A stretch of DNA of 64,000 nt. It comes from Candidatus Gottesmanbacteria bacterium RIFCSPHIGHO2_01_FULL_46_14. GTDB taxonomy: Bacteria > Patescibacteriota > Microgenomatia > UBA10105 > UBA927. Under the pieces are notes generated by a model. The model was not told the DNA's origin. It searched no databases and saw only the letters and a program-made list of their open reading frames with translations. Shown one piece after another: positions 1 through 64,000 of the stretch (the first letter of the stretch is position 1; every line of letters begins with the position of its first letter). The position numbers were made by a program, and so were the translations under genes. The stretch covers positions 898-64,897 of the forward strand of contig MFJJ01000010.1 of assembly GCA_001780895.1 (NCBI GenBank). Reading direction: 5' to 3'.

Positions 1-461
1 TCGGCGTTTGGGGCCATAGTATGGGCGCGATGCTTGCTATTATCTGGGGAAGCAAACATCCGGAGCTTAAAGCGATTTGTTCCGTATCTCCTCCGGTTCA
101 GACGGGAACTACGGATTGGCTTAGGCCACTCCTTAACGAATGGAAAAAAACCGGATGGTTTACGAAAGTTAGCACGAGCGGACGTGGGGAGAGTCGGGTG
201 CCGTGGGCCTTTATGGAAGATGCGGGGAAGTATAATACGTTGGACTATGTGGAAGATGTGCGAAGTCCGCTCATGATTGTCCTTGGGCTCGCCGAAGATA
301 CCGTGCCGCCCGAACATACGAGAGAAATATTTCGGAAAGCTCACGAGCCGAAGGCACTCGTGGAAATAGAAGGCATGAGTCACGATTACAAAAAAGTTCC
401 GAAGCACCTTCGGTTAGTGAATAGCAAGGTAATTCCATTTTTTGAGAAGTATCTGAAGTAA
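1..461 (+). CDS. alpha/beta-fold hydrolase, C-terminal part (gene starts upstream of the window)
   Basis: The frame is open from nt 3 and a GHSMG nucleophile-elbow motif is encoded at nt ~12-26. ORF-track 21..461 is the in-window portion. Confidence 0.5.
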   Translation, partial: GVWGHSMGAMLAIIWGSKHPELKAICSVSPPVQTGTTDWLRPLLNEWKKTGWFTKVSTSGRGESRVPWAFMEDAGKYNTLDYVEDVRSPLMIVLGLAEDTVPPEHTREIFRKAHEPKALVEIEGMSHDYKKVPKHLRLVNSKVIPFFEKYLK

Positions 462-480
462 CTCACGAGAAATCCGATTT

Positions 481-918
481 ATGAAACCGATGATTCACCA
501 GGGGACTATCAACGACATATCTACATATATTGCACTTCAGCGTCGAGATGGATTTTCTCATCAATACTATCTAACACCAGAAAGATTAAAACGTTTAATT
601 GATCGCGGTGAGCTATTCTTTCTGGCAATTCCAGAAGGAGCGCCAGTAGGTTTTGCGTCTGTCGACTGTGAGATTCGTTCACAAGCACATTTTTTGTCTG
701 TTGATAAAAAATACGCGAGGAGAGGAATTGGAAGCATGCTTATGAAAGCGCTTATGAATGAAGCAAAAAAACAAGGGCATACTCGGTTATGTTCGCATGT
801 AGAAGCAAGCTCAACGAAAGAAGTTTTTCTACAGAAACAAGGTTTTATTCAGGTGGGATACTACAAAAATAGATACGGAAATGGTGTAGACGCATCGATC
901 TGGGAAATCGCGTTATGA
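481..918 (+). CDS. GNAT family N-acetyltransferase
   Basis: 145 aa with an acetyl-CoA binding motif (RRGIGSMLMKAL...QGF), the typical GNAT core. Confidence 0.6.
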   Translation: MKPMIHQGTINDISTYIALQRRDGFSHQYYLTPERLKRLIDRGELFFLAIPEGAPVGFASVDCEIRSQAHFLSVDKKYARRGIGSMLMKALMNEAKKQGHTRLCSHVEASSTKEVFLQKQGFIQVGYYKNRYGNGVDASIWEIAL

Positions 919-1066
919 TTGTTTTAATTTCGTCATCATCAACGTCCCGCGCATGATGCGGGATGACTTTTTAGAGTTGGTGGCGGAGTGGTTTCAAAAA
1001 ATTCCATGAGCCTATTTTTGCAACGGCTTATTTGATTATGGTAGACTTATAGTGGAGAAGCCAATT

Positions 1067-1300
1067 ATGAACTATCAAAAACGTATCACAATCAATCCTA
1101 AAGTCATGGTTGGTAAGCCGGTGGTCGCCGGAACGCGCATCACAGTTGAGCAGGTACTCACACTTCTTTCTCAAGGGGTGACCGCGGAAGAGCTTGCTTC
1201 GGAAAAATACTATCCGCAGCTTACCAAAGCAGACGTATATGCTGCCGTTGCGTACGCCAAAGATCGCGTAGAAGATGAACGCGTCTATCCTCTGGGATGA
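1067..1300 (+). CDS. DUF433 domain protein (putative antitoxin)
   Basis: Sequence KPVVAGTRITVEQVL...G(V)TAEEL matches the DUF433 signature. ATG at 1067 is preceded by GGAGA (ORF track begins at GTG 1052). A 4-bp ATGA overlap couples it to the downstream PIN-like gene. Confidence 0.6.
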   Translation: MNYQKRITINPKVMVGKPVVAGTRITVEQVLTLLSQGVTAEELASEKYYPQLTKADVYAAVAYAKDRVEDERVYPLG

Positions 1301-1650
1301 AATTCCTAACGGACGAAAATATAGGACTTGAGGTTGTTGCATTTCTTCGAAAGAAGGGTCATGACGTTGGTTCTATTACAGAAATTTCTACCGGTGTATC
1401 CGACGTGATGGTCTTGGCGAAAGCCGTCGACGAAAAGCGGATTCTCATAACAGCGGATACAGATTTCGGCGAACTTGTCTACCACGCCGGAAAGCGACAC
1501 GCGGGCATTGTTTTACTTCGGCTTGATGATGAACGCAACGCAAATAAAATTCGTGTACTCGGAGAACTTCTTGAGAAATATGCCGATGAACTCGTTGGTA
1601 CCTTTGTTATAGTCACAGAAACCAGCGTGCGCATTCGCCGAATGTCGTAG
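1297..1650 (+). CDS. DUF5615 family PIN-like nuclease (putative toxin partner of DUF433)
   Basis: 117 aa with conserved acidic residues (LTDEN...ITADTDFGEL) in a PIN-like fold. The DUF433/DUF5615 gene pairing is established. Confidence 0.55.
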   Translation: MKFLTDENIGLEVVAFLRKKGHDVGSITEISTGVSDVMVLAKAVDEKRILITADTDFGELVYHAGKRHAGIVLLRLDDERNANKIRVLGELLEKYADELVGTFVIVTETSVRIRRMS

Positions 1651-1653
1651 GCT

Positions 1654-2652
1654 ATGAAACGATTTCCGATCGTCCGAGCACACGGGTCGCATTATGAGGT
1701 GGGTGTTGCCATTGGGAAAATGATGCGCCAACCTATCATAAATTTACTTACTCGGGAAAAAGCGAGTCTTGGAGAAAAATTTGTTTACTATGTGGACATG
1801 CTCCCGTCGTTTATCGAAATTACGAAGCGTTACTTCCCGCAATATATGGATGAAGTGAGAGGTATCGCGGATGGCGCGGGAGTGGATTTTCAAACATTGT
1901 TTTCTACAAACTGTCGTGAGGTTGTAGACTATTCGGGTTCTACAAGTACAGCAGACCATTGCACAATAGTTACTATTCCTCAGAGCAATCAATATATCGT
2001 GGGTCACAATGAGGATTGGGATGCCGAGTCGATTGAGATTCTATACATTTTTGACGCGGTTATAGACGGCGTACATATTTTCGGACTTAATTATGGAGAT
2101 AGCGTCATGGGAGATTCTATCTCCGTGACGAGCCATGGCCTCATACAGGCAGTCAACGATCTACAGCATCAAGACGCTCAACTCGGTGTTCCTAAAAAGT
2201 TTATCGCCCGGGCAATACTTGATTGTAAAACGCTTGAGGAGGCGGAGGACATCATGAAAAAAGTTCCGCGCGCGGCAGGATTTAATCACGTGCTTGCTCA
2301 GGGACAACGATTATGGAATATAGAGTCTTCTGCCAAAGAATACGTCATTGAGAAAGTCGAATTGCAAAAGTACGTCCATACCAATCATTACGTGACAGAG
2401 TTGAAGCGGATAGACAAAGGAAATCAGGAGTCGGAGAAGCGGTATGCGAAGGTTAAAGAACGACTTAGTGACGTCAATTCCATAAAAGATATGAAAGAAC
2501 TTTTAAGTGATCAAACAGATCCCCGCATTTGTCGAGAGGGGACCATCGGATCAGTAATCTTTGACATGCCCAACAAAGTCGCCCACATCGCCTACGGCCA
2601 ACCGACGCCGCAGGCGTATGTGGAGTATTCACTTGAGCACGTGTTGGAATGA
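1654..2652 (+). CDS. peptidase C45 family Ntn-hydrolase (acyl-CoA:6-APA acyltransferase-like)
   Basis: The N-terminal RAHGSHYEVGVAIG motif is typical of C45. Length is 332 aa with an internal Cys (ADHCTIV). Confidence 0.5.
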   Translation: MKRFPIVRAHGSHYEVGVAIGKMMRQPIINLLTREKASLGEKFVYYVDMLPSFIEITKRYFPQYMDEVRGIADGAGVDFQTLFSTNCREVVDYSGSTSTADHCTIVTIPQSNQYIVGHNEDWDAESIEILYIFDAVIDGVHIFGLNYGDSVMGDSISVTSHGLIQAVNDLQHQDAQLGVPKKFIARAILDCKTLEEAEDIMKKVPRAAGFNHVLAQGQRLWNIESSAKEYVIEKVELQKYVHTNHYVTELKRIDKGNQESEKRYAKVKERLSDVNSIKDMKELLSDQTDPRICREGTIGSVIFDMPNKVAHIAYGQPTPQAYVEYSLEHVLE

Positions 2653-2661
2653 GAGGATGAT

Positions 2662-2706
2662 ATGAAGTCGGAAGGGAGAGTCGCCATCGTCACCGGTTCT
2701 TTGTGA
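2662..2706 (+). pseudogene. 14-codon remnant of a short-chain dehydrogenase 5' end (MKSEGRVAIVTGS)
   Basis: It encodes the Rossmann GXXXGXG start of an SDR and has a good SD sequence (GAGAGGA) placed as if in operon with the C45 gene. A stop follows after 14 codons. An intact SDR paralogue starts at 3505. Confidence 0.45.
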
Positions 2707-2773
2707 GGGATTGGGTATAGCCGGATGGTAGTTTTATTGACAAAGTGTATAGATTATAGTACTATTAACATAT

Positions 2774-3085
2774 ATGTTAATTGATACGAACCAGATTATC
2801 AGTCTTTCCGATCTCCGATTCCGGCTCGGCAGGATGCTTGCCGAAGTGGAAGAAGGGAACGTTCTTCTCGTAGCAAATAAGGGAGATATTAAAGCCGCTT
2901 TTGTTCCCATGACTTTTTTGGAACAGAACGCCGGCAATTCCGAGGAAATGCGTATGAAAGCAAAGGCACTCCAACATGGTTTCGCCGCGGATATGGCAGG
3001 AAAAAAAACTGTTTGGAATAGCACCGTCTTGATCCGAACCCAACGAAACAAACGCGTTGCAAAAATGAACGAACTGATAAAATAG
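2774..3085 (+). CDS. Phd/YefM-like antitoxin
   Basis: 103 aa with an N-terminal pattern (ISLSDLRFRLGRMLAEVEEGNVLLVANKG) typical of Phd/YefM. It sits immediately upstream of a PIN toxin. Confidence 0.5.
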   Translation: MLIDTNQIISLSDLRFRLGRMLAEVEEGNVLLVANKGDIKAAFVPMTFLEQNAGNSEEMRMKAKALQHGFAADMAGKKTVWNSTVLIRTQRNKRVAKMNELIK

Positions 3086-3087
3086 CT

Positions 3088-3495
3088 ATGGAGCACATCG
3101 TGCTTGATGCATCGGTCGTGGTGAAGTGGTTTAAGAAGAAAAATGAGCAACGTACCAGCCAGGCAGACGTATTACTTCAGAATCTTCTTGACGGGACCGT
3201 ACGCGTTTCGATTCCTACGCTTCTTTTTACGGAACTTGTCAGCATTGCGGCCATTGATCGAAGCGTTTCGGAAGAACACTGGCAGGAGGCACTTGTATTT
3301 CTTTTTTCCCTTTCCTGGCATGTGTATCCACCGGACCAATTTTTCGTCAAAGATACGTATCGGTTAGCCAAAGGATTAGGACTGAGCGCGTATGATGCTA
3401 CGTACCTTGCTGTTGCCAAGCGCTGTAGCGCGGTGGTGGTGACGGAGGATAAAGAGCTTCTTGCCAAAGGCGGAAATTTGGTCCGAGCATTGTAG
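3088..3495 (+). CDS. vapC: VapC-type PIN domain toxin
   Basis: Begins LDASVVVKWF, has a conserved Asp (YDATYL), is 135 aa and follows the antitoxin with a 2-bp gap. Confidence 0.6.
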   Translation: MEHIVLDASVVVKWFKKKNEQRTSQADVLLQNLLDGTVRVSIPTLLFTELVSIAAIDRSVSEEHWQEALVFLFSLSWHVYPPDQFFVKDTYRLAKGLGLSAYDATYLAVAKRCSAVVVTEDKELLAKGGNLVRAL

Positions 3496-3504
3496 AAAAA
3501 GTCT

Positions 3505-4245
3505 ATGGAACTTAAAGATAAAGTTGTTCTCATTACAGGTTCTTCAAGTGGCATAGGCAAAGCCGCCGCCCTCAAATTTGCGCAAGAAAAAGCAAAAGTA
3601 GTTGTTCATTACAAAACTAATAAGACTGGGGCCCAACTTACAGTAGACGAAATGAAAAATTGGGGCGCTGAGGTTATCGCAGTTCAGGCCGATGTAGTGA
3701 AGCCTCACGAGGTCAAAAGACTATTTTCCGAGGTACTTAAAGCGTTTGGAACCTTAGACGTTCTCATTAATAATGCAGGATTAGCCAAGCCAAAGCCCTT
3801 TTTGGAAATCACCAGAGATGACCTGGCGGAGGAGTTTGATAAGAATTTCTTTAGCATGGTTTACTCCTGTCAGGAAGCTGCAAGAATCATGCAAAAAAAA
3901 GATTCCGGAAAAATTATCAATGTCTCTTCGATTTGTGGATTAACAGGCTGTACAAGCATACTCACTTTTACATCTGCGCGGTCAGCAGTAACGGGTTTTA
4001 CAAAGGCACTCGCCAAAATTCTAGCACCAAACATAATGGTTAATGCAGTAGCGCCAGGATTTACCCTTACCCGCTTTTGGGATAAAATGACAGACAAAGA
4101 GGTTAAAGAATTGCTTGACTCAACACTGTCTAAAAAGTGGGTTACCGCAGAAGAAATCGCAGATACATTTATTTATTTGACTAAAAACGATTCTGTGACT
4201 GGTCAAGTAATCGTTGTAGATGGAGGCTACACTACAAATATATGA
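3505..4245 (+). CDS. SDR family oxidoreductase (FabG-like)
   Basis: ITGSSSGIGKAAA Rossmann motif, NNAG motif, and the catalytic S...Y...K spacing. Confidence 0.75.
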   Translation: MELKDKVVLITGSSSGIGKAAALKFAQEKAKVVVHYKTNKTGAQLTVDEMKNWGAEVIAVQADVVKPHEVKRLFSEVLKAFGTLDVLINNAGLAKPKPFLEITRDDLAEEFDKNFFSMVYSCQEAARIMQKKDSGKIINVSSICGLTGCTSILTFTSARSAVTGFTKALAKILAPNIMVNAVAPGFTLTRFWDKMTDKEVKELLDSTLSKKWVTAEEIADTFIYLTKNDSVTGQVIVVDGGYTTNI

Positions 4246-4712
4246 ATACAAAAAACAAAAACATCATTAAGGATATTCTTCAAGCAACCCCCTTGCTGTC
4301 TATGGCTTCTATTACAAAAGACGGGAAGAGTTGGATTTGCACTGCCTTTTATGCATATGATGATAAACTGAAATTGTATTTTCTAACTCCGCCGACGACA
4401 CAACACAGTAAAAATTTAGAGAAAAATGCTTCAGTAGCTATTTCAGTTTTTGATACTCATCAAAACCCTGATGACAAGAAGCGGGGGCTACAGATATTTG
4501 GTGCATGTCATAAAGCAGCAGGTAATGAAATAGAGAAGGGGCTACGCATATATGGCAAACGATTTGTGGATTTCGGAAAGAAAATCCTTTCGCCAGAAGA
4601 TATTGAGAAATCAAAAATGCATTCGCGCTTCTATGTTGTAGTCCCGCAAAAGATAAAAATATTTGATGAATTAGTTTTCGGTGAAGAGATATGGGTAACC
4701 GTGGTTATTTGA
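4242..4712 (+). CDS. pyridoxamine 5'-phosphate oxidase-like FMN-binding split-barrel protein
   Basis: 156 aa. ATGA overlap with the upstream SDR gene. Pattern resembles general stress protein 26 / PNPOx. Confidence 0.4.
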   Translation: MNTKNKNIIKDILQATPLLSMASITKDGKSWICTAFYAYDDKLKLYFLTPPTTQHSKNLEKNASVAISVFDTHQNPDDKKRGLQIFGACHKAAGNEIEKGLRIYGKRFVDFGKKILSPEDIEKSKMHSRFYVVVPQKIKIFDELVFGEEIWVTVVI

Positions 4713-5343
4713 TCTCCGGCAAGACTTCGAGGGGGTTGACGGGGGTGCCGTCCTGGTAGATTTCGAGGTGAAGGTGGTTGCCGGTGGACCAGCCGGTGGA
4801 GCCTACCTCGCCGAGCTTCGTTTTCTTATCTACAGTTTGACCAGGACTCACATCGATTTTGGACATATGGCCATAAAGCGACTTCATGCCGTCGTCGTGT
4901 TCGACAAGCACATGGTTGCCGTAGCCCCAGTTTGAGAAAATAGTCCATTCCACCCAGCCGTCAGCGATTGGGTACACAGGAGTGCCTTTGGGATTGGTGA
5001 GATCAACACCCGGGTGGCCGGTTGAAAATATTGTGGTTAGGCCAAATCGGGTGAATGGCCACTGAAACTTGGTGTCTGTCGGGATGATCTCAATAATCGT
5101 CTCTTCTGTGGCCTTGCTCACTTCGAGATTGGCGACGAAATCTGTTGCAGTGGGCACTAAAACCGCGGAAAAGACAGCCACTCCAGACAAATACACTCCT
5201 ATGATCTGGGGGAGCTTGGTTGCCTCAATCTTTTTGCGTAAAATGAGGCTAATTCGATTGCTGCCTCGATAGGGGACCAGCAGCCAGTAAATAATCTTTT
5301 TCGTAGAAGCCGATAGTATATAATTTTGCTTCTTTCTTGTCAA
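4705..5343 (-). CDS. M23 family metallopeptidase (LytM-like), membrane anchored
   Basis: HPGVDL...GNHLHLE motifs (HxxxD and HxH). N-terminal TM helix. The apparent start is TTG at 5343 and there is no upstream ATG. Confidence 0.65.
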   Translation of the reverse strand: MTRKKQNYILSASTKKIIYWLLVPYRGSNRISLILRKKIEATKLPQIIGVYLSGVAVFSAVLVPTATDFVANLEVSKATEETIIEIIPTDTKFQWPFTRFGLTTIFSTGHPGVDLTNPKGTPVYPIADGWVEWTIFSNWGYGNHVLVEHDDGMKSLYGHMSKIDVSPGQTVDKKTKLGEVGSTGWSTGNHLHLEIYQDGTPVNPLEVLPEIK

Positions 5344-5360
5344 ATTGAGGTGCAGGCGCT

Positions 5361-6266
5361 ATGATGAGGAGATCTATGCGCAGAAAGATAGTATTTCTGG
5401 TCGTTATTCTTCTTCTGATCGGTGGTGTTATAGGACTAATCCGATTTTTTTCAGGCCGAAGCGGAGCGACCGGTGAGCTTCGTGTGGATAGTCAGCCTAC
5501 AGTGAGTATATTTTTGGATAATAGACATATTGGTCGAAGCCCCTATAAAGACAAAGTTGCCTCCGGTGAATATACCATCAAGCTTACTCCGGAATCTGCG
5601 GTCGATTCTCCGGCAAGTTGGCAGGGACAAATCACTATTGGACCCAATTTATTAACGTATGTAAATGCAACACTTTCCGACTCCGAGCTTACCAGTGCAG
5701 TCGATGTTCTTTGGCTCACTAAAACGTCAGGCAGAGCCTCCGAAGTTTCCGTTACCACCAACCCCGATGGCGCAACACTTCTTATTGATAACGAAACGAA
5801 AGGAGTAACACCCCTTGCTATCTCCGATCTTTCCGCCGGAGACCATACGCTCACGGTTACGTCTCCGGGATTTGCTCCCCGAACGCTCAAAATAAAAGCA
5901 ACGGCCGGGTATCGCCTCATCGTGACGGTCAAACTTGCCCTTTCTGGCGAGCCGATGCCAACGCCGACTGAGGAAGCGACACCTTCGCCAACACTTAAAA
6001 CAACACCTAAAGCGACCCCAACCAAGATAGCAACAAGTTCAGCCACCATGCCTGATCCGACTAAACCCTTCGTGACGATCAAAGACACACCCACCGGATT
6101 TTTGCGCGTCCGGATGGAGCCATCGACGGCCGCTACTGAAGCTGCACAAGTCAAGCCTGGTGAAAAATATCACATCGAGGATGAGCAGAGCGGGTGGTAT
6201 CAGATAAAATACAGCGGAACCAATGAGGGTTGGATCTCCGGCCAGTACGCCACAAAGACTGAGTAA
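5361..6266 (+). CDS. PEGA domain protein with C-terminal SH3b-like domain, membrane anchored
   Basis: N-terminal TM helix. PEGA-like block (TNPDGATLLIDNETKGVTPL...GDHTLTV). Pro/Thr-rich linker. C-terminal GWYQIKY...GWISGQY. Confidence 0.5.
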   Translation: MMRRSMRRKIVFLVVILLLIGGVIGLIRFFSGRSGATGELRVDSQPTVSIFLDNRHIGRSPYKDKVASGEYTIKLTPESAVDSPASWQGQITIGPNLLTYVNATLSDSELTSAVDVLWLTKTSGRASEVSVTTNPDGATLLIDNETKGVTPLAISDLSAGDHTLTVTSPGFAPRTLKIKATAGYRLIVTVKLALSGEPMPTPTEEATPSPTLKTTPKATPTKIATSSATMPDPTKPFVTIKDTPTGFLRVRMEPSTAATEAAQVKPGEKYHIEDEQSGWYQIKYSGTNEGWISGQYATKTE

Positions 6267-6271
6267 TATAT

Positions 6272-6679
6272 ATGGGTTATGAAAATGTGTTGCGCGTGGA
6301 GGGTTTTCTGAAGGATCGTATTGGCTGGTGTAGCGGAAGTGGTTATTCGAGTTTCGGGAGGATGGTTATAGCGTATCGCGACGAAGTACCTCGTGATGAC
6401 GTTTTAACAGGGGAGGAGCTTGAAAAAGCTTGCGCATCTTGTCCAGTGGGGAAAGAGAGAATACCTGGTTTGATTTGCGGTGGGATGAAATATGTCAATC
6501 GGATGCAAAGTCAAATGGTGGCTGAGGTGGATGTTTCAGATAAAGCTCAGTTACCGGAAGGCGCTGAAATATTTTGTGGCTTGGATAACGCGAGGTTACA
6601 ATCGATGAAGGAAGCACCGACCATAGCAGAAGTAGCAGCTCAATATACCGGCGATATGCCTCTCGTGCCGTATAATTGA
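6272..6679 (+). CDS. hypothetical protein
   Basis: 135 aa ORF with no recognisable family. Confidence 0.3.
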   Translation: MGYENVLRVEGFLKDRIGWCSGSGYSSFGRMVIAYRDEVPRDDVLTGEELEKACASCPVGKERIPGLICGGMKYVNRMQSQMVAEVDVSDKAQLPEGAEIFCGLDNARLQSMKEAPTIAEVAAQYTGDMPLVPYN

Positions 6680-6693
6680 TGGAGCGCAAATTG

Positions 6694-6750
6694 CTACCCT
6701 CCTATCCCATACACGACCACCAGCACGCTTCCCACCCAAAGTTCCTTCAG
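6694..6750 (-). pseudogene. duplicated 3'-end fragment of the UbiA-family prenyltransferase gene (encodes ...LWVGSVLVVVYGIGG*)
   Basis: 19 codons ending in TAG. The last 15 aa are identical to the C-terminus of the intact gene at 7384..8322, with about 10 synonymous nt differences. Confidence 0.6.
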
Positions 6751-7112
6751 TTCATCCGACGAAATACGATTTCAAACTCTTTACGAAATCCTTCAAACGT
6801 TATGGTGGCTTTTTGGAAAAGATCCGCTTGTCCGAGGATACAATGGTAGGGCGATATTCCTTCCACGATATTCAATGCGAGGGAAAACGTACTCCCATTT
6901 ATTTCTGCCTCCGCGCGATCAAACCGGTGAGAACGAAATTGTCCGCTTAACGTAAAGCCGATAGATGCCGGAATACTCTCCCATGGTATGCTGAGCGATT
7001 CTGCGATAGTCGTTGAAATCACTGCTCCTGCTGCGCCAGAGTCAACCAATGCAAATGTCGGAAATTCTGTTTGTTGGTGGCGAAATGTCACGGGAACTAT
7101 CGGTGCCAGCAC
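6747..7112 (-). CDS. retropepsin-like aspartic protease (clan AA)
   Basis: LVDSGAAGAVIS active-site motif, hydrophobic-hydrophobic-D-S/T-G-A. Length 121 aa. Confidence 0.55.
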   Translation of the reverse strand: MLAPIVPVTFRHQQTEFPTFALVDSGAAGAVISTTIAESLSIPWESIPASIGFTLSGQFRSHRFDRAEAEINGSTFSLALNIVEGISPYHCILGQADLFQKATITFEGFRKEFEIVFRRMN

Positions 7113-7383
7113 GACTCTGTTCTTGATGCTCGGAAGCGGACTGTACCTGTATTGTATGAAGCCTATCCGATGAAGTTGCCGTACGTTTTTCCTGCCGGAA
7201 AAAAGTATACCTTTTCTTTTTGTTTCTGTACCTTCTCTTTGAGTGTTTTTAGGTTTCTTCCGGCAAACACGACGGAGCGAAAGTCAGACGAAATTGCTAC
7301 CCATCCGGACGTATGGCCCCGCAGTAGTTTGACAAAATTGATCGACTTCTTTTTCATACAACAGTAGTATACTACTTTATGCT

Positions 7384-8322
7384 TCATCCTCCAATGCCGT
7401 AGACCACCACCAGCACACTCCCCACCCAGAGGATGATTGTGGCTAGAAGGGGAAGATCGCTGGTTAAAATTTTCTCCGGTGATTCACCTTTCCCTTCGTA
7501 AATAAGCTGCATATACCGCATGATGCCATAGAGAACAAATGGGATTGTCAACATCATCCATTTTCGCCCGGGAATATCCGGTGCAAAATCTCCGTAGTTG
7601 CGAAAAATAATACCTTCTCCTTGAGGTTGGGCTAAAAACGTAAAAAATGCGTAGGTAATAAACGTCGAGTTTGCAAACATTGCCGTATAGGTATCAAGGA
7701 GTTTTTCTGAGTAATGGGAAAGCGCCATACGCGTATCGCGGGGAACAACGCCTTCGTAGCTATCGATAAGGGTAAGCTCTGCTCTGCGTTTTCCGATAGC
7801 AAGAAACAAGGCAAGCGACAAAGCCGCCAGAGCGAGCCAAATGGAAATGTGAAATCCCGTGGCGGCTTCACCGGCATAGACCCGGAGGATATATGCGGTC
7901 GTAATGGTAAGAATATCAATAATACTGTACTGTTTTAAGATAAGCGTATAGGCATACTCAAGAAACAAAAATGCGACTGCAAAAAGAAAAAACGTCGGAT
8001 TGGTGAGACTTGCAATATAGAGCCCTGTGAAGGCAAAAAGAATCGAAACGAGGACTGCCACAGGGATAGGGAGTTTGCCGCTTGCGACCGGACGAAATTT
8101 TTTGAAGGGATGTTTTCGGTCTCGGGGAGCATCGAGGACGTCGTTAAAGAGATAGTTTGATGAGGAGAGTAAACAAAATGCAATAAACGCCCAGAGATTT
8201 TGTATAAATGGGGCGGTTTGAAACAGTTGCCCAGTAAAGAGAATCGGCGTGAAGATCGCGATATTTTTTAACCACTGTCGGGGTCGTGCGGTTTTGAAAA
8301 TTGCCAAAAGTACTTGAGCCAT
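7384..8322 (-). CDS. UbiA family prenyltransferase, decaprenyl-phosphate phosphoribosyltransferase-like
   Basis: NDVLDAPRDRKHP...RPVASGKL motif (NDxxDxxxD) and multiple TM helices. The start was trimmed to MAQVLL (8322) because the ORF-track N-terminal extension overlaps the upstream gene. Confidence 0.55.
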   Translation of the reverse strand: MAQVLLAIFKTARPRQWLKNIAIFTPILFTGQLFQTAPFIQNLWAFIAFCLLSSSNYLFNDVLDAPRDRKHPFKKFRPVASGKLPIPVAVLVSILFAFTGLYIASLTNPTFFLFAVAFLFLEYAYTLILKQYSIIDILTITTAYILRVYAGEAATGFHISIWLALAALSLALFLAIGKRRAELTLIDSYEGVVPRDTRMALSHYSEKLLDTYTAMFANSTFITYAFFTFLAQPQGEGIIFRNYGDFAPDIPGRKWMMLTIPFVLYGIMRYMQLIYEGKGESPEKILTSDLPLLATIILWVGSVLVVVYGIGG

Positions 8323-9395
8323 AGCAGGAAGCCGCCAATGACCACACCGACAAGAAGTAAGGTAAACACCTTCTGTCGACTCGTGACAGCCAAGGCGATT
8401 GCACCAAGTATAGCCGACACACCCCAGTAAAACAAGGCAACACGGCGTCGGCCCCATCCCAGATCCAAGAGTCGGTGGTGGAGGTGACCACGGTCGGCCC
8501 AAACTGGAGACTTTCCGTGGCCTATTCGTCGTATGAGCGTATAGAGGGCGTCAATTGTTGGAATGCCGAGAACCAGGAGTGCGGTGCCCAGTTTCCCGTA
8601 GGAAAGAATACCCAACAGTCCGAGCATCAGCCCGGCGATCGTTTTGCCGCCGTGTCCCGGCATGATTTTTTGCGGATAGACGTTCCATGGTAAAAAACCC
8701 AGGAACGCTCCGGCGACGATAAAGGCTAAAATCGTGACCGGAAGTTGAGACGGGTCGACGGCACTATAGCGCAGGGACAAGAGTCCCAAAACAATGCCAG
8801 AGACCACGACAAATCCCGGCATCTGTCCGTCGACTCCGGCTGACCAGCCGACGATGTGCATCGTCCACATAAGCCAGACGAATGCAAATAGGTCTGCCCA
8901 GACCAAAATGGAATGTTTTCCAAAAAAATCAAACGAGAGGCGCCAGGTTTGAAGATCGATTACTCCTCCGGTTATTGGATTGGTAACAAACGGAATACCG
9001 GCGCCCACTCCTATCACAACAATAACGGCAAGTATCCCAATACCAAGGCGAATATAGGGGTTTATATCACGTTTGTCGTCTATTATTCCCGTGATCGTCA
9101 GGAGTGCAAGTGCTACGATTATTCCGACCGTGAGTTTTGTAACGGGTAGATAAAGAAGCATTGCGATGGCGATTGCCGCAAATAAGGCAAGCCCTCCCGC
9201 GCGGGGGACTGTTCCGTGATGGGTATGGGCGGGATGATAGCGATTTTTTGGGTTATCGAGGAGTTTCCAGTTGCGGGCAAGATCAATAACCCATGGCGTT
9301 ACCCCAAAACTAATGAGACCTGCAACAATTCCGGCAAGAGCGAAATTCATGAGAGCGTTACGTAACCAGAGAGAGAATTTGTACGATTGAAACAA
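8268..9395 (-). CDS. glycosyltransferase family 4 polyprenyl-phosphate phosphosugar transferase (MraY/WecA family)
   Basis: 375 aa with about 10 TM helices and Asp-rich cytoplasmic loops (GIIDDKRD). Architecture is typical of MraY/WecA. Confidence 0.6.
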   Translation of the reverse strand: MFQSYKFSLWLRNALMNFALAGIVAGLISFGVTPWVIDLARNWKLLDNPKNRYHPAHTHHGTVPRAGGLALFAAIAIAMLLYLPVTKLTVGIIVALALLTITGIIDDKRDINPYIRLGIGILAVIVVIGVGAGIPFVTNPITGGVIDLQTWRLSFDFFGKHSILVWADLFAFVWLMWTMHIVGWSAGVDGQMPGFVVVSGIVLGLLSLRYSAVDPSQLPVTILAFIVAGAFLGFLPWNVYPQKIMPGHGGKTIAGLMLGLLGILSYGKLGTALLVLGIPTIDALYTLIRRIGHGKSPVWADRGHLHHRLLDLGWGRRRVALFYWGVSAILGAIALAVTSRQKVFTLLLVGVVIGGFLLWLKYFWQFSKPHDPDSG

Positions 9396-9732
9396 ACGAT
9401 AGTATACTCACAAAAAATGATGCAATGATGACAAGTTTTGAAAACACCGTTTGCCCACCGATATTACTTGCCAAAGTAAGACTCAGTCCTTGCCAAAAGA
9501 GACTCGCCCCCGGGAGAAGAAAGAGCCAGAGGGGGTTTGCCAGTTGGTCTTGTCCCCACGCCCGAGAATACCACAGCGGTATGAATGGCGGGAGCATTCG
9601 CCACCACCAGGCGATGATGGCGATAGAGAGCAGGGTGAAACTGATCGATGCGATCGAGAGCCAACGAATCAAGGGTAATACCAACAGTTGACTCCATTGT
9701 GCCCGAATGCGCTCTATAGGTGCGAGATTCAT
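9358..9732 (-). CDS. hypothetical membrane protein
   Basis: 124 aa with 3-4 TM helices, lying inside the glycosyltransferase cluster. Confidence 0.3.
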   Translation of the reverse strand: MNLAPIERIRAQWSQLLVLPLIRWLSIASISFTLLSIAIIAWWWRMLPPFIPLWYSRAWGQDQLANPLWLFLLPGASLFWQGLSLTLASNIGGQTVFSKLVIIASFFVSILSFVSIVQILSLVT

Positions 9733-11036
9733 AGGGGAGGAGTCGTGCTGTAAGCAACGCTATAGGATCCATCAATGTTAACTAAGAATGCTTGCATTGG
9801 ATAGGGCGGAAGATCATAGGCCTGTTTTTTTGGATCAAATATCGCATCCCCAACATACCAGGGAAACGCTGATCCGTTGGGATTATAGAGATACACGCGT
9901 GAAGGATCGGCACTATAGTATATGCTTTCAAACAAGATGAGTGGAGATTGAGCAAGTATCACATCGCGGGTTCCCGCAAGAGCGTTTATTTCTGTGAATG
10001 TACGGGCAATATCAACTTTTGGGTGTTTATTGGGGTACCACAGGTTGAATGCCAGAGAAAAAAGAATGAATGATACCCCCAACACTTTTTGCAATCGGCG
10101 GTTCCTCATGGCGTCAAGCGCATACACTAAAAGAAATACCTCGGCGATAGTAACGGGAATGAGGTATCGATTCACAAACAGCGGCTTGATAAACGATACA
10201 GAGATAACGAGAATTATCGGAGCAAATACGGCAAGGAAGAAATAGAGGGCTATCTGTTTGTGTTCTTTATTTCTGAGAGCCGTCACGAATAAAAGAATAA
10301 GCCCGACGGACAGAGCTGCGGTATAGTCCCATAAATACCACGGCGTCCCTTCATATCCCAAAAATATATTCCCAACGACCGAGGCAATCAGGTGAAAGTC
10401 GACAGGGAAATACCACGAATTTTTGAGTTTGGCCGATACTTGCGCAATGCGGATAAGCCAGGGAAGAATAAACAGTCCATTAATAAGAGAGGCGCGAACG
10501 AAAGGATCGCGCAGTCGCCTCGGTGACAGTTTTTTTGTGAGGAGCCAATGGATAACTTGGACGAATGGAACAATGAGAAAGTAGCTGTGTGTGTAAAATC
10601 CCAGGATCGTTGCCAGAATATAAAGCCGCCATCGACGTTCAATATACGTGTACATGGATAGTGTCGCAAAAAAGATATACCATCCATATGTTCGGACCTC
10701 AAACGCATAATAGATAAGCATGGGATTTAAAAAGAACAGGAGAGGGAGTACGATGGAAAGCCAGGACTTTTTAAATAACGTTTCTGACCAGTGTATGACG
10801 ACTCCAGTTGCAAGGGCAAATCCTAATAGAGATAAACTGCGAACGGCAATTTCACTTGTGCCAAAAAGTTTTATCCAATAATGGAGCATGGTGTAATAAA
10901 CGGGCGGTTCAAAGGTGACCGATTGAGCAATCCATGAGACTGGACGTTGCGCAACCAGTACCGAGAACGCCTCATCGCGCCAAAGGCTTTGGGTGAGGTA
11001 GAGGAGCGGGGTATGCGTCAAGAGCCAATTGAACAT
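9729..11036 (-). CDS. GT-C fold glycosyltransferase (ArnT/PMT-like, family 39/83-like)
   Basis: 435 aa, polytopic, with an N-proximal RDEA motif in the first loop, typical of lipid-linked sugar donor transferases. Confidence 0.5.
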   Translation of the reverse strand: MFNWLLTHTPLLYLTQSLWRDEAFSVLVAQRPVSWIAQSVTFEPPVYYTMLHYWIKLFGTSEIAVRSLSLLGFALATGVVIHWSETLFKKSWLSIVLPLLFFLNPMLIYYAFEVRTYGWYIFFATLSMYTYIERRWRLYILATILGFYTHSYFLIVPFVQVIHWLLTKKLSPRRLRDPFVRASLINGLFILPWLIRIAQVSAKLKNSWYFPVDFHLIASVVGNIFLGYEGTPWYLWDYTAALSVGLILLFVTALRNKEHKQIALYFFLAVFAPIILVISVSFIKPLFVNRYLIPVTIAEVFLLVYALDAMRNRRLQKVLGVSFILFSLAFNLWYPNKHPKVDIARTFTEINALAGTRDVILAQSPLILFESIYYSADPSRVYLYNPNGSAFPWYVGDAIFDPKKQAYDLPPYPMQAFLVNIDGSYSVAYSTTPPL

Positions 11037-11050
11037 ATCGTTACCTGCTA

Positions 11051-12532
11051 TTATACCTTTTCAGTCACTCGATACTCCAGGCGTTTGCCGAGCATGAGTC
11101 TTGTGTGAGCATCAAGTCCGGGAAGAGCGGAAAGGAAAAACGAGACGACGGGTAACGTAATCCATTGAAGGTATAAAAACGGTATTTTCCATCGTGCATA
11201 TTCTTTCGGACGAGGGGGTTTTATACGTAAATCGATGACAATAACAACAATAAGAAATATTGCCGATAGCGTAAGGATACCTGATGATATTTGCGAGAGA
11301 TTATGCCCGAGTACGGTGCGGGCAAACGCAGGGTTAATAAGGGGAGGAAGGGTGCTTCCAATTGTAAGAATAAACCAATTTGCCGGCCAGAACACGTGAT
11401 GTTCAAGGAGCATAATAAGGCGGCGTAGTCTGTCAGATAGCGGAATGGTGTGACTGAGGAAGACGCCACGGATGACAAAGGGAAGATCCGATACGCCCCA
11501 TGCCCAGCGTTTGGACTGTTCATATTGATTGACCATCGTCCGGAAAAATGAATGACTCTCCGCAGCATCAGCAAGAACCGGAAGAAATATGCCGCGGGTG
11601 GTAACTTTTTCTCCGAGGGCAAAATACACTTTAAAGAAGAGGTGATAATCTTCTGGGATTACGTCTATGCCCCAAAACCCTGCTTTTTGGGCTGTTGAAA
11701 GGGCTAGGGAATACGTGGAAAAATTGATGAATCGACTGCTTTGCGAGAGAAGCGAAAGATTCCAAATGCTGTTCATGGTATTAAATACCCGGCTGGGGAG
11801 GGGGATTCGCCAAATGTTGGAATAAAATAAAATCGCTCCCTGATAGAAATGATACGCCCGGTCTGGATCGGTGAGGAATTGACAGGAAAGAGCCGAGAAA
11901 TATTTTGGGTGGAGGAGTGCATCTGCGTCACACGAGGTGACGGTCGTGGTATTGATATCAATATGCCAACCCGGGAGAGCAGCGACAACTTTTTTTGCCG
12001 CCCATGCCATGTTTGATGATTTCCCCGCGACTTCGCCGGTATGAAGAACGTGTCGCGTGACCATGAATTTGCCAAAAAGACTCCCAAATTTCTTCCGTAG
12101 AGTTTTTTCTGTTTCTCGCGCGTGGGGATCTTTATCTTCGGTTGCGAGAACTACAATGATGCGCTCTTTAGGAAAGTCCTGTTGGGCTAGGTTTGTAAGT
12201 GTGCGTTCAAGGACGTGGATGGGTTCCTGATACTCGGGAACAATCACAACATGGTAGAGCTTATTAAAATCTGGGAGATTCTTTGTGAGTGCGACCCAGT
12301 CTACTTTCGTATGCGCAGAGATCATCAGAAACGATCGGATCGCATGAATAGCCAGGCGAAATGATTTATAAAACCAATAGACATCAAAAGTAATGATGAG
12401 ATAGGCAACGATAGCCGGATGCCAAAATGACAGCCAAAACGGCATCGTTATAAGTATCCACGAAGTGAAGGGAATGAGAATTTCAAAAAATCGTCTTGTC
12501 CGGTTTGGATACCGGAGAAATAATGATCTCAT
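11051..12532 (-). CDS. membrane-bound family 2 glycosyltransferase (processive synthase-like)
   Basis: N- and C-terminal TM segments flank a GT-A domain with DxD (CDADALL) and upstream IVPEYQE motifs. Confidence 0.5.
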   Translation of the reverse strand: MRSLFLRYPNRTRRFFEILIPFTSWILITMPFWLSFWHPAIVAYLIITFDVYWFYKSFRLAIHAIRSFLMISAHTKVDWVALTKNLPDFNKLYHVVIVPEYQEPIHVLERTLTNLAQQDFPKERIIVVLATEDKDPHARETEKTLRKKFGSLFGKFMVTRHVLHTGEVAGKSSNMAWAAKKVVAALPGWHIDINTTTVTSCDADALLHPKYFSALSCQFLTDPDRAYHFYQGAILFYSNIWRIPLPSRVFNTMNSIWNLSLLSQSSRFINFSTYSLALSTAQKAGFWGIDVIPEDYHLFFKVYFALGEKVTTRGIFLPVLADAAESHSFFRTMVNQYEQSKRWAWGVSDLPFVIRGVFLSHTIPLSDRLRRLIMLLEHHVFWPANWFILTIGSTLPPLINPAFARTVLGHNLSQISSGILTLSAIFLIVVIVIDLRIKPPRPKEYARWKIPFLYLQWITLPVVSFFLSALPGLDAHTRLMLGKRLEYRVTEKV

Positions 12533-12544
12533 ACAAGGTTATCT

Positions 12545-13264
12545 CTATACTGTTTTGAATAGCGCGTATTTGGTTAGTCTCCCGAGCAGATAATACGTTC
12601 GACTGACGATGTCTTTGAAAAGCGAACGCTCGTCTGCGCGAAGTTGAGTAAGAACGGTAAGCGCAGGGTCAAACAGGACTTTAAGGTGTTTTTGATGAAG
12701 CCGAATGGCGAGCGTGAGGTCATCCATTTGCGTGACGTCGTGAATTTTTCCGTCAAATCCCCCAGCTTTGGCGAGAGCATCCCGACGTATAGCAAGATTC
12801 CCACCGATAATCAGCTGAACTCCAAAGACAGCATGAAGAAGGGCAAACATATATATATAATCTTTTCCTTGAGGAAAAATCCACGTATAGAATTTTCCGA
12901 CGTCTGTAAAACTATATGGACCACCGACAGCCGCAATAGAGGGATGTTCCCGAAAGGTGACTTGGATTTTTTTGAGGTAATCAGAAGGAACGACGCAATC
13001 TGCATCTACAAAAACGAGGAGCTCACTTTTTGCCCGCCGTACTCCGGTGTTTCGGGCGTTGCTTGCTCCCGGTTTCTGCTCGAGAAAGACAAGTTGTATA
13101 TATTTTTTTGCAACGTCGCTCGTTGCATCCTTGGAGTTATTGTCGACGACAATAATTTCATACGGCTCGCGGAGACTTTGTTTTTTAAGGGAAGCGAGGC
13201 AAGCTCCAATATGGTGTGCTTCGTTGTATGCGGGAATAATGATCGACAAAACCGGTTTTTGCAT
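12545..13264 (-). CDS. family 2 glycosyltransferase (polyprenyl-phosphate sugar synthase-like)
   Basis: SIIIPAYNE...VVDNNSKD...VDADC motifs. Start trimmed to MQKPVLS. Confidence 0.6.
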   Translation of the reverse strand: MQKPVLSIIIPAYNEAHHIGACLASLKKQSLREPYEIIVVDNNSKDATSDVAKKYIQLVFLEQKPGASNARNTGVRRAKSELLVFVDADCVVPSDYLKKIQVTFREHPSIAAVGGPYSFTDVGKFYTWIFPQGKDYIYMFALLHAVFGVQLIIGGNLAIRRDALAKAGGFDGKIHDVTQMDDLTLAIRLHQKHLKVLFDPALTVLTQLRADERSLFKDIVSRTYYLLGRLTKYALFKTV

Positions 13265-13294
13265 TGTAGGAATTATACAAAACCTGTGGTATAA

Positions 13295-14671
13295 ATGCAT
13301 GTTATAGTGGATTGCCCACGAATTGTTATCATCGGTGCCGGACCATGCGGTTTAGGTGCAGCATGGAGACTGCAAGAATTTGGCTACAGAGATTTTGTCC
13401 TCTTAGAAAAAGAAAATCACGTTGGCGGTCTGGCGTCCTCGTATGTTGATGCCAACGGATTTACCTGGGACGTTGGTGGTCACGTCATTCACTCGCACTA
13501 CCCCTATTTTGACCGTGTTTTTCAAGAGGTCACCGCTGGAGAATATTTAACCCACGAGCGTGAATCCTGGATATGGATATACGATCGTTTCGTTCCCTAT
13601 CCGTTTCAGAATAATATCCGTTATCTGCCTCCTTCGGTGATACAGGAGTGCCTTGACGGCTTAAAGGAGGCTTCTGCAAAGAAACACGACCCGGAAACGT
13701 TTGCCGAATGGATAGTTGATTCTTTTGGAAGTGGCATCGCCAAACATTTTCTTTTTCCATACAACCGCAAAGTATGGGCATATCCGCTTGAAAAAATGAG
13801 CTACCAATGGGTGGGCGATAGAGTTGCTTCTGTCGACATAACAAGAATTGAACTCAACATTGCAGAAAAGAAAGACGACGTTTCATGGGGTCCCAATGCC
13901 GTATTTGAGTTTCCAACATTTGGGGGAACCGGTTCTATTTGGGAGGGTGTTGCAAATCGGTTCCGGTCGCACATCCGACTCAACGCCGGTGTTACTTCTA
14001 TTGATGCCCTCAAGCGGCAGGTAATCTGTACTGATGGTTCGGTTCATCCTTACGACGTGCTTTTGACGACGATGCCGATAGACCGATTGACTGGATTGAC
14101 GACGGGACTCACTGGCACGTCAGGATCTGAGGACCTTCATTTCTCTTCAGTTTTTATCGTGGGGATCGGGGTTAAAGGAGATACTCCAGCTCACCTTCGC
14201 GGGAAGTGTTGGATGTATTTTCCCGAAGATCACGCCCCGTTTTTTCGCGCGACGGTTTTTTCCCATTACTCACCACATAACGCCCCCAAAGGAACATGGT
14301 CTCTCATGACGGAAACGTCAGTTTCGCGCTATCAACCGCTAGCTAACCAAGACATTGTCGCTTCCGTTATCGACGGGGCAAAAAAAACGGGTTTAATCGG
14401 AGAGCAATCAACCGTTGTCGACACGTGGAAATTTACGACAAACTATGGCTATCCAACACCGACGCTTGGGCGTGATCAAATTCTTGATCGGTTATTCCCG
14501 ATATTTGAAAAGCACAATATTTTTTCCCGGGGAAGATTTGGAGCATGGCGGTATGAAGTTTCCAATCAGGATCACACATTTATGCAAGGAGTTGAGTGGG
14601 TCAATAAGATTCTCAATGGAGAAGAAGAGGTAACGGTCTTCCATCCGGAGTTGGTTAATGCAAAGAAGTGA
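13295..14671 (+). CDS. FAD-dependent oxidoreductase, amine-oxidase fold (UDP-galactopyranose mutase-like)
   Basis: IVIIGAGPCGLGAA...EKENHVGG Rossmann motif, then GGHVIH and a FPYNRKVW block resembling the UGM substrate motif. The specific function is uncertain. Confidence 0.4.
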   Translation: MHVIVDCPRIVIIGAGPCGLGAAWRLQEFGYRDFVLLEKENHVGGLASSYVDANGFTWDVGGHVIHSHYPYFDRVFQEVTAGEYLTHERESWIWIYDRFVPYPFQNNIRYLPPSVIQECLDGLKEASAKKHDPETFAEWIVDSFGSGIAKHFLFPYNRKVWAYPLEKMSYQWVGDRVASVDITRIELNIAEKKDDVSWGPNAVFEFPTFGGTGSIWEGVANRFRSHIRLNAGVTSIDALKRQVICTDGSVHPYDVLLTTMPIDRLTGLTTGLTGTSGSEDLHFSSVFIVGIGVKGDTPAHLRGKCWMYFPEDHAPFFRATVFSHYSPHNAPKGTWSLMTETSVSRYQPLANQDIVASVIDGAKKTGLIGEQSTVVDTWKFTTNYGYPTPTLGRDQILDRLFPIFEKHNIFSRGRFGAWRYEVSNQDHTFMQGVEWVNKILNGEEEVTVFHPELVNAKK

Positions 14672-15425
14672 AGAGCGTTTGTGCATTAGTTGTCGTTGTG
14701 TCTGCCAGAACTTTTGTTGTAATTCCTTTTAGTTGGGCGATCTGTTTAGCGATAAGCGGAATATATTTGGGTTCATTGCGTTCTCCTCGATGAGGCACCG
14801 GTGTTAGATAGGGTGCATCAGTTTCTAGCAGAAGCATGGAAAGCGGAATTGATGGAACGGTTAGTGACAATTGTTTGGAATAGGTTACATTGCCATCAAT
14901 ACCGACAAAAATTTTTCGCGCCTGGGCTTGGCGAAGTTCTTGAAGACCTCCGGAAAAACAGTGGATGGTGCCTTTTGGTAAAGATGGGAGTGCGTCGAGG
15001 ACAGTAAAAAAATCTTCGTATGCGTCCCGACAGTGCATGATAACCGGAAGATTATGGCGAAGTGCGAGACGAAGCTGTTCATCAAAGAGCCGTTTTTGTT
15101 TGTCTTTTTTTCCGAGCGCCTGCTCACCCTTGTACTGAAAATAATCCAAACCGCATTCTCCGATAGCTATGACTTGATCATTCATAAGGGAGTCGAGTTT
15201 TTGCACATCCGGGTCATGCTGTGCTTCGTGGGGGTGGATGCCCAGAGCAGGGAAGATAACGCCCGGATAAAGCTTAGCCAGCTCCAACACTTCTTGTGAA
15301 GAGTGTAAATCAACGCCGGGATTGATACATTGTTTCACTCCCGCCTTTTTGGCATTCCCTACGACCATCGCCCGATCAGAATCGTATTGAGAGAAATTAA
15401 GATGGCAATGTGTATCGATGTACAT
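14655..15425 (-). CDS. tatD: TatD family metal-dependent hydrolase
   Basis: Starts MYIDTHCHL, has conserved His/Asp/Glu positions, 256 aa. Confidence 0.75.
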   Translation of the reverse strand: MYIDTHCHLNFSQYDSDRAMVVGNAKKAGVKQCINPGVDLHSSQEVLELAKLYPGVIFPALGIHPHEAQHDPDVQKLDSLMNDQVIAIGECGLDYFQYKGEQALGKKDKQKRLFDEQLRLALRHNLPVIMHCRDAYEDFFTVLDALPSLPKGTIHCFSGGLQELRQAQARKIFVGIDGNVTYSKQLSLTVPSIPLSMLLLETDAPYLTPVPHRGERNEPKYIPLIAKQIAQLKGITTKVLADTTTTNAQTLFTSLH

Positions 15426-15428
15426 GCG

Positions 15429-16865
15429 TTACAGGCGGGGAAATAACGATGGTTGAGATAGTATCGTCGGCCCCCTAAATTGCTCAAGAATTTTTTGGGC
15501 GGTTTGTGGCAGAAACGGTTGGAGGAGGGTGGCGATTTCGATAATTTGGCTGATTGCTCGGTCAAGTACTTTGATTAAATCATTGCCAGATAACTTCCAC
15601 GGTTGGTTCTCGTTGATAAACTTATCTACTGTTTTTACTCTCTCCCAGACATACGCAAGCGCATCATTGAATCTGTACTCTTCAAGCGCTTTTTTGTATT
15701 CTCCGGTATTGACGTCTTGAAAATTTACATTTTTCATTTTACACTTTTGACTTTCTGCCAGTTTCGCGATTCTAGCCACTAAATTTCCAAGTCCGTTGGC
15801 AAGATCTGCATTGTAAAGTTCTTTAAATCTTCTCTCTGAATAATCGCCGTCACTATAACTAGGTATTTCGCGGGTGAGATAGTACCGGACTGCGTCAGTT
15901 CCATATTGATTAAGAACTTTTATGGGATCCACAACATTGCCAACCGTTTTACTCATTTTTTGCCCATCAACAGTCAAGTAGCCATGAACGAAGAGTTGCT
16001 TGGGTAATGGCAGACCCGCGGATTTGAGAACTGCCGGCCAGTAGATTGCATGAAACCGCAAGATTCCTTTGCCGATAATCATAAGGTCAGCTGGTGCCCA
16101 TTTGGTAAATAGTTCGTCATTCCAGCCTAAGCCAATCCCACTGTAATAAATGTTGTTCGCATCAAACCATACATACATAATTTGATCGGGATCTCCAGGG
16201 ACAGGTACGCCCCATCCTTTGGCGCGTTCTTTAGTTCGGGAAATAGAAAAATCTTCTAAGCCTTTTTTTATAAAAGCTACCGTTTCATTTTTTTTGCTCT
16301 GAGGGATAATAGAGAGAGCATCAGAGATGATTAACTCCTCGAAAAATTTTTGGTATTTTGACAAACGGAAAAAATAATTTTTTTCTGCGATAAGATCAAG
16401 CTTCTTGCCGGGATGTTCAAAACATTCACCGTTTTCATTGAGTTCATCGGATGTATAAAAAGCTTCACAACCAACGCAGTAGAGCCCCTCGTATGATTTT
16501 TTATAAATATCCCCACTTTTTGTACAGAGTTCCCAGAGTTTTTGAGAGGATAAAAAGTGATTTTCGTTTGTCCCACGTTGCCATATATCAAAATGAACAT
16601 TGAGCTTTTTGGCCAGATCAAGAAATTCTTGTTGGTGAATGTCGCAGAATTTATGTGGTTCTACTCCAGCCTTTTGGGCGGCCTGAATAATTTTTAGTCC
16701 ATTTTCATCGGCTCCACACAGATACAGTACATCCTCATGGAGAAGCTTGTGATATCGTCGAATAACGTCTGAGTAGATAAATTCCTGTGCATGGCCGATG
16801 TGAGGCGCAGCGTTGACGTAAGGAATTGCGCTATGGAGGTAGAATTTATTTGTCATAATCGTCAT
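15429..16865 (-). CDS. metG: methionine--tRNA ligase (short form)
   Basis: HIGH (APHIGHAQEF) and KMSKT motifs. 478 aa. Confidence 0.85.
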   Translation of the reverse strand: MTIMTNKFYLHSAIPYVNAAPHIGHAQEFIYSDVIRRYHKLLHEDVLYLCGADENGLKIIQAAQKAGVEPHKFCDIHQQEFLDLAKKLNVHFDIWQRGTNENHFLSSQKLWELCTKSGDIYKKSYEGLYCVGCEAFYTSDELNENGECFEHPGKKLDLIAEKNYFFRLSKYQKFFEELIISDALSIIPQSKKNETVAFIKKGLEDFSISRTKERAKGWGVPVPGDPDQIMYVWFDANNIYYSGIGLGWNDELFTKWAPADLMIIGKGILRFHAIYWPAVLKSAGLPLPKQLFVHGYLTVDGQKMSKTVGNVVDPIKVLNQYGTDAVRYYLTREIPSYSDGDYSERRFKELYNADLANGLGNLVARIAKLAESQKCKMKNVNFQDVNTGEYKKALEEYRFNDALAYVWERVKTVDKFINENQPWKLSGNDLIKVLDRAISQIIEIATLLQPFLPQTAQKILEQFRGPTILSQPSLFPRL

Positions 16866-17068
16866 TGTACCATCAAAAAACCTCCTTGCGGAGGTTATTA
16901 AAATTCCAGATTATAACCTCCGCTACAAGACGGCTTGCATTGCCATCAACGTGGAGGTTTGGGTTTTCATATTATTTACTGTGTTTTCGCACAAACAGGG
17001 CGCCGAGCAAAGCGACAAAGGCCAGAGCGAAGAGATATAAAATGAGATTATTTTCTATCTGATTCATA
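16866..17068 (-). promoter_or_regulatory. metG leader: putative attenuator with four GGAGGTT/AACCTCC segments and a 31-codon upstream ORF
   Basis: Reading the minus-strand transcript: a uORF (MNQIENNLILYLFALAFVALLGALFVRKHSK, about 17068..16973) is followed by segment 1 AACCTCCAC (~16959-16951), segment 2 GCGGAGGTTAT (~16923-16913), segment 3 ATAACCTCCGC (~16898-16888) and segment 4 GGAGGTT+UUUU (~16885-16875). Pairings 1:2, 2:3 (11 bp perfect) and 3:4 (terminator, 7 bp plus U-run) are mutually exclusive. Confidence 0.45.
16875..16896 (-). terminator. intrinsic terminator-like hairpin (AACCTCC-GCAA-GGAGGTT + U-tract) about 10 nt upstream of the metG start codon
   Basis: 7-bp stem, 4-nt loop, U-run. 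Its 5' arm is shared with an alternative 11-bp antiterminator stem. Confidence 0.45.
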
Positions 17069-17258
17069 AGTCAATAATATAGCTTGCAAGGTAAAAAAGC
17101 AACACAATGACAACTCCCCCGATAAATATCTGCAACGAGAATGGTCTGTCGTCTAAGAATTGACCAAACACAAGCGCTATTGCGACCAAATTTCCCAACT
17201 CCATGAGTTTTTCTGATAATCGGGATCGAAAGGGTTTACGGAAAACAATTCTCTTCAT
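17064..17258 (-). CDS. hypothetical small membrane protein
   Basis: 64 aa with two hydrophobic helices. Confidence 0.3.
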   Translation of the reverse strand: MKRIVFRKPFRSRLSEKLMELGNLVAIALVFGQFLDDRPFSLQIFIGGVVIVLLFYLASYIIDL

Positions 17259-17275
17259 GTTTCAAGAATACCACG

Positions 17276-17623
17276 TCACCGTTTTGATAGCAGGAGCTCA
17301 AGGGAGGTGAGGCAAGCAAGAAGCAAAATGAGATAGAGCGGTTCGCGAAGGTTGAGGATTTGAAGGACGAGGTAAGTCGTAAGCCCTAGGGATAAAAGAA
17401 CAGAACGTCGTACATTATTTAAGAGGTAGAGGAGTATCCAGAAACAAGAGACAAATAGTAATACAAAAAAAATACCAAACAAATGCCATGCATTGGGTTC
17501 GTAGCTATTAATAAACCACGCAAAGCCACTAAAACTTGTCAGTCCCAAAACCAACCACCAGATAGACCGCGGATGTTTCTCGTGACGCATATCGTGAGTC
17601 AATTGTAGCGGGGTAGATCCCAT
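17276..17623 (-). CDS. hypothetical membrane protein
   Basis: 115 aa with 3 TM helices. Confidence 0.3.
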   Translation of the reverse strand: MGSTPLQLTHDMRHEKHPRSIWWLVLGLTSFSGFAWFINSYEPNAWHLFGIFFVLLFVSCFWILLYLLNNVRRSVLLSLGLTTYLVLQILNLREPLYLILLLACLTSLELLLSKR

Positions 17624-17643
17624 GCTACAATATCAAAACTTCT

Positions 17644-18681
17644 ATGACACAAGATCTTCTCCTTATAATTTTTTCTATTCTTTTGGGATTTGGGGCACTT
17701 ATTTGGATTATCAGGCGCGAACTAGGCAAGCTTAGCGAGTCGAAGGATGATTCGACCTTAACAGAATGGCTCAAGTCGATGCAGATTTCGATTGAGCATA
17801 CCAATAAAACATTAAACGAAGCGATGCGCGGATCGACCAGTGACGTCGCAAAATTATTACAAGCAAATACGAAACAGCTCAACGAACGTTTGGATACGGC
17901 AGCCAACGTGATCGGCGATCTCAAAAAAAATTTGGGAGAAATGAGCGAAGTTGGCCGCGGTATCAAAAGCTTGCAGGAATTTCTTCAATCACCAAAACTT
18001 CGCGGCAACATCGGCGAACAGGTCTTGCAGGATATGATCGGACAGACGTTTCCGAAAAACTCGTTTCACCTCCAGTATTCTTTTAAGTCCGGCGTCAAAG
18101 TCGATGCCGTCCTCAAAACTGACGCAGGACTTCTCTGTATCGACTCGAAGTTTCCCATGGAAAACTTCAACGTGATGCATAAAGGAGAAACCGAAGCAGA
18201 TCGGGCACGTGCAAAGCGGGAATTTATGGCAGATGTCAAAAAGCACGTGAGCGATATTGCCAAGAAATATATATTGCCCGAAGAAGGCACGATGGATTTT
18301 GCGCTCATGTATATTCCCTCGGAAGGCGTCTACTACGAAATTGCCAACATGAATGAGCTCATGGAATTTGCTCGAAAGCAGCGGGTCTACCCCGTCTCCC
18401 CCAATACGCTCTACGCGCACCTTCAAGTTCTTCTTCTCAGTTTTCAGGGAAAAGATTTAGAACAAAAATCAAAACAGGTGTTTCAGCTGCTTCGCGCGAT
18501 ACAAAAAGATTACGGGAAGGTAGAAGAAAATCTCGGTGTTCTCGGCCGCCACGTCAATAACGCATATAACAGCATGAGTACGGTGACTTCAACATTCGGA
18601 CTTCTCGGCCAAAAACTCTCGCAAACCAACACGCTCGGAGACGGCAATGAAGAAGAAAGTCAGCTAAAAATAGAGGGATAA
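17644..18681 (+). CDS. rmuC: DNA recombination protein RmuC
   Basis: N-terminal TM helix, coiled-coil region, and a C-terminal RmuC nuclease-like region (GEQVLQDMIGQTFPKN...DAVLKTDAGLLCIDSKFP). Confidence 0.65.
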   Translation: MTQDLLLIIFSILLGFGALIWIIRRELGKLSESKDDSTLTEWLKSMQISIEHTNKTLNEAMRGSTSDVAKLLQANTKQLNERLDTAANVIGDLKKNLGEMSEVGRGIKSLQEFLQSPKLRGNIGEQVLQDMIGQTFPKNSFHLQYSFKSGVKVDAVLKTDAGLLCIDSKFPMENFNVMHKGETEADRARAKREFMADVKKHVSDIAKKYILPEEGTMDFALMYIPSEGVYYEIANMNELMEFARKQRVYPVSPNTLYAHLQVLLLSFQGKDLEQKSKQVFQLLRAIQKDYGKVEENLGVLGRHVNNAYNSMSTVTSTFGLLGQKLSQTNTLGDGNEEESQLKIEG

Positions 18682-18695
18682 CGATTCCGTTGGAT

Positions 18696-18725
18696 ATGTT
18701 ACTATGTTTCGAAACAAGATAACAT
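18696..18725. repeat. degenerate copy of the 30-bp palindrome ATGTTACTATGTTTCGAAACATAGTAACAT
   Basis: ATGTTACTATGTTTCGAAACAAGATAACAT has about 3 mismatches in the right arm. It sits 3 nt beyond the stop of the P-loop kinase gene. Confidence 0.7.
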
Positions 18726-18728
18726 GAA

Positions 18729-19244
18729 TCATCGGAAGTATTCGTGTATCCACGATTCAATCGACAATGATCCATCATAGGAAATGACATGCTCATCAGG
18801 TGTTGGAGGTTGAAAGTTATCTGCAACCTCGGTAAAATCTTCGTCTCGAACATCATATCGTTCTTTGGTTTGTCTATTGCTTTGCCAACGTTGTCTTGCG
18901 ACTGACTCGGGAATGTTTACATAAATAACTATTGAATCAGTTCCGACTTTTTCAGCTATAGCACGGAGTTTGTCTCTTTGTTCTCGCGTAAAATTAGCCG
19001 TATCGTTGATAACTGTTCTACCCTCACGTAAACGTAGTTCTGTTCGTTCATAAGAAATTCGGTATGTTTCTTTCCAATCCTCATTGGAAATTTCATCATT
19101 GCTGAGTTCTCTTAAACCTCGTTCACTATTGATTTCATCCAAATCTACGCGAACCCACCCGAAGTGCTTAACGAGTTCGTTGGCAAGAGTTGTCTTTCCT
19201 GCAAATGGTAAGCCGCAAAATATAAGAAGCACAGTCTCGTTCAT
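18729..19244 (-). CDS. P-loop kinase / AAA-type ATP-binding protein (zeta-toxin / polynucleotide-kinase-like fold)
   Basis: Walker A motif GLPFAGKTTLANEL. 171 aa with no other domain. Bracketed by 30-bp palindromes. Confidence 0.5.
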   Translation of the reverse strand: MNETVLLIFCGLPFAGKTTLANELVKHFGWVRVDLDEINSERGLRELSNDEISNEDWKETYRISYERTELRLREGRTVINDTANFTREQRDKLRAIAEKVGTDSIVIYVNIPESVARQRWQSNRQTKERYDVRDEDFTEVADNFQPPTPDEHVISYDGSLSIESWIHEYFR

Positions 19245-19250
19245 GAGATT

Positions 19251-19280
19251 ATGTTACTATGTTTCGAAACATAGTAACAT
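19251..19280. repeat. 30-bp perfect palindrome ATGTTACTATGTTTC|GAAACATAGTAACAT (putative operator, shared by divergent genes)
   Basis: Perfect 15+15 inverted repeat, 7 nt upstream of the kinase start and 17 nt upstream of the TrpR-like gene start. Confidence 0.8.
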
Positions 19281-19296
19281 AAGGCTGTAGGATTGT

Positions 19297-19737
19297 ATGA
19301 CGCAAATATCAAAATATCCTCTACGAAAAGAAATTGAGAATCGGATGCTTGAGGTTTTTCTTGATAGCATAGGGATGGTAAAAACCCGAGAACACGTCCA
19401 GAAACTCATTGATGATCTCTTCTCTCCTACCGAGCGCGTAATGCTCGCAAAACGCCTGTCTATAGCACTGTTGCTTCTTAAGAAATATGATCAGAGGACG
19501 GTAGCAAGAATACTCAACGTAAGCTTAGGAACGGTAAATAAAGTGAGCTTAGCGCTTCAGAAAGGAAATGGAGGGTATGAATTGGTCGTTAATTCTATAG
19601 TTCGACAGGAGAAATTTCACGCGTTTTTAGAGAAAATCGATGAAACACTCGTAGATATCGTTACCACGGGTCATTCTCTTCCTAATTGGCGTCGCGTGCG
19701 GTGGGAAACGAAAATCCGCAATCGAAAGCCTTACTAA
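19297..19737 (+). CDS. TrpR/YerC/YecD-like DNA-binding protein
   Basis: SPTERVMLAKRLSIALLL...QRTVARILNVSLGTVNKVS, a TrpR-like HTH of the YerC/YecD family. 146 aa. Confidence 0.55.
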   Translation: MTQISKYPLRKEIENRMLEVFLDSIGMVKTREHVQKLIDDLFSPTERVMLAKRLSIALLLLKKYDQRTVARILNVSLGTVNKVSLALQKGNGGYELVVNSIVRQEKFHAFLEKIDETLVDIVTTGHSLPNWRRVRWETKIRNRKPY

Positions 19738-19740
19738 CAC

Positions 19741-19770
19741 ATGTTACTATGTTTCGAAACATAGTAACAT
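19741..19770. repeat. 30-bp perfect palindrome, third copy
   Basis: Identical to 19251..19280. Starts 4 nt after the stop of the TrpR-like gene. Confidence 0.8.
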
Positions 19771-19825
19771 AAAAATGTAAAGCATAGGAAGATAAGTTTT
19801 TTTTGATGAATGCTATACTTAAGAT

Positions 19826-20113
19826 ATGGCAGATATTACCCAGATGTGTACGAAATGCGGGAAGAAATTTTTGATAATTAGTCAGGAACAGGAATTTCTT
19901 AAAAAGAAAAATTTGCCTCTTCCGACGCTATGCCCTTCAGATCGACAGGCAAGGCGTCTTGATGACCGCGGAGAACGAACGCTATATAAAACAACTTGTC
20001 AGGAATGTGGCGCGAACATGATTGCCTCGTATGATCCCGCAAAAGAGAAGAGTAAAATTTTTTGTAAAAATTGTTACCGGAAGTATTTCGAAACACACGA
20101 GTTGGTATCATGA
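19826..20113 (+). CDS. zinc-ribbon protein
   Basis: 95 aa with CTKC...CQEC...CKNC pairs. Its stop overlaps the ATG of the next gene (ATGA). Confidence 0.45.
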   Translation: MADITQMCTKCGKKFLIISQEQEFLKKKNLPLPTLCPSDRQARRLDDRGERTLYKTTCQECGANMIASYDPAKEKSKIFCKNCYRKYFETHELVS

Positions 20114-21006
20114 CAGCTGAAGAATTTTACTCTCAGTATCTCGTTCTCAAACATTCTCTTCCCCAGTCTGCTACGCATAGTCATAGCAACGAAAACTCAG
20201 AGTATGTAAGTTACAGTTACCGATGCAAGAATTGTTACTATTGCTTTGATTGTGTCGATTGTAGAAACTGTTTGTATTGTTTCGATTGCGTACGCAGTAA
20301 CGATTGTCTAGATGGTGATTATTGCGTTGAGTGCGAGCAACTCTACGAGTCTGTTGATGCATATCGCTGCTACAACAGTGCGTTTCTCAACTACTGTGCA
20401 CGGGTTTATGACAGCTATTTTTGTCGCAATTGTTTTGACAGTCACAATCTTTTCGGATGTGCCGATCTCAAGCAAAAACAATATTGCATTTTTAACAAGC
20501 AATATACAAAAGAAGAATACGAAAAACAGGTTATAGAGTTATTGAAAATCGTACCCAAAGAGCATCTGAAAAAATTGAATGAACTCGCGAGTCAACATCC
20601 TATTGGTCCGACGTACGTCTCGAACTCCGAAAACAGTGACTATGGCAATCAAGTGCACTACTGCACGAGCTGTTATCTTTGTTTCGACACTGCTCGAAGT
20701 AATGACTTAGCATATTCATACGATACGGCATACTGTACAAATTCAATGGATTTGACATACTGCTACAAAGCAGAACTCTGTTACGAGTGTACCGATAGTT
20801 CAAAGATTTATAACTGTGATTTTATCGAGTGGTCGAGCGAGTGCTTTGATAGCGCGTATTTAACCAATTGCAAAGATTGCCATAATTGTTTTGGCTGTGT
20901 AGAAGTTGCGCATAAACGGTTTTGTATTCTCAATAAGCAATATTCGCAAGAAGACTATAAAAAGGTAGTTAGCGAAATTGTGGTTTCTAGACAAGCGGTT
21001 CACTAA
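20110..21006 (+). CDS. Cys-rich tandem-duplicated protein (Cys every third residue: CxxCxxCFDCxxC...), unknown family
   Basis: About 33 Cys in about 298 aa. Two homologous modules of roughly 110 aa, each ending C(I)FNKQY(T/S)xE(E/D)YxK. Start trimmed to ATG 20110 (ORF track begins at 20071). Confidence 0.5.
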   Translation: MTAEEFYSQYLVLKHSLPQSATHSHSNENSEYVSYSYRCKNCYYCFDCVDCRNCLYCFDCVRSNDCLDGDYCVECEQLYESVDAYRCYNSAFLNYCARVYDSYFCRNCFDSHNLFGCADLKQKQYCIFNKQYTKEEYEKQVIELLKIVPKEHLKKLNELASQHPIGPTYVSNSENSDYGNQVHYCTSCYLCFDTARSNDLAYSYDTAYCTNSMDLTYCYKAELCYECTDSSKIYNCDFIEWSSECFDSAYLTNCKDCHNCFGCVEVAHKRFCILNKQYSQEDYKKVVSEIVVSRQAVH

Positions 21007-23173
21007 ATGCTTGTGCTTTTGCCTCAGCGACCGATGGTATGCCAGATTCTTCAAGCAGCCCAATCTCTTTTTCCACTTCAGATCTCGGACGTGCGAATCG
21101 CTCGCGGGACGTTCGCACGATATCGTTTGCAAGATCCTCGTCGGGTTTGGGGAAATTAAGCGTGCGGCCGGAAAACGGTGGAGCGGTTTGCCCATCGATC
21201 GTCATTTTTACGTAGAAATTTCGCATATCTAAATTGAGAAAATCTTTTGGCGAAAAGGTTGGCGTATATTCTTTTTCAAGAACTGCTGCGTCTTCGCCGC
21301 CGACGCGAAATGAAACAATACTTCCGATATTACCAAATATGGTGGAGCGGACTTCTTCCGGCAGTTGCATCATATACTGGTGCGCAACTGTGAGATTCAA
21401 GCGATATTTTCTGGCTTCCGAAAGAATATTCGAGAAAGCGCTTGTGGCGAAATTTTGAAACTCGTCGATATACAAGTAAGTATCTTTTCTGTCCTCTTCT
21501 GCTAAACTTGCCCGAGCAACCGCTGCTTGCCAAAGCTTGGTAATAAACATTGCACCCAGTAGCGCGCTATTTTCCTCGCCCAACTTTCCGATTGCAAAAT
21601 TGGCAATAAGAATTTTTTCGCCGTTTATGATTTCGTCGAGTTTAACAGAACTTTTTGTTTGACCAACAATATTTCTGATAATCGGGTTGGCGACAAATTG
21701 ACCGACTTTATTGATAATCGGCGTAATTGCTTCGCCGGCAAATTGCTCGTTCCACGACGAAAACTCCGTCGTCCAGAATTTTTTTACCAAGGGATCCTGA
21801 ATTTTGGCGATAATTTCCTGTCGATAGCGGATATCAGAAAGCATATTGGTAATGCCCAATACCGTTGCACCGGGAACATCAAGAAGTGCGAGCGTTGTGT
21901 AGCGAAGCACGTGTTCTAATCGTTGATTCCAGGTGAATGAAAATAACTTCTTAAATATTGCGATAAATCCAGCAACGACAGTTTGCTTAAACTCATACGT
22001 CCCTACTCCTTCGAGCGGATTGAAACTCATGGGGTAGTCAATATCAGAAGGATTAAAATACACAACGTCGTAGAGTCTCTCTCTGGGAATATAGCGAAGC
22101 ATTTCTTCGGAAAGATCGCCGTGCGGGTCCATGATGACGCAGCCTTTTCCCTGTCGAATATCAGCAAGAGCGAGAAGTTGGATGAGTTTACTTTTTCCGA
22201 CCCCAGTTTTTCCGATGATGTAGAGATGTTTTCTTCGATCTTCTCGCTTAATACCAAACTCCGTCGAAACTCCCCGAAAATTGGTGGTGGCAAAAGGAAT
22301 AATTGCGGGTTTGGTGGGCAAATTTATCGGCGGCTCGGCGGTTTTCGATTTGGCTACTGATACTTGCGCGATACCGGAGGAGGCTAGGGGCAAGTGATAC
22401 ATCGTTGCCAGTTCATCTCCTCCCAAAAGAAATGGTTTTGGCGAGGCGGTACGCTGCCGGAACGCATCGACTGCGCGGGGATTACTGCCACGCTTCCAGA
22501 TTTTGAGTGAGTTGAGATTTGGGTTATCGAGGATTTTAAAGAGTGCAGAAACTGATGAGGCGAGCAGTTCCGATTTTGTATCCGCGCTTGCCGCAATGCG
22601 AATTGTTGTCGAAAACAGCGATTTGTGCAATTTTTCTGTCTCCTTTTCCTGAAGTAGTTCCCGCATGGAAGAATTTTTCCTCATGCTTTGTCTCCATGAA
22701 GTGCGAAGCATTTCGCGAAATTTGAATGAAAGTGACTCATTGTTTACCGGGCTTACGATGACTTGAATGCCAATGAGGTCATTGCCGGAAATACTTGATG
22801 CCATTCCGGATAAAGCGGACAGAAAATCAGTTTCGAGTTCCTTATACGTTTTGATGGGATAGGCATCCGGCCGTTCTAATTTTAGGATTATCACGTGTGA
22901 CGAAAGAGAGAGCGAGCCGGTGTAGTCGGTAACCTCAACGATTTCGAGCGTTGGATACTGGGAAAATAACTGTCCGCGGACGATATCGACGTTGCTTCGT
23001 TCGGTGACGACAAAAAAATACAAGAATCCGCCGCGCACCACAATCTCAAATGAGAGTGTGGCGGGGTGATGGCGAAAAAGTTCGGAAAGCCCTGTAAATA
23101 TGGCCTCCGCTGCCACCGGCCCCCGGTCATTTTCCCTGGGGACTTTAAGATGCAGGACAACAGGCGCGTTCAT
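20987..23173 (-). CDS. TraD/VirD4/HerA-FtsK superfamily P-loop ATPase with about 300-aa N-terminal domain
   Basis: Walker A IIGKTGVGKSKL, then the CVIMDPHGDL motif typical of coupling-protein/DUF87-like ATPases, then a Walker B-like LYIDEFQNF. 728 aa. Confidence 0.5.
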   Translation of the reverse strand: MNAPVVLHLKVPRENDRGPVAAEAIFTGLSELFRHHPATLSFEIVVRGGFLYFFVVTERSNVDIVRGQLFSQYPTLEIVEVTDYTGSLSLSSHVIILKLERPDAYPIKTYKELETDFLSALSGMASSISGNDLIGIQVIVSPVNNESLSFKFREMLRTSWRQSMRKNSSMRELLQEKETEKLHKSLFSTTIRIAASADTKSELLASSVSALFKILDNPNLNSLKIWKRGSNPRAVDAFRQRTASPKPFLLGGDELATMYHLPLASSGIAQVSVAKSKTAEPPINLPTKPAIIPFATTNFRGVSTEFGIKREDRRKHLYIIGKTGVGKSKLIQLLALADIRQGKGCVIMDPHGDLSEEMLRYIPRERLYDVVYFNPSDIDYPMSFNPLEGVGTYEFKQTVVAGFIAIFKKLFSFTWNQRLEHVLRYTTLALLDVPGATVLGITNMLSDIRYRQEIIAKIQDPLVKKFWTTEFSSWNEQFAGEAITPIINKVGQFVANPIIRNIVGQTKSSVKLDEIINGEKILIANFAIGKLGEENSALLGAMFITKLWQAAVARASLAEEDRKDTYLYIDEFQNFATSAFSNILSEARKYRLNLTVAHQYMMQLPEEVRSTIFGNIGSIVSFRVGGEDAAVLEKEYTPTFSPKDFLNLDMRNFYVKMTIDGQTAPPFSGRTLNFPKPDEDLANDIVRTSRERFARPRSEVEKEIGLLEESGIPSVAEAKAQAFSEPLV

Positions 23174-23219
23174 GAGCGTATTGTATCAGAACGCACTCAC
23201 ACGATGCTATAATTGCGCT

Positions 23220-23792
23220 ATGAAAAATATGCTTATTCTTCATGGTATTGGGGGAAGCTTTGGACTCAATTGGTATCAATATATCGCCAGAGAAGCTGAA
23301 GCTAATGGCTATAAGGTGTACGTCCCGCAATTACCATCCACAGATAGGCCGAATCTTAACGTCACGTACGAATTCTTACAAAAGACATCTTCTTTTGACA
23401 AGGAGACAATTCTTATTGGTCACTCATCTGGTGCTAGTTTGTCACTGGGGATTTTACAGTTGCTCCCCAAGGATATTGTAATTAAGCGTACGATTTTGGT
23501 AGCTGGATTTATTGACCCCAATCTTACACCCGAGCTTCACAAATATATTCCCCGGTCCGACTATGCTCATTTGTTTCCTAAAATGTGGGATTGGGACAAA
23601 ATTCGAAAATCTTCAAAAGATTTTATTATTTTTTATTCCCCTCAAGATCCGTTTATTCAGTCACGACATGCCGAGACTCTTGAAAAGAATCTTAATGGCA
23701 AACTAATCCTAGTTTCAGACGCGCTTCATTTTAGTGTTGCATCGGGTGGAGAACGATTTAGAGAGTTTCCAGAACTTCTGAAGTACATCTAA
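23220..23792 (+). CDS. RBBP9/YdeN-like serine hydrolase (alpha/beta fold)
   Basis: ILHGIGGS...W start, GHSSGA nucleophile elbow, about 190 aa. Start trimmed to MKNMLILHG. Confidence 0.55.
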   Translation: MKNMLILHGIGGSFGLNWYQYIAREAEANGYKVYVPQLPSTDRPNLNVTYEFLQKTSSFDKETILIGHSSGASLSLGILQLLPKDIVIKRTILVAGFIDPNLTPELHKYIPRSDYAHLFPKMWDWDKIRKSSKDFIIFYSPQDPFIQSRHAETLEKNLNGKLILVSDALHFSVASGGERFREFPELLKYI

Positions 23793-25027
23793 TTTTTCCG
23801 GTAAATTTTTCCCGAAGACACTTCGTTAACTTCTTTGTAATTATTGTTGATGTAGGTTTGTATTTGAATGAGGTTTCGGAAATTTGAGGGGATGGGTTGG
23901 GGAATCACAATAATTTCTATATGTTCAGATTCCAGGCGATTGATGATTTGTTGTTCATAATCCGGAAAAAATTGCTGGAAGATTTGAAAGTGAATAGGAA
24001 AATAGGTCGGCGGGAGTTGGTCGCGAATCATATAGAGTTCGTAAAATTCACCGAAGACATAGAATTTTTTGTCAAGATAATATGCGACATTTGCGAGTGT
24101 TGCAACTCTTTTCGATTGATCCCGTTCTTTAGCAAGAACGCTATAGCGATAATTTATTTGTCTCGTGAGTGCGATAGATAATAGCAGGAGTCCTAAACCT
24201 ACGAATAGTTTGTATCTGCGTGATGCTGATGTAAATACCAATCCGATGAAGAGAACAAAAAAAGTCGCCATTGGTACGAGGTGTTCTTTACCATAGGTAA
24301 GACGCAGGAATACCAAAGAGACCAGCATAAACGTAAACGGCAAGATGCTTTTTGTGGCACGAGATCGAATTGCCGTATAGAGACTCAACAAAAGTACTCC
24401 TGACGCAGTCACGAGTATACGCTTATCCCCTATCGGAAGGCCTTCGTAGTATTTAAAAAGAAACTGATTAAACATAAATAAATCTGATATAAGAGGCGAT
24501 AGTCCTCCGATTATCCAATACGTTATACATACAACAACCCACATGAAGCCGGTGACCAGAACCGGAACGAGACTTTTTTTGTATATACCAATGGGCAGCA
24601 GAATGAGTACGGCAGTTGGTTTGATGAACGACGCTAGCCCTACAAGGAATCCAATCAAAACTGGGGATGATTTTTGTGTGAGCGCTCTATAGGTTAGTAG
24701 GTAAAATACGGTGATAACGCCTTCGTACCAAAAGTAATTTTCTGATACAAAGACAGATACGAGTACGAAAAAGACTGTCATGAGGTGGTTACGCAAAATT
24801 TTGTATACGAGAATGGTACTCAGAAGCTGGGTAAGTATGTAGAACGTATTTCCAGCAATGATGGTAAGCGCATAGGAGAGAAGAAACCCATGATTATCAA
24901 AAAAATCCCGATACGGTACCAACCCTTTGGAGACAAGCCAGGGCAGAAACGAGAGTTCAGGCCAGATGTGAATAGGCAGAGATAATAAAAAAGTGAGATG
25001 AACTAAAATAATTATCAGAAGAACCAT
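23789..25027 (-). CDS. polytopic membrane protein, putative GT-C-like glycosyltransferase
   Basis: At least 10 TM helices. Start trimmed to MVLLIII (25027) so it does not overlap the divergent helicase gene. Confidence 0.35.
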   Translation of the reverse strand: MVLLIIILVHLTFLLSLPIHIWPELSFLPWLVSKGLVPYRDFFDNHGFLLSYALTIIAGNTFYILTQLLSTILVYKILRNHLMTVFFVLVSVFVSENYFWYEGVITVFYLLTYRALTQKSSPVLIGFLVGLASFIKPTAVLILLPIGIYKKSLVPVLVTGFMWVVVCITYWIIGGLSPLISDLFMFNQFLFKYYEGLPIGDKRILVTASGVLLLSLYTAIRSRATKSILPFTFMLVSLVFLRLTYGKEHLVPMATFFVLFIGLVFTSASRRYKLFVGLGLLLLSIALTRQINYRYSVLAKERDQSKRVATLANVAYYLDKKFYVFGEFYELYMIRDQLPPTYFPIHFQIFQQFFPDYEQQIINRLESEHIEIIVIPQPIPSNFRNLIQIQTYINNNYKEVNEVSSGKIYRKN

Positions 25028-25056
25028 TTTTCTGTTGGGAGTATAATGACCGAACC

Positions 25057-27942
25057 GTGAAAAAGACTTCCGAAGAGCGTATATTAAACCAGGAGCAAAG
25101 ACAAGCCGTTGAACATGGCGATGGACCGTTGTTGATTGTCGCAGGTGCCGGAACAGGAAAGACAACAGTTGTAACTGAACGCATCAAGCATCTTATTACA
25201 TCTGGAAAAGCTAATCCTCAAGAGATTTTAGGTCTCACGTTTACGGAAAAGGCTGCCCGCGAAATGGAAGAGCGGGTAGACATTGCTCTTCCGTATGGCA
25301 CAACGCAAATGTGGATCTCCACGTTTCACTCATTTTGCGATCGGATTCTTAAAAATGAATCGATTAATATTGGCCTTGATCCGGGATTTACGCTCATGAC
25401 CGAAGCCGAGACGATTATTTTTTTCCGTAAGAATCTCTTCAAATTTGACCTCAAATACTTCCGTCCGCTGGGAAATCCTACCAAGTTTATTGCAGGGATG
25501 ATACAGCATTTTTCAAGACTCAAGGATGAAGATATTAATCCCAAGCAGTATCTAGAATGGGCTAAGACCCAAGTTGGAGAAGAAGGAGAAAGATATCAGG
25601 AATTGGCCGATGCTTATCGATCCTATGAAGAAGTCAAAGTAAAAGAAGGGGTTGCTGATTACTCAGATCTTATTAGTAATACGTTAAAAATATTCAGACT
25701 TCGGAAAAATATTCTCAAACGGTATCAAGAGCAATTTAAATACATTCTGATCGACGAGTTTCAGGATACGAATTTTGCGCAAAATGAACTCGCTATTCTT
25801 CTTGCGGGTCAGCGGAAAAACATTACCGTCGTCGGAGATGATGATCAGGCAATTTATCGTTGGCGTGGGGCGGCGATAAGTAACATTATTCAGTTCAGGA
25901 GTCATTTTCATAAAACGGCAATCGTCGTGCTTACGAAAAATTACCGTTCCACAAAAGAAATACTTGACCGATCGTATGCCCTCATTCAATTGAACAATCC
26001 TGATCGATTGGAAGTGGTTGAAAAGATAGATAAAAAATTGGAAAGCATGAGGAGAACAAACGGGCAACCCATAGAGGTTTTATATGAACAACGGGTCGAG
26101 AACGAAGCCGATGAAGTGGCAAAATCTATTCAGAATTTGAAACTCGAAATGAAAAACGAGTGGAAAAATTATGCGATTTTAGTCAGAGCCAATGTCCATG
26201 CAGAGCCATTTGTCAGAGCGCTTTCGCGACTGGGAATTCCGTATCAATTTTTAGGTCCGGGTCAACTGTTTCGACAGCCGGAAGTAAAAGATCTCATTGC
26301 CTATCTTAACGTCCTTGCTAACTATGAAGACAATGTTGCTATGTATCGGGTGTTGACGATGGATGATATCGGAATTAGTGATCGTGACGTCGCGGTACTT
26401 ATTAATTACGCAAAGAAATTCGGAACATCACTTTTTGAAGCGTGTGAGCAGCTCTCAAGGTCCAGCCACTCTCAAGGCTCGGCCTTAAAGTACCCCAAGG
26501 CCGAGCCTTTTATGGGGCTTGCAAATCTGGTAGCAATGATTACTCGGCACCTGGGACGTATCAAAAAAGAGACGGCCGGACAAATTCTGTATTATTTCCT
26601 CCAAGATACCGGACTGTTACAAAAACTTGGAACGTATAAAACGCCAAGAGACGAGAGGATTGCGACCAATATTGCCAAGTTTTTCAATAAACTTAAAACC
26701 TATGAAGCGGAACACGACGACGCAAGTGTGTATGCGGTTGTTGACTGGATCGATATGGCCATGAAGTTAGGTGAGTCGCCGCTAGCGACCGATACGGATT
26801 GGTCCGGCAATAATGCAGTCAACATTCTCACGATTCACTCATCCAAGGGACTTGAATTTTCCGTTGTGTATCTGGTTAATCTCGTGTCTCAGAGATTTCC
26901 GACGACCCAGCGACGGGAGCAAATTCCGATCCCAGATGCACTTGTCAAAGAGATTTTGCCAAGTGGAGATTTTCATACAGAAGAAGAACGGCGACTTTTT
27001 TATGTAGGGATGACGCGCGCTCGTGATCATTTATTTTTCACTGCGGCTAAATACTATGGCGAAGGCAAGCGGGAGAAAAAGATTTCACCCTTCGTCATTG
27101 ACGCATTAGGAGAATTACCAAGCGTAAAGATACCAAGTGAACAAAAACAACTCACGCTCCTGGATTGGGAGAAGAAAGAAGAGTCAGCAGTTTCAATAGT
27201 CAGGCAACCAATTGATTATGTCTCCTATTCGCAGCTTGATACTTTTAAAACCTGTCCGCTCCAGTATAAGTATCGCTATATTCTTAAAATTCCGGTGCCA
27301 CCGTCAGCCGCTCTTACGTTTGGCGACAGCATGCATCGGACGATGCGCGCATTTTATGAGCTTGTGCAACAGGGAAATGTCCCTACAAAGGATACACTCC
27401 TTCGACTTCTCGACGATCATTGGATTTCATTGGGATATGGGCAGCGTTCGTACGAAGAAAAAATGAAAGTGCACGGGAGGGAATTACTTGCAGAATTTTT
27501 TGAGAAAGGATATGAACCGGGGAAAATTCCAAAGAGTCTAGAGGAGCCATTCAGGATAAAAATTACACCGTTTCTTAAGCTCGGCGGGAAAATCGATCGC
27601 GTTGATGAACTGCCCGACGGAACTATTGAGATTATTGATTACAAAACCGGCCAAGCACCGAAAAACCGCGATGTGAGGGCAGATTCGCAATTAACTGCAT
27701 ACGCACTCGCTGCGACAGACGAGGGAATATACAATAAATCTCCCGAACACGTTATTGTTTCGTTTTACTTTTTTGAAGGACAGGAAAAAATTTTTGCTTC
27801 GCGAACCCGTGCGCAATTGGCAGAGGCGATACAACATATTACCAAAACTGCTGACGAAATCTCGCGAAGTGACTTTAAGCCGACTCCCGGAAAGCATTGT
27901 GATTTTTGTGAGTTTCGCCTCATCTGTGAGGCGTGGCAGTAA
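25057..27942 (+). CDS. UvrD/PcrA-family helicase fused to a C-terminal PD-(D/E)xK nuclease domain with a Cys cluster (AddA/Cas4-like)
   Basis: GTG start. Helicase motifs AGAGTGKT, DEFQDTN, VGDDDQAIYRWRGA and the KNYRST motif. C-terminus has YSQL...C...IDRVDEL...IIDYKTG...CDFCEF..C. Confidence 0.75.
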   Translation: MKKTSEERILNQEQRQAVEHGDGPLLIVAGAGTGKTTVVTERIKHLITSGKANPQEILGLTFTEKAAREMEERVDIALPYGTTQMWISTFHSFCDRILKNESINIGLDPGFTLMTEAETIIFFRKNLFKFDLKYFRPLGNPTKFIAGMIQHFSRLKDEDINPKQYLEWAKTQVGEEGERYQELADAYRSYEEVKVKEGVADYSDLISNTLKIFRLRKNILKRYQEQFKYILIDEFQDTNFAQNELAILLAGQRKNITVVGDDDQAIYRWRGAAISNIIQFRSHFHKTAIVVLTKNYRSTKEILDRSYALIQLNNPDRLEVVEKIDKKLESMRRTNGQPIEVLYEQRVENEADEVAKSIQNLKLEMKNEWKNYAILVRANVHAEPFVRALSRLGIPYQFLGPGQLFRQPEVKDLIAYLNVLANYEDNVAMYRVLTMDDIGISDRDVAVLINYAKKFGTSLFEACEQLSRSSHSQGSALKYPKAEPFMGLANLVAMITRHLGRIKKETAGQILYYFLQDTGLLQKLGTYKTPRDERIATNIAKFFNKLKTYEAEHDDASVYAVVDWIDMAMKLGESPLATDTDWSGNNAVNILTIHSSKGLEFSVVYLVNLVSQRFPTTQRREQIPIPDALVKEILPSGDFHTEEERRLFYVGMTRARDHLFFTAAKYYGEGKREKKISPFVIDALGELPSVKIPSEQKQLTLLDWEKKEESAVSIVRQPIDYVSYSQLDTFKTCPLQYKYRYILKIPVPPSAALTFGDSMHRTMRAFYELVQQGNVPTKDTLLRLLDDHWISLGYGQRSYEEKMKVHGRELLAEFFEKGYEPGKIPKSLEEPFRIKITPFLKLGGKIDRVDELPDGTIEIIDYKTGQAPKNRDVRADSQLTAYALAATDEGIYNKSPEHVIVSFYFFEGQEKIFASRTRAQLAEAIQHITKTADEISRSDFKPTPGKHCDFCEFRLICEAWQ

Positions 27943-27946
27943 TTGG

Positions 27947-28210
27947 ATGTATAATATACCCATGAGTGATAATAATCGGCCATATTTTTTGTGGGATTAT
28001 GATTTGACCGAAGAGGATATTCGGAGGATTTTGCGTGGGGAAAACCGTACGGATAGAATTTGGATTCTATCGCGGATTCTGGAAAGCGCACGGTTTGAAG
28101 ATGTATGGCGATATACGACGCTTTCCGAAGTACGAGAAATGTTTCCCGTATTAAAACTCAAGCAACCCATCCGACAGGCTTGGGAACACGCGTTACACGT
28201 ATGGCAATAA
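27947..28210 (+). CDS. hypothetical small protein, possible partner of the AbiEii-family gene
   Basis: 88 aa. Its stop overlaps the start of the next gene by 10 nt. Confidence 0.3.
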   Translation: MYNIPMSDNNRPYFLWDYDLTEEDIRRILRGENRTDRIWILSRILESARFEDVWRYTTLSEVREMFPVLKLKQPIRQAWEHALHVWQ

Positions 28211-28863
28211 ATTATCATTTACAAGATCAATTTTTAGACAAGTTTTTCATGAGCCAGTTCGGGCCGGATTTTTATTTGACCGGCGGGACAGCGCTTGCGC
28301 GATTTTACTTTCACCATCGAGAAAGCATTGACCTGGATTTGTTTACCCAGAATAAAAACACAGACTTTGCTGTATTGAATTTGTTCGTGGAAAAAATCGG
28401 TTTAGCGATAGGACTCAAGACGGTCAAACAGGTGGTTACAAATGCGTTTTTGCAGTATATCTTTGAAGATATTTCCGGTGAAGGCCTGAAGGTAGATATT
28501 GTCAAAGACATTCCGGTGCATTTCGGAGAGTTTAAGCAGGAAGGTATGATAAGGGTAGACTCTCTAGAAAATATCGGAACTAATAAAGTATTAGCTATTT
28601 TTGGAAGGACAGATCACAAAGATTTCATTGATTTGTACTATATCCTTCACCAAACACAATTAACTTTTGATTACCTCGTTTCACTTGCTAAACAAAAAGA
28701 CGTGGGGCTTACGGAGTTTTATCTTGCCAACTCCATCGATCAGCTTCAAACCGCTACCCAGATGCCAGCACTCCTCAGGCCATTAGATGTTGACGTATAC
28801 AAAGCATTTTATAAGCAGATATCAGAAAAGATGCTCTCGAAGCTTAAACCGGAGGACACGTGA
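28201..28863 (+). CDS. AbiEii/DUF1814 family nucleotidyltransferase (abortive-infection / type IV TA toxin family)
   Basis: FYLTGGTALARFYFHHRESIDLDLF N-terminal signature. About 220 aa. Confidence 0.5.
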   Translation: MAINYHLQDQFLDKFFMSQFGPDFYLTGGTALARFYFHHRESIDLDLFTQNKNTDFAVLNLFVEKIGLAIGLKTVKQVVTNAFLQYIFEDISGEGLKVDIVKDIPVHFGEFKQEGMIRVDSLENIGTNKVLAIFGRTDHKDFIDLYYILHQTQLTFDYLVSLAKQKDVGLTEFYLANSIDQLQTATQMPALLRPLDVDVYKAFYKQISEKMLSKLKPEDT

Positions 28864-28884
28864 TTTTTCTGGTAGGATAGATTT

Positions 28885-30045
28885 ATGGATCAATCGTCAC
28901 CTCTTCAACCACAGAATGCAGCTCAAGTTCGACCGGTGAATCCAAAAAGGTCGTTGAGACAATTATGGTGGATGGTTGGAGGATTTGTGGTGTTGTGTGT
29001 TGGATTTGTTTCCGGATTCGTGGCCGGAAAAACATTGTACGCACCAAAGTCGACTCTATCTCCAGCGCCCATTGCGTATTCCTCTCCTTTTCCTACCCCC
29101 GATCCGACGACGGGGTGGAAGACATTTTTGAACGGAAATTACAAATATGAATTTAAGTATCCCCAAGATTGGCCAGATATCCCTCTCATTGCTTCCAACC
29201 AAAAGGATGGTTTTCAATTTGCTGGGCAGACCGTATATGCATCTCGAAATTTTCCTAAAGTGCAGCCTCCGCAATTACAGATTGAGGTTTTTAAGAGTGA
29301 AAGAGAATTATCTTCTGATGAGCTTGAGGAGAAAGAGAGTTGTGGATCTCCAGTCTTTACTATCTCCAAAAGGACAGTTGGGGGAGTACCTGCGATAATT
29401 GGAAAGAGATTGGCTTCTCGGGATCCAGGAGCGCCATACTATACTGGACTCCATTACTGCGTACGTGCATATCAAAGCGGGTTTATTTATAGCTTATTGT
29501 GGGAAGAAGGCTCTGATAAAGATAGTGGCGTATTTGATAAAATATTGGGGACGTTTCGGTTTCTCGATACAGTTGTCCCGAGTTCTGTTCCGAATGTAAA
29601 AAATATAAAAGTTTTGAAATATAATCTCCAGTCGGATTGGAAAACAGTACAAGATAAAACTGGGGCGCTTGAAGTAGGATATGATCCGTCGATATCAAAA
29701 GTCAGCGAGCCGGCCGTCGAGAATTCTATAAGTATTTATAAAACGAATAGAATTCTCGGAAGTTTTATGACCGTGAGACTCTTGCCATACGACGGAGGTT
29801 CTCGACATGAGTTTTTATATGTGCAGATTGGTGAAAAACCGGTGAAAGAGGATTTACTCCCCTCATATCATGAACAGGAGTATACATATACTGGTAGATC
29901 GTGTTTATTTCTTATCGGTATAACCATTTCACAATTTCCCACCACGTGGGGGATGTGCGATGCGGGAGGAGGCAAGGCCTTTTTGATTACTTCATACGAT
30001 GATGGCGATTTTGAAAAGACGGCTCAGACAATACGGTTGTTGTAG
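28885..30045 (+). CDS. hypothetical membrane-anchored extracellular protein
   Basis: N-terminal TM helix followed by WKTFLNGNYKYEFKYPQDWP. It is a paralogue of the module in 31099..31752. Confidence 0.35.
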   Translation: MDQSSPLQPQNAAQVRPVNPKRSLRQLWWMVGGFVVLCVGFVSGFVAGKTLYAPKSTLSPAPIAYSSPFPTPDPTTGWKTFLNGNYKYEFKYPQDWPDIPLIASNQKDGFQFAGQTVYASRNFPKVQPPQLQIEVFKSERELSSDELEEKESCGSPVFTISKRTVGGVPAIIGKRLASRDPGAPYYTGLHYCVRAYQSGFIYSLLWEEGSDKDSGVFDKILGTFRFLDTVVPSSVPNVKNIKVLKYNLQSDWKTVQDKTGALEVGYDPSISKVSEPAVENSISIYKTNRILGSFMTVRLLPYDGGSRHEFLYVQIGEKPVKEDLLPSYHEQEYTYTGRSCLFLIGITISQFPTTWGMCDAGGGKAFLITSYDDGDFEKTAQTIRLL

Positions 30046-30083
30046 CAAGAAAACGAAGACTGTTTGCCTTACTTGACCACTGT

Positions 30084-31076
30084 TTGTTTCAGAAGTTTTC
30101 TTTAAACTTCGTAACCCCCTCCGTTCATGAAATTGAGCATGCGACCATTCCGTCTCAGTATACATGGTGGCTTAGTGGGGAAGCTATTTGGGGATTGACA
30201 GAAGTATTTTTATGTGTGTTTAATAAAGTAAATACAGATAGTATGCCGCAATATCTCATCCACCCCAAACACCCTTTGCGTATCTTTGTCTACATTGTTC
30301 TTGTTCTCGGATTTGTTGTAGGCGGATTTTTTACATTTAAAGCCTCTCAAATGTCTACAGAGAGTCGTTCCAAGGCAGCATTGGAATATAAGACCTATGT
30401 AAATTGGGAATTTAATGGAACGGACCCAGAGGGTTGGGTTGGTGAGAATCTCACGAATATAAAAGTTGGCGGCGGGGTTCTAAAGGGTATTGTGGGAGGA
30501 GCAAAGACTTATCCCAAGTTGACACATAAAAAGGTAGCACTCGACCAGGGGAATAAAATGTTTGAGATTTCCATAGCGGTAGCTCCTGCAGTAAAGCCGG
30601 AAAGAGGCCCTACTCCCGCAGTAGAACCATATAAACTTAATGTGATATATGCGGTATCAACTGACGGATTAAAAAGGAAACAATTAGTGATGAAGGGTAG
30701 GCCCAATGGTAAACTTAATAATTTAAAAGCTAAATTTCCTGAAATTGGAAAGTTGAACATTGACAATCTTCAGTTGGAATTTGTGAATGTAAAAAGTGAT
30801 TCTATTATCACAATAGAATCAATAAAGGTAACAGACATAGTAGGAACGAAACCAAGTCCAACACCCACCCCACTGCCTGGTTTAGTAAATTGTGAATCGC
30901 TTTACAAAGAGAAATCATCTTATTTCAAAGGTTGTTCAGATAATGGGTATGCACAGGTCTGTTTTAATCAGTTCACGACAGAATATCAAGGATGTAATAA
31001 GGCAGGCGAAAATACTTGTACACAAAATAATGTTAATGCCGCCAGTAATATTCTTTGTGACTCGTCTCCAATGTAG
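30084..31076 (+). CDS. hypothetical membrane-anchored protein with Cys-rich C-terminus
   Basis: ORF-track frame. The probable start is an internal Met near 30243, just before the TM helix. Confidence 0.3.
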   Translation: MFQKFSLNFVTPSVHEIEHATIPSQYTWWLSGEAIWGLTEVFLCVFNKVNTDSMPQYLIHPKHPLRIFVYIVLVLGFVVGGFFTFKASQMSTESRSKAALEYKTYVNWEFNGTDPEGWVGENLTNIKVGGGVLKGIVGGAKTYPKLTHKKVALDQGNKMFEISIAVAPAVKPERGPTPAVEPYKLNVIYAVSTDGLKRKQLVMKGRPNGKLNNLKAKFPEIGKLNIDNLQLEFVNVKSDSIITIESIKVTDIVGTKPSPTPTPLPGLVNCESLYKEKSSYFKGCSDNGYAQVCFNQFTTEYQGCNKAGENTCTQNNVNAASNILCDSSPM

Positions 31077-31098
31077 CCTGGAGTGAATAATTGAATCA

Positions 31099-31752
31099 GT
31101 GGATACAGTAATGCCTGTTCAGCCGCCGCCGATGGTACCGCCTCAAAAATCTTCTTCCCACCCTGCTCTTTTTATCGCTGGTACTACCTTGCTCGCTATA
31201 GCCATCAGTTACTTGGGCTACCAAAATTGGCAACTCAAACAGCAAGTCAATCGGTTAGACAAACTTGTCCAAGTCGACAACACCCCTCTGTCTTCACCTA
31301 CCGATTCATCCGACCCCACCGCGAGCCAGGCTCCGAATGGTGACCTGGCCAACTGGAAAACATATACAAATAATGATCTGAGAGTAAACTTCAAACATCC
31401 CAGCGGTTGGGTGATAACTGAAACTAGCATCGGAGTTGTTTTATTGAAAGATCCTGACATACGCATGGTAATTGGAGCTTGTCCGGGATACTCATTTTCC
31501 GTTTCAAAATATGATCCGTATTTAAACTATTCACGATTCGATAAGGTGGTTAAATCAGAACTCGATGGCAAATCTACCGAAACTTGGACAAGTAACGACT
31601 CAAAGTGTAAAGAAAAGGTTATCTTTATTAACGCTTTACCCTCCAATGACCTAAAACCCAAATATATAATTTCATTTATATCTAAAAATTCTGACGGCGA
31701 TAAAATTCTTGACCACATCCTCTCCACCTTCAAGTTTACGGCAAATGAGTAG
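31099..31752 (+). CDS. hypothetical membrane-anchored extracellular protein
   Basis: TM helix followed by WKTYTNNDLRVNFKHPSGW, a paralogue of the 28885 gene product. Confidence 0.35.
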   Translation: MDTVMPVQPPPMVPPQKSSSHPALFIAGTTLLAIAISYLGYQNWQLKQQVNRLDKLVQVDNTPLSSPTDSSDPTASQAPNGDLANWKTYTNNDLRVNFKHPSGWVITETSIGVVLLKDPDIRMVIGACPGYSFSVSKYDPYLNYSRFDKVVKSELDGKSTETWTSNDSKCKEKVIFINALPSNDLKPKYIISFISKNSDGDKILDHILSTFKFTANE

Positions 31753-31771
31753 GGTAATCGAGTTCTTCTTC

Positions 31772-32149
31772 ATGGTATACTACCCCCGTATGGGTATAAC
31801 AACAATTTCAGCAACTATTACAAGCCTCGAGAATCCGAAAAATAAAGTCAGCGGAAAGTTTATGGTGGATACTGGTGCAGCATATACAGTGCTTCCACAG
31901 GCGCTTGTTGACAAACTACACCTGAAGCCGGTCAAAACGCAAGAATTTACCTTGGCAGACGGCACAACCGTTGCCCGAAGACTTGGTCATGCAATGGTTG
32001 AGATTGATGGCGACAGAGCTCCGTCTATAGTCGTACTTGGAGAAAGAGATGATTCACCTCTTATCGGAGTAGTGACGCTTGAAAATATGGGACTTATGGT
32101 TGATCCCTTTAAAAGGAAACTTCGCCCCATGAGACTCATGTTGGCCTAA
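31772..32149 (+). CDS. retropepsin-like aspartic protease (second copy)
   Basis: FMVDTGAAYTVL active-site motif. ATG at 31772 or 31790. The ORF-track upstream extension overlaps the previous gene. Confidence 0.5.
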   Translation: MVYYPRMGITTISATITSLENPKNKVSGKFMVDTGAAYTVLPQALVDKLHLKPVKTQEFTLADGTTVARRLGHAMVEIDGDRAPSIVVLGERDDSPLIGVVTLENMGLMVDPFKRKLRPMRLMLA

Positions 32150-32157
32150 ATGGTACG

Positions 32158-32958
32158 TTACCCAGCAACAGGGTAATACCGTGGTGTTCCTCCAAATCCT
32201 TCTTTAAATTTCGTAAACCCTTTCCATTCATGGAACTGTTTAGGGTTTCGTTCATCCCAGACGCCGACAAAGTCAAACTGTTTCATTCCCCGTTTTTTTG
32301 ATAGTTTCAATGCCTCCCAAACGAGAAGAGTCGGAGTGAATAATTTTTTTCCTTGGTGGGTGGCTCCTGCGATCCAATAATAGGAGGTATCCTCCCAAAA
32401 AATGAGAAGTACACCACCATGTTGTGCAAGAAGAATACTTGCATGTTTCTGGGAAAATATTGACCAGAGATCTATTATTCCATAGGTAGTAATACTGCCA
32501 AAAAGCCCGGCTGATTTAGATTTAATTGCAATAAGTTCGTTGATGTTTGCAGATTCTCTTACAATCACCCCATGTTTTTCTGCCCGACGAACAGCCCGTC
32601 GTTTTGCTTCGGAAAATCTGTTAAATATTTCATCTTCGGTAGCTGTTAGATCAACAAGAATAGTTTTTGTCGGCAAAAATGGATTTCCGCCAACGGACGG
32701 AATTTTTTTCCTCCACTCGTCAAACGCCGTCTGGGAAACAACCGCGTCCGGTTCAACGGTAATCCGGCGGATTCGTTTTTCGCGCAATAGTTTATTGAGA
32801 GTATCGGGAGATGGAAGTCTGGTTGGCCGCTGTAGTTTTGCCAATGCCCCATATATGGGAAAGTAGCGGAAGATAATTGTCGATCCGTCTATCTCACTCG
32901 TGTGCCAGCCGAGTTTTTCGATATATGAAATATACAGTGATGATTGTTGCAGCTCCAT
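32158..32958 (-). CDS. FemAB family peptidoglycan peptidyl/aminoacyl transferase
   Basis: 266 aa with the FemAB C-terminal block (HEWKGFTKFKEGFGG). Tandem with a paralogue. Confidence 0.55.
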   Translation of the reverse strand: MELQQSSLYISYIEKLGWHTSEIDGSTIIFRYFPIYGALAKLQRPTRLPSPDTLNKLLREKRIRRITVEPDAVVSQTAFDEWRKKIPSVGGNPFLPTKTILVDLTATEDEIFNRFSEAKRRAVRRAEKHGVIVRESANINELIAIKSKSAGLFGSITTYGIIDLWSIFSQKHASILLAQHGGVLLIFWEDTSYYWIAGATHQGKKLFTPTLLVWEALKLSKKRGMKQFDFVGVWDERNPKQFHEWKGFTKFKEGFGGTPRYYPVAG

Positions 32959-33846
32959 TTATCGCAGCATTTTCAAATATTTCCATCGAATCGTATCGGC
33001 GACCGTATAGATTTTGTAGAGAGCGGGTTTAAGGATGAGGTCATAGGATCCGACAAATTCAATCAAATTTGGATTGAAACCTTGTTTAAATCGATGAAAT
33101 CCATACCAAGGATCATTGGGATCGGGGTCGGGACCGAGTGCACCCCATAGATCAAATTTTTTATATCCTTCCGATTTTCCCCATCGGGCTATTTCCCAAA
33201 GCATAAGGTTTGGCGCCATGACTTCCCGATGATCTCTTGATGAGGCACCATAGGGGTAATACATCGTATCCTTCCAGCAAAAAATAATCCACGAGGCAAG
33301 AATTTGATTTCTATACGTGGCCGTAAACAGTCGGGCGATATCGGGATGAAAATGTTGCCACATTTGCCGGTAATACAAATCGTTGTGCGCATAAAAGTGC
33401 TGGCGTTTAAGCGTTTCATTATTTAAACGCAGAAATGGTCCAAGATTTTCTTCTTCGTTGATCGTTACTTTGTGTTTTTGGGCGACGCGAATGTTGTAGC
33501 GCGTTTTGGGGTGCATGGCTTTTAGTAGTTCTTCTTCAGACTTTGTGAGATCTAAGACAAATGTGTATCTGGAAAACAACGGATGGTGGGAGTGTGGTAG
33601 CAGCTGATCGCCAGAAGTGACATTGGGTTCGATTTGAATACAGAGTGCATTTTTTTCGTTCCCCAATGCTTTTAGTTTTTCTATCATCTCTTTTGTTACG
33701 CTTGGTCCTTTGGGAAAATAGCCGATGGTCCATGGAGTGAGAGGAATTTTGTGGAATGTCAGTTGCCAGTTGCCAATGCGGGCCACGTCGATGCCCATGG
33801 AGCGACGAAATGCTCCCCATGCCGGTGATTGAAGTGGGTGTTGCAT
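32959..33846 (-). CDS. FemAB family peptidoglycan peptidyl/aminoacyl transferase (paralogue)
   Basis: 295 aa with the matching C-terminal block (YGFHRFKQGFNPNL) and a GNAT-like fold pattern. Confidence 0.55.
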   Translation of the reverse strand: MQHPLQSPAWGAFRRSMGIDVARIGNWQLTFHKIPLTPWTIGYFPKGPSVTKEMIEKLKALGNEKNALCIQIEPNVTSGDQLLPHSHHPLFSRYTFVLDLTKSEEELLKAMHPKTRYNIRVAQKHKVTINEEENLGPFLRLNNETLKRQHFYAHNDLYYRQMWQHFHPDIARLFTATYRNQILASWIIFCWKDTMYYPYGASSRDHREVMAPNLMLWEIARWGKSEGYKKFDLWGALGPDPDPNDPWYGFHRFKQGFNPNLIEFVGSYDLILKPALYKIYTVADTIRWKYLKMLR

Positions 33847-34073
33847 ATCCCCTATTATCGTTGGAACTGCCTTGTGTTACAATGGCGCTGTGAGTAGGCG
33901 TCGTTCTGATACTCCCATCCCTTGGCTTCCTATTGATAGTCGGTTATTCACTCCTTTCTTGTCGTTTGGCCACGTAAAAGGATGGGCAAGGATTTTTCTC
34001 CAAATAGAAATTTTTCTTTCCGTTGTCACTGTCCTGGGGACAGTACTCTATGGAGTGCTCCTCGTCGTACGCT

Positions 34074-35933
34074 CTAAATGAGCATATCATCGGTATTAAA
34101 TCCGCGATCACTATCGAGGGAAACCTGAAAGTTAAGCGCGTGTTGGGGAATATCAGAGATAAACCGTGATATCATATTTTGTGTCCTTGTCCCAAAGAAA
34201 AGTCGTCTGTTTGCATAGGTGAAGTAGAGCTTTTCTTTTGCTCTGGTGATCCCGACGTAGCACAAACGTCGTTCCTCTTCCAATTCGTCACGTTCCAAAA
34301 GCACGCGGCTGTGTGGAAACAATCCTTCTTCCATTCCAACCATAAAGACGATCGGGAACTCTAATCCTTTTGCTGCATGTAAGGTCATGAGGGTTACGGC
34401 ATTTCTATCGTTGTTACGATGTTGTCGGGGTTGATACTCCCGCTCAACCAGTGCTACGGTTTCTAAGAATTCCTGGAGTTTTGAAAATTCCGTTGCCACA
34501 GATCGAAGTTCTTTAATGTTTTCAAGTCGTGATTGCTCTTCTTCAATGTTGGCGTCGTAAAGCTCAAGATAGCGGGTTGTTTGGAGAATCTGATCAAGAA
34601 GTTCTAGTGTGGTCAGCTCAATAAGTTTGTCATCTTTGGATACGGCATCAGCAAACCCCAAAAATTTTTCCAGTCTCCGTATCCCAAGTTTTTCCACCCG
34701 CCTGTAGGAAACGGTATCTTTGGGATTGGCAATCAAACGGAGATAGGCCAAGACATCCTTGATTTCTTTTCGTTCATAAAATCGGGTGCCGCCAACAAGT
34801 ACATACGGGATACCGGCGTGAAGAAACGTTTCCTCGAGTACTCGCGATTGGGCATTGGTACGGTACAAGATTGCACTATCAGTGAACGGGCGGTTGAATT
34901 GCAAGATCGTCTGAATGAGAAACGTCGCTTCATCGTGTTCGTTTCGTGCTTCGTAGAGAACGATTTGGTCACCGCCGTGTTTATCCGTCCATAATTTGAG
35001 AATTGGGTGAGACGTATTTTTAGAAATGACGCCAAATGCCGCATCAAGAATAGTTTGAGTGGACCGATAGTTTTGTTCTAAGTGAAAAACCTCTACATCA
35101 GGATGGTCTGTTTTGAAATTAACAATATTTCGGTAATCAGCCCCCCGCCAGCGATAAATGCTTTGCGATGCGTCACCCACGACACAAATATTTCGGTGTC
35201 TGGCAGATAAGAGCTTTGTCAACATGTATTGGGCGCGATTGGTGTCCTGGTATTCGTCAACGAGTACATAGCGATACTTTTCTTGATATTTGCCTAATAT
35301 TTGGGGTTCTTTTTCGAACAGTCGAACGGTGAGGCTCAAAAGATCATCAAAGTCAACAGCGGCATTGTCCCGGAGAAGTTGTTGATAAGCCATGTAGACG
35401 GTCGCCACCGTTTTCTGGAAATACCCGCGGGCGTACTGGGGGTATTGGGTGGCCCCAACAAGTTCATTTTTCGCCTGAGATATGGTATGGAGGATGGCGC
35501 CTGGATTGAAGTTTTTTGTCGAAATATCAAGTTTTTTCATGACGTCTTTAATGGCATCGGCTTGATCTTGTTCATCGTAAATGACGAAATTTGGTGCGAG
35601 CCCGATGGCGCCACCATCTGAGCGGAGGATCTTTACGCAAAGAGAATGGAATGTGCCGGCAAAGGGGAGTGAGGAGGTGTCCCCCAGTATTTTTTGTATT
35701 CTCTCCTTCATCGCACCCGCGGCTTTATTGGTAAACGTTACCATGAGAATATCGTCTGGCGATACGTGTTTGTGATTCATGAGATAGGCGACTTTGTAGG
35801 TAAGGACGCGGGTTTTACCGCTCCCGGCTCCGGCAAGAATGAGGATCGGGCCATCAGTTTGTTTGACCGCCTCTTGTTGGGCAGCATTGAGCTCATTGAG
35901 GAGAGAATCGACCATAACATATAATACTAGCAC
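34074..35933 (-). CDS. ATP-dependent DNA helicase, UvrD/PcrA family (short)
   Basis: AGAGSGKTRVL, DEYQDTN and GDASQSIYRWRGA motifs. 619 aa. The start may be MVDSLL at 35915. Confidence 0.75.
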   Translation of the reverse strand: MLVLYVMVDSLLNELNAAQQEAVKQTDGPILILAGAGSGKTRVLTYKVAYLMNHKHVSPDDILMVTFTNKAAGAMKERIQKILGDTSSLPFAGTFHSLCVKILRSDGGAIGLAPNFVIYDEQDQADAIKDVMKKLDISTKNFNPGAILHTISQAKNELVGATQYPQYARGYFQKTVATVYMAYQQLLRDNAAVDFDDLLSLTVRLFEKEPQILGKYQEKYRYVLVDEYQDTNRAQYMLTKLLSARHRNICVVGDASQSIYRWRGADYRNIVNFKTDHPDVEVFHLEQNYRSTQTILDAAFGVISKNTSHPILKLWTDKHGGDQIVLYEARNEHDEATFLIQTILQFNRPFTDSAILYRTNAQSRVLEETFLHAGIPYVLVGGTRFYERKEIKDVLAYLRLIANPKDTVSYRRVEKLGIRRLEKFLGFADAVSKDDKLIELTTLELLDQILQTTRYLELYDANIEEEQSRLENIKELRSVATEFSKLQEFLETVALVEREYQPRQHRNNDRNAVTLMTLHAAKGLEFPIVFMVGMEEGLFPHSRVLLERDELEEERRLCYVGITRAKEKLYFTYANRRLFFGTRTQNMISRFISDIPQHALNFQVSLDSDRGFNTDDMLI

Positions 35934-35934
35934 A

Positions 35935-36582
35935 ATGAAACCGGTCTATATCGTTGCCAACTGGAAGAGTAATAAAACAGTTGCGGAAACTCGTAGTTGG
36001 CTTGAGTCCTTTACATTGCCATCGAAAGACTGCACTGTTATTATTTGTGCACCTTTCACGCTACTCCATTTTTTGAACGAGCAAAAACTCCAGGTTCATT
36101 TGGGTGCTCAAGATGTCTCACCTTTTGGAGAAGGAGCGTACACAGGTGAAGTCAGCGCGAAGCAATTAAAAGAACTTGTTGAGTGGGTAATAATCGGACA
36201 CTCCGAACGAAGAAAATATTTAAAAGAGAGCGATGAGGAATTATCATTTGAAGTTTTGCAAGCAAAACAGGCGGGTCTCGGCGTTATTTTTTGTGTACCC
36301 GATGAGAATATTCATATTCCTCCCGGGGTAGAGGTTGTTGCATATGAACCCCAGGACGCTATCGGAACAGGAAAAAGTGAGGATCCAACGCGTATGAATG
36401 CTGTAATCGCGGGTTTAAAAAAGCGATCTAAATCTTTATACGGACTCTATGGAGGGAGCGTCACGCCCCAGAACGTCGCATCGTTTATAAAAGAGCCATC
36501 CATTGATGGAGTTCTTGTTGGAGGGGCGAGTCTGGATGCAGTAGCGTTTCAACAACTCATCGAAAATGCCTACCATTCATAA
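35935..36582 (+). CDS. tpiA: triosephosphate isomerase
   Basis: ANWKSNKT and IIGHSERR motifs. Start trimmed to MKPVYIV. Confidence 0.8.
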   Translation: MKPVYIVANWKSNKTVAETRSWLESFTLPSKDCTVIICAPFTLLHFLNEQKLQVHLGAQDVSPFGEGAYTGEVSAKQLKELVEWVIIGHSERRKYLKESDEELSFEVLQAKQAGLGVIFCVPDENIHIPPGVEVVAYEPQDAIGTGKSEDPTRMNAVIAGLKKRSKSLYGLYGGSVTPQNVASFIKEPSIDGVLVGGASLDAVAFQQLIENAYHS

Positions 36583-37576
36583 ATTTCGTCGTATGTATGG
36601 ATCAATAATAAAGCGCGTTATTTCAGTCGTTGTCGCCTTCCTCCTTCTGGTTGTTGTTACCAAAGTCGTTGTATGGAGTAAGCAGTTTATGGACGCTACC
36701 GGACTTACTCCAACAACACTTTTCCGTTTAGCGTTTGATACCGGTGTACCGCTCAATTCTTCAAACGGCCGGACCAATATTCTGATTCTTGGTATCGGTG
36801 GAGGAGTTCATGCGGGTGCGGATCTAACGGACACAATGATGGTTTTCTCTGTTGATGCCAACCAGAAGAGCATAGCGATGATTTCTCTGCCGCGCGATAT
36901 ATGGTCCGATACGTTGAAAGACAAAGTAAACAGCGCCTATCACTATGGGAAAGCCCCGCTTGCTAAAGTCATCACAAGCGAAGTGGTAGATCTTCCTATT
37001 CACTATGTTTTATTAATTGATTTTTCCGGGTTTGAAGATGTTATCGATCTCGTTGGGGGCGTAACCGTTGCGGTACCCAACGCGTTTACTGATCCGAATT
37101 TTCCCATTGCGGGTAGAGAGGAAGATTTTTGTAACGGCGACCCGGAGTATCGGTGTCGGTATGAGACTGTCTCTTTTGAACAAGGACTTCAGAATATGTC
37201 CGGAGAACGAGCGCTTACCTATGTGCGCAGTCGTCACGCAGAAGGGGAGGAGGGAAGTGATTTTGCCCGCAGCCGAAGGCAGCAGGATGTCATGGTAGCG
37301 CTCAAAGAGAAGATTATGCGGCCAGAAGTATATTTATCTCCAACGAAAGTCAGGGAACTCTTGAGGGCTTTTGATAACGCAACAGAAACTGATCTTCGTA
37401 TCGGTGAACTGGCTACGATTGCAAAAATCGTCTCGAGCATTCCCGGTGATCACATTCGTCGAATATCACTGGAAGACAAGCTCGACATTGCACCACTATG
37501 GCTCTATGGACGTTACGCATTGGTTCCCAAAGAATCGTGGGAAGCAATCCGCCAATACATTCGTTCACAACTATAG
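36566..37576 (+). CDS. LCP (LytR-CpsA-Psr) family cell-envelope phosphotransferase
   Basis: N-terminal TM helix, then ILILGIGGG...DTMMVFSVD...ISLPRD, which is typical of the LCP family. Confidence 0.65.
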   Translation: MPTIHKFRRMYGSIIKRVISVVVAFLLLVVVTKVVVWSKQFMDATGLTPTTLFRLAFDTGVPLNSSNGRTNILILGIGGGVHAGADLTDTMMVFSVDANQKSIAMISLPRDIWSDTLKDKVNSAYHYGKAPLAKVITSEVVDLPIHYVLLIDFSGFEDVIDLVGGVTVAVPNAFTDPNFPIAGREEDFCNGDPEYRCRYETVSFEQGLQNMSGERALTYVRSRHAEGEEGSDFARSRRQQDVMVALKEKIMRPEVYLSPTKVRELLRAFDNATETDLRIGELATIAKIVSSIPGDHIRRISLEDKLDIAPLWLYGRYALVPKESWEAIRQYIRSQL

Positions 37577-38140
37577 CGCTAACCCGAGAAGAACAAGAAG
37601 ACTGCCGATTGTGATGACAGAAATCCCTACGGCACCGGGACCAATTCCGGAAACCGGTACCTTGGGGGTTGATTGGGCTGGCGGAGTGCCTTGGGTAACG
37701 GGTGGAGTACACGAGCAATCTACTTCATCGGTACACGATGAGTTTCTGCATGCTCCATCACTACAGGTGAGATTGCTTGGGCACTCACTATCAGAAGCAC
37801 AAATTGCATTACATTGAGATATTGGTGTTGGAGAGGGTCCCGGAGATGAGGTTGGTGTGATTGTCGGCGTTGGTGTGTTGGTTGGTGTTAACGTTGGTGT
37901 TAGGCTAGGTGTGGCTGTTGCGGTCGGAGTAGGAGTACCTGTTTGTGTTGGTGTTGGTGAGGATAGCGCAAAGGTCAGTGTACATGCAGGAGCGACTGCT
38001 TGGGGAGCCACTTCAGGCACAGTAGGGGCAACAGGAGTTTTTTTGCTTAGCTGTTGACTTGTCAGAAAAACCATTACGGCTAAGCCAACGGTAATGATTC
38101 CCAATAATAATACGTACCAGTATCGTTTAAAGAAGTTCAT
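37571..38140 (-). CDS. Pro/Thr-rich cell-surface protein with Cys-rich module and C-terminal TM anchor
   Basis: Signal/TM segment, (PT)n linker, Cys-rich block, C-terminal hydrophobic helix. Confidence 0.4.
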   Translation of the reverse strand: MNFFKRYWYVLLLGIITVGLAVMVFLTSQQLSKKTPVAPTVPEVAPQAVAPACTLTFALSSPTPTQTGTPTPTATATPSLTPTLTPTNTPTPTITPTSSPGPSPTPISQCNAICASDSECPSNLTCSDGACRNSSCTDEVDCSCTPPVTQGTPPAQSTPKVPVSGIGPGAVGISVITIGSLLVLLGLAL

Positions 38141-38143
38141 AGG

Positions 38144-39274
38144 TTATTTCCAATTGCCATTGATGAATACCTCTGCTTCAAATGAAGCCTGCGCTTGGGT
38201 AATGGCTGATGGGATATTGATGGCTAGTCGGTATTCGTTGTTTGTCGTAAGTGCCGGATTATTCTCTGCAAACTGGGTGATTCCCTGAATACGGAATCTT
38301 GCTTTTGTTGTAGCAGTTCCTCTGGGTGTTGCCAGTGTCACCGTCTCTCCAGCAGACAGTCTTCGTGTTCCGTTTCGGAGAGCTTCGGTTATATTCGTAT
38401 CACTTGCGTCGTAGACCCGGATCGCTTGGCACTGTCCGCCGGGACGATGCGTGGGCGTTGGCGTGTTCTCTCCGCTGGGTGGAGGATTGGTCTCGCCTCC
38501 GGGTGGTGGCGGTTGACTTGTTCCGGGAGGAGTGCTTGCTGTCGGTGCAGCCGCGCAGTTCGTTGGGTAACAGGTCATGCCGGATCCGTTTGGCGTATCC
38601 AACTGGACAAATGCGCAGTATTGATTTGCGATAGAAACGCAGTCTACGTTACCACTCCTTGTTTCTACAGAATTGATACAAATGGGTCCTGGGCCGCGTC
38701 CAGTTGGGCCATCTTTACATACATTGATCGTAACTTGTCCGTGACACTCGAGACCGCTTGCGCCTGTATCAGATGTAGTTCCTAGATAATCATCACAGTC
38801 TTTTCCTTTGGACGTATGAATACCACTATTGTTTCCAAATGGACTTGTGCCTGAGGTGACCGGCCGGAGATTTTTATCCAGTTGAATACGATCGGCGTTA
38901 CGTTCGCCATTGATTAGGTCGCCTCCGCGATTTTTGGCATCGATGGCGGCAATATCACTCCGATTAACGTTGTTTCTCTCGCCAGCTAAGCGGATGATTT
39001 CTACTGGTCGGTCCGGCGGCTGGGAGCTGTCGTTGGATTCGTTGCGCTGGGTATATTCCGGTTGTTGGGGTGGCTTATCGATATTTTCCGGTTGACGTGC
39101 CTCATACCAGCCGGTGACCCATTGCTCCGGCGTGCTACAGCTGCCGGGATTGACATTACACATGTTATCCGCCGCAAAAGCGACGGATGCTCTCTGATGC
39201 CACAATGTGAAGGAAAAAAATATCAAGGTACTAACGCAGAAGATACGACGTTTCATAGCGATATTATTGGGCAA
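38144..39274 (-). CDS. secreted Cys-rich hypothetical protein
   Basis: Signal peptide. 376 aa. Lies in the pilus-associated operon. Confidence 0.3.
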   Translation of the reverse strand: MPNNIAMKRRIFCVSTLIFFSFTLWHQRASVAFAADNMCNVNPGSCSTPEQWVTGWYEARQPENIDKPPQQPEYTQRNESNDSSQPPDRPVEIIRLAGERNNVNRSDIAAIDAKNRGGDLINGERNADRIQLDKNLRPVTSGTSPFGNNSGIHTSKGKDCDDYLGTTSDTGASGLECHGQVTINVCKDGPTGRGPGPICINSVETRSGNVDCVSIANQYCAFVQLDTPNGSGMTCYPTNCAAAPTASTPPGTSQPPPPGGETNPPPSGENTPTPTHRPGGQCQAIRVYDASDTNITEALRNGTRRLSAGETVTLATPRGTATTKARFRIQGITQFAENNPALTTNNEYRLAINIPSAITQAQASFEAEVFINGNWK

Positions 39275-40166
39275 CGGTTACTGTTGGTATTTGGTCCGCT
39301 GATGCGCTTCCAACTTTTTGTTCTGTGAGTGTTTTGCCAAGCCGATCGACGACTTCTACGAGATAGCCGTCAGATGAGGCTGGGATTTGCGCGTCAATAA
39401 GCGAAACATCCACGCTATAGACACCCTGTTGATCCGTTTTGGATGCAATAGGGAAGTAAAACCTGTCGGTCAGTAATGGGGAAATCACGACAAACACATC
39501 TTTGAGTGGTTGGCCGCCTGATGTAACTATCGTGCCTTCTACAAATCTGGAGGGAGGTTTCCTCTCGTCAAAGAGACCACTTATAACTGTTGCTCCAAAG
39601 AACGGATGGAGGGATATTTTCTGTCCTCCTTGGGCAGATAGTTCATGGGGCGTATACGGATCGAGGTTGGTTAGGGTGATCAAATGCATGCGAGAGAGAG
39701 TGTCGTCACATGCTTTTGTTTCTTTTTTCGTTTGTGTATTTTTTGCCATGGCGCACCCTTTTGAGTCCGCCTGTTCTTTCCAGATAACAGAGAGCGAAGT
39801 TTTATCCAGATTTGCGATATATAACTTGCTTTCTGATGTAACATATGCGGCTTTACTTCGCGTGTCGGCAAGCTGGCGCTGCTGCGAAACGAAGTAAACT
39901 GCTAGGGGAATAGTAAGAAGTAAAAATAGAAGCGATGCAACGATGATATTCATTCGGGAAAACCGTGATTTTTTGGGAAGAGGTGACGACGGAGGGGGCG
40001 GCGGCGGCGTATCAAGGACGGCATTCATTATGTCATCGGCGGGTTGAGAAGGCGGAGGAAGTACCGCTTCTTCCTTAAGCAGCGGTGCGTCTTGTAATTT
40101 TTGGGCAGCGTCAGCAATATCAATCATTCTTCTTCTACTGTAGAGTACTTTGGAACTAGTCGTCAA
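39264..40166 (-). CDS. hypothetical membrane-anchored protein with Pro-rich N-terminal region
   Basis: TM helix near residue 80, followed by beta-rich sequence. Confidence 0.3.
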   Translation of the reverse strand: MTTSSKVLYSRRRMIDIADAAQKLQDAPLLKEEAVLPPPSQPADDIMNAVLDTPPPPPPSSPLPKKSRFSRMNIIVASLLFLLLTIPLAVYFVSQQRQLADTRSKAAYVTSESKLYIANLDKTSLSVIWKEQADSKGCAMAKNTQTKKETKACDDTLSRMHLITLTNLDPYTPHELSAQGGQKISLHPFFGATVISGLFDERKPPSRFVEGTIVTSGGQPLKDVFVVISPLLTDRFYFPIASKTDQQGVYSVDVSLIDAQIPASSDGYLVEVVDRLGKTLTEQKVGSASADQIPTVTVAQ

Positions 40167-40169
40167 GCA

Positions 40170-41387
40170 TTACAGAGCCAGAAGTGTACCACCTGCGACC
40201 AAGAGTCCAAAGCCAATAAACACGATAATGAGCGTTGGAAGTATCGATCCGCTCGTTGGTATTGGCTCTCCAGCAAGTGTTGATGTTGGTGTTGGTTCGA
40301 GCGTTGCTGACGGGGTCGCATCACCCAGAACCTGTGTTCCGCTTTTGAGTATTTCAAAAAGATGGGTAATTGCAATCGTTTTTCCAGAAGAATCTTGGGT
40401 TGTCATCGTGACGCTCTGTTTTCCGATTCCAAGGTTTTTTATTGGTGTATACCGCCAAATTCCGTCAGTGCCGACGATAGTCGTGTCGCTATATGGGTTG
40501 GTAATACCCAGTGTGAGTACGACTGTTTTTTCGGGAATTCCTGTTCCATGAATGAGAGGTGTTGTCCCGGGAATTGCTGATCCTTCTTGGGGAGCGACAA
40601 GAGATACCGTGGATGTACCAAGAACAGTGGGTTGCTTGGGCACTTGTGCCTGTTGTTTGCGGAAATCATAAGATTTGCCAATAGTCATGACAGGGACCGG
40701 TGAATCGTTGAGCGTATCCGTAATGGCTTGCGTTTCCTCTTTCCCCGCGACGCGGACACCAATATTTTCCGTCATGCGTTGGGTTGTTCTTAGGTAGTGC
40801 GTTTCGTCGCTGGTTCTTAGGCGATTGAGTGGGATAAGCCACGAACCCGATGGGCTGACGAACGTTGATAGCGTCTGTCCGCCTTCTACAGTTACATACA
40901 CGAGCGCTCCGATCGCCGGTTGATTGGTATCTGAAAGAACACTTCCGTAGGACGGGCCCAAGGCATTATTTTCCGAGGGTAGGAGCGAGGGGCCGGTAGA
41001 GACTGATTGGGAAGGGGATTGAGCTTTTTTTCCGTCGGAGCGAATAGTTAGCTGATATTGAGTGTCAGCAGTCAGATCGCGTACGGTCACGTGATGGGTT
41101 GTCGTCGGGATTTTTTTAGTAGGTGTGTCCCGATCATCCAACGCAGTACGGGAGCTCATGTTTCCTCCTGATACCAAAACGTCACCGACTACAGGAGACT
41201 GTGTGGTCCACGATAGAGAAAAAGAAACGTCGGTACTATTGGTGATTTTAATATTTTCCGCGTTTATTTCGGTTCGTGCAAAAAGAGTAGACATGGCTGG
41301 CACGCGTTCACCAAAAAAAATTATCCCGCTTACGAGGATTGCGGCAATGAGTAGTCCGGCGATGGTGGGTATTTTGGTTTGTGGCAT
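40170..41387 (-). CDS. secreted protein with fibronectin-III-like and Ig-like domains, TM segments at both ends
   Basis: FN3-like VSFSLSWTT...YQLTIRS pattern. 405 aa. Immediately downstream of pilO. Confidence 0.35.
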   Translation of the reverse strand: MPQTKIPTIAGLLIAAILVSGIIFFGERVPAMSTLFARTEINAENIKITNSTDVSFSLSWTTQSPVVGDVLVSGGNMSSRTALDDRDTPTKKIPTTTHHVTVRDLTADTQYQLTIRSDGKKAQSPSQSVSTGPSLLPSENNALGPSYGSVLSDTNQPAIGALVYVTVEGGQTLSTFVSPSGSWLIPLNRLRTSDETHYLRTTQRMTENIGVRVAGKEETQAITDTLNDSPVPVMTIGKSYDFRKQQAQVPKQPTVLGTSTVSLVAPQEGSAIPGTTPLIHGTGIPEKTVVLTLGITNPYSDTTIVGTDGIWRYTPIKNLGIGKQSVTMTTQDSSGKTIAITHLFEILKSGTQVLGDATPSATLEPTPTSTLAGEPIPTSGSILPTLIIVFIGFGLLVAGGTLLAL

Positions 41388-41389
41388 AC

Positions 41390-41584
41390 TTAGTATATTT
41401 TTCGCTTTACGATTTCTGTTAGTATGTCTGCATCAATGGTCGGTGAGAACGGCGTGATAACCTGCGCTACAGTTGAACTGACCGTTGTGGTTTTGACTGT
41501 TTTGACAAACTCAAAGAAAACCCACAAACTGACGGTGAGAAACGTAAATACCGAAATAAGCACGATATCGCGATCACTGTTCAT
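41390..41584 (-). CDS. hypothetical small membrane protein
   Basis: 64 aa with a single TM helix. Confidence 0.25.
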   Translation of the reverse strand: MNSDRDIVLISVFTFLTVSLWVFFEFVKTVKTTTVSSTVAQVITPFSPTIDADILTEIVKRKIY

Positions 41585-42230
41585 TGATTTTTTCAGGTAA
41601 ATAATACGCGCGAAGTTTCATAGTGAGTTGGAGCGGTCCGTTTGCCGATTCATTTCGCCCCGACGAGCTGGGTGAAAAATTAATTTTCTCCACAGTGATT
41701 ATTCTACGCATATCTATCATACCATTCAAGAATGCTTGGAGCTGTTCAAATGTACCGGTAAGAGTCATTCCAAACGACAATTCATACGGAGTGCCCGGTT
41801 TTTGTGCTACACTCGCCGATACAGTAGCACCGGTTACCGAAACATCAGAAACACGGACTGCGGAGATAGAAGCCTGAGTAACTCCTGCTAGAGCGTTCAA
41901 TTGACTCATGATCCGGATGATATCCGGTGTTGAAGGAAGGGCTTGGGAGAGCAATGGAAGATTTGGTTCGATTTGGGTGAGGTTATTTTGTGCTTCGATG
42001 AGTGCGGTGATTTTTTCCTCCATTTTTTGGTTTACCTCTGTTTTGTCTTTTATCTCCCGGCGCAGATAGAGAATAGTTTGCAGTGTCGGACGTATTGCGT
42101 ACCAGGCAAATAACGATATGGATAAAAAGGTAAAGGCGATGGTAGTATAGAGATGGGTATTGGGACGCTTGCGCATCTCCGTGACAATTTGATAATACCG
42201 ATGATATTGCTGGTAATCAATTTTTTTCAT
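41574..42230 (-). CDS. pilO: type IV pilus assembly protein PilO-like
   Basis: N-terminal TM helix, coiled coil, and a C-terminal PilO-like domain. Adjacent to a PilN-like gene. Confidence 0.45.
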   Translation of the reverse strand: MKKIDYQQYHRYYQIVTEMRKRPNTHLYTTIAFTFLSISLFAWYAIRPTLQTILYLRREIKDKTEVNQKMEEKITALIEAQNNLTQIEPNLPLLSQALPSTPDIIRIMSQLNALAGVTQASISAVRVSDVSVTGATVSASVAQKPGTPYELSFGMTLTGTFEQLQAFLNGMIDMRRIITVEKINFSPSSSGRNESANGPLQLTMKLRAYYLPEKINEQ

Positions 42231-42826
42231 GGATTTCGTTTCGGTTGGGGTGTAGACCCGATTTCAACGGTAAGATCAAATTGCGACCCTCCCATTTTTC
42301 CGGTCGTGATATCTCCAATGGTGACAGAAGAAACATGAGGGTTTGCTTTGAGATTGGTAAGAAGGGATGATACACCTTGTGTTGTACCTACAATAACAGA
42401 CATTTTCGCCTCCTTTTCTGATATATCCAGTGATTCTAAATATGCGTCAGGGGGAAGCGCATTTTGAATATCCCGTAGCGTTGTAATGGGCTCTGCCTGA
42501 TTGGTGATAAGCGTTCTGATGGTAGTGAGTTTTTGCTGAACCAAACGTATTTGTTGTTCGAGACTATTATTTGTTTCGATAATCGCTTGTTTTTGAGTGA
42601 TTTCTTCTTTGAGATCAGTGAGCTTGCGATCGAGACTAAAGCGTGAAATAAAAGCAAGAAGTACGATAATTTCTGTGAGGATCATGATATAGCGGCCATA
42701 CGTCGTGGCCCACGTAACAATCCGGCCGATTGGGGTGCGGGAGAAATCACCCTCTCCAATGAGGTTTATATCGATGCGCGAGAATTTCGTGGCAGGCATG
42801 GTATTAGTATAACGCCAATTAGACAA
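42227..42826 (-). CDS. pilN: type IV pilus assembly protein PilN-like
   Basis: INLIGE near the N-terminus resembles the INLLP motif. TM helix and coiled coil. ATGA overlap with pilO. Confidence 0.45.
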   Translation of the reverse strand: MSNWRYTNTMPATKFSRIDINLIGEGDFSRTPIGRIVTWATTYGRYIMILTEIIVLLAFISRFSLDRKLTDLKEEITQKQAIIETNNSLEQQIRLVQQKLTTIRTLITNQAEPITTLRDIQNALPPDAYLESLDISEKEAKMSVIVGTTQGVSSLLTNLKANPHVSSVTIGDITTGKMGGSQFDLTVEIGSTPQPKRNP

Positions 42827-43058
42827 ATTTGGCTAATTTGGAGAGTCGGGTTTTGAGGCGAGCAGAAGTATTTTTATGGATCACATGTCTATTGGTTGCT
42901 TTATCAAGCATCATGAATGCTTTCGCCAGATTCTTCGCGTTTGGAGATTTTCGTACGAGTTTGACCGCGCTCCGAACCGACTCCCGAGTATTTGCATTAC
43001 GATCAGTTCTCCTTCTGTCGCTGCGCATTTTCTTGATTGCTTGTTTCGTAATTGGCAT
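42819..43058 (-). CDS. rpsT: 30S ribosomal protein S20
   Basis: 79 aa, basic and helical, with AIKKMRSDRRR...ARLKTRLSKLAK. Confidence 0.7.
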   Translation of the reverse strand: MPITKQAIKKMRSDRRRTDRNANTRESVRSAVKLVRKSPNAKNLAKAFMMLDKATNRHVIHKNTSARLKTRLSKLAKFV

Positions 43059-43128
43059 GGCTGGTAAAGGAGTATAGCATAAAACGGCCAGTGTCGAAAG
43101 GGCGCGCTGCCTTGTATAATGGGTAATA

Positions 43129-44754
43129 ATGGAACGGATATTGGGAATTTTTTATCGAAGACAGGGAGGCATTGGATCGGCTGCGTTCGTTTTGGCGTCA
43201 ATGGTTCTTACATCGCGCGTATTTGGTCTCATCCGTGATCGCATGCTTGCTTCGCGTTTTGGACCTGATGAATTGGGGGTATATTTTGCGGCGTTTCGTA
43301 TCCCTAATCTCGTATTTGAGTTATTGGTGATGGGTGCACTTACTTCTTCGTTTATTCCGGTATTTACGAAATATCTTGCCACTAAGCGCGAGAATGACGC
43401 GTGGATCATGTCGTCAGTGCTCATTAATGTGAGTACGGTTATTTTGGCAGTTCTCGCGATCCCTCTCTTTATCTGGGCGGATGCGTTATGTAGAGTACTG
43501 GCACCAGGATTTAACAACGCACAACAAGCACAGATGGCGGTATTTACTCGGTTTCTCTTGTTGTTTCAGGTAGTACCGTTATGTATCGGCAATTATTTAA
43601 CCGGGATTTTGCAATCGTTTCGTTTGTTTTTGATTCCGGCTTTAGCGCCGGTTGTCTATAACGTTGGTATTATCGCAGGTATTTTCTTCCTCTCTCCTTC
43701 ATATGGTTTGATGGCACCGGTGATTGGAGTGGGGCTTGGAGCTCTCCTTTTTGTGATTATTCAATTGCCACTTTTATGGCATATCGGATATCGCTATACA
43801 CCGATATTTTCCTTATCTCACCGGGGGGTAGTAGAAGTAGCAAAGCTCGTAGGACCCAGAACGATCGGGCTCGCAGCCTCGCAAATAGATACAACGGTTG
43901 ATCTTATGTTAGCGAGTTTATTGGGAGCGAGGTATGTAACAATCTTTAATTTCGCCCAACATCTTCAGCAGCTTCCGGTAGGATTATTTGGCATCACGAT
44001 CGCACAAGCGGCATTACCGACATTGTCACTATCGTCAGCGTCGGAGGACCGAGCGCAATTTCATAAAATTATTTTATCGTCCCTTCATCAGATATTATTT
44101 TTTGTGCTTCCTATTTCTGCTCTCTTTATCGTGCTCCGAATCCCGGTGGTGCGTCTCGTTTTTGGTGCGTCTCATTTTGATTGGTCCGCAACGGTACTTA
44201 CCGGTATGACATTATCCACATTTAGTATTTCTCTGTTTGCGCAATCGATCGGGCAAGTTCTTGCGCGTGGATTTTATGCCCTCTACGATAGCAAAACTCC
44301 GGTAACGGTAAGCGTTGTAACGATAGTTTTAAACACCGTTTTATCTATCATATTTATTCGCTGGTTAGCCCTTCCCGTATGGTCGCTCGGTCTTTCTACA
44401 TCGATTGCAAGCATTATGTATGCAGGAGCACTTCTGATTCTTCTGGATAGGCGGTTGGGGACATTTCCCCGTCGGGAGTTACTTCTTCCTCCGCTCAAAA
44501 TGATTATGGCAGCTATCGTGATGGCGGGAATGCTCTATATACCACTCAAGCTTTTAGATCAGCTCGTTTTTGACACGACGCGAACAATGGGATTAATATT
44601 GTTGACCGGTATTGCGGGAGCGATTGGATTGTCTTCGTATCTTTTTCTTACGTGGGTATTTGGCGTTGGCGAGGTGCGATCGCTCATTACATTTGTAAAG
44701 AGATTGCGGAAGCAAGGAACTATTTTACTTGAACCGGCGAGTGAAGTTAGTTAA
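43129..44754 (+). CDS. murJ: lipid II flippase MurJ
   Basis: GLIRDRMLASRFG...AFRIPN(L) motif. 14 TM helices. 541 aa. Confidence 0.8.
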   Translation: MERILGIFYRRQGGIGSAAFVLASMVLTSRVFGLIRDRMLASRFGPDELGVYFAAFRIPNLVFELLVMGALTSSFIPVFTKYLATKRENDAWIMSSVLINVSTVILAVLAIPLFIWADALCRVLAPGFNNAQQAQMAVFTRFLLLFQVVPLCIGNYLTGILQSFRLFLIPALAPVVYNVGIIAGIFFLSPSYGLMAPVIGVGLGALLFVIIQLPLLWHIGYRYTPIFSLSHRGVVEVAKLVGPRTIGLAASQIDTTVDLMLASLLGARYVTIFNFAQHLQQLPVGLFGITIAQAALPTLSLSSASEDRAQFHKIILSSLHQILFFVLPISALFIVLRIPVVRLVFGASHFDWSATVLTGMTLSTFSISLFAQSIGQVLARGFYALYDSKTPVTVSVVTIVLNTVLSIIFIRWLALPVWSLGLSTSIASIMYAGALLILLDRRLGTFPRRELLLPPLKMIMAAIVMAGMLYIPLKLLDQLVFDTTRTMGLILLTGIAGAIGLSSYLFLTWVFGVGEVRSLITFVKRLRKQGTILLEPASEVS

Positions 44755-45914
44755 GGTGATGGTGGTTGTTCTGGTACAAATGGACTTGCTTCACTGGCCG
44801 TCTGTGTTTCGTTCGTTGGCCCCGATTCAATCGGGGTTGGCGGAATGTACGGAGGAGGCGGATTCATCCTTCGACGGATGATGATGAAGATACCAATCGC
44901 AGTTGTCAGTCCAAGTATGATCCAGATCCATGCTCCGAGACCACCTTTGGCAACCGTGAAGTCATCCGTATACGTCGTACTTACACCATTAATATCAGTT
45001 GCCGTGACGCGGAGTTGTTTTGCTCCGGGAGTAAGTTTTTGAGTAATGATATAGCGCCATTGACCATTTTCATCCGCCGTTGCGGTGCCAAAAATTCCAT
45101 CTGGAGAGATTTCGATCGTAATTTGTGCATTGGGTGAGGATGATCCGCTTATCGTAAAACTTGAGGGTGATTCTTTTTTGCTATTGGTAAATGAGGTGAC
45201 CGTCAGTGTCGGTGGTTCTGATGCAATAAATGGAGTCGGCGTGAGTGTGGGCAAGAGCACCAGAGTCGGACTTGCAGTTGCAATTGGTGTTGTTGTGGGA
45301 CGACGTGTTGGAGTAATCGTCGGCCGTCGGGTTGGCGTGACTGTTGGTCGAAATCCACCAACGCCTGATGTAGGGGTGGGTGTATTGGTTGGAGTGTTGG
45401 TAGGAGAAGATGTTGGCGTGTTGGTTGGAGTGTTGGCCGGTGTTAGGCTAGGAGTTGGGCTGCCCGTCGGCGTTAGGGTTGGTGTGCTGGTTGGTGTTGC
45501 GGTAGCCTGTGACAGAGGAGGAAATTTAAATTTTTTGGAAACTGCATCGTAACAATTGGGATCGGTGACGATCAAAGGATCGTTGGTCTTCCCAGCGCCT
45601 GCCTCAAGGCTCTTCCATTCGTAGACGTTGCCGGAGGGAAGTATGTAATACCATATACTCTTTTTATTCCAAAACCACTTTTCTTTAAGACCACCCCAAT
45701 TGCGGAAAATACCGTCGGGGTGAATCGTCAAAGGGCTACCAGAAGAGAGTGCATTGACGGTGATTTGGCAGGGGACGGGCAATGGGGTTGGTTCGGCAGC
45801 CCGGTTGCGAATATCTTGTTGTTGCTGTGTGACAAAAACTCCTGCAATTAAACCCAAACCGGCAATGAGCAGTGCGATAAACAGCAAATATTCTTTTTTG
45901 AGAAGTTTTTTCAT
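44751..45914 (-). CDS. Pro/Thr-rich surface protein with Ig-like domain and C-terminal TM anchor
   Basis: N-terminal TM helix, long (T/P) tract, Ig-like block, C-terminal hydrophobic helix followed by a basic tail. Confidence 0.4.
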   Translation of the reverse strand: MKKLLKKEYLLFIALLIAGLGLIAGVFVTQQQQDIRNRAAEPTPLPVPCQITVNALSSGSPLTIHPDGIFRNWGGLKEKWFWNKKSIWYYILPSGNVYEWKSLEAGAGKTNDPLIVTDPNCYDAVSKKFKFPPLSQATATPTSTPTLTPTGSPTPSLTPANTPTNTPTSSPTNTPTNTPTPTSGVGGFRPTVTPTRRPTITPTRRPTTTPIATASPTLVLLPTLTPTPFIASEPPTLTVTSFTNSKKESPSSFTISGSSSPNAQITIEISPDGIFGTATADENGQWRYIITQKLTPGAKQLRVTATDINGVSTTYTDDFTVAKGGLGAWIWIILGLTTAIGIFIIIRRRMNPPPPYIPPTPIESGPTNETQTASEASPFVPEQPPSP

Positions 45915-47329
45915 GGTGCTCGGGTAACTTCCAATATAACGATGCTTTGTGCTGGCATGAGTATTTGTTTTTTTAGTCTATCACTCGTGACTATCTCTTG
46001 CGTGGACGTATTTTGTCCAAGAAAATACCTTTGCCTTATAGTGTATGTTCCCGGACTAAGATTCGTCAATGTGATAGGTACTGTTTCCGTGTGGCTGCCG
46101 TAGGGATCGAAATTAACCAGAAGTACTTTTATGGTTCCCTCCAGTACACTTGCATAACCCATTACCCACGTGCCTTCGCCAGTAAGGTTGAGTCTCGTTC
46201 CTGCCATGCCATCGAGGAAGTTGTAGACTGAATATCTGGGTTTGGTTCGTTTACCGTTACCCTCATGGGTGATGAGGCCCCATCCGTTGCCATCTTCCTG
46301 ACCCGGTCCGTCTTTTAACTGAAAAGAGAAAAGATAATCGGGGCCTCCGGAAATAAGTTGCCTAACAACGGCAGCAGTGTGGGCTGCAGCAAACATCGTG
46401 CCGTAGCGTTTGTCTTTATTACCAGTAAAACCTGCTTCTGTTATGAGAGTAGGGATAAGCGTAAATTGTGGGAAGGGGAGAAGCCAGGAGATGAGGTTTC
46501 TCTGATCTTGTTCAAATCTCCGTGGATCTTCAAGATAGGAATGCCATGAGAGAAAATCGACGCGGTTGCCGCTGGTTACCAGTGCCGTGATCCAGCTTTT
46601 GTATAGTCCGGTTGTTGCCGGTCCGCCTAAATAAAATGTGTTTGTATTTGAGGCGCGCCGCGCGCCGACAGAAGCATACCGATACAATTGAAGATAGCTT
46701 TTTTCTCCGCCAACCTTCCAGCTTCCAAACTGTGCCAAATCCGGTTCATTCCAGACTTCATAATAGACACCGCTCACGTTTTTTTCTGATCTGCCGCTAT
46801 AATGCTCGATCGTTTTTTGAACCACGAGTGCCCATTCGTCCCAATTATTCGGTGGATTGATAAGGCTTCCGCCTTGAGCAATAGCGGGAGGCATGAAAGA
46901 AAGGACGAGCATGGGTTTGGCACCGGTAGCCAGAATCGTGTTGACAGAACGGTCGAGCGAGGAAAAATCAAATGTCAGTTGATCGCCCGATCGCCCAACG
47001 ACGTTGTGATGATCATAGATATGGTCAATACGAATAATTTTTGGCCGTAATGCGGAAACCTCGCCTGCAATGGGAGCAAGCATATCTGTAGATTCTTCAC
47101 CTCCCTGAGAAAATGTGTGATAGAAGGCTGTGGGGATTGGTTCAAGCGTTGCTTTTGTATCAACAATGATATTGGCGGATTTTCCCGTTGCACGCGAGAC
47201 AAGAATGACCGTTTGATATGCGCCAAAAAGAAGAAATGGTAAAAAGAGGAGAAGTGCTGCAAGAGACACGAGAGAAGAGGTGCGCGGGGAAACCTGTTTA
47301 ATAAGATAGTTTTCCATAGACAATACCAA
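45911..47329 (-). CDS. glycoside hydrolase, GH5/GH39-like TIM-barrel
   Basis: YYEVWNEPD, the NEP catalytic acid/base motif of clan GH-A. N-terminal TM anchor. Confidence 0.5.
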   Translation of the reverse strand: MVLSMENYLIKQVSPRTSSLVSLAALLLFLPFLLFGAYQTVILVSRATGKSANIIVDTKATLEPIPTAFYHTFSQGGEESTDMLAPIAGEVSALRPKIIRIDHIYDHHNVVGRSGDQLTFDFSSLDRSVNTILATGAKPMLVLSFMPPAIAQGGSLINPPNNWDEWALVVQKTIEHYSGRSEKNVSGVYYEVWNEPDLAQFGSWKVGGEKSYLQLYRYASVGARRASNTNTFYLGGPATTGLYKSWITALVTSGNRVDFLSWHSYLEDPRRFEQDQRNLISWLLPFPQFTLIPTLITEAGFTGNKDKRYGTMFAAAHTAAVVRQLISGGPDYLFSFQLKDGPGQEDGNGWGLITHEGNGKRTKPRYSVYNFLDGMAGTRLNLTGEGTWVMGYASVLEGTIKVLLVNFDPYGSHTETVPITLTNLSPGTYTIRQRYFLGQNTSTQEIVTSDRLKKQILMPAQSIVILEVTRAP

Positions 47330-48284
47330 AACTGATAAGGATTAACGCTAAAGTTATGACTAAAATTGTCGGCTCTGCGCTGCCGGAAACCGGTACCCCG
47401 GAGTCTGTGGCAACAACAAATGATTCGGTGGCCGTGTCGCTGCCGTCGCCAGCTGTGGCGACAATGGTATGGGGACCGGGTTCGAGTGGAGTTTGGGGTG
47501 TATATACCCAATTGCCGTTGGCGTCTGCAGTGACGATAACGGTGGATGGGGTCGAGTAAATCGTGAGAGTAACTTTTGAACCGGGAGCGGCCTTTCCTTT
47601 GATCGTTGGTCTGTCGCGTTGCGCTGCGGAGCTCGCTGTGGGTGTCGTAATATCCAAAACAGCGGAAGCGGAGGCTTCAGCTGAGAGAGAGGCATCTATT
47701 TCATCGTTGAGACTAAGACTTGCCGAGGGGGTTGCGGCCGGTCCTGTACGGTCAGTCGATGCCCCCGTAATCGTAATTTTTCCCGGCGTCGTACCGGTCA
47801 ATACATTTGTCGATCCTTCTCCAAGGCCACTTACGAGCGTAGTACTTGCAAAACTTACGGTAATCGGTGTACTCGTGGGAGCAAGCGCTTTAAATCGGAC
47901 AACCGCTACTGTTCCCTGGCCATGAACCGGTTGGGCATTGCTGGGCGCTCCGACCGTGATGGACGCTGTACCTGCCTCCACAAGTCCCGACGTTAAGACG
48001 TTGGGGAAAAGGGCGCCGTTGGTAAGCGTAATCGCCTCAAGTTTTTCCGGATCAAAGGCGATATGGAGCTCAGTTGCAATTACCTGGTTGTCGCCGGTAT
48101 TGATATGCACTTCCATAGAAAATTCACTCCCAACCGCTTTGGCGGTTGATGCCGGAGAAAAAGCAAGCGTCGTGGCTGGCGCTGCTTTTTTGCGCAACTC
48201 CTGTCTCTGAGAGACCAAATAAATCGTTACTGGTATTGCGACCATGACGACAAGAATACTCACCATAAGAAGGAGTTTTTTCAT
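47298..48284 (-). CDS. surface protein with cohesin/Ig-like domains, C-terminal TM anchor
   Basis: Signal/TM segment, two beta-sandwich-like blocks, C-terminal hydrophobic helix. Confidence 0.3.
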   Translation of the reverse strand: MKKLLLMVSILVVMVAIPVTIYLVSQRQELRKKAAPATTLAFSPASTAKAVGSEFSMEVHINTGDNQVIATELHIAFDPEKLEAITLTNGALFPNVLTSGLVEAGTASITVGAPSNAQPVHGQGTVAVVRFKALAPTSTPITVSFASTTLVSGLGEGSTNVLTGTTPGKITITGASTDRTGPAATPSASLSLNDEIDASLSAEASASAVLDITTPTASSAAQRDRPTIKGKAAPGSKVTLTIYSTPSTVIVTADANGNWVYTPQTPLEPGPHTIVATAGDGSDTATESFVVATDSGVPVSGSAEPTILVITLALILISFGIVYGKLSY

Positions 48285-48315
48285 CTATAAACTATTATGT
48301 GTGAAAAAATCTCTA

Positions 48316-48344
48316 TTGACAAGGGTTAGCACTCGATGTATAGT
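48316..48344 (+). promoter_or_regulatory. sigma70-like promoter (TTGACA-17 bp-TATAGT) of the hrcA operon
   Basis: TTGACA at about 48316-48321 and TATAGT at about 48339-48344. It overlaps CIRCE. Confidence 0.5.
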
Positions 48345-48352
48345 ACTGCTAA
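48326..48352 (+). promoter_or_regulatory. CIRCE operator (TTAGCACTC-N9-TACTGCTAA)
   Basis: Matches the CIRCE consensus TTAGCACTC-N9-GAGTGCTAA with 2 mismatches. It lies 10 nt upstream of hrcA. Confidence 0.65.
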
Positions 48353-48361
48353 TTCTAGATT

Positions 48362-49096
48362 ATGGATCAAATATCCAATCTTTCAGACCGTCAACTTCAT
48401 ATCCTCAAAGCAATTATCGAGGAATATATTGCAACTGCACAACCCGTTGGTTCAGAGACGCTCGATAAAAAGTACAACCTGGGAGTTTCTCCTGCAACTA
48501 TCCGCAATGAAATGGCCCGGCTTGCTGATATGAAGCTCCTCAACCAGCCCCACACGTCTGCGGGTCGAACACCCACCCCGGTAGCACTCAAGTATTACGT
48601 CGAAAACCTCATGAAAACCAAAGATATGTCCGTGGCAGATGAAGTTTCCGTCAAAGAAAAGATTTGGGATTACCGGCAGGAAGTGGATAAACTCCTTCGG
48701 GAGGCAACCAAGACGTTGGCGGAAAAAACAAAAGCACTTGCTGTTACTGCAACTGGTGATGGAGACCTCTATTACTCGGGAGCCGCCAATATCCTTGACA
48801 TGCCCGAATTTTACGACTTTGAGCTCACCCATCATTTATTGGCAGCGCTGGACCGATATGATTTTTGGTGGGACCTTCTGGAAGCCAATCAAGATCCGTT
48901 CTCTATTCTTCTTGGCGAAGAGTTTGGAGCGCGCAGTATGCTTGATCAATGCGGCTATGTCTACGCAAAGTTTACAACGCCGCATTTATCCGGATCAATC
49001 GGCGTCGTTGGCCCTTCCAGATTAAACTATCAATATGTTATTCCTGTTGTTCGCTATTTAGGTGGACTCATCGATGAAATGGGGAGAAACTGGTGA
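48362..49096 (+). CDS. hrcA: heat-inducible transcription repressor HrcA
   Basis: LSDRQLHILKAIIEEYIATAQPVGSETL start. 244 aa. Confidence 0.8.
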   Translation: MDQISNLSDRQLHILKAIIEEYIATAQPVGSETLDKKYNLGVSPATIRNEMARLADMKLLNQPHTSAGRTPTPVALKYYVENLMKTKDMSVADEVSVKEKIWDYRQEVDKLLREATKTLAEKTKALAVTATGDGDLYYSGAANILDMPEFYDFELTHHLLAALDRYDFWWDLLEANQDPFSILLGEEFGARSMLDQCGYVYAKFTTPHLSGSIGVVGPSRLNYQYVIPVVRYLGGLIDEMGRNW

Positions 49097-49506
49097 AAAA
49101 ACAAGTCGATCAACCCAGTGAAGAATGGAAAAATAAATATTTGCGGGCGCTTGCTGATTATCAGAACCTTGAGAAACGCACGCGCGATGAAATTGGTGAA
49201 GTAAGAAAATTTGCCTCCGAAGTGGTTTTAGCGAGATTGCTGCCCGTTGTAGATACATTGAAAAAGGCCAAGGATCATATTAAGGATCCCGGATTAGATT
49301 TAACATATAAGGAACTCCTTGCTGTTCTTGAAGAGCAGGGAGTTGAAAAAATTGAGATCGTCGGGCGTCAATTTAACCCGCATGAAATGGAATGTATAGA
49401 GGTTATTGAGGGTAAAAACGACGAAGTCGTCGAAGAGGTATTGCCAGGATATCGATTTAGAGGGAAAATAATAAGAGTGGCCCAGGTAAAAGTAGGAAAG
49501 GAGTAA
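49093..49506 (+). CDS. grpE: nucleotide exchange factor GrpE
   Basis: [14 protein letters not shown] motif. 137 aa. Confidence 0.8.
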
Positions 49507-49513
49507 AAAATAT

Positions 49514-51421
49514 ATGGCAAAAATAATTGGTATAGATCTTGGAACGACAAATTCCTGTGTTGCAGTTATGGAGGGGGGAGCTCCCAAAGTGATTCATTCC
49601 GCCGAGGGGAGAAACGTTATCCCCTCTGTCGTTGATCCCATCAAAAATATTGTTGGGGATGTAGCAAAGCGGCAGATGGTGATTAACCCGAAGTCGACGA
49701 TATTTTCCGTCAAGCGCTTGATGGGGCGAAAGTACTCTGATTCAAGCGTTCAGACTGACAGTAAGTGGCTTCCGTATACGATAAAAGCTGGAAAGAATGA
49801 TATGGCCGTTGTGGAAGTGGAAGGTCGCCAGTTTACGCCACAGGAAATTTCAGCAAAAATTCTTTCTAAAATCAAAGCTGATGCCGAGAAATATTTGGGG
49901 GATACCGTCAAGCAAGCGGTCATTACGGTTCCTGCCTATTTTGATGACAGTCAGCGGCAAGCAACCAAACAGGCGGGTGAGATTGCCGGGCTTGAAGTCC
50001 TTCGTATTCTCAATGAGCCTACGGCAGCAGCCCTTGCGTATGGGTTAGATAAGAAAAATGTTCATACGATTGCCGTCTATGATTTGGGTGGCGGCACGTT
50101 TGACATTTCTATTTTAGAGCTGGGTGAGGGGGTCTATGAAGTAAAAGCCACCAACGGCGATACGCATCTAGGCGGCGATGATTTTGACAAAAAGATTTTG
50201 GATTGGATTGCAGATGAGTTTAAGAAAGAACACGGTGTCGATTTGCGAAAAGATCCGCAGGCCCTCCAAAGACTTCGCGACGCGGCAGAGAAAGCAAAGA
50301 TCGAACTCTCTAGCTCAATGGAAACCGAGATTAATCTTCCGTTCATAACCCAGGGCAAAGAAGGGCCGCTCCATTTAGTGATGAAGCTCTCGCGGTCTAA
50401 GCTCGAGCAAATTGTTGACGACCTCATCGTTAAATCCATTGAACCGGTTAAAAAGTGTCTGTCAGACGCCAAAATGAAAACGAGCGATATTAGCGAAGTG
50501 GTTATGGTTGGAGGAATGACGCGGATGCCCAAGGTTTTTGAGACGGTCAAGAGTTTTTTTGGTAAGGATCCCAATCGGTCTGTTAACCCAGATGAAGTGG
50601 TTGCAGTCGGCGCGGCGGTACAGGCAGGAGTCTTGGCTGGCGACGTGAAGGACGTCGTTTTACTTGATGTAACGCCATTGACATTGGGCGTAGAGACGCT
50701 TGGCGGCGTATCGACACCGCTTATCGTCAGAAACACCACGGTTCCGACGAGCAAATCAGAGATTTTTTCAACAGCCGCTGATAGCCAGACATCGGTTGAA
50801 ATTAATGTCCTTCAGGGAGAGCGACCGATGGCAGCAGACAATAAATCGCTCGGACGATTTGTGCTTTCGGGTATTCCGCCGGCGCCTCGCGGGGTTCCGC
50901 AGGTCGAGGTTACCTTTGATATCGACGCAAGTGGAATTCTTAATGTGACGGCCAAAGACAAGGCAAGCGGCAAGGTCAGTACGATAAAGATTACCGGATC
51001 AACCGGTCTATCCAAAGACGAAGTTAGTAAGATGAGGAAAGAGGCAGAGGAGCATGCTGCGGAAGACACAGAGAAAAAAGAAAAGATCGAGGTCAGAAAC
51101 CGCGCTGACAATTTGATATATACGGCCGAGAAGACATTGAAAGATATGGGTGACAAGGTCAAAGAAGAAGATAAGAAGGCTGTTGAAGAGAAGAGCAAAG
51201 CGCTCAAAGATATCTTGGAGACGGGATCAAGGGAGGATATTGAAGCCAAAACCAATGAACTGTCTGAAGCGGTCCAAAAAGTCGGCGCCGCAGCGTACGC
51301 GCAGCAGCCAGCTGACAGCTCCCAGCAATCAGCAGGACAAACCGATGATTCTGGAAATGGAAAGAAAAAAGACGAGAAAAAAGATGAAAAGAAAGTGGAG
51401 GAAGGGGAAGTGGTGAGCTAA
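49514..51421 (+). CDS. dnaK: molecular chaperone DnaK
   Basis: [14 protein letters not shown] and DLGGGTFD motifs. 635 aa. Confidence 0.95.
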
Positions 51422-51721
51422 AATATGGAACGATCTCTAGTTGCTCTTACTCCAGAGAAGGCATCAAATCAGTTATTCCAATTAGGGTACGATAAAATTG
51501 AGAATGTACCAGTTGGTAGGGGTAATGATTATCTAACAGCTTTGGTAAAAATAGCGGGGGGGGGGCATATCAAGGTATTGATATAGGTACAGTAATGAAA
51601 ATTATTCATACTGAAAATAACGCGAGAGAAAATACACAGGACAGACCGTAAGAAAAACTATTGTAAGATGTTAGGGCGCGCGGGAGCGCGCCTATTTAGT
51701 ATAATTAAAGAAATTTTGGAT

Positions 51722-52243
51722 ATGAAAAAACAAAAACGCCGTGTTGTCTATTCATTTATAGACAGTCAAAACTTGAACCTCGGTACAAGCAAGGACATCA
51801 ATCGTCAAGGAAAACGGATTTATACTGGCTGGAAACTTGACTTTAAAAAATTCAGACAGTATCTCAAGGACAAGTTCCGCGTAAATAAAGCCTTTTTATT
51901 CATTGGTTACATTCCCCAACATAAACCATTGTATAGATATCTCCGTTCTTGTGGATATGAAATGGTATACAAACCGACAGTGAAAGATGATCAAGGAAAA
52001 CCAAAAGGAAATGTTGATGCAGAACTCGTACTTCATGCCGCAGCCATTGAATTTACACGGTATGAAAAGGCAGTCATTGTTGCAGGCGACGGTGATTATC
52101 GGTGTCTTTATGAGTTTCTGATAAAACGTGGCAAACTGCTTCGAATTGTTATCCCAAATTCAAAGACTGAGTCGTCACTTCTTAAGCCTTTCCAAGCGTA
52201 CAAAACGTTTCTTGAAAATGAGAAGCAAAAGTTAAAGATCTAA
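51722..52243 (+). CDS. NYN domain (LabA-like, PIN-related) protein
   Basis: VDAELVLHAA...VIVAGDGDY motifs. Start trimmed to MKKQKRR, which is preceded by TATAAT. Confidence 0.5.
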   Translation: MKKQKRRVVYSFIDSQNLNLGTSKDINRQGKRIYTGWKLDFKKFRQYLKDKFRVNKAFLFIGYIPQHKPLYRYLRSCGYEMVYKPTVKDDQGKPKGNVDAELVLHAAAIEFTRYEKAVIVAGDGDYRCLYEFLIKRGKLLRIVIPNSKTESSLLKPFQAYKTFLENEKQKLKI

Positions 52244-52362
52244 CCATTAAAATTGGGAGGCGTTACTTATAACACGTAGTCATAAGCTCGTTTCTCCCTG
52301 ATGATGAATCTATTATATAACACAAAAGCAAGTAAATCAAAATATCCATAAATTTACGTATT

Positions 52363-53244
52363 ATGGCAACAAAAAGAGATTACTATGAAGTTTTAGGGGT
52401 TTCGAAGAATGCTTCAAGCGCAGAAATTAAGGCTGCATACAGGAAACTTGCGCTGGAGTGGCATCCGGATAGGAACAAAGCGGCCAATGCCAACGAAAAA
52501 TTTAAAGAGATTAATGAAGCCTACGCGGTGCTTTCTGATGATAAAAAAAAGCAAACGTATGACCAGTTCGGACATGCTGCCTTTCAGCCGGGAATGGGGG
52601 GGCAGTCCCGCGAAGCGGGATCCGGCTTCGCCGGACAAGGTCCTTTTTCCTATTATTATTCCACCAATGGTGGCGCTTCGCCGTTTGGTGACATAGGCCT
52701 CGATCCGTTTGAAATTTTTGAACAATTCTTTGGCGGCGGTTTCGGACGAACGTCCGCCCGTCGGCAAAGACAGGTCTATGAGATTAATATCGATTTTATG
52801 GAAGCGGCAAAAGGCGTTACTAAAGAGGTTCATGTGCCGCGAGGTCAGGCAGGGGATGGGTCAGTCAGAAAAACGATTAAGATTCCGGCTGGTGTTGATT
52901 CCGGCTCGCGCGTTCGTTTTGACGACTTTGACATCGTTGTTGATGTAGTACCAGACAAGCAATTTAAGCGCGAAGGTGACGATATCATCGTTGAAAAAGA
53001 GATTTCCTACTCCCAAGCTGCTCTTGGAGATACGATTGAAGTGCCGACTATTGATGGAGGGCTCCATATTCGCATTCAACCCGGTACCCGACCCGGCACA
53101 CTTATTCGCCTTCGCGGTCGAGGCGTCCCGCATGTTGGTGGCTCGGGTCGCGGCGACGAATACGTCCGCATCCAAATCAAAATCCCCACGCACCTCTCGC
53201 GTCGTCAGCGTGAACTCCTCGAAGAACTTGAGGAGATTGACTGA
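52363..53244 (+). CDS. dnaJ: DnaJ-family co-chaperone lacking the zinc-finger domain
   Basis: J domain (DYYEVLGV...HPDRN), G/F region, two C-terminal beta-sandwich domains, and no CxxCxGxG repeats. Confidence 0.8.
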
Positions 53245-53287
53245 ACGCATGTAGGCGCTATATAATAAGGAAGTGTTTTGAGGAAAA

Positions 53288-53309
53288 GGTGGGATAGCCC
53301 ACCTTTTTT
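53288..53309 (+). terminator. intrinsic terminator GGTGGG-ATAG-CCCACC-TTTTTT between dnaJ and nusA
   Basis: 6-bp GC-rich stem, 4-nt loop, and a 6-T run. Confidence 0.65.
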
Positions 53310-53322
53310 ATTAAGAAAACCT

Positions 53323-54351
53323 ATGCCAGCAATCGTACGAAGTGAATTTGCATTAGCCTTAAATCAAGTCGCCACAGAGCGTGGGATTGATCCATCTGTG
53401 GTTCTCGAGACGATTAAGGCCGCTATTTTGGCTGCCTATCGAAAAGACTACGGGGCTGAAGAGCTCGAGCTTTTGACCGTGGATCTCAACCCCGATACGG
53501 GTGAATCGAAGGTACTCAAAGAAGGCCGCGACGTAACCCCACCAGGTTTTGGCCGTATTGCCGCCCAAACTGCTAAGCAAGTGATTCTCCAACGCATCCG
53601 TGAAGCAGAAAAACAAGCGGTATTAGCTGATTTTCAGACAAAGGTAGGTTCGATTGTGCCTGGTATGGTGCTTCGCTTTGACGGGCCGAACGTGATTGTT
53701 GATATAGGTCGTACGCAGGCAGTCATGCCGCCCCAAGAGCAAAATCAGGGAGAGCGGTATCACCTCAATGGTCGTCTCACTTTTTATATCGAGGGTATCC
53801 GCGAGACGATGCGCGGTAATGAGATCATCGTTTCCCGAGCACACAAAGGACTTGTTGAGGGACTGTTTAAGCGGGAAGTGCCGGAAGTAGCTTCAGGAGC
53901 AGTAGAACTTCGTGTTATAGCCAGAGAACCCGGCGGAAGAACAAAAGTCGCGGTATATTCTACCCAATCAGGTGTTGATCCCGTGGGATCTTGTGTTGGA
54001 CAAAAAGGTGTTCGCGTTCAGGCGGTCATTGGTGAGCTTGGCATTAATGAAAAGGTTGATATTATCCAGTGGAGCGATGATGCCCATCAGCTGATTACCG
54101 CAGCGTTGGCTCCGGCAAAAGATCTTGAGGTTATTTTAAACGAAAAAAAGAAATCAGCAGAAGTACTTGTGCCGGAAGATCAACTTTCATTAGCCATTGG
54201 TCGTGATGGGCAGAACGTTCGTTTAGCCGCAAAGCTCACGGGTTGGAAAATCGATATACGAGGAAAAGGCGGCAAAGCGGCATCAACGCAAAATACGAAC
54301 GATGATACTGCAGATCCCAAAAACAAGAAAAAAAAGCCAGCAAGCGAGTAG
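53323..54351 (+). CDS. nusA: transcription termination/antitermination factor NusA
   Basis: S1 and KH domain pattern. GRDGQNVRLA block. Start trimmed to MPAIVR. Confidence 0.85.
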   Translation: MPAIVRSEFALALNQVATERGIDPSVVLETIKAAILAAYRKDYGAEELELLTVDLNPDTGESKVLKEGRDVTPPGFGRIAAQTAKQVILQRIREAEKQAVLADFQTKVGSIVPGMVLRFDGPNVIVDIGRTQAVMPPQEQNQGERYHLNGRLTFYIEGIRETMRGNEIIVSRAHKGLVEGLFKREVPEVASGAVELRVIAREPGGRTKVAVYSTQSGVDPVGSCVGQKGVRVQAVIGELGINEKVDIIQWSDDAHQLITAALAPAKDLEVILNEKKKSAEVLVPEDQLSLAIGRDGQNVRLAAKLTGWKIDIRGKGGKAASTQNTNDDTADPKNKKKKPASE

Positions 54352-54361
54352 CGTATGAAAT

Positions 54362-55843
54362 ATGAAATCAAAAAAGCAAATCCAATCTGTCTCTTCCCGA
54401 CCCGCCTCGCCGGCAGGCAGGCCACCCATCGTCGCGGTACTCGGCCACGTTGACCACGGAAAAACTACCCTTCTTGATTACATCAGAAAAGCAAATGTTG
54501 CCTCCCATGAGCATGGAGGCATAACGCAACATATCGGGGCGTATCAGGTAGAAACGAATAGCAGACTCATTACCTTCATTGATACCCCAGGGCATGAGGC
54601 GTTTGCCAAGATGAGATCCCGGGGAGCGTCGGCAGCGGATATCGCGATCCTGGTCGTGGCAGCCGACGATAGTGTCAAACCCCAAACGAAAGAGTCGATT
54701 GAGCAAATTAAGGCCGCACATGTCCCTATGGTTGTGGCGGTCAATAAGATTGATCTTCCGGGTGCTACTGTCGATCGCGTTAAGAAAGATTTGGCGAAAG
54801 TTGGGGTTCAGGTAGAAGGCTTTGGAGGAGATGTTCCTATCGTCTCTGTATCAGCGAAACAAGGAACTGGTATTGTCGAGCTCCTCGACATGATTCTTTT
54901 GGTTTCGGACATGAAGGGACTCGAAGGATCGCCGGACGCGCCGTTTCTAGCCCACGTCATTGAGACACGTTTGGATAAGGGTCGGGGTATGGTAGCAACG
55001 CTCATTATCAAAAGCGGGACACTGCGATCGGGCATGGTGCTGTTTGAGGGAGACCGCCAAATAGCAAAAGTTCGGGCGTGTTTCGACGAATATGGAAAAG
55101 GAGTTTCCGAAGCGCTTCCCAGTAAGCCAGTCGAGGTTCTTGGATTTACGATACTTCCAACCATCGGTACGGTTGTTTCCAACGAGCCTGGAGTTTCTGT
55201 TGTGACTGTACCCAAAAAGAAATTAACCAATGATATGCCTGATTTTCTCAAACCCATGGAAGAGGAAGAACAGAAACTAAAAATAATCCTCAAAGCAGAT
55301 ACTGCAGGAAGCTTAGAAGCAATTGGCGCTTCATTACCAAAGGGAGTTACGGTGGTAAGTACGGGAATTGGGGACGTCGGTGAAGCAGATGTACTTCTGG
55401 GCAAATCCTCGGGGTCTATCGTCATAGGATTTAACGTAGGAACCAAGCCGGCTGTCGTTAAACTTGCCCAAACGGAAAAGGTGATTTTTCGATCATACAC
55501 CATTATTTATGAACTCCTTGATGAGGTTAATGATGTCGTATCGGGCCTTAAAGTCGCTCTTGTGGAAGAGCGGGAGCTCGGAGTGGGGAAAGTAATTGCG
55601 GAGTTTCCGTTTGAAAAAGATCGGATTGCCGGAATAAAAGTCGTTTCTGGGAGGCTCGCCAAAGGCGATAGCGTCAAGATTATGCGAGGTGAATCGGAGA
55701 TTGGGCGGGCAAAAATCAAATCATTGCGGCACGGAAAAGACAATATAACGAAGGCCGAGCAGAGTAACGAATGCGGTGTTCTATTCGACCAAAAACTTGA
55801 TTTTACTATAGGAGATGGTATAATCGCTGTCACTATAGGATAG
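54362..55843 (+). CDS. infB: translation initiation factor IF-2 (N-terminally short form)
   Basis: G domain (VLGHVDHGKTTLLD, DTPGHEAF, NKID). 493 aa. Confidence 0.9.
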   Translation: MKSKKQIQSVSSRPASPAGRPPIVAVLGHVDHGKTTLLDYIRKANVASHEHGGITQHIGAYQVETNSRLITFIDTPGHEAFAKMRSRGASAADIAILVVAADDSVKPQTKESIEQIKAAHVPMVVAVNKIDLPGATVDRVKKDLAKVGVQVEGFGGDVPIVSVSAKQGTGIVELLDMILLVSDMKGLEGSPDAPFLAHVIETRLDKGRGMVATLIIKSGTLRSGMVLFEGDRQIAKVRACFDEYGKGVSEALPSKPVEVLGFTILPTIGTVVSNEPGVSVVTVPKKKLTNDMPDFLKPMEEEEQKLKIILKADTAGSLEAIGASLPKGVTVVSTGIGDVGEADVLLGKSSGSIVIGFNVGTKPAVVKLAQTEKVIFRSYTIIYELLDEVNDVVSGLKVALVEERELGVGKVIAEFPFEKDRIAGIKVVSGRLAKGDSVKIMRGESEIGRAKIKSLRHGKDNITKAEQSNECGVLFDQKLDFTIGDGIIAVTIG

Positions 55844-55846
55844 ACT

Positions 55847-56737
55847 ATGGATGTACAGACCGATTTACCAAAAGTCAAAGAGCAGTTGGAAAAAGCCAAA
55901 GAAGTACTCATTGTCACGCACGAGAAACCGACGGCTGATAGCGTGGGGAGTACGCTCGCACTCTACCTGGGGCTCATCAGCTTGGGAAAGAAAGTAACGG
56001 TTGCTTGCCCTGAACCGATTACTGTCGAACTTTCTAACTTCATTGGTGTTCAAAAAATTGTCTCTGACCTTGGCAATAAAAATTTTGTGATCTCTCTCGA
56101 TTACGTCGACGGGTCAATCGAAAAAGTAAGTTACAATATAGAAGGTGATAAATTTAACCTCGTTATAGAACCGCGTGTGGGTTTTGAACCCTTTTCTCAA
56201 GAGAAAGTGCACTATGCGTATGCAGGCACCAATGCAGATTGCATTATTGCCGTTGATACGATCCATTTGGGTGGTCTCAAAAAACTCTATGACGGAGATA
56301 AAAATCTGTTTGCCAGTAAACCCGTTATCAATGTTGACCGACACGCCAATAACTCCATGTTCGGGACAATCAATCTTGTTGATCCGCAGGCATCTGCGAC
56401 AACAGAGATTATAGCTCAGCTCATGAGCGGTTTGGGAGTAAAACTTACGGTCGATATCGCAAGCAATATTTTAAACGCCCTCTATGGGGCAACCGACGGA
56501 TTTAGTCAGGCCAATGTGACACCGCTAGCCTTTGAGCTTGCCGCCACATGCCTTCGTGCTGGAGGCAAACGATTTGGTGCTGCAGAGCCTCAACCAATCG
56601 CGCCAGTGGTATCAGTACCGGTGACGTCTGTTCCGATCCAACCGCTTATCAAGCAACCGGCACCAAATGCCGGAGGTCAAACACCAGCCGACTGGCTCAA
56701 ACCCAAAATCTTCAAGAGCTCCACCAATATTTCCTAA
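55847..56737 (+). CDS. DHH family phosphoesterase (NrnA-like)
   Basis: DHH-type N-terminus (VLIVTHEKPTADSVGS) and a DHHA1-like C-terminal part. Confidence 0.5.
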   Translation: MDVQTDLPKVKEQLEKAKEVLIVTHEKPTADSVGSTLALYLGLISLGKKVTVACPEPITVELSNFIGVQKIVSDLGNKNFVISLDYVDGSIEKVSYNIEGDKFNLVIEPRVGFEPFSQEKVHYAYAGTNADCIIAVDTIHLGGLKKLYDGDKNLFASKPVINVDRHANNSMFGTINLVDPQASATTEIIAQLMSGLGVKLTVDIASNILNALYGATDGFSQANVTPLAFELAATCLRAGGKRFGAAEPQPIAPVVSVPVTSVPIQPLIKQPAPNAGGQTPADWLKPKIFKSSTNIS

Positions 56738-56774
56738 ACATTGAAGGAGCAGACGTTCTGTACTATACTTCTCT

Positions 56775-57053
56775 TTGATGCGACTGGTATTTTCCGATCA
56801 TGCGAAACGACGCATGAATGAGCGGAAAATCAGTAAAATTCTCGTTAAAGGAGTCGTAGAAGCGTTCGATTATAAGTTTCTTGATGTTTTAACTAAACAC
56901 ATTGTTTTTGTAAAAAGCATGATGTTTAGAAGAGAAAAACGGTATATTGCGGTTTCTGTCGATGAGCGTGAAGAGGAATATATAGTTGTCAGCGTTCATC
57001 CGATTCGTGATCGGGATTTTTCATCAAGAATAGAAAGTGGTAGATGGATATGA
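56775..57053 (+). CDS. DUF4258 domain protein (putative toxin)
   Basis: FSDHAKRRMNERKIS signature. 92 aa. Overlaps the downstream DUF2283 gene. Confidence 0.5.
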   Translation: MMRLVFSDHAKRRMNERKISKILVKGVVEAFDYKFLDVLTKHIVFVKSMMFRREKRYIAVSVDEREEEYIVVSVHPIRDRDFSSRIESGRWI

Positions 57054-57268
57054 AGCAAAAACCAAAAGTTTACTATGACCAAAAAGTCGATGCGTTGTGG
57101 ATCCGGGTTAAGAAAGGCCCGGAGGCAGATTCGGCTGAAATTGCTCCTGGTTTGACAGTTGAGTACAACGCAAAAGGTGACATTATCGGCCTCGAAATCC
57201 TCAATGCTTCCTCGGTATTTAATGCCGTTAAAACCCGTTCCGTTCCGCAGGAAGCATCCTACGCTTGA
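57044..57268 (+). CDS. DUF2283 domain protein (putative antitoxin)
   Basis: KVYYDQKVDALWIRV...EYNAKGDIIGLEI signature. 74 aa. Confidence 0.5.
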   Translation: MDMKQKPKVYYDQKVDALWIRVKKGPEADSAEIAPGLTVEYNAKGDIIGLEILNASSVFNAVKTRSVPQEASYA

Positions 57269-57334
57269 TATTTCAGTGAGAATTTAGTATAATTATATTT
57301 GTTGGAGCGAAACGTAGCTCCTTTTCAGTATTTT

Positions 57335-57712
57335 ATGCCTCGAACGAAGAAAACTGCGAAAGAAGTAAAGAAACAAACCAAAACTTCCAAAGGAACTCCT
57401 AAAAAAGTTGCCAAAAAAGAAAAAAAGGAAGCGGTGGTCGTTGCTCCTGCGCCAAGTGCAGAAAAGCAAGTGGTTATTACGCAATTTCAAGTCAAACAGG
57501 GCGATACCGGAAGCCCAGAAGTGCAGGTTGCGCTCCTGACTAAACGCATTGAAAAACTCGTTGGGCATCTGAAAGGTAATCCGTCGGATAATCATTCCCG
57601 GCGCGGGTTACTGGGAATTGTCAGCAAACGCCGGAGACTATTAAATTACTTGGAAAAGAAGGATGACAGGCGATATAAAATAATTGCACAGAAACTCGGG
57701 CTTTCTAAATGA
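57335..57712 (+). CDS. rpsO: 30S ribosomal protein S15 with Lys-rich N-terminal extension
   Basis: C-terminal 85 aa match S15 ([14 protein letters not shown]...HSRRGLL...RRLLNYL). It is preceded by a 37-aa KK-rich extension. The ORF-track start 57299 is TTG; ATG is at 57335. Confidence 0.75.
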
Positions 57713-59871
57713 AGATTACCAAAAAAACAGTAGATATAGGTGGGAGAACGCTTTCTCTGGAAGTAGGCAGGTTTGCCGAACAGGCAAGTGCTTCTGTTCT
57801 TGCGAGCTACGGCGATACCATGGTATTGGCCACAGTCACCGCTTCCTCCAAAGAAACGACGCTTGATTACTTCCCGCTTTCTGTTGAATATGTGGAGCGT
57901 CTCTACGCCGGAGGCCGCATCAAAGGAAGCCGTTGGGTCAAACGCGAAGGCAGGCCATCGGACGATGCAGTGCTTGCCGGGCGGGTCATTGATCGATCGA
58001 TCCGACCGCTATTCCCCAAAACCTATAAGCACGACGTACAGGTGATTATTACCGTTTTGTCCGTCGACGGAGTCAATGATCCGGATATTTTGGGTTTAGT
58101 GGCCACATCAGCGGCAATTGCACTATCCCCTATCCCATGGAATGGGCCGATAGCCGGTGTGCGCGTGGGCTACGTTAAAGACAACGGCAACAGTTCGTTT
58201 TTGATAAATCCGACCATAACGGAGCAGGGACTGTCCGATTTTGATTTTGTCGTTTCGGGTACCCGCGAAAAGACCGTTATGCTTGAAGGTGGATTTTGTG
58301 AGACTCCCGAGAATGTGGTATTTGAAGCAATTGGGAAAGCAAAAGAAGCCAACGCAAAAATTATTGATTGTATTACATCGCTTGTCAAAGCTGTCGGAAG
58401 CACAAAAGTCCCGGTTTCTCTCGTGAGCCAAGCAGATGAACTCAAGATTAAAATTAGTCAGGATTACAAAAAAGAAATGGCCGAGGCTTTTGCCAAAAAA
58501 GCCCAAAAAGAATTTGGCGGAGCGGAAGTGGCTGAGCTTGCTAAGATTATCGCAGAGGCATACGGAAAGGACTATACCGTCAAAGTTATTGAGGAAGCGC
58601 TTGACGGGCTGTTCAAAAAGCAGGTTCGCGATAATGTTTTGGAAAAAGGACAGCGCTTTGACGGAAGGAAGATTGACGAAGTACGCCCGGTTTCCGTCGA
58701 CGTGGGTATCTTGCCGCGAACACACGGGAGCGCAGTATTTCAGCGCGGCCAAACACAAGTACTGACCGTGGCTACTTTGGGGACACCAAGTCTCGAGCAG
58801 CTTATTGAAAGTCCGGCAGGAGAGGAATCAAAACGCTATATCCATCACTACAGTATGCCGCCGTACTCAGTTGGCGAAACAGGCCGCGTAGGAACGCCCT
58901 CCCGCCGCGAAATTGGTCACGGTGCGCTTGCCGAGCGGGCGCTTCTTTCGGTTATTCCCTCTGAAGAAGAATTTCCCTACACTATTCGGCTCGTGTCGGA
59001 AGTCATGTCGAGCAATGGTTCAACCTCAATGGCGTCGACCTGCGGATCAACTTTAGCGCTTATGGATGCAGGAGTTCCAATCAAAGAGCCGGTCTCCGGA
59101 ATTTCGATTGGTCTCATGACCGACAAGAAAAAATTCGTGTTACTCACCGACATTATGGGGATAGAAGATTTCGCCGGTGATATGGATTTTAAAGTAGCTG
59201 GAACCAAAAATGGCATTACCGCAATCCAATTAGATATCAAGATCGACGGACTCACTGACGAGATCGTTGAGGGGACATTGGAGCGGGCAAAAGTTGCGCG
59301 ATTGAAGATTTTGGCGGATATGCTTGCTGTTCTTGATGCGCCCAGAAAAGCACTTTCTCAGTACGCGCCCAAAGTCCAGATTGTCAAAGTTCCGACGGAA
59401 AAAATCGGCGAAGTTATTGGTCCCGGTGGCCGGATGATCAGGCAGATTATCGCAACCACTGGTGCAACCGTGGATGTCAACGATGATGGATCTATCGTTA
59501 TGTCCGGTAGCGCCGAGGCGGTAGATAAAGCCGTTACCTGGGTTCAGGGGTTGACGCGCGATGTGCAGGTTAATGAGGAATTTGAGGGAGAAGTGAAGCG
59601 AATTTTACCATTTGGTGCGTTTGTTGAAGTATTGCCGGGAAAAGAAGGCATGGTTCATGTTTCGCAGATGTCAACAGGTTTTGTGAACGATCCCAATGAC
59701 GTCGTGAAGCTCGGTCAAAAAGTGAAGGTTCGGGTCATGGAAATAGACGATCAACATCGGGTGAATTTATCAATGCTTTTCGGCGACGATGCCAAAAAGG
59801 TAGCCCCTCGGCAGCGTCAGGATGGTGGAGACCGACCTCGCAGATCGTTCGACCGGAAGCGCAGATATTAA
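57709..59871 (+). CDS. pnp: polyribonucleotide nucleotidyltransferase
   Basis: Two RNase PH domains, KH and S1 domains. 720 aa. Confidence 0.9.
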
Positions 59872-59900
59872 CCTTCGGTTCCTCGTGATACTATTACACT

Positions 59901-60986
59901 ATGTCCAAGCTCACCGATGAAGTGGAGGCACTTCGAAAAAAACTTAGTGAAGCGCACGTTCCAAAAGAATTAACAACGCGTGTTGAAGGCAATTTGGAAG
60001 AAATACTTCGTATTGAACATGACATTACTTCCCGCGCGCACATTGATCAAATCCTCCGTTACGTCGATTGGGTACTCCATCTCCCATGGGATACGCGAAC
60101 CAATGACGTTCTTGATTTACCCAAGGCACGAGAGATTCTCAATAAACACCACTACGGCTTGGAGCCAGTTAAAATCCGAATTTTGGAGTATTTAGCAATA
60201 TTGAAGCTTAACCTTGATCGCTGGAAGAATGAGTCGTCCACCAATGAGGCAAAGCTTTCTCATGCAATTTTGGCTCGTCGTGCACCGATTTTGTGTTTAG
60301 TAGGACTCGTCGGTACCGGAAAAACGACGCTTGCTAAATCGATTGCCGAGGCAATGGGGAGGCGCTACGTGCGTATTCCATTTGGAGGAATGAGTGATTC
60401 TCTGGATCTTCGTGGACAATCCCGTGTACGAGCTGATGCGGAGATAGGTTTAATCCTCAAGGGACTCCGGTTTGCCGGGACAAAAAATCCCGTGATATTG
60501 CTCGACGAAATAGACCGTGTCGCAGAACAAACCCGCGGTGACATTATGGGAGTGCTCGTTGAGCTTTTGGATCCGGAACAAAACGTCGCATTCACCGATC
60601 ATTATTTGGACTATCCGTTTGATTTATCTGAAGTCCTTTTTATCGCAACGGCCAATAATACGACCAACATCGCTACAGCAGTCCTCGATCGTTTGGAACC
60701 GATCCAGATGCCTTCCTATAGCGACGAAGAAAAGATCACTATTGCAAAAGATTATGTTCTCCCACAGCTCATGGCTGAATCAGGGCTCACGAAAGAAAAT
60801 TTAACCATTGATGAGTCCATTTGGCCTAAACTCGTCAGACCCTTGGGCTATGATGCCGGCATCAGAAGTCTCGAGCGCACCATGAATAGTCTGTGTCGCA
60901 AAGTTGCCCGCATGATTGTGGAAGGAAAGGGAAAGAGCTTCACCGTAACGCCGGAAAATATAAAGGAATTTATCGAAACGTATTAA
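59901..60986 (+). CDS. Lon-like AAA+ ATPase module lacking N-terminal LAN and C-terminal protease domains
   Basis: HYGLEPVKIRILEYLAI...LCLVGLVGTGKTTLAKSIA, then Walker B and sensor motifs. It ends exactly where the Lon protease domain would begin. Confidence 0.55.
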   Translation: MSKLTDEVEALRKKLSEAHVPKELTTRVEGNLEEILRIEHDITSRAHIDQILRYVDWVLHLPWDTRTNDVLDLPKAREILNKHHYGLEPVKIRILEYLAILKLNLDRWKNESSTNEAKLSHAILARRAPILCLVGLVGTGKTTLAKSIAEAMGRRYVRIPFGGMSDSLDLRGQSRVRADAEIGLILKGLRFAGTKNPVILLDEIDRVAEQTRGDIMGVLVELLDPEQNVAFTDHYLDYPFDLSEVLFIATANNTTNIATAVLDRLEPIQMPSYSDEEKITIAKDYVLPQLMAESGLTKENLTIDESIWPKLVRPLGYDAGIRSLERTMNSLCRKVARMIVEGKGKSFTVTPENIKEFIETY

Positions 60987-61000
60987 GCGGAATTATTATG

Positions 61001-61030
61001 ATACTGTATTACTGAACAGTAATACAGTAT
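61001..61030. repeat. palindrome ATACTGTATTACTG-aa-CAGTAATACAGTAT (14-bp arms)
   Basis: Perfect inverted repeat located between the lon-like stop and the TrpR-like gene start. Confidence 0.75.
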
Positions 61031-61050
61031 CCAGTTTATCGAAATTGAAT

Positions 61051-61440
61051 ATGACTAGGGTATCCCGAGTTCCGCTCAGTAACAAAGAGAAGTTGTCATT
61101 GACTGAAGAGTTTTGGAACACACTCGGAGAATTGAATAAAACGCAGGTCGAGCATTTTTTTAGAGAGTTCTTTTCGCCAACGGAGATTGTAATGTTTGCA
61201 AAGAGACTTCATATTTTAAAAAGTCTTCGACAGAACACTACATATGAGCACATACAACAAGGCATTAAGGTTACTGAGCCTACGATCGCCAAGATGAGTG
61301 CAATACTGCAACGCGGCGATGAAGATTTTTTCCGTATTCTTGATTACTTAATTCGTGATGAAAACAGTAGATGGCAAGCATATCTCGATTCTCGTAAACC
61401 TCACATTCGGGGAAAAATGATTTTTCATGTTAATAGATAG
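61051..61440 (+). CDS. TrpR/YerC/YecD-like DNA-binding protein (second copy)
   Basis: SPTEIVMFAKRLHILKSL...TYEHIQQGIKVTEPTIAKMS. ORF-track start 61045 is TTG; ATG is at 61051. Confidence 0.55.
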   Translation: MTRVSRVPLSNKEKLSLTEEFWNTLGELNKTQVEHFFREFFSPTEIVMFAKRLHILKSLRQNTTYEHIQQGIKVTEPTIAKMSAILQRGDEDFFRILDYLIRDENSRWQAYLDSRKPHIRGKMIFHVNR

Positions 61441-61444
61441 TTAC

Positions 61445-61466
61445 TTTATTACTGTCCAGTAATTAA
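61445..61466. repeat. palindrome TTTATTACTG-tc-CAGTAATTAA (shares the core TTACTG-N2-CAGTAA with the upstream palindrome)
   Basis: 10-bp arms with one mismatch. Starts 5 nt after the stop of the TrpR-like gene. Confidence 0.65.
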
Positions 61467-61484
61467 GTATTACATTACAGACAT

Positions 61485-63218
61485 ATGAGACGTTTTTTTC
61501 AAAGAAGAAAACAACAAACTGTTTTTCAGGGTTCTTCGGGAAGTGGGAAAGATTCAGTTCGTGTTATCCCTCTTGGCGGGACGGGGAATGTGACGAAAAA
61601 TATGTTCGTCTATGAGTATCGCTATGATGGAAAACTCCGGGATATACTTCTGGTTGATTGCGGTATCGGATTTCCAGACCCGGATATGTATGGCGTCGAT
61701 TTAGTCATACCCGATGTGCGATATTTGGAAAACAAACGAAACGCTATCAGGGGATTGGTGTTTACTCACGGACATGATGATCACATTGCGGGGATTCCCT
61801 ATGTTTATCACAAACTGGGGAGTATTCCCATGTGGGCAACGACGCTCACCGCAGCGTTTGCCAATATTAAGCTCAATGAAATTCACATTCGGGAGCGAGT
61901 CAAGGCAGTCTCGTTTGATACGACGCTTCGGATAGGGCCGTTTACCGTATCATTTGTCCGCGTGACCCACTCGGTACCAGATGCGGCGAATTTGATTATT
62001 CAAACGCCGATTGGAATGTTTTATCACGGCAGCGATTTTAAGTTTGATTTTGACCCCCTTGACGGGAAAAAATCAGAGCTCGAAAAAATTACCGCGGCGG
62101 GCAAGCGCGGAGTACTCTGTTTGCTCACTGACTCATTGGGAAGCGAACGGCCGGGGTTTACCCCGTCTGAACAGGCCGTAGGTGATACGCTGGAAAAAGA
62201 GCTCCGCTTAAGTACCGGTAAGTTTCTTTTTACCACGCAGTCGAGTAATATCTCCCGTATTCAATTAGCAATTGAACTCGGTCTCAAGTATCATCGGCAA
62301 ATTGCATTCTTAGGAAGAAGTATCGATCAGAATGTGGAAGAGGCAGTAAAACTTGGTTACATGAAGTTTCCCCGCGAGGCCTTGATCGGCGATCGGGATC
62401 TCAAACGAATTCCGGCCAATAAGCAATTCCTGGTCGTTGCCGGGAGCCAAGGGCAGTCTGATTCAGCGCTCACGCGGATTGCAAATGATACCCATCGATT
62501 TGTCCATTTAGAAGAGAGCGATACGGTGGTATTTTCAGCCGATCCGATCCCCGGGCACGAAAATGACGTGGGGAGTCTTATAGACCAAATATATCGAAAA
62601 GGCGCGCGCGTTTCCTACTCTTCCATAATGGAGGATCTTCATGTATCCGGCCACGGGAGCCAAGGCGACTTAATGCTTATGCTTTCAGCATTAGGTCCCA
62701 GATATGTGTTTCCTATCGGAGGGACGTATCGTCACACCATGCAATATCGAAGATTGGCCCAAGACATTGGATACGAGAAGCGCGATATTCTTATTCCGGA
62801 AGAAGGCGATGTCATAGAATTTCGGTCCGATGCTCCCCCCAGGGTTGCAGAACGCATAGCCCTAGAAAACGTCATGATAGACGGATTGGGAATTGGAGAT
62901 GTTGGCGATATCGTCCTGCGTGATCGCCAAACGATAGCCAAAGAAGGAATTGTTGTCGTGGTTGTACCGATTGAGCAGTCATCGAGTCGTGTGGTCGGAG
63001 GAGTTGATATTATTTCACGCGGATTTGTCTATATGAGGCAATCGGGGAAATTGGTTGATGATGCCAAGCGTATCGTGTCAGCTTCTCTGAAGCTTCGAAA
63101 AGGCCGAATGGTCGATTGGCAATTTGCGAGAAAACAAATAGAAGAAGAACTTGCACGATTTCTCAAGCGCGAAACCGGCCGAAATCCTTTGATTGTCCCC
63201 GTTTTAGTTGAAGTATAA
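61485..63218 (+). CDS. rnj: ribonuclease J (metallo-beta-lactamase / beta-CASP)
   Basis: VFTHGHDDHIAG motif and beta-CASP motifs. 577 aa. Confidence 0.85.
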   Translation: MRRFFQRRKQQTVFQGSSGSGKDSVRVIPLGGTGNVTKNMFVYEYRYDGKLRDILLVDCGIGFPDPDMYGVDLVIPDVRYLENKRNAIRGLVFTHGHDDHIAGIPYVYHKLGSIPMWATTLTAAFANIKLNEIHIRERVKAVSFDTTLRIGPFTVSFVRVTHSVPDAANLIIQTPIGMFYHGSDFKFDFDPLDGKKSELEKITAAGKRGVLCLLTDSLGSERPGFTPSEQAVGDTLEKELRLSTGKFLFTTQSSNISRIQLAIELGLKYHRQIAFLGRSIDQNVEEAVKLGYMKFPREALIGDRDLKRIPANKQFLVVAGSQGQSDSALTRIANDTHRFVHLEESDTVVFSADPIPGHENDVGSLIDQIYRKGARVSYSSIMEDLHVSGHGSQGDLMLMLSALGPRYVFPIGGTYRHTMQYRRLAQDIGYEKRDILIPEEGDVIEFRSDAPPRVAERIALENVMIDGLGIGDVGDIVLRDRQTIAKEGIVVVVVPIEQSSSRVVGGVDIISRGFVYMRQSGKLVDDAKRIVSASLKLRKGRMVDWQFARKQIEEELARFLKRETGRNPLIVPVLVEV

Positions 63219-63251
63219 GCTTCTAAAGACCTATACTAGACAGTACTCACT

Positions 63252-64000
63252 ATGGCGTTGTTTAAAAAGAGAAAACGATCTTACAAAAAACGACGGAATC
63301 AATTTGGGTCGGTGAAGCTCAAGAAGCAGACCGTCTATACGGTCGCAGCGATCTGGATGTGGTTATTTGCCGGTACTATCACATTGGCATTTTTTGGTGA
63401 AGGATCGCTCTTAACCTCGCTTCGGGACGAAATTACCTATCACATTGGTTGGGGAATGTACGGGCTTCCGCCGTTTTTGATTACCGCAAGTTTCCTTTTA
63501 TTTAAGGTTAAGTCCGATATTGGCAAACCCAATGTCCCTCTGGGAGTTGGGATTATGTTAGCCTCTTTGATCGGACTTACCCAGGCAGGAATCGCGGGAG
63601 AGGCTGTTTGGAATATTTTAGCAGAAGCAATCTCCACTGAGGGCGCGGTACTCGTGTTTTTAGGAGCGTTTATGGTAGGGTTCATTATTCTCCTCAATAC
63701 GTCGCTTGATCGATTTATCAACTTTATCTTTACCGGGCTACAAAAACTGGTTGAGATGGTCGGGAGTATCGGGACGTTATCGAAAAAGGATGATATCGTA
63801 TTTAGTAAAGACAAGGAGAAGCCGATCGTCAAAACTCCCATGCCGCTTCCTCCCGTTGCCGGAGCTAAAGTTGCACCCGAGAGAACCCAGGCCCAGTCCT
63901 CGTTGTCTATTCCTTCACCAACAGTATCAGGGGAACCCATGCTATGGGAGTATCCACCGCTGTCTTTGCTATCTGATGGACCAGGTCAAAAGGCTGACCG
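63252..64000 (+). CDS. ftsK: DNA translocase FtsK, N-terminal membrane domain (gene continues beyond the window)
   Basis: ATG at 63252 and an open frame to the window end. Basic N-terminus, 4 TM helices, and the WEYPPLSLL motif that precedes the motor domain. Confidence 0.6.
   Translation, partial: MALFKKRKRSYKKRRNQFGSVKLKKQTVYTVAAIWMWLFAGTITLAFFGEGSLLTSLRDEITYHIGWGMYGLPPFLITASFLLFKVKSDIGKPNVPLGVGIMLASLIGLTQAGIAGEAVWNILAEAISTEGAVLVFLGAFMVGFIILLNTSLDRFINFIFTGLQKLVEMVGSIGTLSKKDDIVFSKDKEKPIVKTPMPLPPVAGAKVAPERTQAQSSLSIPSPTVSGEPMLWEYPPLSLLSDGPGQKAD

Follow-up and report, generated by a model that had tools for sequence, protein, structure and literature searches.

We describe a three-gene module, encoded at positions 19826-23173 of the 64-kb stretch of DNA that was analysed (referred to here as the window), which is conserved in the CPR and was not described before. 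The module encodes a zinc finger, a Cys-rich solenoid protein and a convergent ATPase (Table 1). The CPR, or Patescibacteria, account for much of bacterial diversity and have genomes of ~1 Mb in which much of the gene content is unexplained. We tentatively propose, with a confidence just short of even, that the module comprises a two-subunit zinc-finger/solenoid protein which would serve as the dedicated client or adaptor of a soluble coupling-type ATPase.

Table 1. Coordinates of the module and of its features in the window
Feature	Position	Strand	Remarks
30-bp perfect palindrome ATGTTACTATGTTTCGAAACATAGTAACAT	19741..19770	.	56 nt upstream of zinc-finger ATG
Extended -10-like promoter element TGcTATACT	19811..19819	+	read from sequence
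Zinc-finger gene	19826-20113	+	95 aa
Solenoid module 1 (residues 1-146)	20110..20547	+	AF2, self-alignment, Cys phase
Solenoid module 2 (residues 147-298 + stop)	20548..21006	+	AF2, self-alignment, Cys phase
ATPase gene	20987-23173	-	728 aa
ATPase disordered C-terminal tail (residues 714-728)	20990..21034	-	pLDDT below 50
ATPase motor (residues ~295-713)	21035..22291	-	
ATPase N-terminal alpha/beta domain (residues 1-~290)	22304..23173	-	AF2 pLDDT ~90

As the original prediction had it, the zinc-finger and Cys-rich genes are coupled by an ATGA overlap at 20110-20113, in which the stop codon TGA of the former (20111-20113) overlaps the ATG of the latter (20110-20112). A mechanical list of open reading frames placed the start of the solenoid gene at TTG 20071; all homologues start at ATG. 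The 3' ends of the solenoid and ATPase genes converge with an overlap of 20 nt, and thus in the window the ATPase is not co-transcribed with the pair. A protein of Candidatus Gottesmanbacteria matches the ATPase with 100% identity, which bears out the guess of a CPR origin, and the module lies within an ordinary chromosomal context of unremarkable G+C, with no tRNA, Rfam element or extra copy of its genes found in the window. The extended -10-like element stops 6 nt short of the zinc-finger ATG, and hexamers resembling TATACT or TATAAT were found 6-10 nt ahead of the start codon in the orthologous loci L001 and L004-L007. A consensus promoter scan, which required both hexamers, did not list the element. 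Its position suggests that the zinc-finger mRNA may be leaderless or near-leaderless.

The palindrome upstream of the zinc-finger gene is present in two perfect copies (19251-19280 and 19741-19770) and one imperfect copy (18696-18725), none being expected by chance. It was suggested that these palindromes separate the module from core genes; instead, they bracket a two-gene cassette of a kinase and a TrpR-like protein, which is missing from the syntenic Gottesmanbacteria locus L001. The copy at 19741-19770 may be an operator; it is more probably part of the adjacent TrpR-like/kinase cassette than of the module. No counterpart of it was found ahead of the zinc-finger gene in L001-L008.

The 95-aa protein, which was aligned with stand-alone and fused copies, is a basic (pI 9.0) double treble-clef zinc finger. 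It matched the Pfam families zf_Tbcl (PF13451; 34.4 bits, E 2.1e-8, gathering cut-off 24) and zf_Tbcl_2 (PF23477; 29.9 bits, E 4.6e-7, gathering cut-off 27), which are entered in Pfam as probable zinc-binding domains with no function assigned. The TIGR04272 model, with its CxxC-x17-CxxC pattern, scored 26.7, below its cut-off of 36, and a PADLOC scan gave chance-level matches only. The second of the two treble-clef-type Zn sites is complete (C58, C61, C80 and C83). The first is made up of C8, C11, C36 and D39, the last of which is replaced by Cys in most homologues; the site reads CPSD in the window protein, CPTD in L001 and CPxC in homologues, and D39 could act as its fourth ligand. A conserved basic motif, CPxCRxxRRLxxRNERxLYxRxC, is found between the two sites.

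The zinc finger and the solenoid were found adjacent or overlapping in L001-L008, with gaps between the two genes of -4 to +3 nt in L001-L007. In most other CPR lineages they are joined in a single chain of ~550 aa, in the order zinc finger, solenoid, linker and zinc finger, with the Pfam domains of the 95-aa protein at both ends. Of 282 classified ORFs, 141 had this fused form, more than any other arrangement, and its occurrence in most lineages shows that the zinc finger and the solenoid are subunits of one protein.

The solenoid domain represents a large family without a Pfam or NCBIfam model. At E<=1e-3 the search retrieved 4,007 representatives, and at the stricter E<=1e-30 it retrieved 1,369, the family size of ~4,000 being counted as clusters at 50% identity. 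Family members measured about 300, 420 or 550 aa, and the loci retrieved were almost all from CPR. Searches of the solenoid against Pfam, NCBIfam and PADLOC returned zero matches. The family was not found in the literature on Pfam names, DUF8128, CPR Cys-rich or solenoid families and Peribacteria paralogues, and the main text of the Southlakia genetics paper does not mention the module genes. These results, together with the PDB sequence search below, agree with the suspicion that the Cys-rich protein lies outside described families. The sole match in a PHROGs scan was to phrog_15341, which has no assigned function (1.7e-16 over module 1).

The fused proteins also occur in tandem, in arrays that comprise as many as 11 old paralogues and are interspersed with TrmB-like regulators. 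A paralogue had its best match in a different locus in 160 cases and within its own locus in 23. Paralogues were 40-48% identical to each other and 50-76% identical to orthologues from other genomes, leading us to reject a recent arms-race expansion. Some genomes of ~1 Mb carry 9 to about 20 solenoid copies, a large investment for such small genomes. In one MAG with ~20 solenoid genes only one cluster adjoined an ATPase, and tblastn detected no zinc finger.

The 298-aa protein is acidic and, in its AF2 model (pLDDT 78.5, pTM 0.70), folds as a narrow beta-solenoid with an internal duplication. A small residue fills the core at every third position; it is mostly Cys in the window organism, and in relatives it may be Cys, Ser, Ala or one of the small aliphatics. 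The protein is indeed Cys-rich, with 31 Cys in 298 aa, or 10.4% rather than the 11% first given. The claim of Cys at every third position was borne out, as eight successive Cys are spaced by 3 at residues 39-60, all Cys-Cys spacings of <=30 residues are multiples of 3, and in each module all Cys fall in one 3-residue phase; the Cys pairs at lags 3 and 9 number 15 and 18, with ~3 expected for each. The tandem duplication was confirmed by self-alignment, where residues 1-146 matched 147-298 without gaps (33% identity, E 5e-29), but the modules are of ~146 aa and not ~110 as was thought. The two modules terminate in CIFNKQYTKEEYEK and CILNKQYSQEDYKK. Module 1 runs from an N-terminal helix through rungs of 6-residue period (39-67) and 9-residue rungs to a cap (FGC-x8-CIFNKQY) and a helix, and module 2 carries a perfect 9-residue Cys ladder (209, 218, 227, 236, 245, 254, 263 and 272), a cap motif FGC-x8-CILNKQY and a C-terminal helix. 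The signature residues of the family are D214, G262, C263, N275 and Y283. A PDB profile search gave nothing significant, no viral structure was matched in a fold search (best E 1.3e-3, TM 0.13), and the Pfam Hexapep repeats of the hexapeptide left-handed beta-helix transferases were not found. An apparent extension of tblastn matches beyond the solenoid stop codon is not the remnant of a lost C-terminal domain.

It was also proposed that this protein might be a metal-binding solenoid. The solenoid was upheld by the AF2 model; metal binding was not, as the ladder Cys are not conserved. A solenoid whose Cys ladder coordinates a chain of metal ions or clusters, with a metal-binding or redox role, would fit the strict register of the 31 Cys and the near-invariance of four of them (only C117, C126, C263 and C272) among close relatives. 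Nevertheless, we consider such a role very improbable. In close homologues the share of Cys at ladder positions is only 14-84%; Ser, Leu, Ile or Val take its place, even in a 72%-identical orthologue. Cys content across the family spans 3.8 to 12.7%. Among 204 wider homologues no position is universally Cys, the losses are mutually independent, and C126 is Cys in just 56%. The 46 variable Cys columns share one phase and lack partner correlation, the correlation of Cys presence at lag 6 having a mean of -0.14 with no pairwise covariation. No metal-binding family was matched in Pfam, NCBIfam or the PDB profile search, and the conservation of ligand Cys seen in metallothionein, ferredoxin and the DnaJ zinc finger fails in the solenoid. 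Since Cys is exchanged with Ser, Leu, Ile or Val and no site is conserved family-wide, we infer that the ladder serves structural core packing and is not a metal store, making so striking a ladder a clear case of packing over metal chemistry. Two narrower candidates were likewise rejected: a Cys4 site of C117, C126, C263 and C272, whose residues make up the end at which the 9-residue ladder is conserved and whose pattern breaks down in wider homologues, and disulfide pairing as a family property, because Cys presence does not covary. The window protein itself may have a local metal site.

The gene that faces the pair codes for a soluble P-loop ATPase of hexamer type, which has the VirB4/VirD4/HerA fold and intact catalytic motifs. 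The convergent 728-aa ATPase of the original prediction was recovered with its GKTGVGKS motif (Walker A, 321-328) and with the second motif as MDPHGD; Walker B residues D570 and E571 are invariant, and the motor has an all-helical insertion at ~393-517. The separate N-terminal domain also held up, as ~290 residues of alpha/beta fold by AF2, with no transmembrane segment or hydrophobic helix in the model or the sequence. PF26449 is precomputed for homologues of the ATPase; a local Pfam scan of the N-terminal domain gave no match. The tail ends in AFSEPLV, with F723 and P726 invariant and the last codons within the 20-nt overlap with the solenoid gene, and is a candidate docking peptide. The closest folds were those of motors that handle DNA, among them DptH from a restriction system, and the fold scores of VirB4 and DptH equalled those of type IV coupling proteins. 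NCBIfam scores lay far below the family cut-offs (conju_CD1115, 64 against 250; TraD models, 32-38 against 366-647; HerA models, 11-14 bits against cut-offs of 800-970), and PADLOC gave partial, weak matches to mad8 (1.4e-13) and HerA (7e-8). No second ATPase of this fold was found in the window.

In seven of the eight closest loci the ATPase abuts the zinc-finger/solenoid pair despite differing flanking genes. More widely, 22 of 79 solenoid-centred loci had the ATPase, placed <=500 bp from the solenoid gene in 19 of the 22; among the 31 loci with full flanks it was present in 10 and within 500 bp in nine. About two thirds of solenoid loci had no ATPase within 10 kb, and in 80 ATPase-centred loci the solenoid was present in only ~7 and absent in ~73. 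Thus, of the three-gene co-occurrence that had been anticipated, the zinc finger and solenoid stand together, while the link to the ATPase holds for a subfamily only. The prediction could have failed if the Cys-rich protein belonged to a described family or the genes did not co-occur; both were looked at and neither was found to be so. Solenoid-adjacent ATPases cluster in three neighbouring clades of a much larger family, and most have a disordered C-terminal tail ending in F-x-E-P-L-I. Among solenoid-adjacent ATPases 22 of 29 had a P-hydrophobic-hydrophobic C-terminus, compared with 3 of the 101 other ATPases (Fisher p 7e-16, uncorrected for phylogeny); these clade and tail-motif statistics ignore kinship, and descent with retained synteny could yield much of the signal.

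That confounding by phylogeny, the convergence of the genes in the window, and the many ATPase loci without solenoids and solenoid loci without the ATPase would all fit a self-contained structural or regulatory zinc-finger/solenoid protein that merely inherited its neighbour. We find this rather unlikely given how close the ATPase lies where it is present, and given that the adjacency persists over several CPR classes with orientations and flanking genes differing. The trio is convergent in the window and co-directional in L008, L032, L035 and L045, and it is retained though the upstream genes differ. The tail motif, common to most adjacent ATPases and rare in others, argues in the same direction.

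If the zinc-finger/solenoid protein is a client or adaptor of the ATPase, then the C-terminal tail of the ATPase would engage it much as a coupling ATPase docks its partner. The solenoid would act as a rigid body, the zinc fingers would be the end that binds either nucleic acid or the ATPase, and the ATPase would remodel, assemble or translocate the solenoid protein.

A different assignment of roles is a DNA-centred machine, in which the zinc fingers would attach to DNA or RNA, the solenoid would bridge two nucleic-acid sites as a spacer and the ATPase, like FtsK, HerA or TrwB, would translocate DNA in recombination, DNA uptake, segregation or defence. Its appeal lies in the basic zinc finger with its conserved Arg-rich motif, in the DNA-handling motors among the nearest folds of the ATPase and its weak mad8 and HerA matches, in the TrmB-like regulators within the arrays, and in the RmuC and UvrD/AddA-like helicase genes bordering the module in the window and in L001 and L006. 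This last synteny, however, is confined to genomes that are related, with variable genes directly upstream, while the module has no nuclease, methylase or other effector domain and neither the solenoid nor the zinc finger gained a PADLOC match. No anti-phage system in PADLOC had component matches for all module genes. Their age and their orthology between genomes set the paralogues apart from fast-evolving defence genes. We therefore regard a DNA-centred machine as unlikely, and the defence or DNA-transfer role first suggested was not borne out.

A 2025 survey counted 5,713 VirD4-like genes in Patescibacteria, ~two per genome, of which only 148 were near virB4; t4cp was dispensable in the one species tested, and the authors left the role of these genes open (PMC12102498). 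So low a share near virB4 makes exaptation of VirD4-like proteins to another role possible (PMC12102498). An extended, more doubtful form of the client/adaptor proposal is a widespread and undescribed ATP-driven system of the CPR, in which a dedicated subfamily of the orphan VirD4-like ATPases recognises zinc-finger-capped beta-solenoids through the F-x-E-P-L-I tail and then assembles or exports them. Assembly would give a cytoplasmic or cell-envelope structure and export would be directed toward the host, with the old paralogues of the arrays as building blocks or cargo. If true, such a system would assign a role to some of the ~5,700 T4CP-like genes that are unexplained in Patescibacteria. 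The solenoid family offers a first candidate partner for the CPR 'orphan' coupling-type ATPases, tying one subfamily to a partner family and a tail motif.

A rival reading has the ATPase pass the zinc-finger/solenoid paralogues, as substrates, on to the type IV secretion apparatus of Patescibacteria, which would deliver them to the host cell, the Cys ladder being oxidised afterwards to disulfide staples as in insect antifreeze solenoids. In agreement with this, paralogue arrays directly adjoin the ATPase, as the bep genes of Bartonella adjoin virD4, a distant homologue of the ATPase (L018) has an N-terminal membrane helix, and the narrow Cys-laddered solenoid resembles secreted antifreeze proteins. 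CPR are also enriched in extracytoplasmic thiol-disulfide oxidoreductases (10.1101/335083). Still, secretion by this route appears quite improbable. The window ATPase has no membrane anchor, neither VirB4 nor any other T4SS-like family recurred in 159 related loci, and the scarcity of virB4 neighbours and dispensability of t4cp (PMC12102498) point the same way. The proteins lack signal peptides, extracellular zinc fingers are unusual, and Cys presence without pairwise covariation speaks against obligate disulfide pairs.

Compared with known systems, the module shares parts with several. Hypothetical proteins of the Campylobacter phages CP21 and CPt10 (phrog_15341) are the only sequence-level relatives of the solenoid outside the CPR, with 26-44% identity over residues 38-182 by tblastn; they match a single solenoid module and have no ATPase or zinc-finger partner. 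Phage relatives of the ATPase were found in Bacillus SPO1 and phage G, and no phage was found with both genes. With the Tenebrio molitor antifreeze protein (TmAFP, PDB 1EZG) the solenoid shares a narrow coil and a small residue at every third position, although the sequence relationship is not significant (PDB profile search, E 5.9). It differs from TmAFP in its mixed coil lengths (6- and 9-residue sides), duplicated module, helical caps and zinc-finger partner, and in lacking the T-x-T ice-binding face, a signal peptide and the obligate Cys pairs of the TmAFP disulfides. In the HerA-NurA pair and the defence pairs HerA-Sir2 and HerA-DUF4297 a comparable ATPase is found, whereas here the partner has no enzymatic domain, has many old paralogues and no PADLOC match, and no nuclease neighbours the ATPase. 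Unlike type IV coupling proteins (TrwB, VirD4, TraD and DotL), the window ATPase does not neighbour genes of a T4SS or a relaxase and carries a soluble alpha/beta domain of ~290 aa in place of their N-terminal membrane anchor, yet it has in common with them the P-loop motor of TrwB fold and its Walker A and B motifs.

The region 19826-23173 of the window holds three genes (ORF list): one for a zinc-finger protein, one for a Cys-rich solenoid protein and, facing them, one for a P-loop ATPase. Their neighbours are ordinary chromosomal genes (MetRS, TatD, RmuC, UvrD-like helicase, DnaK/GrpE/DnaJ, IF-2 and PNPase), the G+C content of the module is unremarkable, and the ATPase is 100% identical to a Candidatus Gottesmanbacteria protein. 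The ATGA overlap that the original prediction reported for the first two genes was found to be present, the solenoid ATG sharing nucleotides with the zinc-finger stop. This ATG was taken as the start, although the mechanical ORF list extends to TTG 20071, since all homologues begin at ATG. The convergent ATPase of the predicted size was likewise confirmed, its 3' end overlapping that of the solenoid gene by 20 nt. Within this overlap lie the codons for the final residues of the conserved ATPase tail motif, and L001 and L002 have an equivalent convergent overlap, of 20 and 8 nt respectively; both are among the solenoid-centred loci retrieved (L001-L079, of which L001-L008 are the closest). A -10-like TATACT/TATAAT hexamer lies 6-10 nt before the zinc-finger start in the window, where it is preceded by TG, and in L001 and L004-L007; the short distance and the lack of a Shine-Dalgarno sequence suggest that the zinc-finger mRNA is leaderless.

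Positions of the module genes and adjoining features in the window
Feature	Position	Strand	Description
Palindrome, first copy	18696-18725		
Kinase gene	18729-19244		Pfam AAA_33
Palindrome, second copy	19251-19280		
TrpR-like gene	19297-19737		Pfam scan
Palindrome, third copy	19741-19770		
-10-like hexamer region	19811-19825		
Gene 1, zinc finger	19826-20113	+	95-aa basic protein, pI 9.0
Gene 2, solenoid	20110 (ATG)-21006	+	298 residues, pI 5.1
Overlap of solenoid and ATPase genes	20987-21006		
Gene 3, P-loop ATPase	20987-23173	-	728 aa
Second TrpR-like paralogue	61045-61440		

It was also proposed that palindromes separate the block from the core genes. Of the 30-bp palindrome ATGTTACTATGTTTCGAAACATAGTAACAT there are three copies, two of them perfect and one with 3 mismatches, but they bracket the neighbouring AAA_33 kinase and TrpR-like genes instead. 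In the syntenic Gottesmanbacteria locus L001 neither gene is found between RmuC and the zinc finger, and in none of L001-L008 does the palindrome have a counterpart upstream of the zinc-finger gene; the palindromes are thus part of the kinase/TrpR-like cassette. They are perhaps operators of the TrpR-like regulator, or they may be the ends of an inserted cassette, and with the third copy 56 nt upstream of the zinc-finger ATG, the module could be under the TrpR-like regulator in this genome. The second TrpR-like paralogue in the window is 29% identical to the first (E 6e-12), and no palindrome copy lies near it.

The suspicion that the Cys-rich protein fits no described family held, as it gave no match in Pfam, NCBIfam or PADLOC, no significant match among PDB sequences, and a literature search returned nothing on the family. 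Its sole profile match was phrog_15341, a Campylobacter phage family without assigned function. Word-indexed searching yielded 158 homologues, none with a name other than "hypothetical". When 1.84 billion cluster representatives were searched with a full profile, 4,007 passed E<=1e-3 and 1,369 passed E<=1e-30; their lengths cluster near 300, 420 and 550 aa. In a one-genome-per-species scan at least 524 loci encode the solenoid, and nearly all of the 79 retrieved are from CPR lineages, including Gottesman-, Roizman- and Levybacteria, Peri-/Peregrinibacteria, Gracilibacteria, Saccharibacteria, Paceibacterota and others. CPR-type module contigs were also seen in MAGs labelled Gammaproteobacteria/Lysobacterales (L003, L006, L007, L016, L046, L056) or Micrarchaeota/Woesearchaeota (L034, L055), which could reflect mis-binning, mislabelling or real transfer.

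Cysteine makes up 31 of the 298 residues of the solenoid protein (10.4%), and the tandem duplication ascribed to it was borne out by self-alignment, in which residues 1-146 align without gaps to 147-298 (33% identity, E 5e-29). Each half ends in a cap motif, FGC-x2-L-x2-K-x-(Y/F)-C-I-x-N-x-Q-Y, and the family signature residues are P18, D68, N129, D214, G262-C263, N275 and Y283. All cysteines of module 1 fall at positions divisible by 3 and all those of module 2 at positions equal to 2 mod 3, so that every Cys-Cys spacing of up to 30 residues is a multiple of 3; module 2 contains a perfect 9-residue ladder (209, 218, 227, 236, 245, 254, 263, 272). Across the family, 46 alignment columns hold Cys in 17-79% of sequences, all in one phase. 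The original prediction asked whether this is a metal-binding solenoid. A solenoid it is, but among close homologues only 14-84% have Cys at a given ladder position, the others having Ser, Leu, Ile or Val, and several positions are swapped even in a 72%-identical orthologue, which argues against a family-wide metal site. Cys 117, 126, 263 and 272 look invariant among close relatives; as a special set they were rejected, since they form the end of the 9-residue ladder, towards which conservation climbs steadily, and since only 56% of 204 wider homologues have Cys at C126. Losses of Cys in these homologues are mutually independent, and in the family alignment Cys at one position had no predictive value for any fixed partner position (correlations of Cys presence: mean 0.01, maximum 0.57, mean at lag 6 -0.14), which speaks against an obligate disulfide ladder. 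With variable cysteines in one phase, lost independently and without fixed partners, we conclude that the ladder is a small-residue core, serving packing and not as ligands. A metal or redox role for the solenoid is very improbable, although a local site might still exist in this one protein. The helix consensus of the Tenebrio antifreeze protein, TCTxSxxCxxAx, also has small residues spaced three apart; the two are alike in geometry only.

The zinc-finger protein passes the Pfam thresholds for zf_Tbcl (residues 3-44) and zf_Tbcl_2 (51-86) and thus probably has two treble-clef zinc-binding domains. A basic motif, CPxCRxxRRLxxRNERxLYxRxC, is kept in the family; the fourth ligand position of site 1 (residue 39) is Asp in the window (CPSD) and L001 (CPTD) and CPxC in all other lineages. 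The claimed association with the Cys-rich gene held. In all eight closest loci the solenoid gene is immediately preceded by the zinc-finger gene, with gaps of -4 to +3 nt in L001-L007, and outside these loci the commonest architecture in most CPR lineages is a single chain of ~550 aa (141 of 282 classified ORFs). This chain runs zf_Tbcl, a conserved linker, the duplicated solenoid, a second conserved linker carrying …EWGEFFP…SPFAYNET…, and zf_Tbcl plus zf_Tbcl_2, and split forms in which the zinc finger follows the solenoid also occur, as in L013. As fused and split forms both exist, this is classical fusion/fission evidence that the two genes of the window encode subunits of one protein.

A single locus can carry as many as 11 solenoid genes within 20 kb; L032, for example, has seven fused genes, and L013 has eight fused genes plus one split solenoid/zinc-finger pair. 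Genes for TrmB-type regulators (27 genes, 19 loci) are scattered through the arrays, and their position between paralogues suggests that array members are regulated individually. These HTH genes encode ~260 aa and are often on the opposite strand (L013, L032, L045 and 16 other loci). A recent arms-race expansion was considered and rejected, as array paralogues are 40-48% identical to each other versus 50-76% to their best matches in other genomes. For 160 proteins the best match came from a different locus and for 23 from their own; the paralogue sets are therefore old and maintained. That such paralogues are exported as secretion substrates is improbable in our estimate. MAG MFD09206.bin.2.20 (L009, L010, L012, L014, L015, L017, L018, L037) carries ~20 stand-alone 300-aa solenoid copies, which form small tandem clusters dispersed along an 894-kb contig, and tblastn detected no zinc-finger partner in it. 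Unlike the window protein, the ATPase adjoining solenoids there (L018, 7634-9994) carries a membrane helix at its N terminus.

The window ATPase matches TrwB_AAD_bind, DUF87 and T4SS-DNA_transf in Pfam, weakly but above threshold. In its AlphaFold model (pLDDT 88.1) a soluble alpha/beta N-terminal domain of ~290 residues, without a membrane helix, precedes a RecA-like motor with a helical insertion (~393-517) and a disordered tail (714-728). All 62 homologues compared keep Walker A K327 and Walker B D570/E571, and the enzyme is accordingly predicted to be active. At E<=1e-10 its family counts more than 3,210 members, and its phage relatives are phrog_5156, SPO1 gp27.4 and phage G gp156. A survey of Patescibacteria counted 5,713 VirD4-like genes in 2,918 genomes, only 148 of them near virB4 (PMC12102498).

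An ATPase homologue is present in 22 of the 79 solenoid loci, in 19 of these within 500 bp of a solenoid gene; for the 31 loci with full 10-kb flanks the counts are 10 and 9. With about two VirD4-like genes per ~1-Mb genome (PMC12102498), chance adjacency would be around 1%. The trio is kept in L001-L007 despite a differing gene upstream of the zinc finger (read from the sequences as glyoxalase-like in L001, RecX-like in L002 and epimerase-like in L005); of these, L005 belongs to a Saccharimonadales MAG. The ATPase is convergent in the window, L001, L002, L005 and L007, and co-directional upstream in L008 and downstream of arrays in L025, L032, L035, L045 and L047. The co-occurrence of the three genes, which the original prediction wanted checked, is thus found when followed from the solenoid; followed from the ATPase it is rarer, only ~7 of 80 metagenomic ATPase-centred loci (L080-L159) having solenoid genes. 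What most often adjoins the ATPase in that set is a protein of ~350 aa with an HTH like that of sigma-70 region 4 (32 loci, outside the solenoid-linked clades). A neighbour-joining tree of 130 ATPases accounts for the low rate: the solenoid-adjacent ATPases group in three clades that neighbour each other (one of the window type, one of short 490-535-aa proteins and one of the Peri-/Peregrinibacteria type), with almost no solenoid-adjacent members among the 880-1,040-aa, split two-gene and other 720-760-aa forms. Many ATPases outside the solenoid-linked clades are split into two adjacent genes, the first halves ending in a conserved PPxNLPxE. The ATPase tail ends P-hydrophobic-hydrophobic, typically F-x-E-P-L-I (AFSEPLV in the window), with F723 and P726 invariant. 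This ending was found in 22 of 29 solenoid-adjacent ATPases versus 3 of 101 others (Fisher p 7e-16), and as the clade and tail statistics ignore phylogeny, they give consistency and not proof. That the ATPase is functionally unlinked to the zinc-finger/solenoid pair, its neighbour by position only, we hold to be unlikely.

The reading that we tentatively prefer, at slightly less than even odds, is that the soluble coupling-type ATPase has the zinc-finger/solenoid protein as its dedicated client or adaptor. It would dock on the conserved disordered tail, with the basic zinc fingers as the binding end and the acidic solenoid as a rigid body, and the ATPase might then act on it by assembly, remodelling or translocation. 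F-plasmid TraD binds TraM in this manner, via its C-terminal tail.

Like the type IV coupling proteins and HerA, the window ATPase has the fold, and presumably the working, of a motor of this kind. It could not be placed among them, having no membrane anchor and no T4SS, relaxase or NurA context, and its scores are far under the curated cut-offs of the NCBIfam conjugation and HerA models. A machine centred on DNA, as this fold might imply, is in our judgement somewhat unlikely. The zinc finger is a member of zf_Tbcl/zf_Tbcl_2, both entries without functional annotation. No known system joins zinc finger, solenoid and ATPase, which, judged by comparative genomics, would form a functional system.

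Follow-up and report, generated by a model that had tools for sequence, protein, structure and literature searches.

Positions 27947-28863 of the window, i.e. of the whole 64,000-nucleotide stretch of DNA analysed here, probably constitute a self-contained, horizontally mobile two-gene module of the toxin-antitoxin type, in which a small gene would encode the neutralizing partner of the downstream nucleotidyltransferase. The latter belongs to the DUF1814 toxins (AbiEii, MenT), which are widespread growth-arrest and phage-defence effectors and whose control by unrelated antitoxins is an active question. The small protein represents a conserved, unnamed family that comprises 466 representative clusters (50% identity, E≤1e-3) and is present in at least seven phyla. 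A helicase-nuclease gene that directly precedes the pair appears to be a chromosomal neighbour of the DNA-repair type rather than a part of the module.

Organization of the locus

The three genes described in the earlier note are all present, on the forward strand. They encode the helicase-nuclease (25057..27942; 961 aa, GTG start), the small protein, our proposed antitoxin or neutralizing subunit (27947..28210), and an AbiEii/DUF1814 (MenT-like) nucleotidyltransferase, the proposed toxin (28201..28863; 220 aa). The small ORF, initially given as 88 aa, codes for 87 residues from the ATG at 27947, 4 nt past the helicase stop codon; an alternative ATG at 27962 would yield an 82-aa protein, nearer the 81-82 aa of most homologues. 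The helicase gene and the pair are probably co-transcribed, because of this 4-nt gap and because we found no terminator-like site in the intergenic sequence between the helicase and small genes.

The overlap between the small ORF and the AbiEii gene, also proposed in the note, was read in the sequence: the last 10 nt of the small ORF, which ends with the TAA at 28208-28210, are also the first 10 nt of the AbiEii gene, whose ATG is at 28201 (28201..28210, ATGGCAATAA). This arrangement implies that the two genes are probably translationally coupled. A mechanically predicted AbiEii ORF of 252 aa starting at the ATG at 28105 was rejected as too long, since the homologues are 214-227 residues long and begin at a conserved MA(V/I)NY motif.

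The nucleotidyltransferase is a DUF1814 protein

Assignment of the 220-aa protein to the AbiEii/DUF1814 family, first made from the sequence alone, is borne out by its match to Pfam PF08843 (63.5 bits for a cut-off of 22.5, E=3.6e-17), and the PADLOC AbiEii models match it as well. PF08843 is present in 120 of 120 AbiEii homologues among the matches listed. The protein also harbours the nucleotidyltransferase and C-terminal motifs, and its AlphaFold2 model (pLDDT 92.4) has the DUF1814 fold. Foldseek searches with this model retrieved JHP933 (E=7.6e-9, TM 0.61-0.65), MenT4 (E=4.4e-5) and MenT1 (E=1.1e-3), and JHP933 (4o8s/4ok0) was also found by profile matching (E=1e-6).

The nucleotidyltransferase catalytic motif (28279..28338, forward strand) consists of TGGTAL (residues 27-32) and RESIDLD (R40-E41-S42-I43-D44-L45-D46), which includes the metal-binding DxD; KVDIV follows at residues 97-101. 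Ser42 is invariant; for Asp44 and Asp46, conservation is complete in A2 and at least 90% in A7. Ser42 precedes the DxD by two residues and corresponds in position to the phospho-acceptors Thr39 of MenT1 and Ser78 of MenT3 (register from PMC11375011). The C-terminal DUF1814 motif (28582..28638, forward strand; NKVLAIFGRTDHKDFIDLY, residues 128-146), predicted to contribute the catalytic Lys and Asp, harbours six residues (N128, K129, R136, K140, D141 and D144) that are invariant in 48 homologues, and it aligns with the equivalent motif of JHP933 in the profile match.

The pair is conserved and mobile across phyla

To describe the distribution of the pair, we used 56 species-level representative loci from at least seven phyla, with Microgenomates, Chloroflexota, Planctomycetota, Omnitrophota, Deltaproteobacteria, Elusimicrobia and Armatimonadetes sampled. 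An AbiEii gene is found directly downstream of the small gene, on the same strand, in 51 of the 55 scorable loci (intact in 41, interrupted by a contig end in 4 and fragmented in 6) and is absent from that position in the remaining 4; look-ups from the toxin side found the small gene upstream in both cases. The two genes overlap by 8-28 nt, usually 8-14 nt, in 37 of the 48 loci with a placeable start, the others being separated by gaps of 0-22 nt. The pairing of the small ORF with AbiEii, which had been noticed in this one genome, thus holds across phyla, and the real unit comprises two genes rather than three.

The surroundings of the pair vary considerably. It is found between rplO and secY in the spc operon (L007-L010), beside rpsO-pnp (L011, L069), between rplJL and rplKA (L070) and behind the helicase gene in the window and in L001. 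Some single loci (L016, L019, L026, L034, L036) contain several divergent pairs, in tandem and convergent arrays. The toxin gene is frameshifted or truncated in some cases (L005, L039, L067), and the small gene is orphaned in others (L003/L004, L037, L062), as is expected when a toxin-antitoxin pair decays. Our searches of phage, plasmid and viral contigs did not reveal the module.

The repeated insertion into translation loci (rplO-secY, rpsO-pnp, rplJL/rplKA) would also fit a domesticated translation factor, i.e. a non-toxic enzyme that, together with a regulatory subunit, tails or repairs the 3' ends of tRNA or other RNA and whose expression accompanies that of ribosomal genes in ultra-small Patescibacteria. 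Retention of the pair in strongly reduced genomes and the short form of the small protein, devoid of a DNA-binding domain for autoregulation, point in the same direction. We nevertheless consider domestication unlikely, as the distribution is patchy with positions that vary between related genomes, toxin genes decay and leave orphans, and arrays of divergent pairs are typical of toxin-antitoxin paralogues. Furthermore, members of the family in other phyla show the classic antitoxin architecture of a DNA-binding domain joined to a neutralizing domain (see below).

A family of small partner proteins

The 87-aa protein matches no Pfam, NCBIfam or PADLOC entry. We collected 113 close homologues (49-100% identity), 0 of which have a Pfam domain, and found no named member among them or among the 466 clusters. 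The family has 12 invariant residues, and the invariant motif RPYFLWDYDL is encoded at 27977-28006 (forward strand) within the small gene. The AlphaFold2 model is a compact five-helix domain (pLDDT 90.2) for which no solved structural relative was found.

The protein of the window is a minimal form without a DNA-binding domain. Longer relatives of approximately 140-170 residues harbour an N-terminal extension (LKTVRFSPEE...SLARxAV) with weak matches to ribbon-helix-helix (RHH)-type families, namely CopG_antitoxin (E=4e-7, one member), DUF6290 (five members) and NikA (E=1), and other relatives carry HTH_3, MarR-type or GntR-type domains. These N-terminal RHH and HTH fusions suggest an antitoxin-like architecture.

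We also considered a relationship with DUF6922 (PF21956), a Pfam family without described function that no paper mentions according to our literature search. With this profile, the window protein reaches 11.3 bits (E=0.25), under the gathering cut-off of 27, and among members of the small-protein family, 20 of 58 close ones and 10 of 145 distant ones gave sub-threshold matches (best E=1.7e-5). Profile-profile comparisons with hhalign gave P values of 0.014 and 0.0039 over the same 46-47 columns, which is statistically weak. Both families have an N-terminal aromatic LW motif followed by helices. In L019, the gene directly preceding another AbiEii gene is a true member of DUF6922 (34.3 bits for a cut-off of 27), and L016 has a DUF6922-like ORF in the same position. 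At best, the small protein may be a remote relative of DUF6922.

Natural fusions with the small domain N-terminal to AbiEii were identified, including P0128 (339 aa), P0189 (311 aa) and two more, which represent about 4 of 150 representatives. Some of these fusions could be gene-calling artefacts.

The fusions are a hint that the two proteins may interact physically. One might alternatively regard the small ORF as a split-off N-terminal domain or specificity subunit, needed for nucleotidyltransferase activity or substrate choice rather than acting as an inhibitor, as the existence of single-chain versions and the tight gene overlap could indicate. That the fusions are rare makes such a subunit improbable, as do the confidently predicted, complete DUF1814 fold of AbiEii, which by itself covers PF08843 from model position 2, the survival of orphan small genes after toxin loss, and the fusions with DNA-binding domains, which suit antitoxins but not catalytic subunits.

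The helicase-nuclease appears to be a housekeeping neighbour

In agreement with its initial description as a UvrD helicase with a C-terminal Cas4/AddB-like nuclease and a four-Cys cluster, the 961-aa protein harbours the UvrD-helicase (E=3.1e-79), UvrD_C (E=1.6e-55) and PDDEXK_1 (residues 722-958, E=4.2e-41) domains of Pfam. The motor displays a Walker A motif (GAGTGKT, residues 30-36) and DEFQD (233-237), and the nuclease region GKIDRVD (844-850), IIDYKTG (859-865) and QLTAYA (878-883). The only Cys residues of the nuclease domain, C733, C948, C951 and C957, form a C...CxxCx5C cluster of the Cas4/AddB type, and the NCBIfam cas4 and addB models match this region below their cut-offs. The protein also falls far short of the NCBIfam equivalog cut-offs for PcrA (462/911), Rep (410/951), AddA (180/708) and RecB (151/696). 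No AddB-, RecC- or RecD-like partner was detected among the 28 neighbouring genes scanned, in line with the reported lack of an AddB partner nearby; with these scores and no partner subunit in the vicinity, an AddAB, RecBCD or PcrA equivalog was rejected. As for its being the sole nuclease-helicase in the window, this stands with regard to the nuclease domain, though a second UvrD-family helicase, devoid of such a domain, is encoded at 34074-35933 on the reverse strand.

The PADLOC GajB and DRT-helicase models match the protein, which reflects generic UvrD similarity. PADLOC gave no GajA match among the six genes scanned, a set that leaves aside the Ser-hydrolase and membrane protein genes, and no reverse-transcriptase match was found among the genes scanned around the helicase. 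Gabija (GajA+GajB) was thus rejected, the GajB match being generic and no adjacent GajA having been found among those six genes. The helicase is flanked by genes for a Ser-hydrolase, a domain-less membrane protein and the small ORF, and the window also codes for MetRS, TatD, RmuC, glycosyltransferases, FemAB and LytR. The defence-island context considered in the earlier note was not upheld: the neighbours are housekeeping genes, the only PADLOC match besides AbiEii in the six genes is the generic, GajB-type UvrD one, and the window is part of the housekeeping chromosome of a Microgenomates (Patescibacteria) bacterium.

The linkage between helicase and AbiEii is not conserved either, as the helicase-nuclease lies within 5 kb of the pair in only 1 of the 56 species-level loci; this locus, L043, is on the same contig as L001. 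The window, L001 and L005/L006 share the gene order RmuC ... Ser-hydrolase - helicase ... FemAB-FemAB-UvrD-LytR. The order of helicase and pair in L001 is that of the window, and in L005/L006 the pair is located 1.5 kb downstream of the orthologous helicase gene. Between the window and L001, the helicases are 71% identical, the small proteins 53% and the AbiEii proteins 40%; the window pair is 64-70% (small protein) and 67% (AbiEii) identical to pairs found inside ribosomal operons elsewhere. These identities argue that the pair beside the helicase has been exchanged.

A three-gene anti-phage unit in a defence island, in which, for instance, foreign DNA would be sensed or degraded by the helicase-nuclease, with the nucleotidyltransferase as the effector, could account for the 4-nt gap and probable co-transcription, the arrangements in L001 and L005/L006, the two divergent versions of the pair at the same site behind 71%-identical helicases and the PADLOC GajB and DRT-helicase matches, but it is highly improbable and largely refuted by the distribution, with the pair in at least four unrelated contexts, the helicase in conserved housekeeping synteny with or without it, next to housekeeping genes and very seldom linked, and PADLOC matches that are generic and unaccompanied by GajA or reverse transcriptase among the genes scanned.

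Proposed mode of action and implications

We thus return to the two-gene toxin-antitoxin module. By analogy with MenT1, MenT3, MenT4 and the AbiEii protein of Streptococcus agalactiae, the nucleotidyltransferase, whose active site is complete, would add nucleotides to the 3' ends of tRNAs and so halt translation, and any role in phage defence would be equally putative. The small protein, translationally coupled to it, would be its cognate neutralizing partner, presumably by direct binding, which we infer on two grounds, gene coupling and the fusions; it might also trigger auto-phosphorylation of the toxin on the invariant Ser42. The antitoxins of DUF1814 toxins are unrelated to one another; MenA1, for example, has 68 residues and is devoid of a DNA-binding domain (PMC10435456). 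Despite being unrelated, such antitoxins induce auto-phosphorylation of the toxin at the [ST]xD position (PMC11375011; bioRxiv 10.64898/2026.01.19.700257). No autoregulation is expected in the window, since the small protein lacks a DNA-binding domain, and the module would simply happen to sit behind a repair helicase with which it is probably co-transcribed.

A more speculative extension, which we regard as doubtful, is that the RPYFLWDY five-helix domain defines a third, phylum-spanning class of DUF1814-toxin partners, with a fold unrelated to those of AbiEi and MenA1 and with its own mode of neutralization. The minimal form of Patescibacteria would then be wired into ribosomal and translation operons, or here behind a repair helicase, with the tRNA-tailing toxin expressed in step with the translation machinery and not autoregulated.

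Programs now in use for finding defence and toxin-antitoxin loci would fail to classify such pairs as AbiE, since none of the AbiEi models recognizes the partner, and AbiE-type systems are therefore probably under-counted, especially in ultra-small groundwater bacteria. A small, confidently folded partner with RHH, HTH and toxin fusions represents a tractable test case, which could reveal whether DUF1814 toxins in general undergo auto-phosphorylation induced by their antitoxins. Placing the helicase-nuclease outside the system removes a false lead. Altogether, the pair most likely operates as toxin and antitoxin, and its neutralizing partner would represent a new class.

Comparison with known systems

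Like AddAB, AdnAB, RecBCD and Cas4 proteins, the helicase-nuclease combines features of an SF1 UvrD-type motor and a RecB-family PD-(D/E)xK nuclease with a four-Cys cluster. Unlike AddAB, AdnAB and RecBCD, it unites an intact motor and an Fe-S-type nuclease in one polypeptide.

AbiE is an abortive-infection system classed as a toxin-antitoxin system of type IV, for which a reassignment to type VII was recently proposed. The window toxin belongs to the same PF08843/DUF1814 family as that of the S. agalactiae and Lactococcus systems and has the same catalytic motifs, including the Ser residue two positions before the DxD at which antitoxin-induced auto-phosphorylation was reported, and both systems are bicistronic with an upstream, overlapping partner gene. 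However, the window toxin, at 220 aa, is shorter than the AbiEii of AbiE, and AbiEi proteins of about 200-300 residues consist of a winged HTH and a COG5340 C-terminal domain, whereas the 87-aa partner has neither. We found no sequence or fold match between the small protein and AbiEi. AbiEi was rejected as the upstream partner: the position is occupied by the 87-aa gene without Pfam, NCBIfam or PADLOC match, and the helicase gene ends 4 nt upstream, leaving no other candidate.

MenAT1 of Mycobacterium tuberculosis (MenA1-MenT1, Rv0078B/Rv0078A) similarly combines a short DUF1814 toxin and an antitoxin of very small size. The fold search with the window toxin retrieved MenT1, and the two toxins are approximately 14% identical. 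MenA1 acts by direct binding and by inducing auto-phosphorylation of the [ST]xD residue (PMC10435456, PMC11375011). It is a two-helix, V-shaped peptide, in contrast with the compact five-helix domain of the window protein, and homology between the two was rejected.

The closest relative of the window nucleotidyltransferase, in sequence and among solved structures, is JHP933 of Helicobacter pylori, a protein of similar length and about 20% identity that shares with it the RFSEDLD and K..KD..DL motifs.

Layout and annotation of the three genes

The helicase-nuclease gene (25057-27942, +; 961 aa), the small gene (27947-28210, +; 87 aa, or 82 aa from an internal ATG at 27962) and the AbiEii gene (ATG at 28201, to 28863, +; 220 aa) all lie on one strand. 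The small gene begins four nucleotides past the helicase gene, and its final 10 nt overlap the AbiEii ATG at 28201; the earlier note had rightly described this overlap, for an ORF of 88 rather than 87 residues. The assignment of the nucleotidyltransferase to AbiEii holds, with a score of 63.5 bits against PF08843 (cut-off 22.5) and additional matches to PADLOC AbiEii models. No PADLOC AbiEi model matched the small partner. The helicase is composed of UvrD-helicase, UvrD_C and PDDEXK_1 domains; its Walker A and DEFQD motifs are intact, and its nuclease motifs are of the RecB type. Its nuclease domain contains exactly four Cys residues (C733, C948, C951 and C957) in a Cas4/AddB arrangement, which bears out the nuclease domain and 4-Cys cluster proposed initially.

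Homologues of all three genes were found in Patescibacteria of the Microgenomates group (Amesbacteria, Gottesmanbacteria and Woesebacteria). Two public contigs are 100% identical to parts of the window, L071 to 23063-33318 and L073 to 23809-31036. In their gene calls (5043-5801 in L071 and 4297-5055 in L073), the small ORF is missing and AbiEii is a 252-aa protein starting at the window ATG 28105; the partner gene is invisible in these annotations because the 87-aa ORF was left uncalled and AbiEii was extended upstream. The same 252-aa form was produced by mechanical ORF prediction in the window and is unsupported, as homologues are 214-227 aa long and start at a conserved MA(V/I)NY. The orthologous helicase-nuclease is split in L001, a related locus (1373-4481), into a 980-aa protein and a 73-aa ORF holding the last Cys cluster, and the gene calls of L072 (2681-5366), a contig 99.7% identical to the window, give it as proteins of 597 and 308 aa. 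Either these splits stem from indels introduced in assembly or the end of the nuclease is truly disrupted.

Genetic association of the small protein with AbiEii

To collect related loci, we used the narrower alignment of the small family (A4), the diverse one (A3) being too variable, which biases the loci to members with the PxFLWDY[DN]L motif. With one genome per species, this yielded 56 loci encoding the small protein. Of the 55 scorable loci, 51 have the small gene directly followed, on its own strand, by a gene for an AbiEii relative (41 intact, 4 cut by contig ends and 6 frameshifted or fragmentary); the other 4 lack one there. Among the 48 loci with a placeable start, 37 show an overlap of 8-28 nt between the two genes. 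Viewed from the toxin side, two more distant AbiEii homologues likewise have a small-family member upstream.

The pair occurs in several unrelated contexts. In the spc operon it separates secY from rplO and an accompanying SNase or NUDIX gene (6001-6899 in L007/L008 and L010, 6001-6896 in L009). It also lies beside rpsO-pnp (L011, 3351-4254; L069, 2755-3651), between rplJL and rplKA (L070, 2755-3654), and behind the helicase in the window and L001. In the translation loci of Patescibacteria the pair has been inserted repeatedly, and the rplO-secY insertion is unusual for so conserved an operon. Many of the MAG records, including L013, L015, L020 and other TPA_asm records, are titled 'uncultured Gammaproteobacteria bacterium'; these labels look wrong because the gene content is typical of Patescibacteria, and L020 is the same contig as L007. 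A single locus, L028, is labelled Nanoarchaeia.

Several divergent pairs, arranged in tandem or convergently, share one locus in five cases (L016, L019, L026, L034 and L036), such as those at 4067-4976 and 5001-5887 in L019, 1476-2469 in L016 and 5934-6835 (-) in L026. Multi-pair loci also contain a third subfamily, with a partner of ~65 aa beginning with MHLWDYREKDL. In L038, another AbiEii seems to come after an AbiEi-like C-terminal fragment. In other loci the toxin has decayed and the small gene persists, the toxin being truncated in L005/L006 and absent from L003/L004. An uncalled AbiEii hidden in the 690-bp gap of the latter two was considered and rejected, with no ORF or HMM match in the gap. 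A tblastn search of phage and plasmid collections with the small protein and a scan of viral contigs gave no match.

All told, the pair shows tight coupling, mobility, paralogue formation and toxin-first decay, the hallmarks of a toxin-antitoxin module. The ribosomal-operon sites of the pair would also fit a domesticated, translation-linked enzyme, a reading that we consider unlikely, weakened as it is by the patchiness, decay and paralogue arrays.

The small-protein family

The 113 close homologues of the small protein are 79-109 aa long and share 12 invariant residues, including those of RPYFLWDY; none has a Pfam domain or an informative name. With the family alignment, AlphaFold2 predicted a confident five-helix domain (pLDDT 90.2, pTM 0.78). 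Our fold searches were PDB-based, and a phmmer search of the PDB with the small protein gave nothing meaningful. Among 1.84 billion representative proteins, a profile search identified 466 clusters at E<=1e-3.

Many cluster members, mostly from phyla other than Patescibacteria, are 140-170 aa long; in these the small domain is preceded by an N-terminal extension of consensus LKTVRFSPEE...NP.F.SFSSLAR.AV. This extension is possibly of the ribbon-helix-helix (RHH) type, as suggested by weak Pfam matches, to DUF6290 in 5 of 14 members, and by one clear CopG_antitoxin member (E 4e-7). Against the PDB, the extension profile retrieved the RHH protein NikA at E 1 and nothing else. Other family members carry HTH_3, MarR-type or GntR-type domains. 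Antitoxins typically combine a DNA-binding domain with a domain that binds the toxin. In at least four representatives, the small domain is fused N-terminally to AbiEii in a single chain. The same profile search retrieved two very large proteins, P0232 (1315 aa) and P0258 (1300 aa), with the small domain at the extreme C-terminus; P0232 has a weak AAA_16/ATPase_2 match near residue 207 and nothing else. The small-AbiEii fusions would also fit an activating or specificity subunit of the enzyme; such a role accords poorly with orphan small genes and with the fusions to DNA-binding domains, and appears very unlikely.

Sub-threshold DUF6922 matches were found in 20 of 58 close and 10 of 145 distant small-family members (best E 1.7e-5). 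In L019, the gene directly upstream of a second AbiEii is a bona fide DUF6922 member (34.3 bits), and a DUF6922-like ORF is the partner in one pair of L016. A relationship between the two families is plausible but unproven, because hhalign comparison of the small family with a bona fide DUF6922 alignment gave P values of only 0.004-0.014, which are suggestive and not significant. No paper mentioning DUF6922 was found in a literature search.

The helicase-nuclease is a neighbour of the module

The 28 genes scanned around the pair code for MetRS, TatD, glycosyltransferases, RmuC, an AAA_33 kinase, a Trp-repressor-like protein, a VirD4/HerA-like ATPase, a Ser-hydrolase, hypothetical proteins, an aspartyl protease, two FemAB proteins, a second UvrD helicase and LytR. 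This is chromosome backbone and not the defence island envisaged in the earlier note. L005/L006 share this backbone (RmuC ... helicase-nuclease ... FemAB-FemAB-UvrD-LytR); their small-AbiEii pair is set apart from the helicase by a HicAB pair and a peptidase. L001 has the same order as the window, Ser-hydrolase - helicase - small - AbiEii.

The linkage of helicase and AbiEii across genomes, which the earlier note had put up for checking, is not supported: a helicase-nuclease lies within 5 kb of the small gene in only 1 of the 56 loci (L043, the same contig as L001). Between the window and L001, identity is 71% for the helicase and 69% for the Ser-hydrolase, compared with 53% for the small protein and 40% for AbiEii, whereas the window pair is 64-70% (small) and 67% (AbiEii) identical to pairs inside ribosomal operons of other genomes. 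This contrast and the locus distribution indicate that the pair is exchanged independently of the helicase, which is a mere neighbour and not part of the module; a three-gene helicase system, contradicted by that distribution, is highly improbable.

The helicase is probably co-transcribed with the pair, given the 4-nt gap and the lack of a terminator-like site. Promoter and terminator scans around the genes gave no matches above chance, with no terminator between helicase and pair. We detected no repeats bracketing the pair like an insertion scar, and its GC content (0.407) is not distinct from that of its neighbours (0.414-0.435).

The second UvrD/PcrA-type helicase (34074-35933, -; 619 aa), 6 kb downstream, has no nuclease domain and sits beside the two FemAB genes and LytR, an arrangement kept in L005/L006. 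In an otherwise housekeeping stretch, a 728-aa ATPase (20987-23173, -) has weak TrwB/VirD4-, HerA/DUF87- and TraG-D_C-type matches and a PADLOC mad8 match (E 1.4e-13). Directly past AbiEii, three consecutive genes (28885-31752, +; 386, 330 and 217 aa) lack Pfam matches; two were put through PADLOC with no match, and the first (386 aa) has an N-terminal hydrophobic segment. A retropepsin-like aspartyl protease follows (31709-32149). In related genomes, other toxin-antitoxin genes occur within a few kb of the pair, namely RHH-PIN (L001, 115-761), a HicA toxin preceded by an unannotated gene (L005, 4478-4931) and a Phd/YefM antitoxin (L009, 10725-11033). In this lineage, the stretch past the helicase resembles a small, variable hotspot of toxin-antitoxin genes.

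Proposed mechanism and comparison with known systems

The toxin itself belongs to a familiar type of protein, and public records already label it AbiEii; what is new is a conserved, undescribed partner family paired with it. No account of this partner came up in our literature search on AbiE in Patescibacteria. Antitoxin diversity for AbiEii-type toxins has been recognised before, and this partner class is widespread, unnamed and easy to test.

As expected from family membership, the nucleotidyltransferase may tail tRNA 3' ends and thereby block translation. Genetic coupling, fusions and precedent suggest that the enzyme would be neutralised through binding of the small protein, which may occlude it, induce auto-phosphorylation of Ser42, or do both. 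As the small protein has no DNA-binding domain, expression of the pair would here be tied to the transcript of the upstream helicase.

The AlphaFold2 model of AbiEii (pLDDT 92.4) matches JHP933 (E 7.6e-9, TM 0.61-0.65), MenT4 and MenT1. AbiEii has the conserved motifs TGGTAL, R40-E-S42-I-D44-L-D46, KVDIV and NK...R...KDFID. Of the residues in the second motif, S42 is invariant, and D44 and D46 are invariant in one alignment of homologues (A2) and at least 90% conserved in the other (A7). Ser42 lies two residues ahead of the first catalytic Asp, in the same register as T39 of MenT1 (T39-R40-D41) and S78 of MenT3. Both of these residues are auto-phosphorylated on binding of the toxins' unrelated antitoxins (PMC11375011), and S. 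agalactiae AbiEii has now been reported to behave in this way too (bioRxiv 10.64898/2026.01.19.700257). MenA1 has no DNA-binding part (PMC10435456), and the small protein of the window is likewise minimal.

What the first reader, a model, noticed from the sequence alone, without database searches (positions are those of the whole stretch)
51422..52243. hrcA-grpE-dnaK-dnaJ operon interrupted by an NYN-domain gene, a G9 homopolymer and a GC-only hairpin
A 300-bp spacer and an NYN/LabA-like (PIN-related RNase) gene with its own TATAAT lie between dnaK and dnaJ. The spacer holds a 52-codon ORF (51425-51583) containing a run of nine G (about 51556-51564). Such a tract is a slipped-strand hotspot and is atypical for this base composition. 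It also holds a perfect GGCGCGC-GGGA-GCGCGCC hairpin at about 51675-51692. The segment looks like an insertion into an otherwise conserved operon.
Basis: seen in the sequence. Interest (0 to 1): 0.5.

Follow-up and report, generated by a model that had tools for sequence, protein, structure and literature searches.

The report
Nuclease-plus-small-RNA cassette inside heat-shock operon
In an uncultured groundwater bacterium, a nuclease gene and a previously undescribed small RNA gene facing it have landed between two heat-shock genes. Next to them is a tiny gene whose reading frame depends on a run of G's whose length differs between samples.

Summary
The sequence features are real, with one correction. 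The G run is G10 here (51556-51565), not G9.

The region is a composite of three unrelated things.

1. **GC hairpin and TATAAT (ancestral).** These are not part of an insertion. The same hairpin plus -10-like box lies between dnaK and dnaJ in at least 30 of 75 related Gottesmanbacteria.

2. **Short ORF (a real gene).** It belongs to a rare family of 75-85 aa proteins. In four lineages the gene follows dnaK directly. Only a G11 tract gives the full-length protein. Independent assemblies of this population carry G9 (7 contigs), G10 (11) and G11 (4). The G tract was the only indel in the nine assemblies aligned to the window.

3. **NYN gene (a true insertion).** None of the 75 relatives has it at this site. 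It arrived together with a convergent small RNA gene of about 59 nt (52305-52247, minus strand). That gene has its own TTGACA/TATAAT-type promoter, a covarying hairpin and a U tail. It sits at the 3' end of NYN genes across candidate-phyla bacteria and matches no Rfam family.

What the NYN-RNA pair does is inferred only. Interest is moderate to high.

The parts
48316..48352 (+). hrcA promoter (TTGACA-17-TATAGT) overlapped by a CIRCE inverted repeat
   Evidence: Promoter scan, 11 of 12 matches. CIRCE match with 2 mismatches, 0.02 expected by chance.
48362..51421 (+). hrcA (48362-49096), grpE (49093-49506) and dnaK (49514-51421)
   Evidence: Pfam HrcA, GrpE and HSP70. Most relatives show the same gene order.
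51425..51651 (+). Small-protein gene starting 3 nt after the dnaK stop. It is frameshifted in this window (53 aa, stop at 51584-51586). With G11 it encodes 75 aa ending at window position 51651.
   Evidence: Homologs of 76-85 aa align over both halves only in the G11 frame. The C-terminal half in the window's other frame hits the family profile at E = 1.7e-9. The intact 75-aa allele occurs in 4 assemblies.
51556..51565 (+). Poly-G tract, G10 here. It varies G9/G10/G11 among assemblies of the same population and sets the reading frame of the small gene.
51675..51692 (+). Ancestral dnaK-dnaJ intercistronic hairpin with a GC-only stem and a GGGA (GNRA-type) loop. It is a likely leaky terminator or 3' stabiliser of the dnaK transcript.
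   Evidence: The same hairpin is present in at least 30 of 75 relatives and in L099.
51700..51705 (+). TATAAT box inherited from the ancestral spacer. In relatives, TTGATATAAT sits 9-11 nt before the dnaJ ATG. Here it lies 16 nt before the NYN ATG.
   Evidence: Homology to NYN loci elsewhere starts at about 51705.
51722..52243 (+). NYN (LabA-like, PIN-related) nuclease gene, 173 aa, the first part of the inserted cassette
   Evidence: Pfam PF01936, E = 5e-13. The acidic residues are invariant across 23 homologs. PDB relative 2qip, E = 3e-10. More than 7,900 homologs, the named ones all from candidate-phyla bacteria.
52247..52305 (-). Convergent small RNA gene of about 59 nt, the second part of the cassette: leader AUCAUCA, bulged hairpin (P1 GGGAG/CUCCC, CG/CG, a 9-bp inner stem here, loop UACGU), then a U-rich tail ending 4 nt from the NYN stop
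   Evidence: Covariance model hit at 52307-52245, 54 bits, E = 4e-12. Fold -19.0 kcal/mol, z = -4.8. Covariation across 61 distinct sequences. No Rfam match.
52312..52340 (-). Promoter of the small RNA: -35 TTGATT (52340-52335), 17-nt spacer, -10 TATAAT (52317-52312)
   Evidence: The same promoter at the same distance scores at least 10 of 12 in 78% of 49 loci, against 1.6% of shuffles.
52363..53244 (+). dnaJ (293 aa, no zinc-finger domain), preceded by an ATAAAT box 9 nt before the ATG
   Evidence: Pfam DnaJ and DnaJ_C only. Sequence read.

Best explanation
The dnaK-dnaJ junction of this Candidatus Gottesmanbacteria genome is a composite of three independent layers.

**Layer 1: ancestral spacer.** A GC-only hairpin with a GNRA-type loop is followed by a -10-like box just upstream of dnaJ. 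Its most likely role (inferred) is a leaky terminator or 3' stabiliser that sets the DnaK:DnaJ ratio, combined with an internal dnaJ promoter.

**Layer 2: a small gene coupled to dnaK.** It belongs to an unannotated family predicted to form three helices. A run of G's encodes its Gly-Gly-Gly loop. The run differs in length between samples (G9, G10, G11), and only G11 yields the full 75-aa protein. G9 and G10 truncate the protein before the third helix. I commit to slipped-strand mispairing at the DNA level as the cause. That makes the gene an ON/OFF switchable locus, and in most sampled populations it is OFF.

**Layer 3: a two-gene cassette.** It was inserted between the -10-like box and the dnaJ start codon, at about 51706-52341. 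It holds an NYN-domain ribonuclease gene and, tail to tail with it on the opposite strand, a small RNA gene of about 59 nt with its own sigma-70-type promoter and intrinsic terminator. The pair travels together through candidate-phyla bacteria in otherwise unrelated neighbourhoods. I propose (inferred, not shown) that the small RNA is a cis-antisense partner that limits NYN expression or activity. It would do this by pairing with the 3' end of the NYN message, which has to run through it to reach the next gene, here dnaJ.

**Shown:** the anatomy, the homology boundaries, conservation, covariation and the allele counts. **Inferred:** transcription of the RNA, what it does, and that the tract varies in DNA rather than only in the sequencing data.
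For: **Insertion**
- 0 of 75 relatives have NYN between dnaK and dnaJ. The median gap is 88 bp, against 941 bp here.
- DNA homology to NYN loci elsewhere spans only window 51705-52341 (junction alignments).
- In L090, L094 and L097, NYN lies in a glycosyltransferase cluster.

**Ancestral hairpin and -10 box**
- Present in at least 30 of 75 relatives, and in L099 after the homologous small gene.

**Small gene**
- Homologs P0122, P0123, P0127 and P0130 are intact at 76-85 aa.
- L104 and L185 have dnaK, the small gene and dnaJ tightly packed in that order.
- Both halves of the window copy hit the family profile, each in its own frame.
- The C-terminal half, read in the restored frame, differs from L099 at 61% of synonymous sites but only 23% of nonsynonymous sites.
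- The structural model has pLDDT 82, and helix 3 lies downstream of the tract.

**Tract variation**
- It is the only indel in the nine assembly loci aligned to the window, the longest alignments spanning 7.6-12.9 kb.
- G9 occurs in 7 contigs, G10 in 11 and G11 in 4. These come from different samples and assemblers and include contigs of 50, 63, 86 and 95 kb.

**Small RNA**
- The model hits 55 of 80 metagenome NYN loci at E < 0.001, including loci only about 50% identical in NYN.
- It gives no hit in 904 kb of related loci without NYN.
- 94% of cells are paired. There are 149 double-sided changes against 51 in shuffles, and 0 of 500 shuffles reach that number.
- 26 G-U pairs are valid only on the minus strand, against 7 valid only on the plus strand.
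- The promoter scores at least 10 of 12 in 78% of loci, against 1.6% of shuffles.
- The base of the hairpin lies within -30 to +26 nt of the NYN stop in 58 of 61 hits.
- Flanking genes are not shared among 77 loci.
Against: - No reads were available, so the tract variation is seen only in assembly consensus sequences. Homopolymers of this length are prone to errors in library preparation.
- The homolog in L099 is also out of frame, at a G6 tract. That fits slow pseudogenisation as well as it fits switching.
- No transposase, integrase, inverted repeats or clear target-site duplication flank the cassette. How it moved is unknown. A rearrangement within the genome is as possible as horizontal transfer.
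- When the hairpin is folded alone, the plus strand is more stable in 42 of 49 loci. This is because of G-U pairs in the outer part, so strand assignment rests mainly on the promoter, the U tail and the inner-stem G-U counts.
- The NYN protein is as conserved as DnaK across distant lineages and is almost absent from viral contigs. That fits a housekeeping enzyme better than a selfish toxin.
- Nothing here tests nuclease activity, toxicity or RNA-protein binding.
Confidence: 0.6

Rival explanations
1. The G-tract heterogeneity is an artefact. The real genome has G11 and an intact small gene, and polymerase stutter during library preparation or sequencing shortens the run in most assemblies.
For: - Only the longest homopolymer varies. 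Runs of 7-8 nt in the same contigs are stable.
- The shorter, defective lengths dominate, 18 of 22 contigs, which is the direction expected from stutter.
- The coding signal in the C-terminal half is intact.
Against: - An assembly consensus needs a majority of reads. A 2-nt contraction (G9) reaching a majority in 7 assemblies is hard to get from stutter alone; this rests on general knowledge and was not measured here.
- Assemblies made by one group with one pipeline from neighbouring samples give G11, G10, G10 and G9.
- L099 is out of frame at a G6 tract, a length that is not error-prone.
Confidence: 0.25
2. The small gene is simply decaying. It lost function in the common ancestor of this species and L099, and the tract now drifts neutrally.
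For: - Both species are out of frame at the same place but need different corrections.
- The family is very rare and patchy, with about seven members found among billions of proteins.
- No relative among the 80 species representatives has the gene in its dnaK-dnaJ gap.
Against: - The part downstream of the frameshift has no further stops or indels in the restored frame.
- That part shows pS 0.61 against pN 0.23 between the two species.
- The intact allele exists in 4 assemblies.
- Start codon, coupling to dnaK and stop are all preserved.
Confidence: 0.2
3. Full-length protein is made from the G10 template by recoding. Either RNA polymerase slips on the C10 template run, or ribosomes shift by -1 on G GGG GGG. 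In that case the DNA length matters less than it seems.
For: - A -1 shift on the last two GGG codons of the G10 allele gives exactly the G11 product (reading).
- A 7-bp hairpin starts 1 nt after the tract.
- Slippage on long homopolymers rescuing frameshifted genes is known from endosymbionts (from memory).
Against: - G9, G10 and the L099 G6 allele each need a different shift, so no single programmed event fits all of them.
- The downstream hairpin is weak, too close to the slippery site, and was not seen in L099 on reading the alignment.
- No expression data are available.
Confidence: 0.15
4. The conserved element after NYN works on the plus strand, as a structured 3' UTR or processing signal of the NYN message and not as a separate minus-strand RNA.
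For: - The plus-strand hairpin is thermodynamically better in 42 of 49 loci.
- The outer part forms G-U pairs only on the plus strand.
- The NYN message must cross this region to reach the next gene.
Against: - A near-consensus TTGACA-N17-TATAAT at a fixed distance and a U run after the hairpin exist only on the minus strand.
- Within the modelled structure, G-U pairs valid only on the minus strand outnumber the plus-only ones 26 to 7, and P1 is 100% paired on the minus strand.
- The window copy folds with z = -4.8 on the minus strand and z = -1.8 on the plus strand.
- The two readings are not exclusive.
Confidence: 0.15
5. The NYN-RNA pair is a housekeeping ribonuclease with its partner or substrate RNA, part of the core gene set of candidate-phyla bacteria. 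In this species it was merely relocated by a rearrangement. It is not a selfish or toxin-antitoxin-like element.
For: - There are more than 7,900 homolog clusters. Identity is about 70% both to members named Gottesmanbacteria and to members of other named lineages (Levybacteria, Shapirobacteria, Daviesbacteria, Parcubacteria), comparable to DnaK.
- There is only one good hit in 2.9 million viral contigs.
- The only defence-library hit is weak: PADLOC NYN, E = 0.0012.
- Three related loci share one location.
Against: - Neighbourhoods differ in nearly all of 77 loci.
- The gene is AT-rich relative to its flanks almost everywhere.
- This spot and the dnaJ-nusA spacer collect other small genes in relatives, including GIY-YIG and 23S rRNA intervening-sequence proteins.
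Confidence: 0.35
6. NYN between dnaK and dnaJ is the ancestral arrangement, and the relatives lost it.
For: None found, apart from the tidy co-orientation of the genes.
Against: - 0 of 75 relatives have it.
- The hairpin plus -10 box sits directly before dnaJ in relatives, and in this window it is split from dnaJ by the cassette.
- NYN lies elsewhere in three related loci.
Confidence: 0.03

Closest known systems
Bacillus subtilis-type hrcA-grpE-dnaK-dnaJ operon with CIRCE/HrcA control, a stem-loop after dnaK and an internal promoter before dnaJ (Homuth, Schumann and colleagues; from memory)
   Same: Same gene order. CIRCE overlaps the first promoter. A stable hairpin follows dnaK, and a -10-like box lies just before dnaJ.
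   Different: - The stem here is a nearly invariant GGCGCG/CGCGCC across many species.
- The -10 box is only 9-11 nt from the dnaJ ATG, implying an almost leaderless message.
- HrcA, GrpE and DnaJ are shortened, and DnaJ has no zinc finger.
- In this species the box is separated from dnaJ by the inserted cassette.
Poly-G/C contingency loci of Campylobacter, Neisseria and Helicobacter (phase variation by slipped-strand mispairing; e.g. PMC8355987, PMC5084427)
   Same: A G run of 9-11 inside a reading frame in a genome that otherwise avoids such runs. Different lengths occur in one population. One length is in frame (ON) and the others truncate the protein.
   Different: - The target is a small cytoplasmic-looking protein in a chaperone operon, not a surface or modification gene.
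- The organism is a free-living or episymbiotic groundwater bacterium.
- Reversibility and switching rate are untested.
- A search of the paper library for phase variation in candidate-phyla bacteria listed none.
Type I toxin-antitoxin pairs with 3'-overlapping convergent antisense RNAs (B. subtilis txpA/RatA, bsrG/SR4; from memory; reviews PMC8594479, PMC6563280)
   Same: A small RNA with its own promoter and terminator is transcribed towards the 3' end of a protein gene. In about 40% of loci it overlaps the last codons. The pair moves as a unit through varied contexts.
   Different: - The protein is a 173-aa NYN ribonuclease, not a small membrane peptide.
- The RNA has conserved unpaired nucleotides and a covarying stem, which points to a structure-specific partner more than to simple pairing.
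- No toxicity data exist.
Type III toxin-antitoxin systems (ToxIN, CptIN: an endoribonuclease held by an RNA it processes; from memory)
   Same: A ribonuclease gene is invariably linked to a short structured RNA gene.
   Different: Type III RNAs are tandem repeats upstream of the toxin on the same strand, separated by a terminator. Here there is a single RNA unit (two in L142), downstream and on the opposite strand.
LabA/DUF88 NYN proteins (Pfam PF01936; PDB 2qip, VPA0982)
   Same: Domain match above the Pfam threshold, conserved acidic residues, and a sequence match to 2qip.
   Different: This is a minimal single-domain form without the OST-HTH/LOTUS RNA-binding domain common in the family (from memory). 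It forms a very tightly conserved subfamily seen mainly in candidate-phyla bacteria, and it has an RNA gene attached.

Membership tests
HrcA/CIRCE heat-shock operon | Gene order hrcA-grpE-dnaK-dnaJ on one strand | tested here: met
   Pfam assignments. Most relatives show the same order.
HrcA/CIRCE heat-shock operon | CIRCE inverted repeat TTAGCACTC-N9-GAGTGCTAA at the promoter | tested here: met
   48326-48352, 2 mismatches, 0.02 expected by chance. It overlaps the -10 of the promoter found.
NYN domain (PF01936, LabA-like) | Profile match above the curated threshold | tested here: met
   50.2 bits against a cutoff of 24.2.
NYN domain (PF01936, LabA-like) | Conserved acidic residues of the PIN-like active site | tested here: met
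   D14, D99, D123 and D125 are invariant in 23 homologs. Their assignment as catalytic residues is from memory of the family.
NYN domain (PF01936, LabA-like) | Ribonuclease activity | not testable with these tools
   Needs biochemistry.
Phase-variable (contingency) locus | Long homopolymer inside a reading frame whose length sets the frame | tested here: met
   G10 at 51556-51565. G11 gives 75 aa, G10 gives 53 aa and G9 gives 51 aa.
Phase-variable (contingency) locus | Different tract lengths within one population | tested here: inconclusive
   Seen among 22 assembled contigs, but only at consensus level. No reads were available.
Phase-variable (contingency) locus | High-frequency reversible switching | not testable with these tools
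   Needs read-level or culture data.
Intrinsic terminator (hairpin 51675-51692) | GC-rich stem-loop | tested here: met
   7-8 bp GC stem; a 61-nt stretch around it folds at -18.1 kcal/mol.
Intrinsic terminator (hairpin 51675-51692) | Run of U directly after the stem | tested here: inconclusive
   The tail is UAUUUAGUAUAAU, which passes the lenient scan but is weak. L099 and the relatives with GIY-YIG inserts have better tails.
Programmed -1 ribosomal frameshift site | Slippery heptamer plus a stimulatory structure 5-9 nt downstream, conserved among relatives | tested here: not met
   The heptamer is trivially present. The hairpin is weak and lies 1 nt away. The alleles and L099 need different shifts.
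Type I toxin-antitoxin | Antisense RNA overlapping the toxin message | tested here: met
   Convergent geometry. The hairpin base lies -30 to +26 nt from the NYN stop in 58 of 61 hits. Transcription itself is inferred from the promoter and terminator.
Type I toxin-antitoxin | Toxin is a small hydrophobic peptide | tested here: not met
   The protein is a 173-aa soluble-looking NYN domain.
Type III toxin-antitoxin | Tandem RNA repeats upstream of the nuclease on the same strand | tested here: not met
   A single unit, downstream, on the opposite strand.
Transposable element or integrated island | Transposase or integrase, terminal repeats, target-site duplication | tested here: not met
   The 636-bp homologous unit holds only NYN and the RNA gene. 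The only hint of a duplication is a loose ATAAT/ATAAAT resemblance at the two junctions.
Any Rfam 15 RNA family (for the small RNA) | Covariance-model match | tested here: not met
   Nothing meaningful at E up to 10 on 52225-52365 or up to 1 on 48000-54000.

The most novel reading that the evidence does not exclude
The NYN ribonuclease and its convergent, covarying small RNA of about 60 nt form an undescribed two-component RNase-RNA system that is widespread in candidate-phyla bacteria. The RNA would be either a dedicated inhibitor or antisense controller of the nuclease (a new toxin-antitoxin-like type), or its guide or substrate in a lineage-specific RNA-processing step. Separately, the poly-G tract would be the first candidate phase-variable switch reported in these bacteria, and it would act on a small protein tied to the DnaK chaperone operon.
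Probability: 0.35. Interest if true: 0.8.

Novelty: new variant of a known kind. Interest (0 to 1): 0.6.

Why it matters
Candidate-phyla bacteria have tiny genomes and almost no experimentally characterised regulatory RNAs.

- **The RNA-nuclease pair.** The small RNA gene has a clear promoter, terminator and covariation, and it is always attached to one highly conserved nuclease. That gives a concrete, testable RNA-protein pair in this group. It may point to a new way of controlling a PIN-like nuclease.
- **The G tract.** If its variation is real, these bacteria would use the same homopolymer switching known from pathogens, here acting on a protein linked to the main chaperone.
- **A practical lesson.** What looked like one 'insertion' is three layers of different age. 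The hairpin and TATAAT are ordinary operon parts.

Tried and rejected
- **Rfam.** Searches of the region returned only chance-level hits.
- **Short ORF against protein libraries.** Pfam, NCBIfam, PHROGs and PADLOC gave nothing for it, in either the 53-aa or the 75-aa form.
- **Mistyped query.** One word-indexed protein search was run with a query carrying one extra G. It found only the protein itself.
- **Structure of the small-protein family.** The model is confident (pLDDT 82), but no PDB fold match was better than E = 3. No function follows from it.
- **Short ORF as a carried-over gene fragment.** I tested whether it is a remnant of the gene upstream of NYN in other genomes. There is no similarity.
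- **Second copies in the window.** I looked for a second NYN copy, a second RNA copy, and the ancestral NYN neighbourhood. None is present.
- **Low GC as evidence of foreign origin.** Rejected, because NYN genes are AT-rich everywhere.
- **Phage origin.** Checked against viral contigs, with essentially no support.
- **Hammerhead, k-turn or C/D-box reading of the UGAUGA-like tail.** Considered by eye and dropped, because the required core nucleotides are not conserved.
- **Tiny ORF inside the small RNA of the window (MTTCYK).** Dropped, because its ATG is not conserved.
- **RNAalifold on a plain MAFFT alignment.** It missed the inner stem because of indels. A hand-specified structure on an equal-length subset was used to build the model instead.
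Full report
**What is in the sequence**

The window carries, on the plus strand:
- hrcA (48362-49096), grpE (49093-49506) and dnaK (49514-51421)
- a 300-bp spacer
- an NYN-domain gene (ATG at 51722, stop at 52243)
- a 119-bp spacer
- dnaJ (52363-53244), followed by nusA and infB

These assignments come from Pfam and the ORF table. A CIRCE operator (48326-48352) overlaps the -10 of a near-consensus promoter before hrcA. This is therefore a classical HrcA-controlled heat-shock operon.

The short ORF is 51425-51586 (53 codons). The G tract is ten G at 51556-51565, not nine. It is the only G or C run of eight or more in the 64 kb. The hairpin GGCGCGC-GGGA-GCGCGCC lies exactly at 51675-51692, and a 61-nt stretch around it (51655-51715) folds at -18.1 kcal/mol. 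By composition alone a G10 would turn up in about 5% of such windows, so the tract is interesting only for what follows.

**Origin**

The same DNA is found in a deposited Candidatus Gottesmanbacteria genome from aquifer groundwater (GCA_001779345.1). It also occurs in many independent assemblies of samples from that site.

**Is it an insertion?**

A scan of one genome per species found 80 loci with a related DnaJ (55-78% identical), mostly named Gottesmanbacteria. In 75 of them dnaK and dnaJ are on the same contig.
- None has an NYN gene between the two genes.
- The median distance from the dnaK stop to the dnaJ start is 88 bp, and 58 of 75 are at most 200 bp. The distance here is 941 bp.
- Seventeen relatives have gaps of 290 bp or more. 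These hold other small genes: GIY-YIG nucleases, 23S rRNA intervening-sequence proteins, DUF6941 and PHP-domain proteins.

The junction is therefore a recurrent landing site, and NYN is one of several occupants.

**The hairpin and the TATAAT are older than the insertion**

At least 30 of the 75 relatives have the same hairpin in their short dnaK-dnaJ spacer. Its core is GGCGCG...CGCGCC, and most loops are GAAA, GTAA, GGAA or GTGA. It is followed within a few bases by a TTGATATAAT-like box that ends 9-11 nt before the dnaJ ATG.

For example, L059 reads GGCGCGCTCCAGGCGCGCC-tatttgatataat-caatagatt-ATG(dnaJ). The window reads GGCGCGCGGGAGCGCGCC-tatttagtataat-, and then the NYN leader begins.

The hairpin and the box are thus ancestral parts of the operon. 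The cassette entered between the box and the dnaJ start. A weaker ATAAAT box still sits 9 nt before the dnaJ ATG.

By analogy with the Bacillus subtilis dnaK operon (from memory), I read the hairpin as a leaky terminator or 3' stabiliser for the dnaK transcript, and the box as an internal promoter. The U tail in the window is poor, so read-through is likely.

**The short ORF is a real, frameshifted gene**

An exhaustive search of 1.84 billion representative proteins found four small homologs (49-85 aa), and a profile search added one more. The intact homologs are 76-85 aa long.

The window sequence aligns with them over its whole length only if one G is added. G11 gives MERSL...KIAGGGAYQGIDIGTVMKIIHTENNARENTQDRP (75 aa), which ends at window position 51651. 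In the window as given, the N-terminal half and the C-terminal half hit the family profile in two different frames (E = 8e-24 and E = 1.7e-9).

In two other lineages (L104, L185) the intact gene is packed between dnaK and dnaJ. In L185 the dnaK stop overlaps its ATG, and dnaJ starts 9 nt after its stop. In a third lineage (L099, DnaK 87% identical to the window) the layout is:
- the gene follows dnaK by 6 nt
- it is out of frame at the homologous place, a G6 tract
- the same GC hairpin follows
- a GIY-YIG gene comes next

Four of about seven known members therefore sit directly after dnaK. The gene belongs to the operon, not to the insertion.

The C-terminal 26 codons, read in the restored frame, differ between the window and L099 at 61% of synonymous sites but only 23% of nonsynonymous sites. 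That part has been kept as coding sequence.

A structure prediction for the family gives a confident three-helix protein (pLDDT 82). The third helix lies after the tract, so the 51-aa and 53-aa products lack it. No library gives the family a name, and no solved structure resembles it.

**The tract length differs between assemblies**

Nine assembly loci from these look-ups were aligned to the window, the longest over 7.6-12.9 kb. The only indel in them is at the tract: G9, G10 or G11.

The protein collection holds the three products as exact sequences:
- the 51-aa form (G9) on 7 contigs
- the 53-aa forms (G10) on 11 contigs
- the intact 75-aa form (G11) on 4 contigs

These contigs include ones of 95, 86, 63 and 50 kb and come from different samples and assemblers. 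Assemblies made by one group from neighbouring samples give G11, G10, G10 and G9.

I take this as real length variation by slipped-strand mispairing (about 0.6-0.65), which makes the gene switchable. The main rival is stutter in library preparation on a true G11 (about 0.25). Only reads can decide. Recoding by polymerase or ribosome slippage could add to either reading. It is not a clean fit, because each allele needs a different shift.

**The inserted unit is NYN plus a small RNA gene**

The NYN protein has more than 7,900 homolog clusters. The ones that carry an organism name are all from candidate-phyla bacteria. Identity is 68-90% among the best 120 and about 70% to several differently named lineages. 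The acidic residues of the PIN-like site are invariant, and the nearest solved structure is a LabA-like protein, 2qip.

In three related loci the gene lies between an unannotated gene of 431-464 aa and glycosyltransferase genes. One of these contigs (L097) is the same chromosome as the Gottesmanbacteria locus L015.

DNA similarity between those loci and the window runs from 51705 to 52341. That covers NYN plus about 98 nt after its stop, and nothing else.

Those 98 nt are strikingly conserved. Read on the minus strand they form a compact gene:
- a -35 box (TTGATT, 52340-52335)
- a 17-nt spacer
- a -10 box (TATAAT, 52317-52312)
- a conserved leader, AUCAUCA
- a bulged hairpin, followed by a U-rich tail that ends 4 nt from the NYN stop codon

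**Evidence for the RNA**

I collected 80 further NYN loci from metagenomes (49-88% identical). I then built a covariance model from 18 equal-length copies.
- The model finds the element at the 3' end of NYN, always on the opposite strand. It hits 55 of the 80 loci at E < 0.001, including NYN genes only about 50% identical to this one, and it hits the window at 54 bits.
- It finds nothing in 904 kb of related loci that lack NYN.
- On the resulting alignment 94% of cells are paired, all seven inner-stem pairs covary, and two of the five outer pairs covary. There are 149 cells with changes on both sides, against 51 in shuffles (0 of 500 shuffles reach this), and slid controls collapse. This alignment was fitted to the model, so these counts lean towards the structure.
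- The promoter matches at least 10 of 12 consensus positions, at a fixed distance, in 78% of 49 loci. The figure for shuffles is 1.6%.
- G-U pairs that work only on the minus strand outnumber the plus-only ones 26 to 7.
- The window copy folds with z = -4.8 on the minus strand and z = -1.8 on the plus strand.
- Against this, the bare hairpin is more stable on the plus strand in 42 of 49 loci, because of G-U pairs in its outer part. The plus-strand version may therefore also matter as part of the NYN message.
- The hairpin base lies within -30 to +26 nt of the NYN stop in 58 of 61 hits, and it overlaps the last codons in roughly 40% of them.
- Neighbouring genes are not shared. The commonest flanking family occurs in 6 of 77 loci.
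- No Rfam family matches, and searches of the paper library found no description of it.

**How it most likely works**

What is shown is a two-part cassette, nuclease gene plus convergent RNA gene, kept together over wide divergence and placed here between the dnaJ-proximal box and dnaJ.

The rest is inferred:
- No plus-strand terminator was found between NYN and dnaJ. The plus-strand hairpin also has no U tail. In other genomes the next gene starts just past the RNA's -35 box.
- The NYN message therefore probably reads through the RNA gene into the next gene, which here is dnaJ.
- The small RNA would then be perfectly complementary to that intercistronic stretch.
- My preferred reading (about 0.45) is a cis-antisense partner that limits NYN output or activity. 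The geometry resembles the 3'-overlapping type I toxin-antitoxin pairs of Bacillus.
- The conserved unpaired nucleotides suggest that a protein, most simply NYN itself, recognises the RNA. That is closer in spirit to type III systems.

The pair fails defining features of both classes: the protein is not a small peptide, and the RNA is not an upstream repeat array. I therefore do not file it under either.

The very high conservation of the protein and its near absence from viral contigs keep open a housekeeping role as an RNase with its partner RNA (about 0.35). How the cassette moved is also unknown, since there is no transposase, no inverted repeats and no clear target duplication.

**Verdict**

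NYN is an insertion. The hairpin and the TATAAT are ordinary ancestral operon parts. The short ORF is a genuine operon gene with a frame-setting, length-variable G tract.
- The most interesting result lies just outside the given coordinates: a well-supported, apparently undescribed small RNA gene that always accompanies this nuclease.
- I rate the whole as a new variant of known kinds (homopolymer switch; antisense RNA paired with a nuclease), with interest 0.6.

Noticed in passing
window 51675-51705; relatives L010-L089 (dnaK-dnaJ spacers): The GC hairpin has a nearly invariant GGCGCG/CGCGCC stem, mostly GNRA loops, and a TTGATATAAT box 9-11 nt before the dnaJ ATG. This holds across species whose DnaJ is only 55-78% identical. 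Such sequence constancy is unusual for a plain terminator. It hints at a specific RNA- or DNA-binding partner and at an almost leaderless dnaJ message.
   Followed up: partly
L010-L089, dnaK-dnaJ and dnaJ-nusA spacers: Both spacers are recurrent landing sites for small genes in this group. 17 of 75 dnaK-dnaJ gaps are 290 bp or longer. The inserts include GIY-YIG, 23S rRNA intervening-sequence protein, DUF6941 plus an unknown partner, and PHP-domain proteins. Several dnaJ-nusA gaps reach 2-4 kb.
   Followed up: partly
window 52363-53244: DnaJ is only 293 aa. It has the J domain and the C-terminal domain but no zinc-finger domain. HrcA (244 aa) and GrpE (137 aa) are also short. The relatives share these reduced forms.
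   Followed up: no
L142:1607-1672 and 1741-1805: One metagenome locus carries two tandem copies of the small RNA after its NYN gene.
   Followed up: no
window 51567-51584: A 7-bp AU-rich hairpin (AUAUCAA-GGUA-UUGAUAU) starts 1 nt after the G tract. It is too close and too weak for a classical frameshift stimulator, and it was not seen in L099 on reading the alignment.
   Followed up: partly
window 50563-51145 (3' half of dnaK): Single-base differences between assemblies cluster in dnaK, and many contigs break between 50644 and 51735. This suggests that strain mixtures or cross-assembly with related species fragment the assembly graph here.
   Followed up: no
L090, L094, L097 (gene upstream of NYN, 431-464 aa) and L097:1-2607: In three related loci NYN follows an unannotated gene of 431-464 aa by 0-4 nt, in one case with overlapping stop and start. 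That gene in turn follows a protein of about 1,000 aa, which in L097 has a weak Wzy_C match. NYN is followed by a run of glycosyltransferases. This is the likely older home of the cassette.
   Followed up: no
L098 and L100-L103: Members of the small-protein family that are not next to dnaK lie after ribosomal protein L25 (L098). In Shapirobacteria-type contigs they lie next to a 23S rRNA intervening-sequence protein and a UvrD-like helicase.
   Followed up: no
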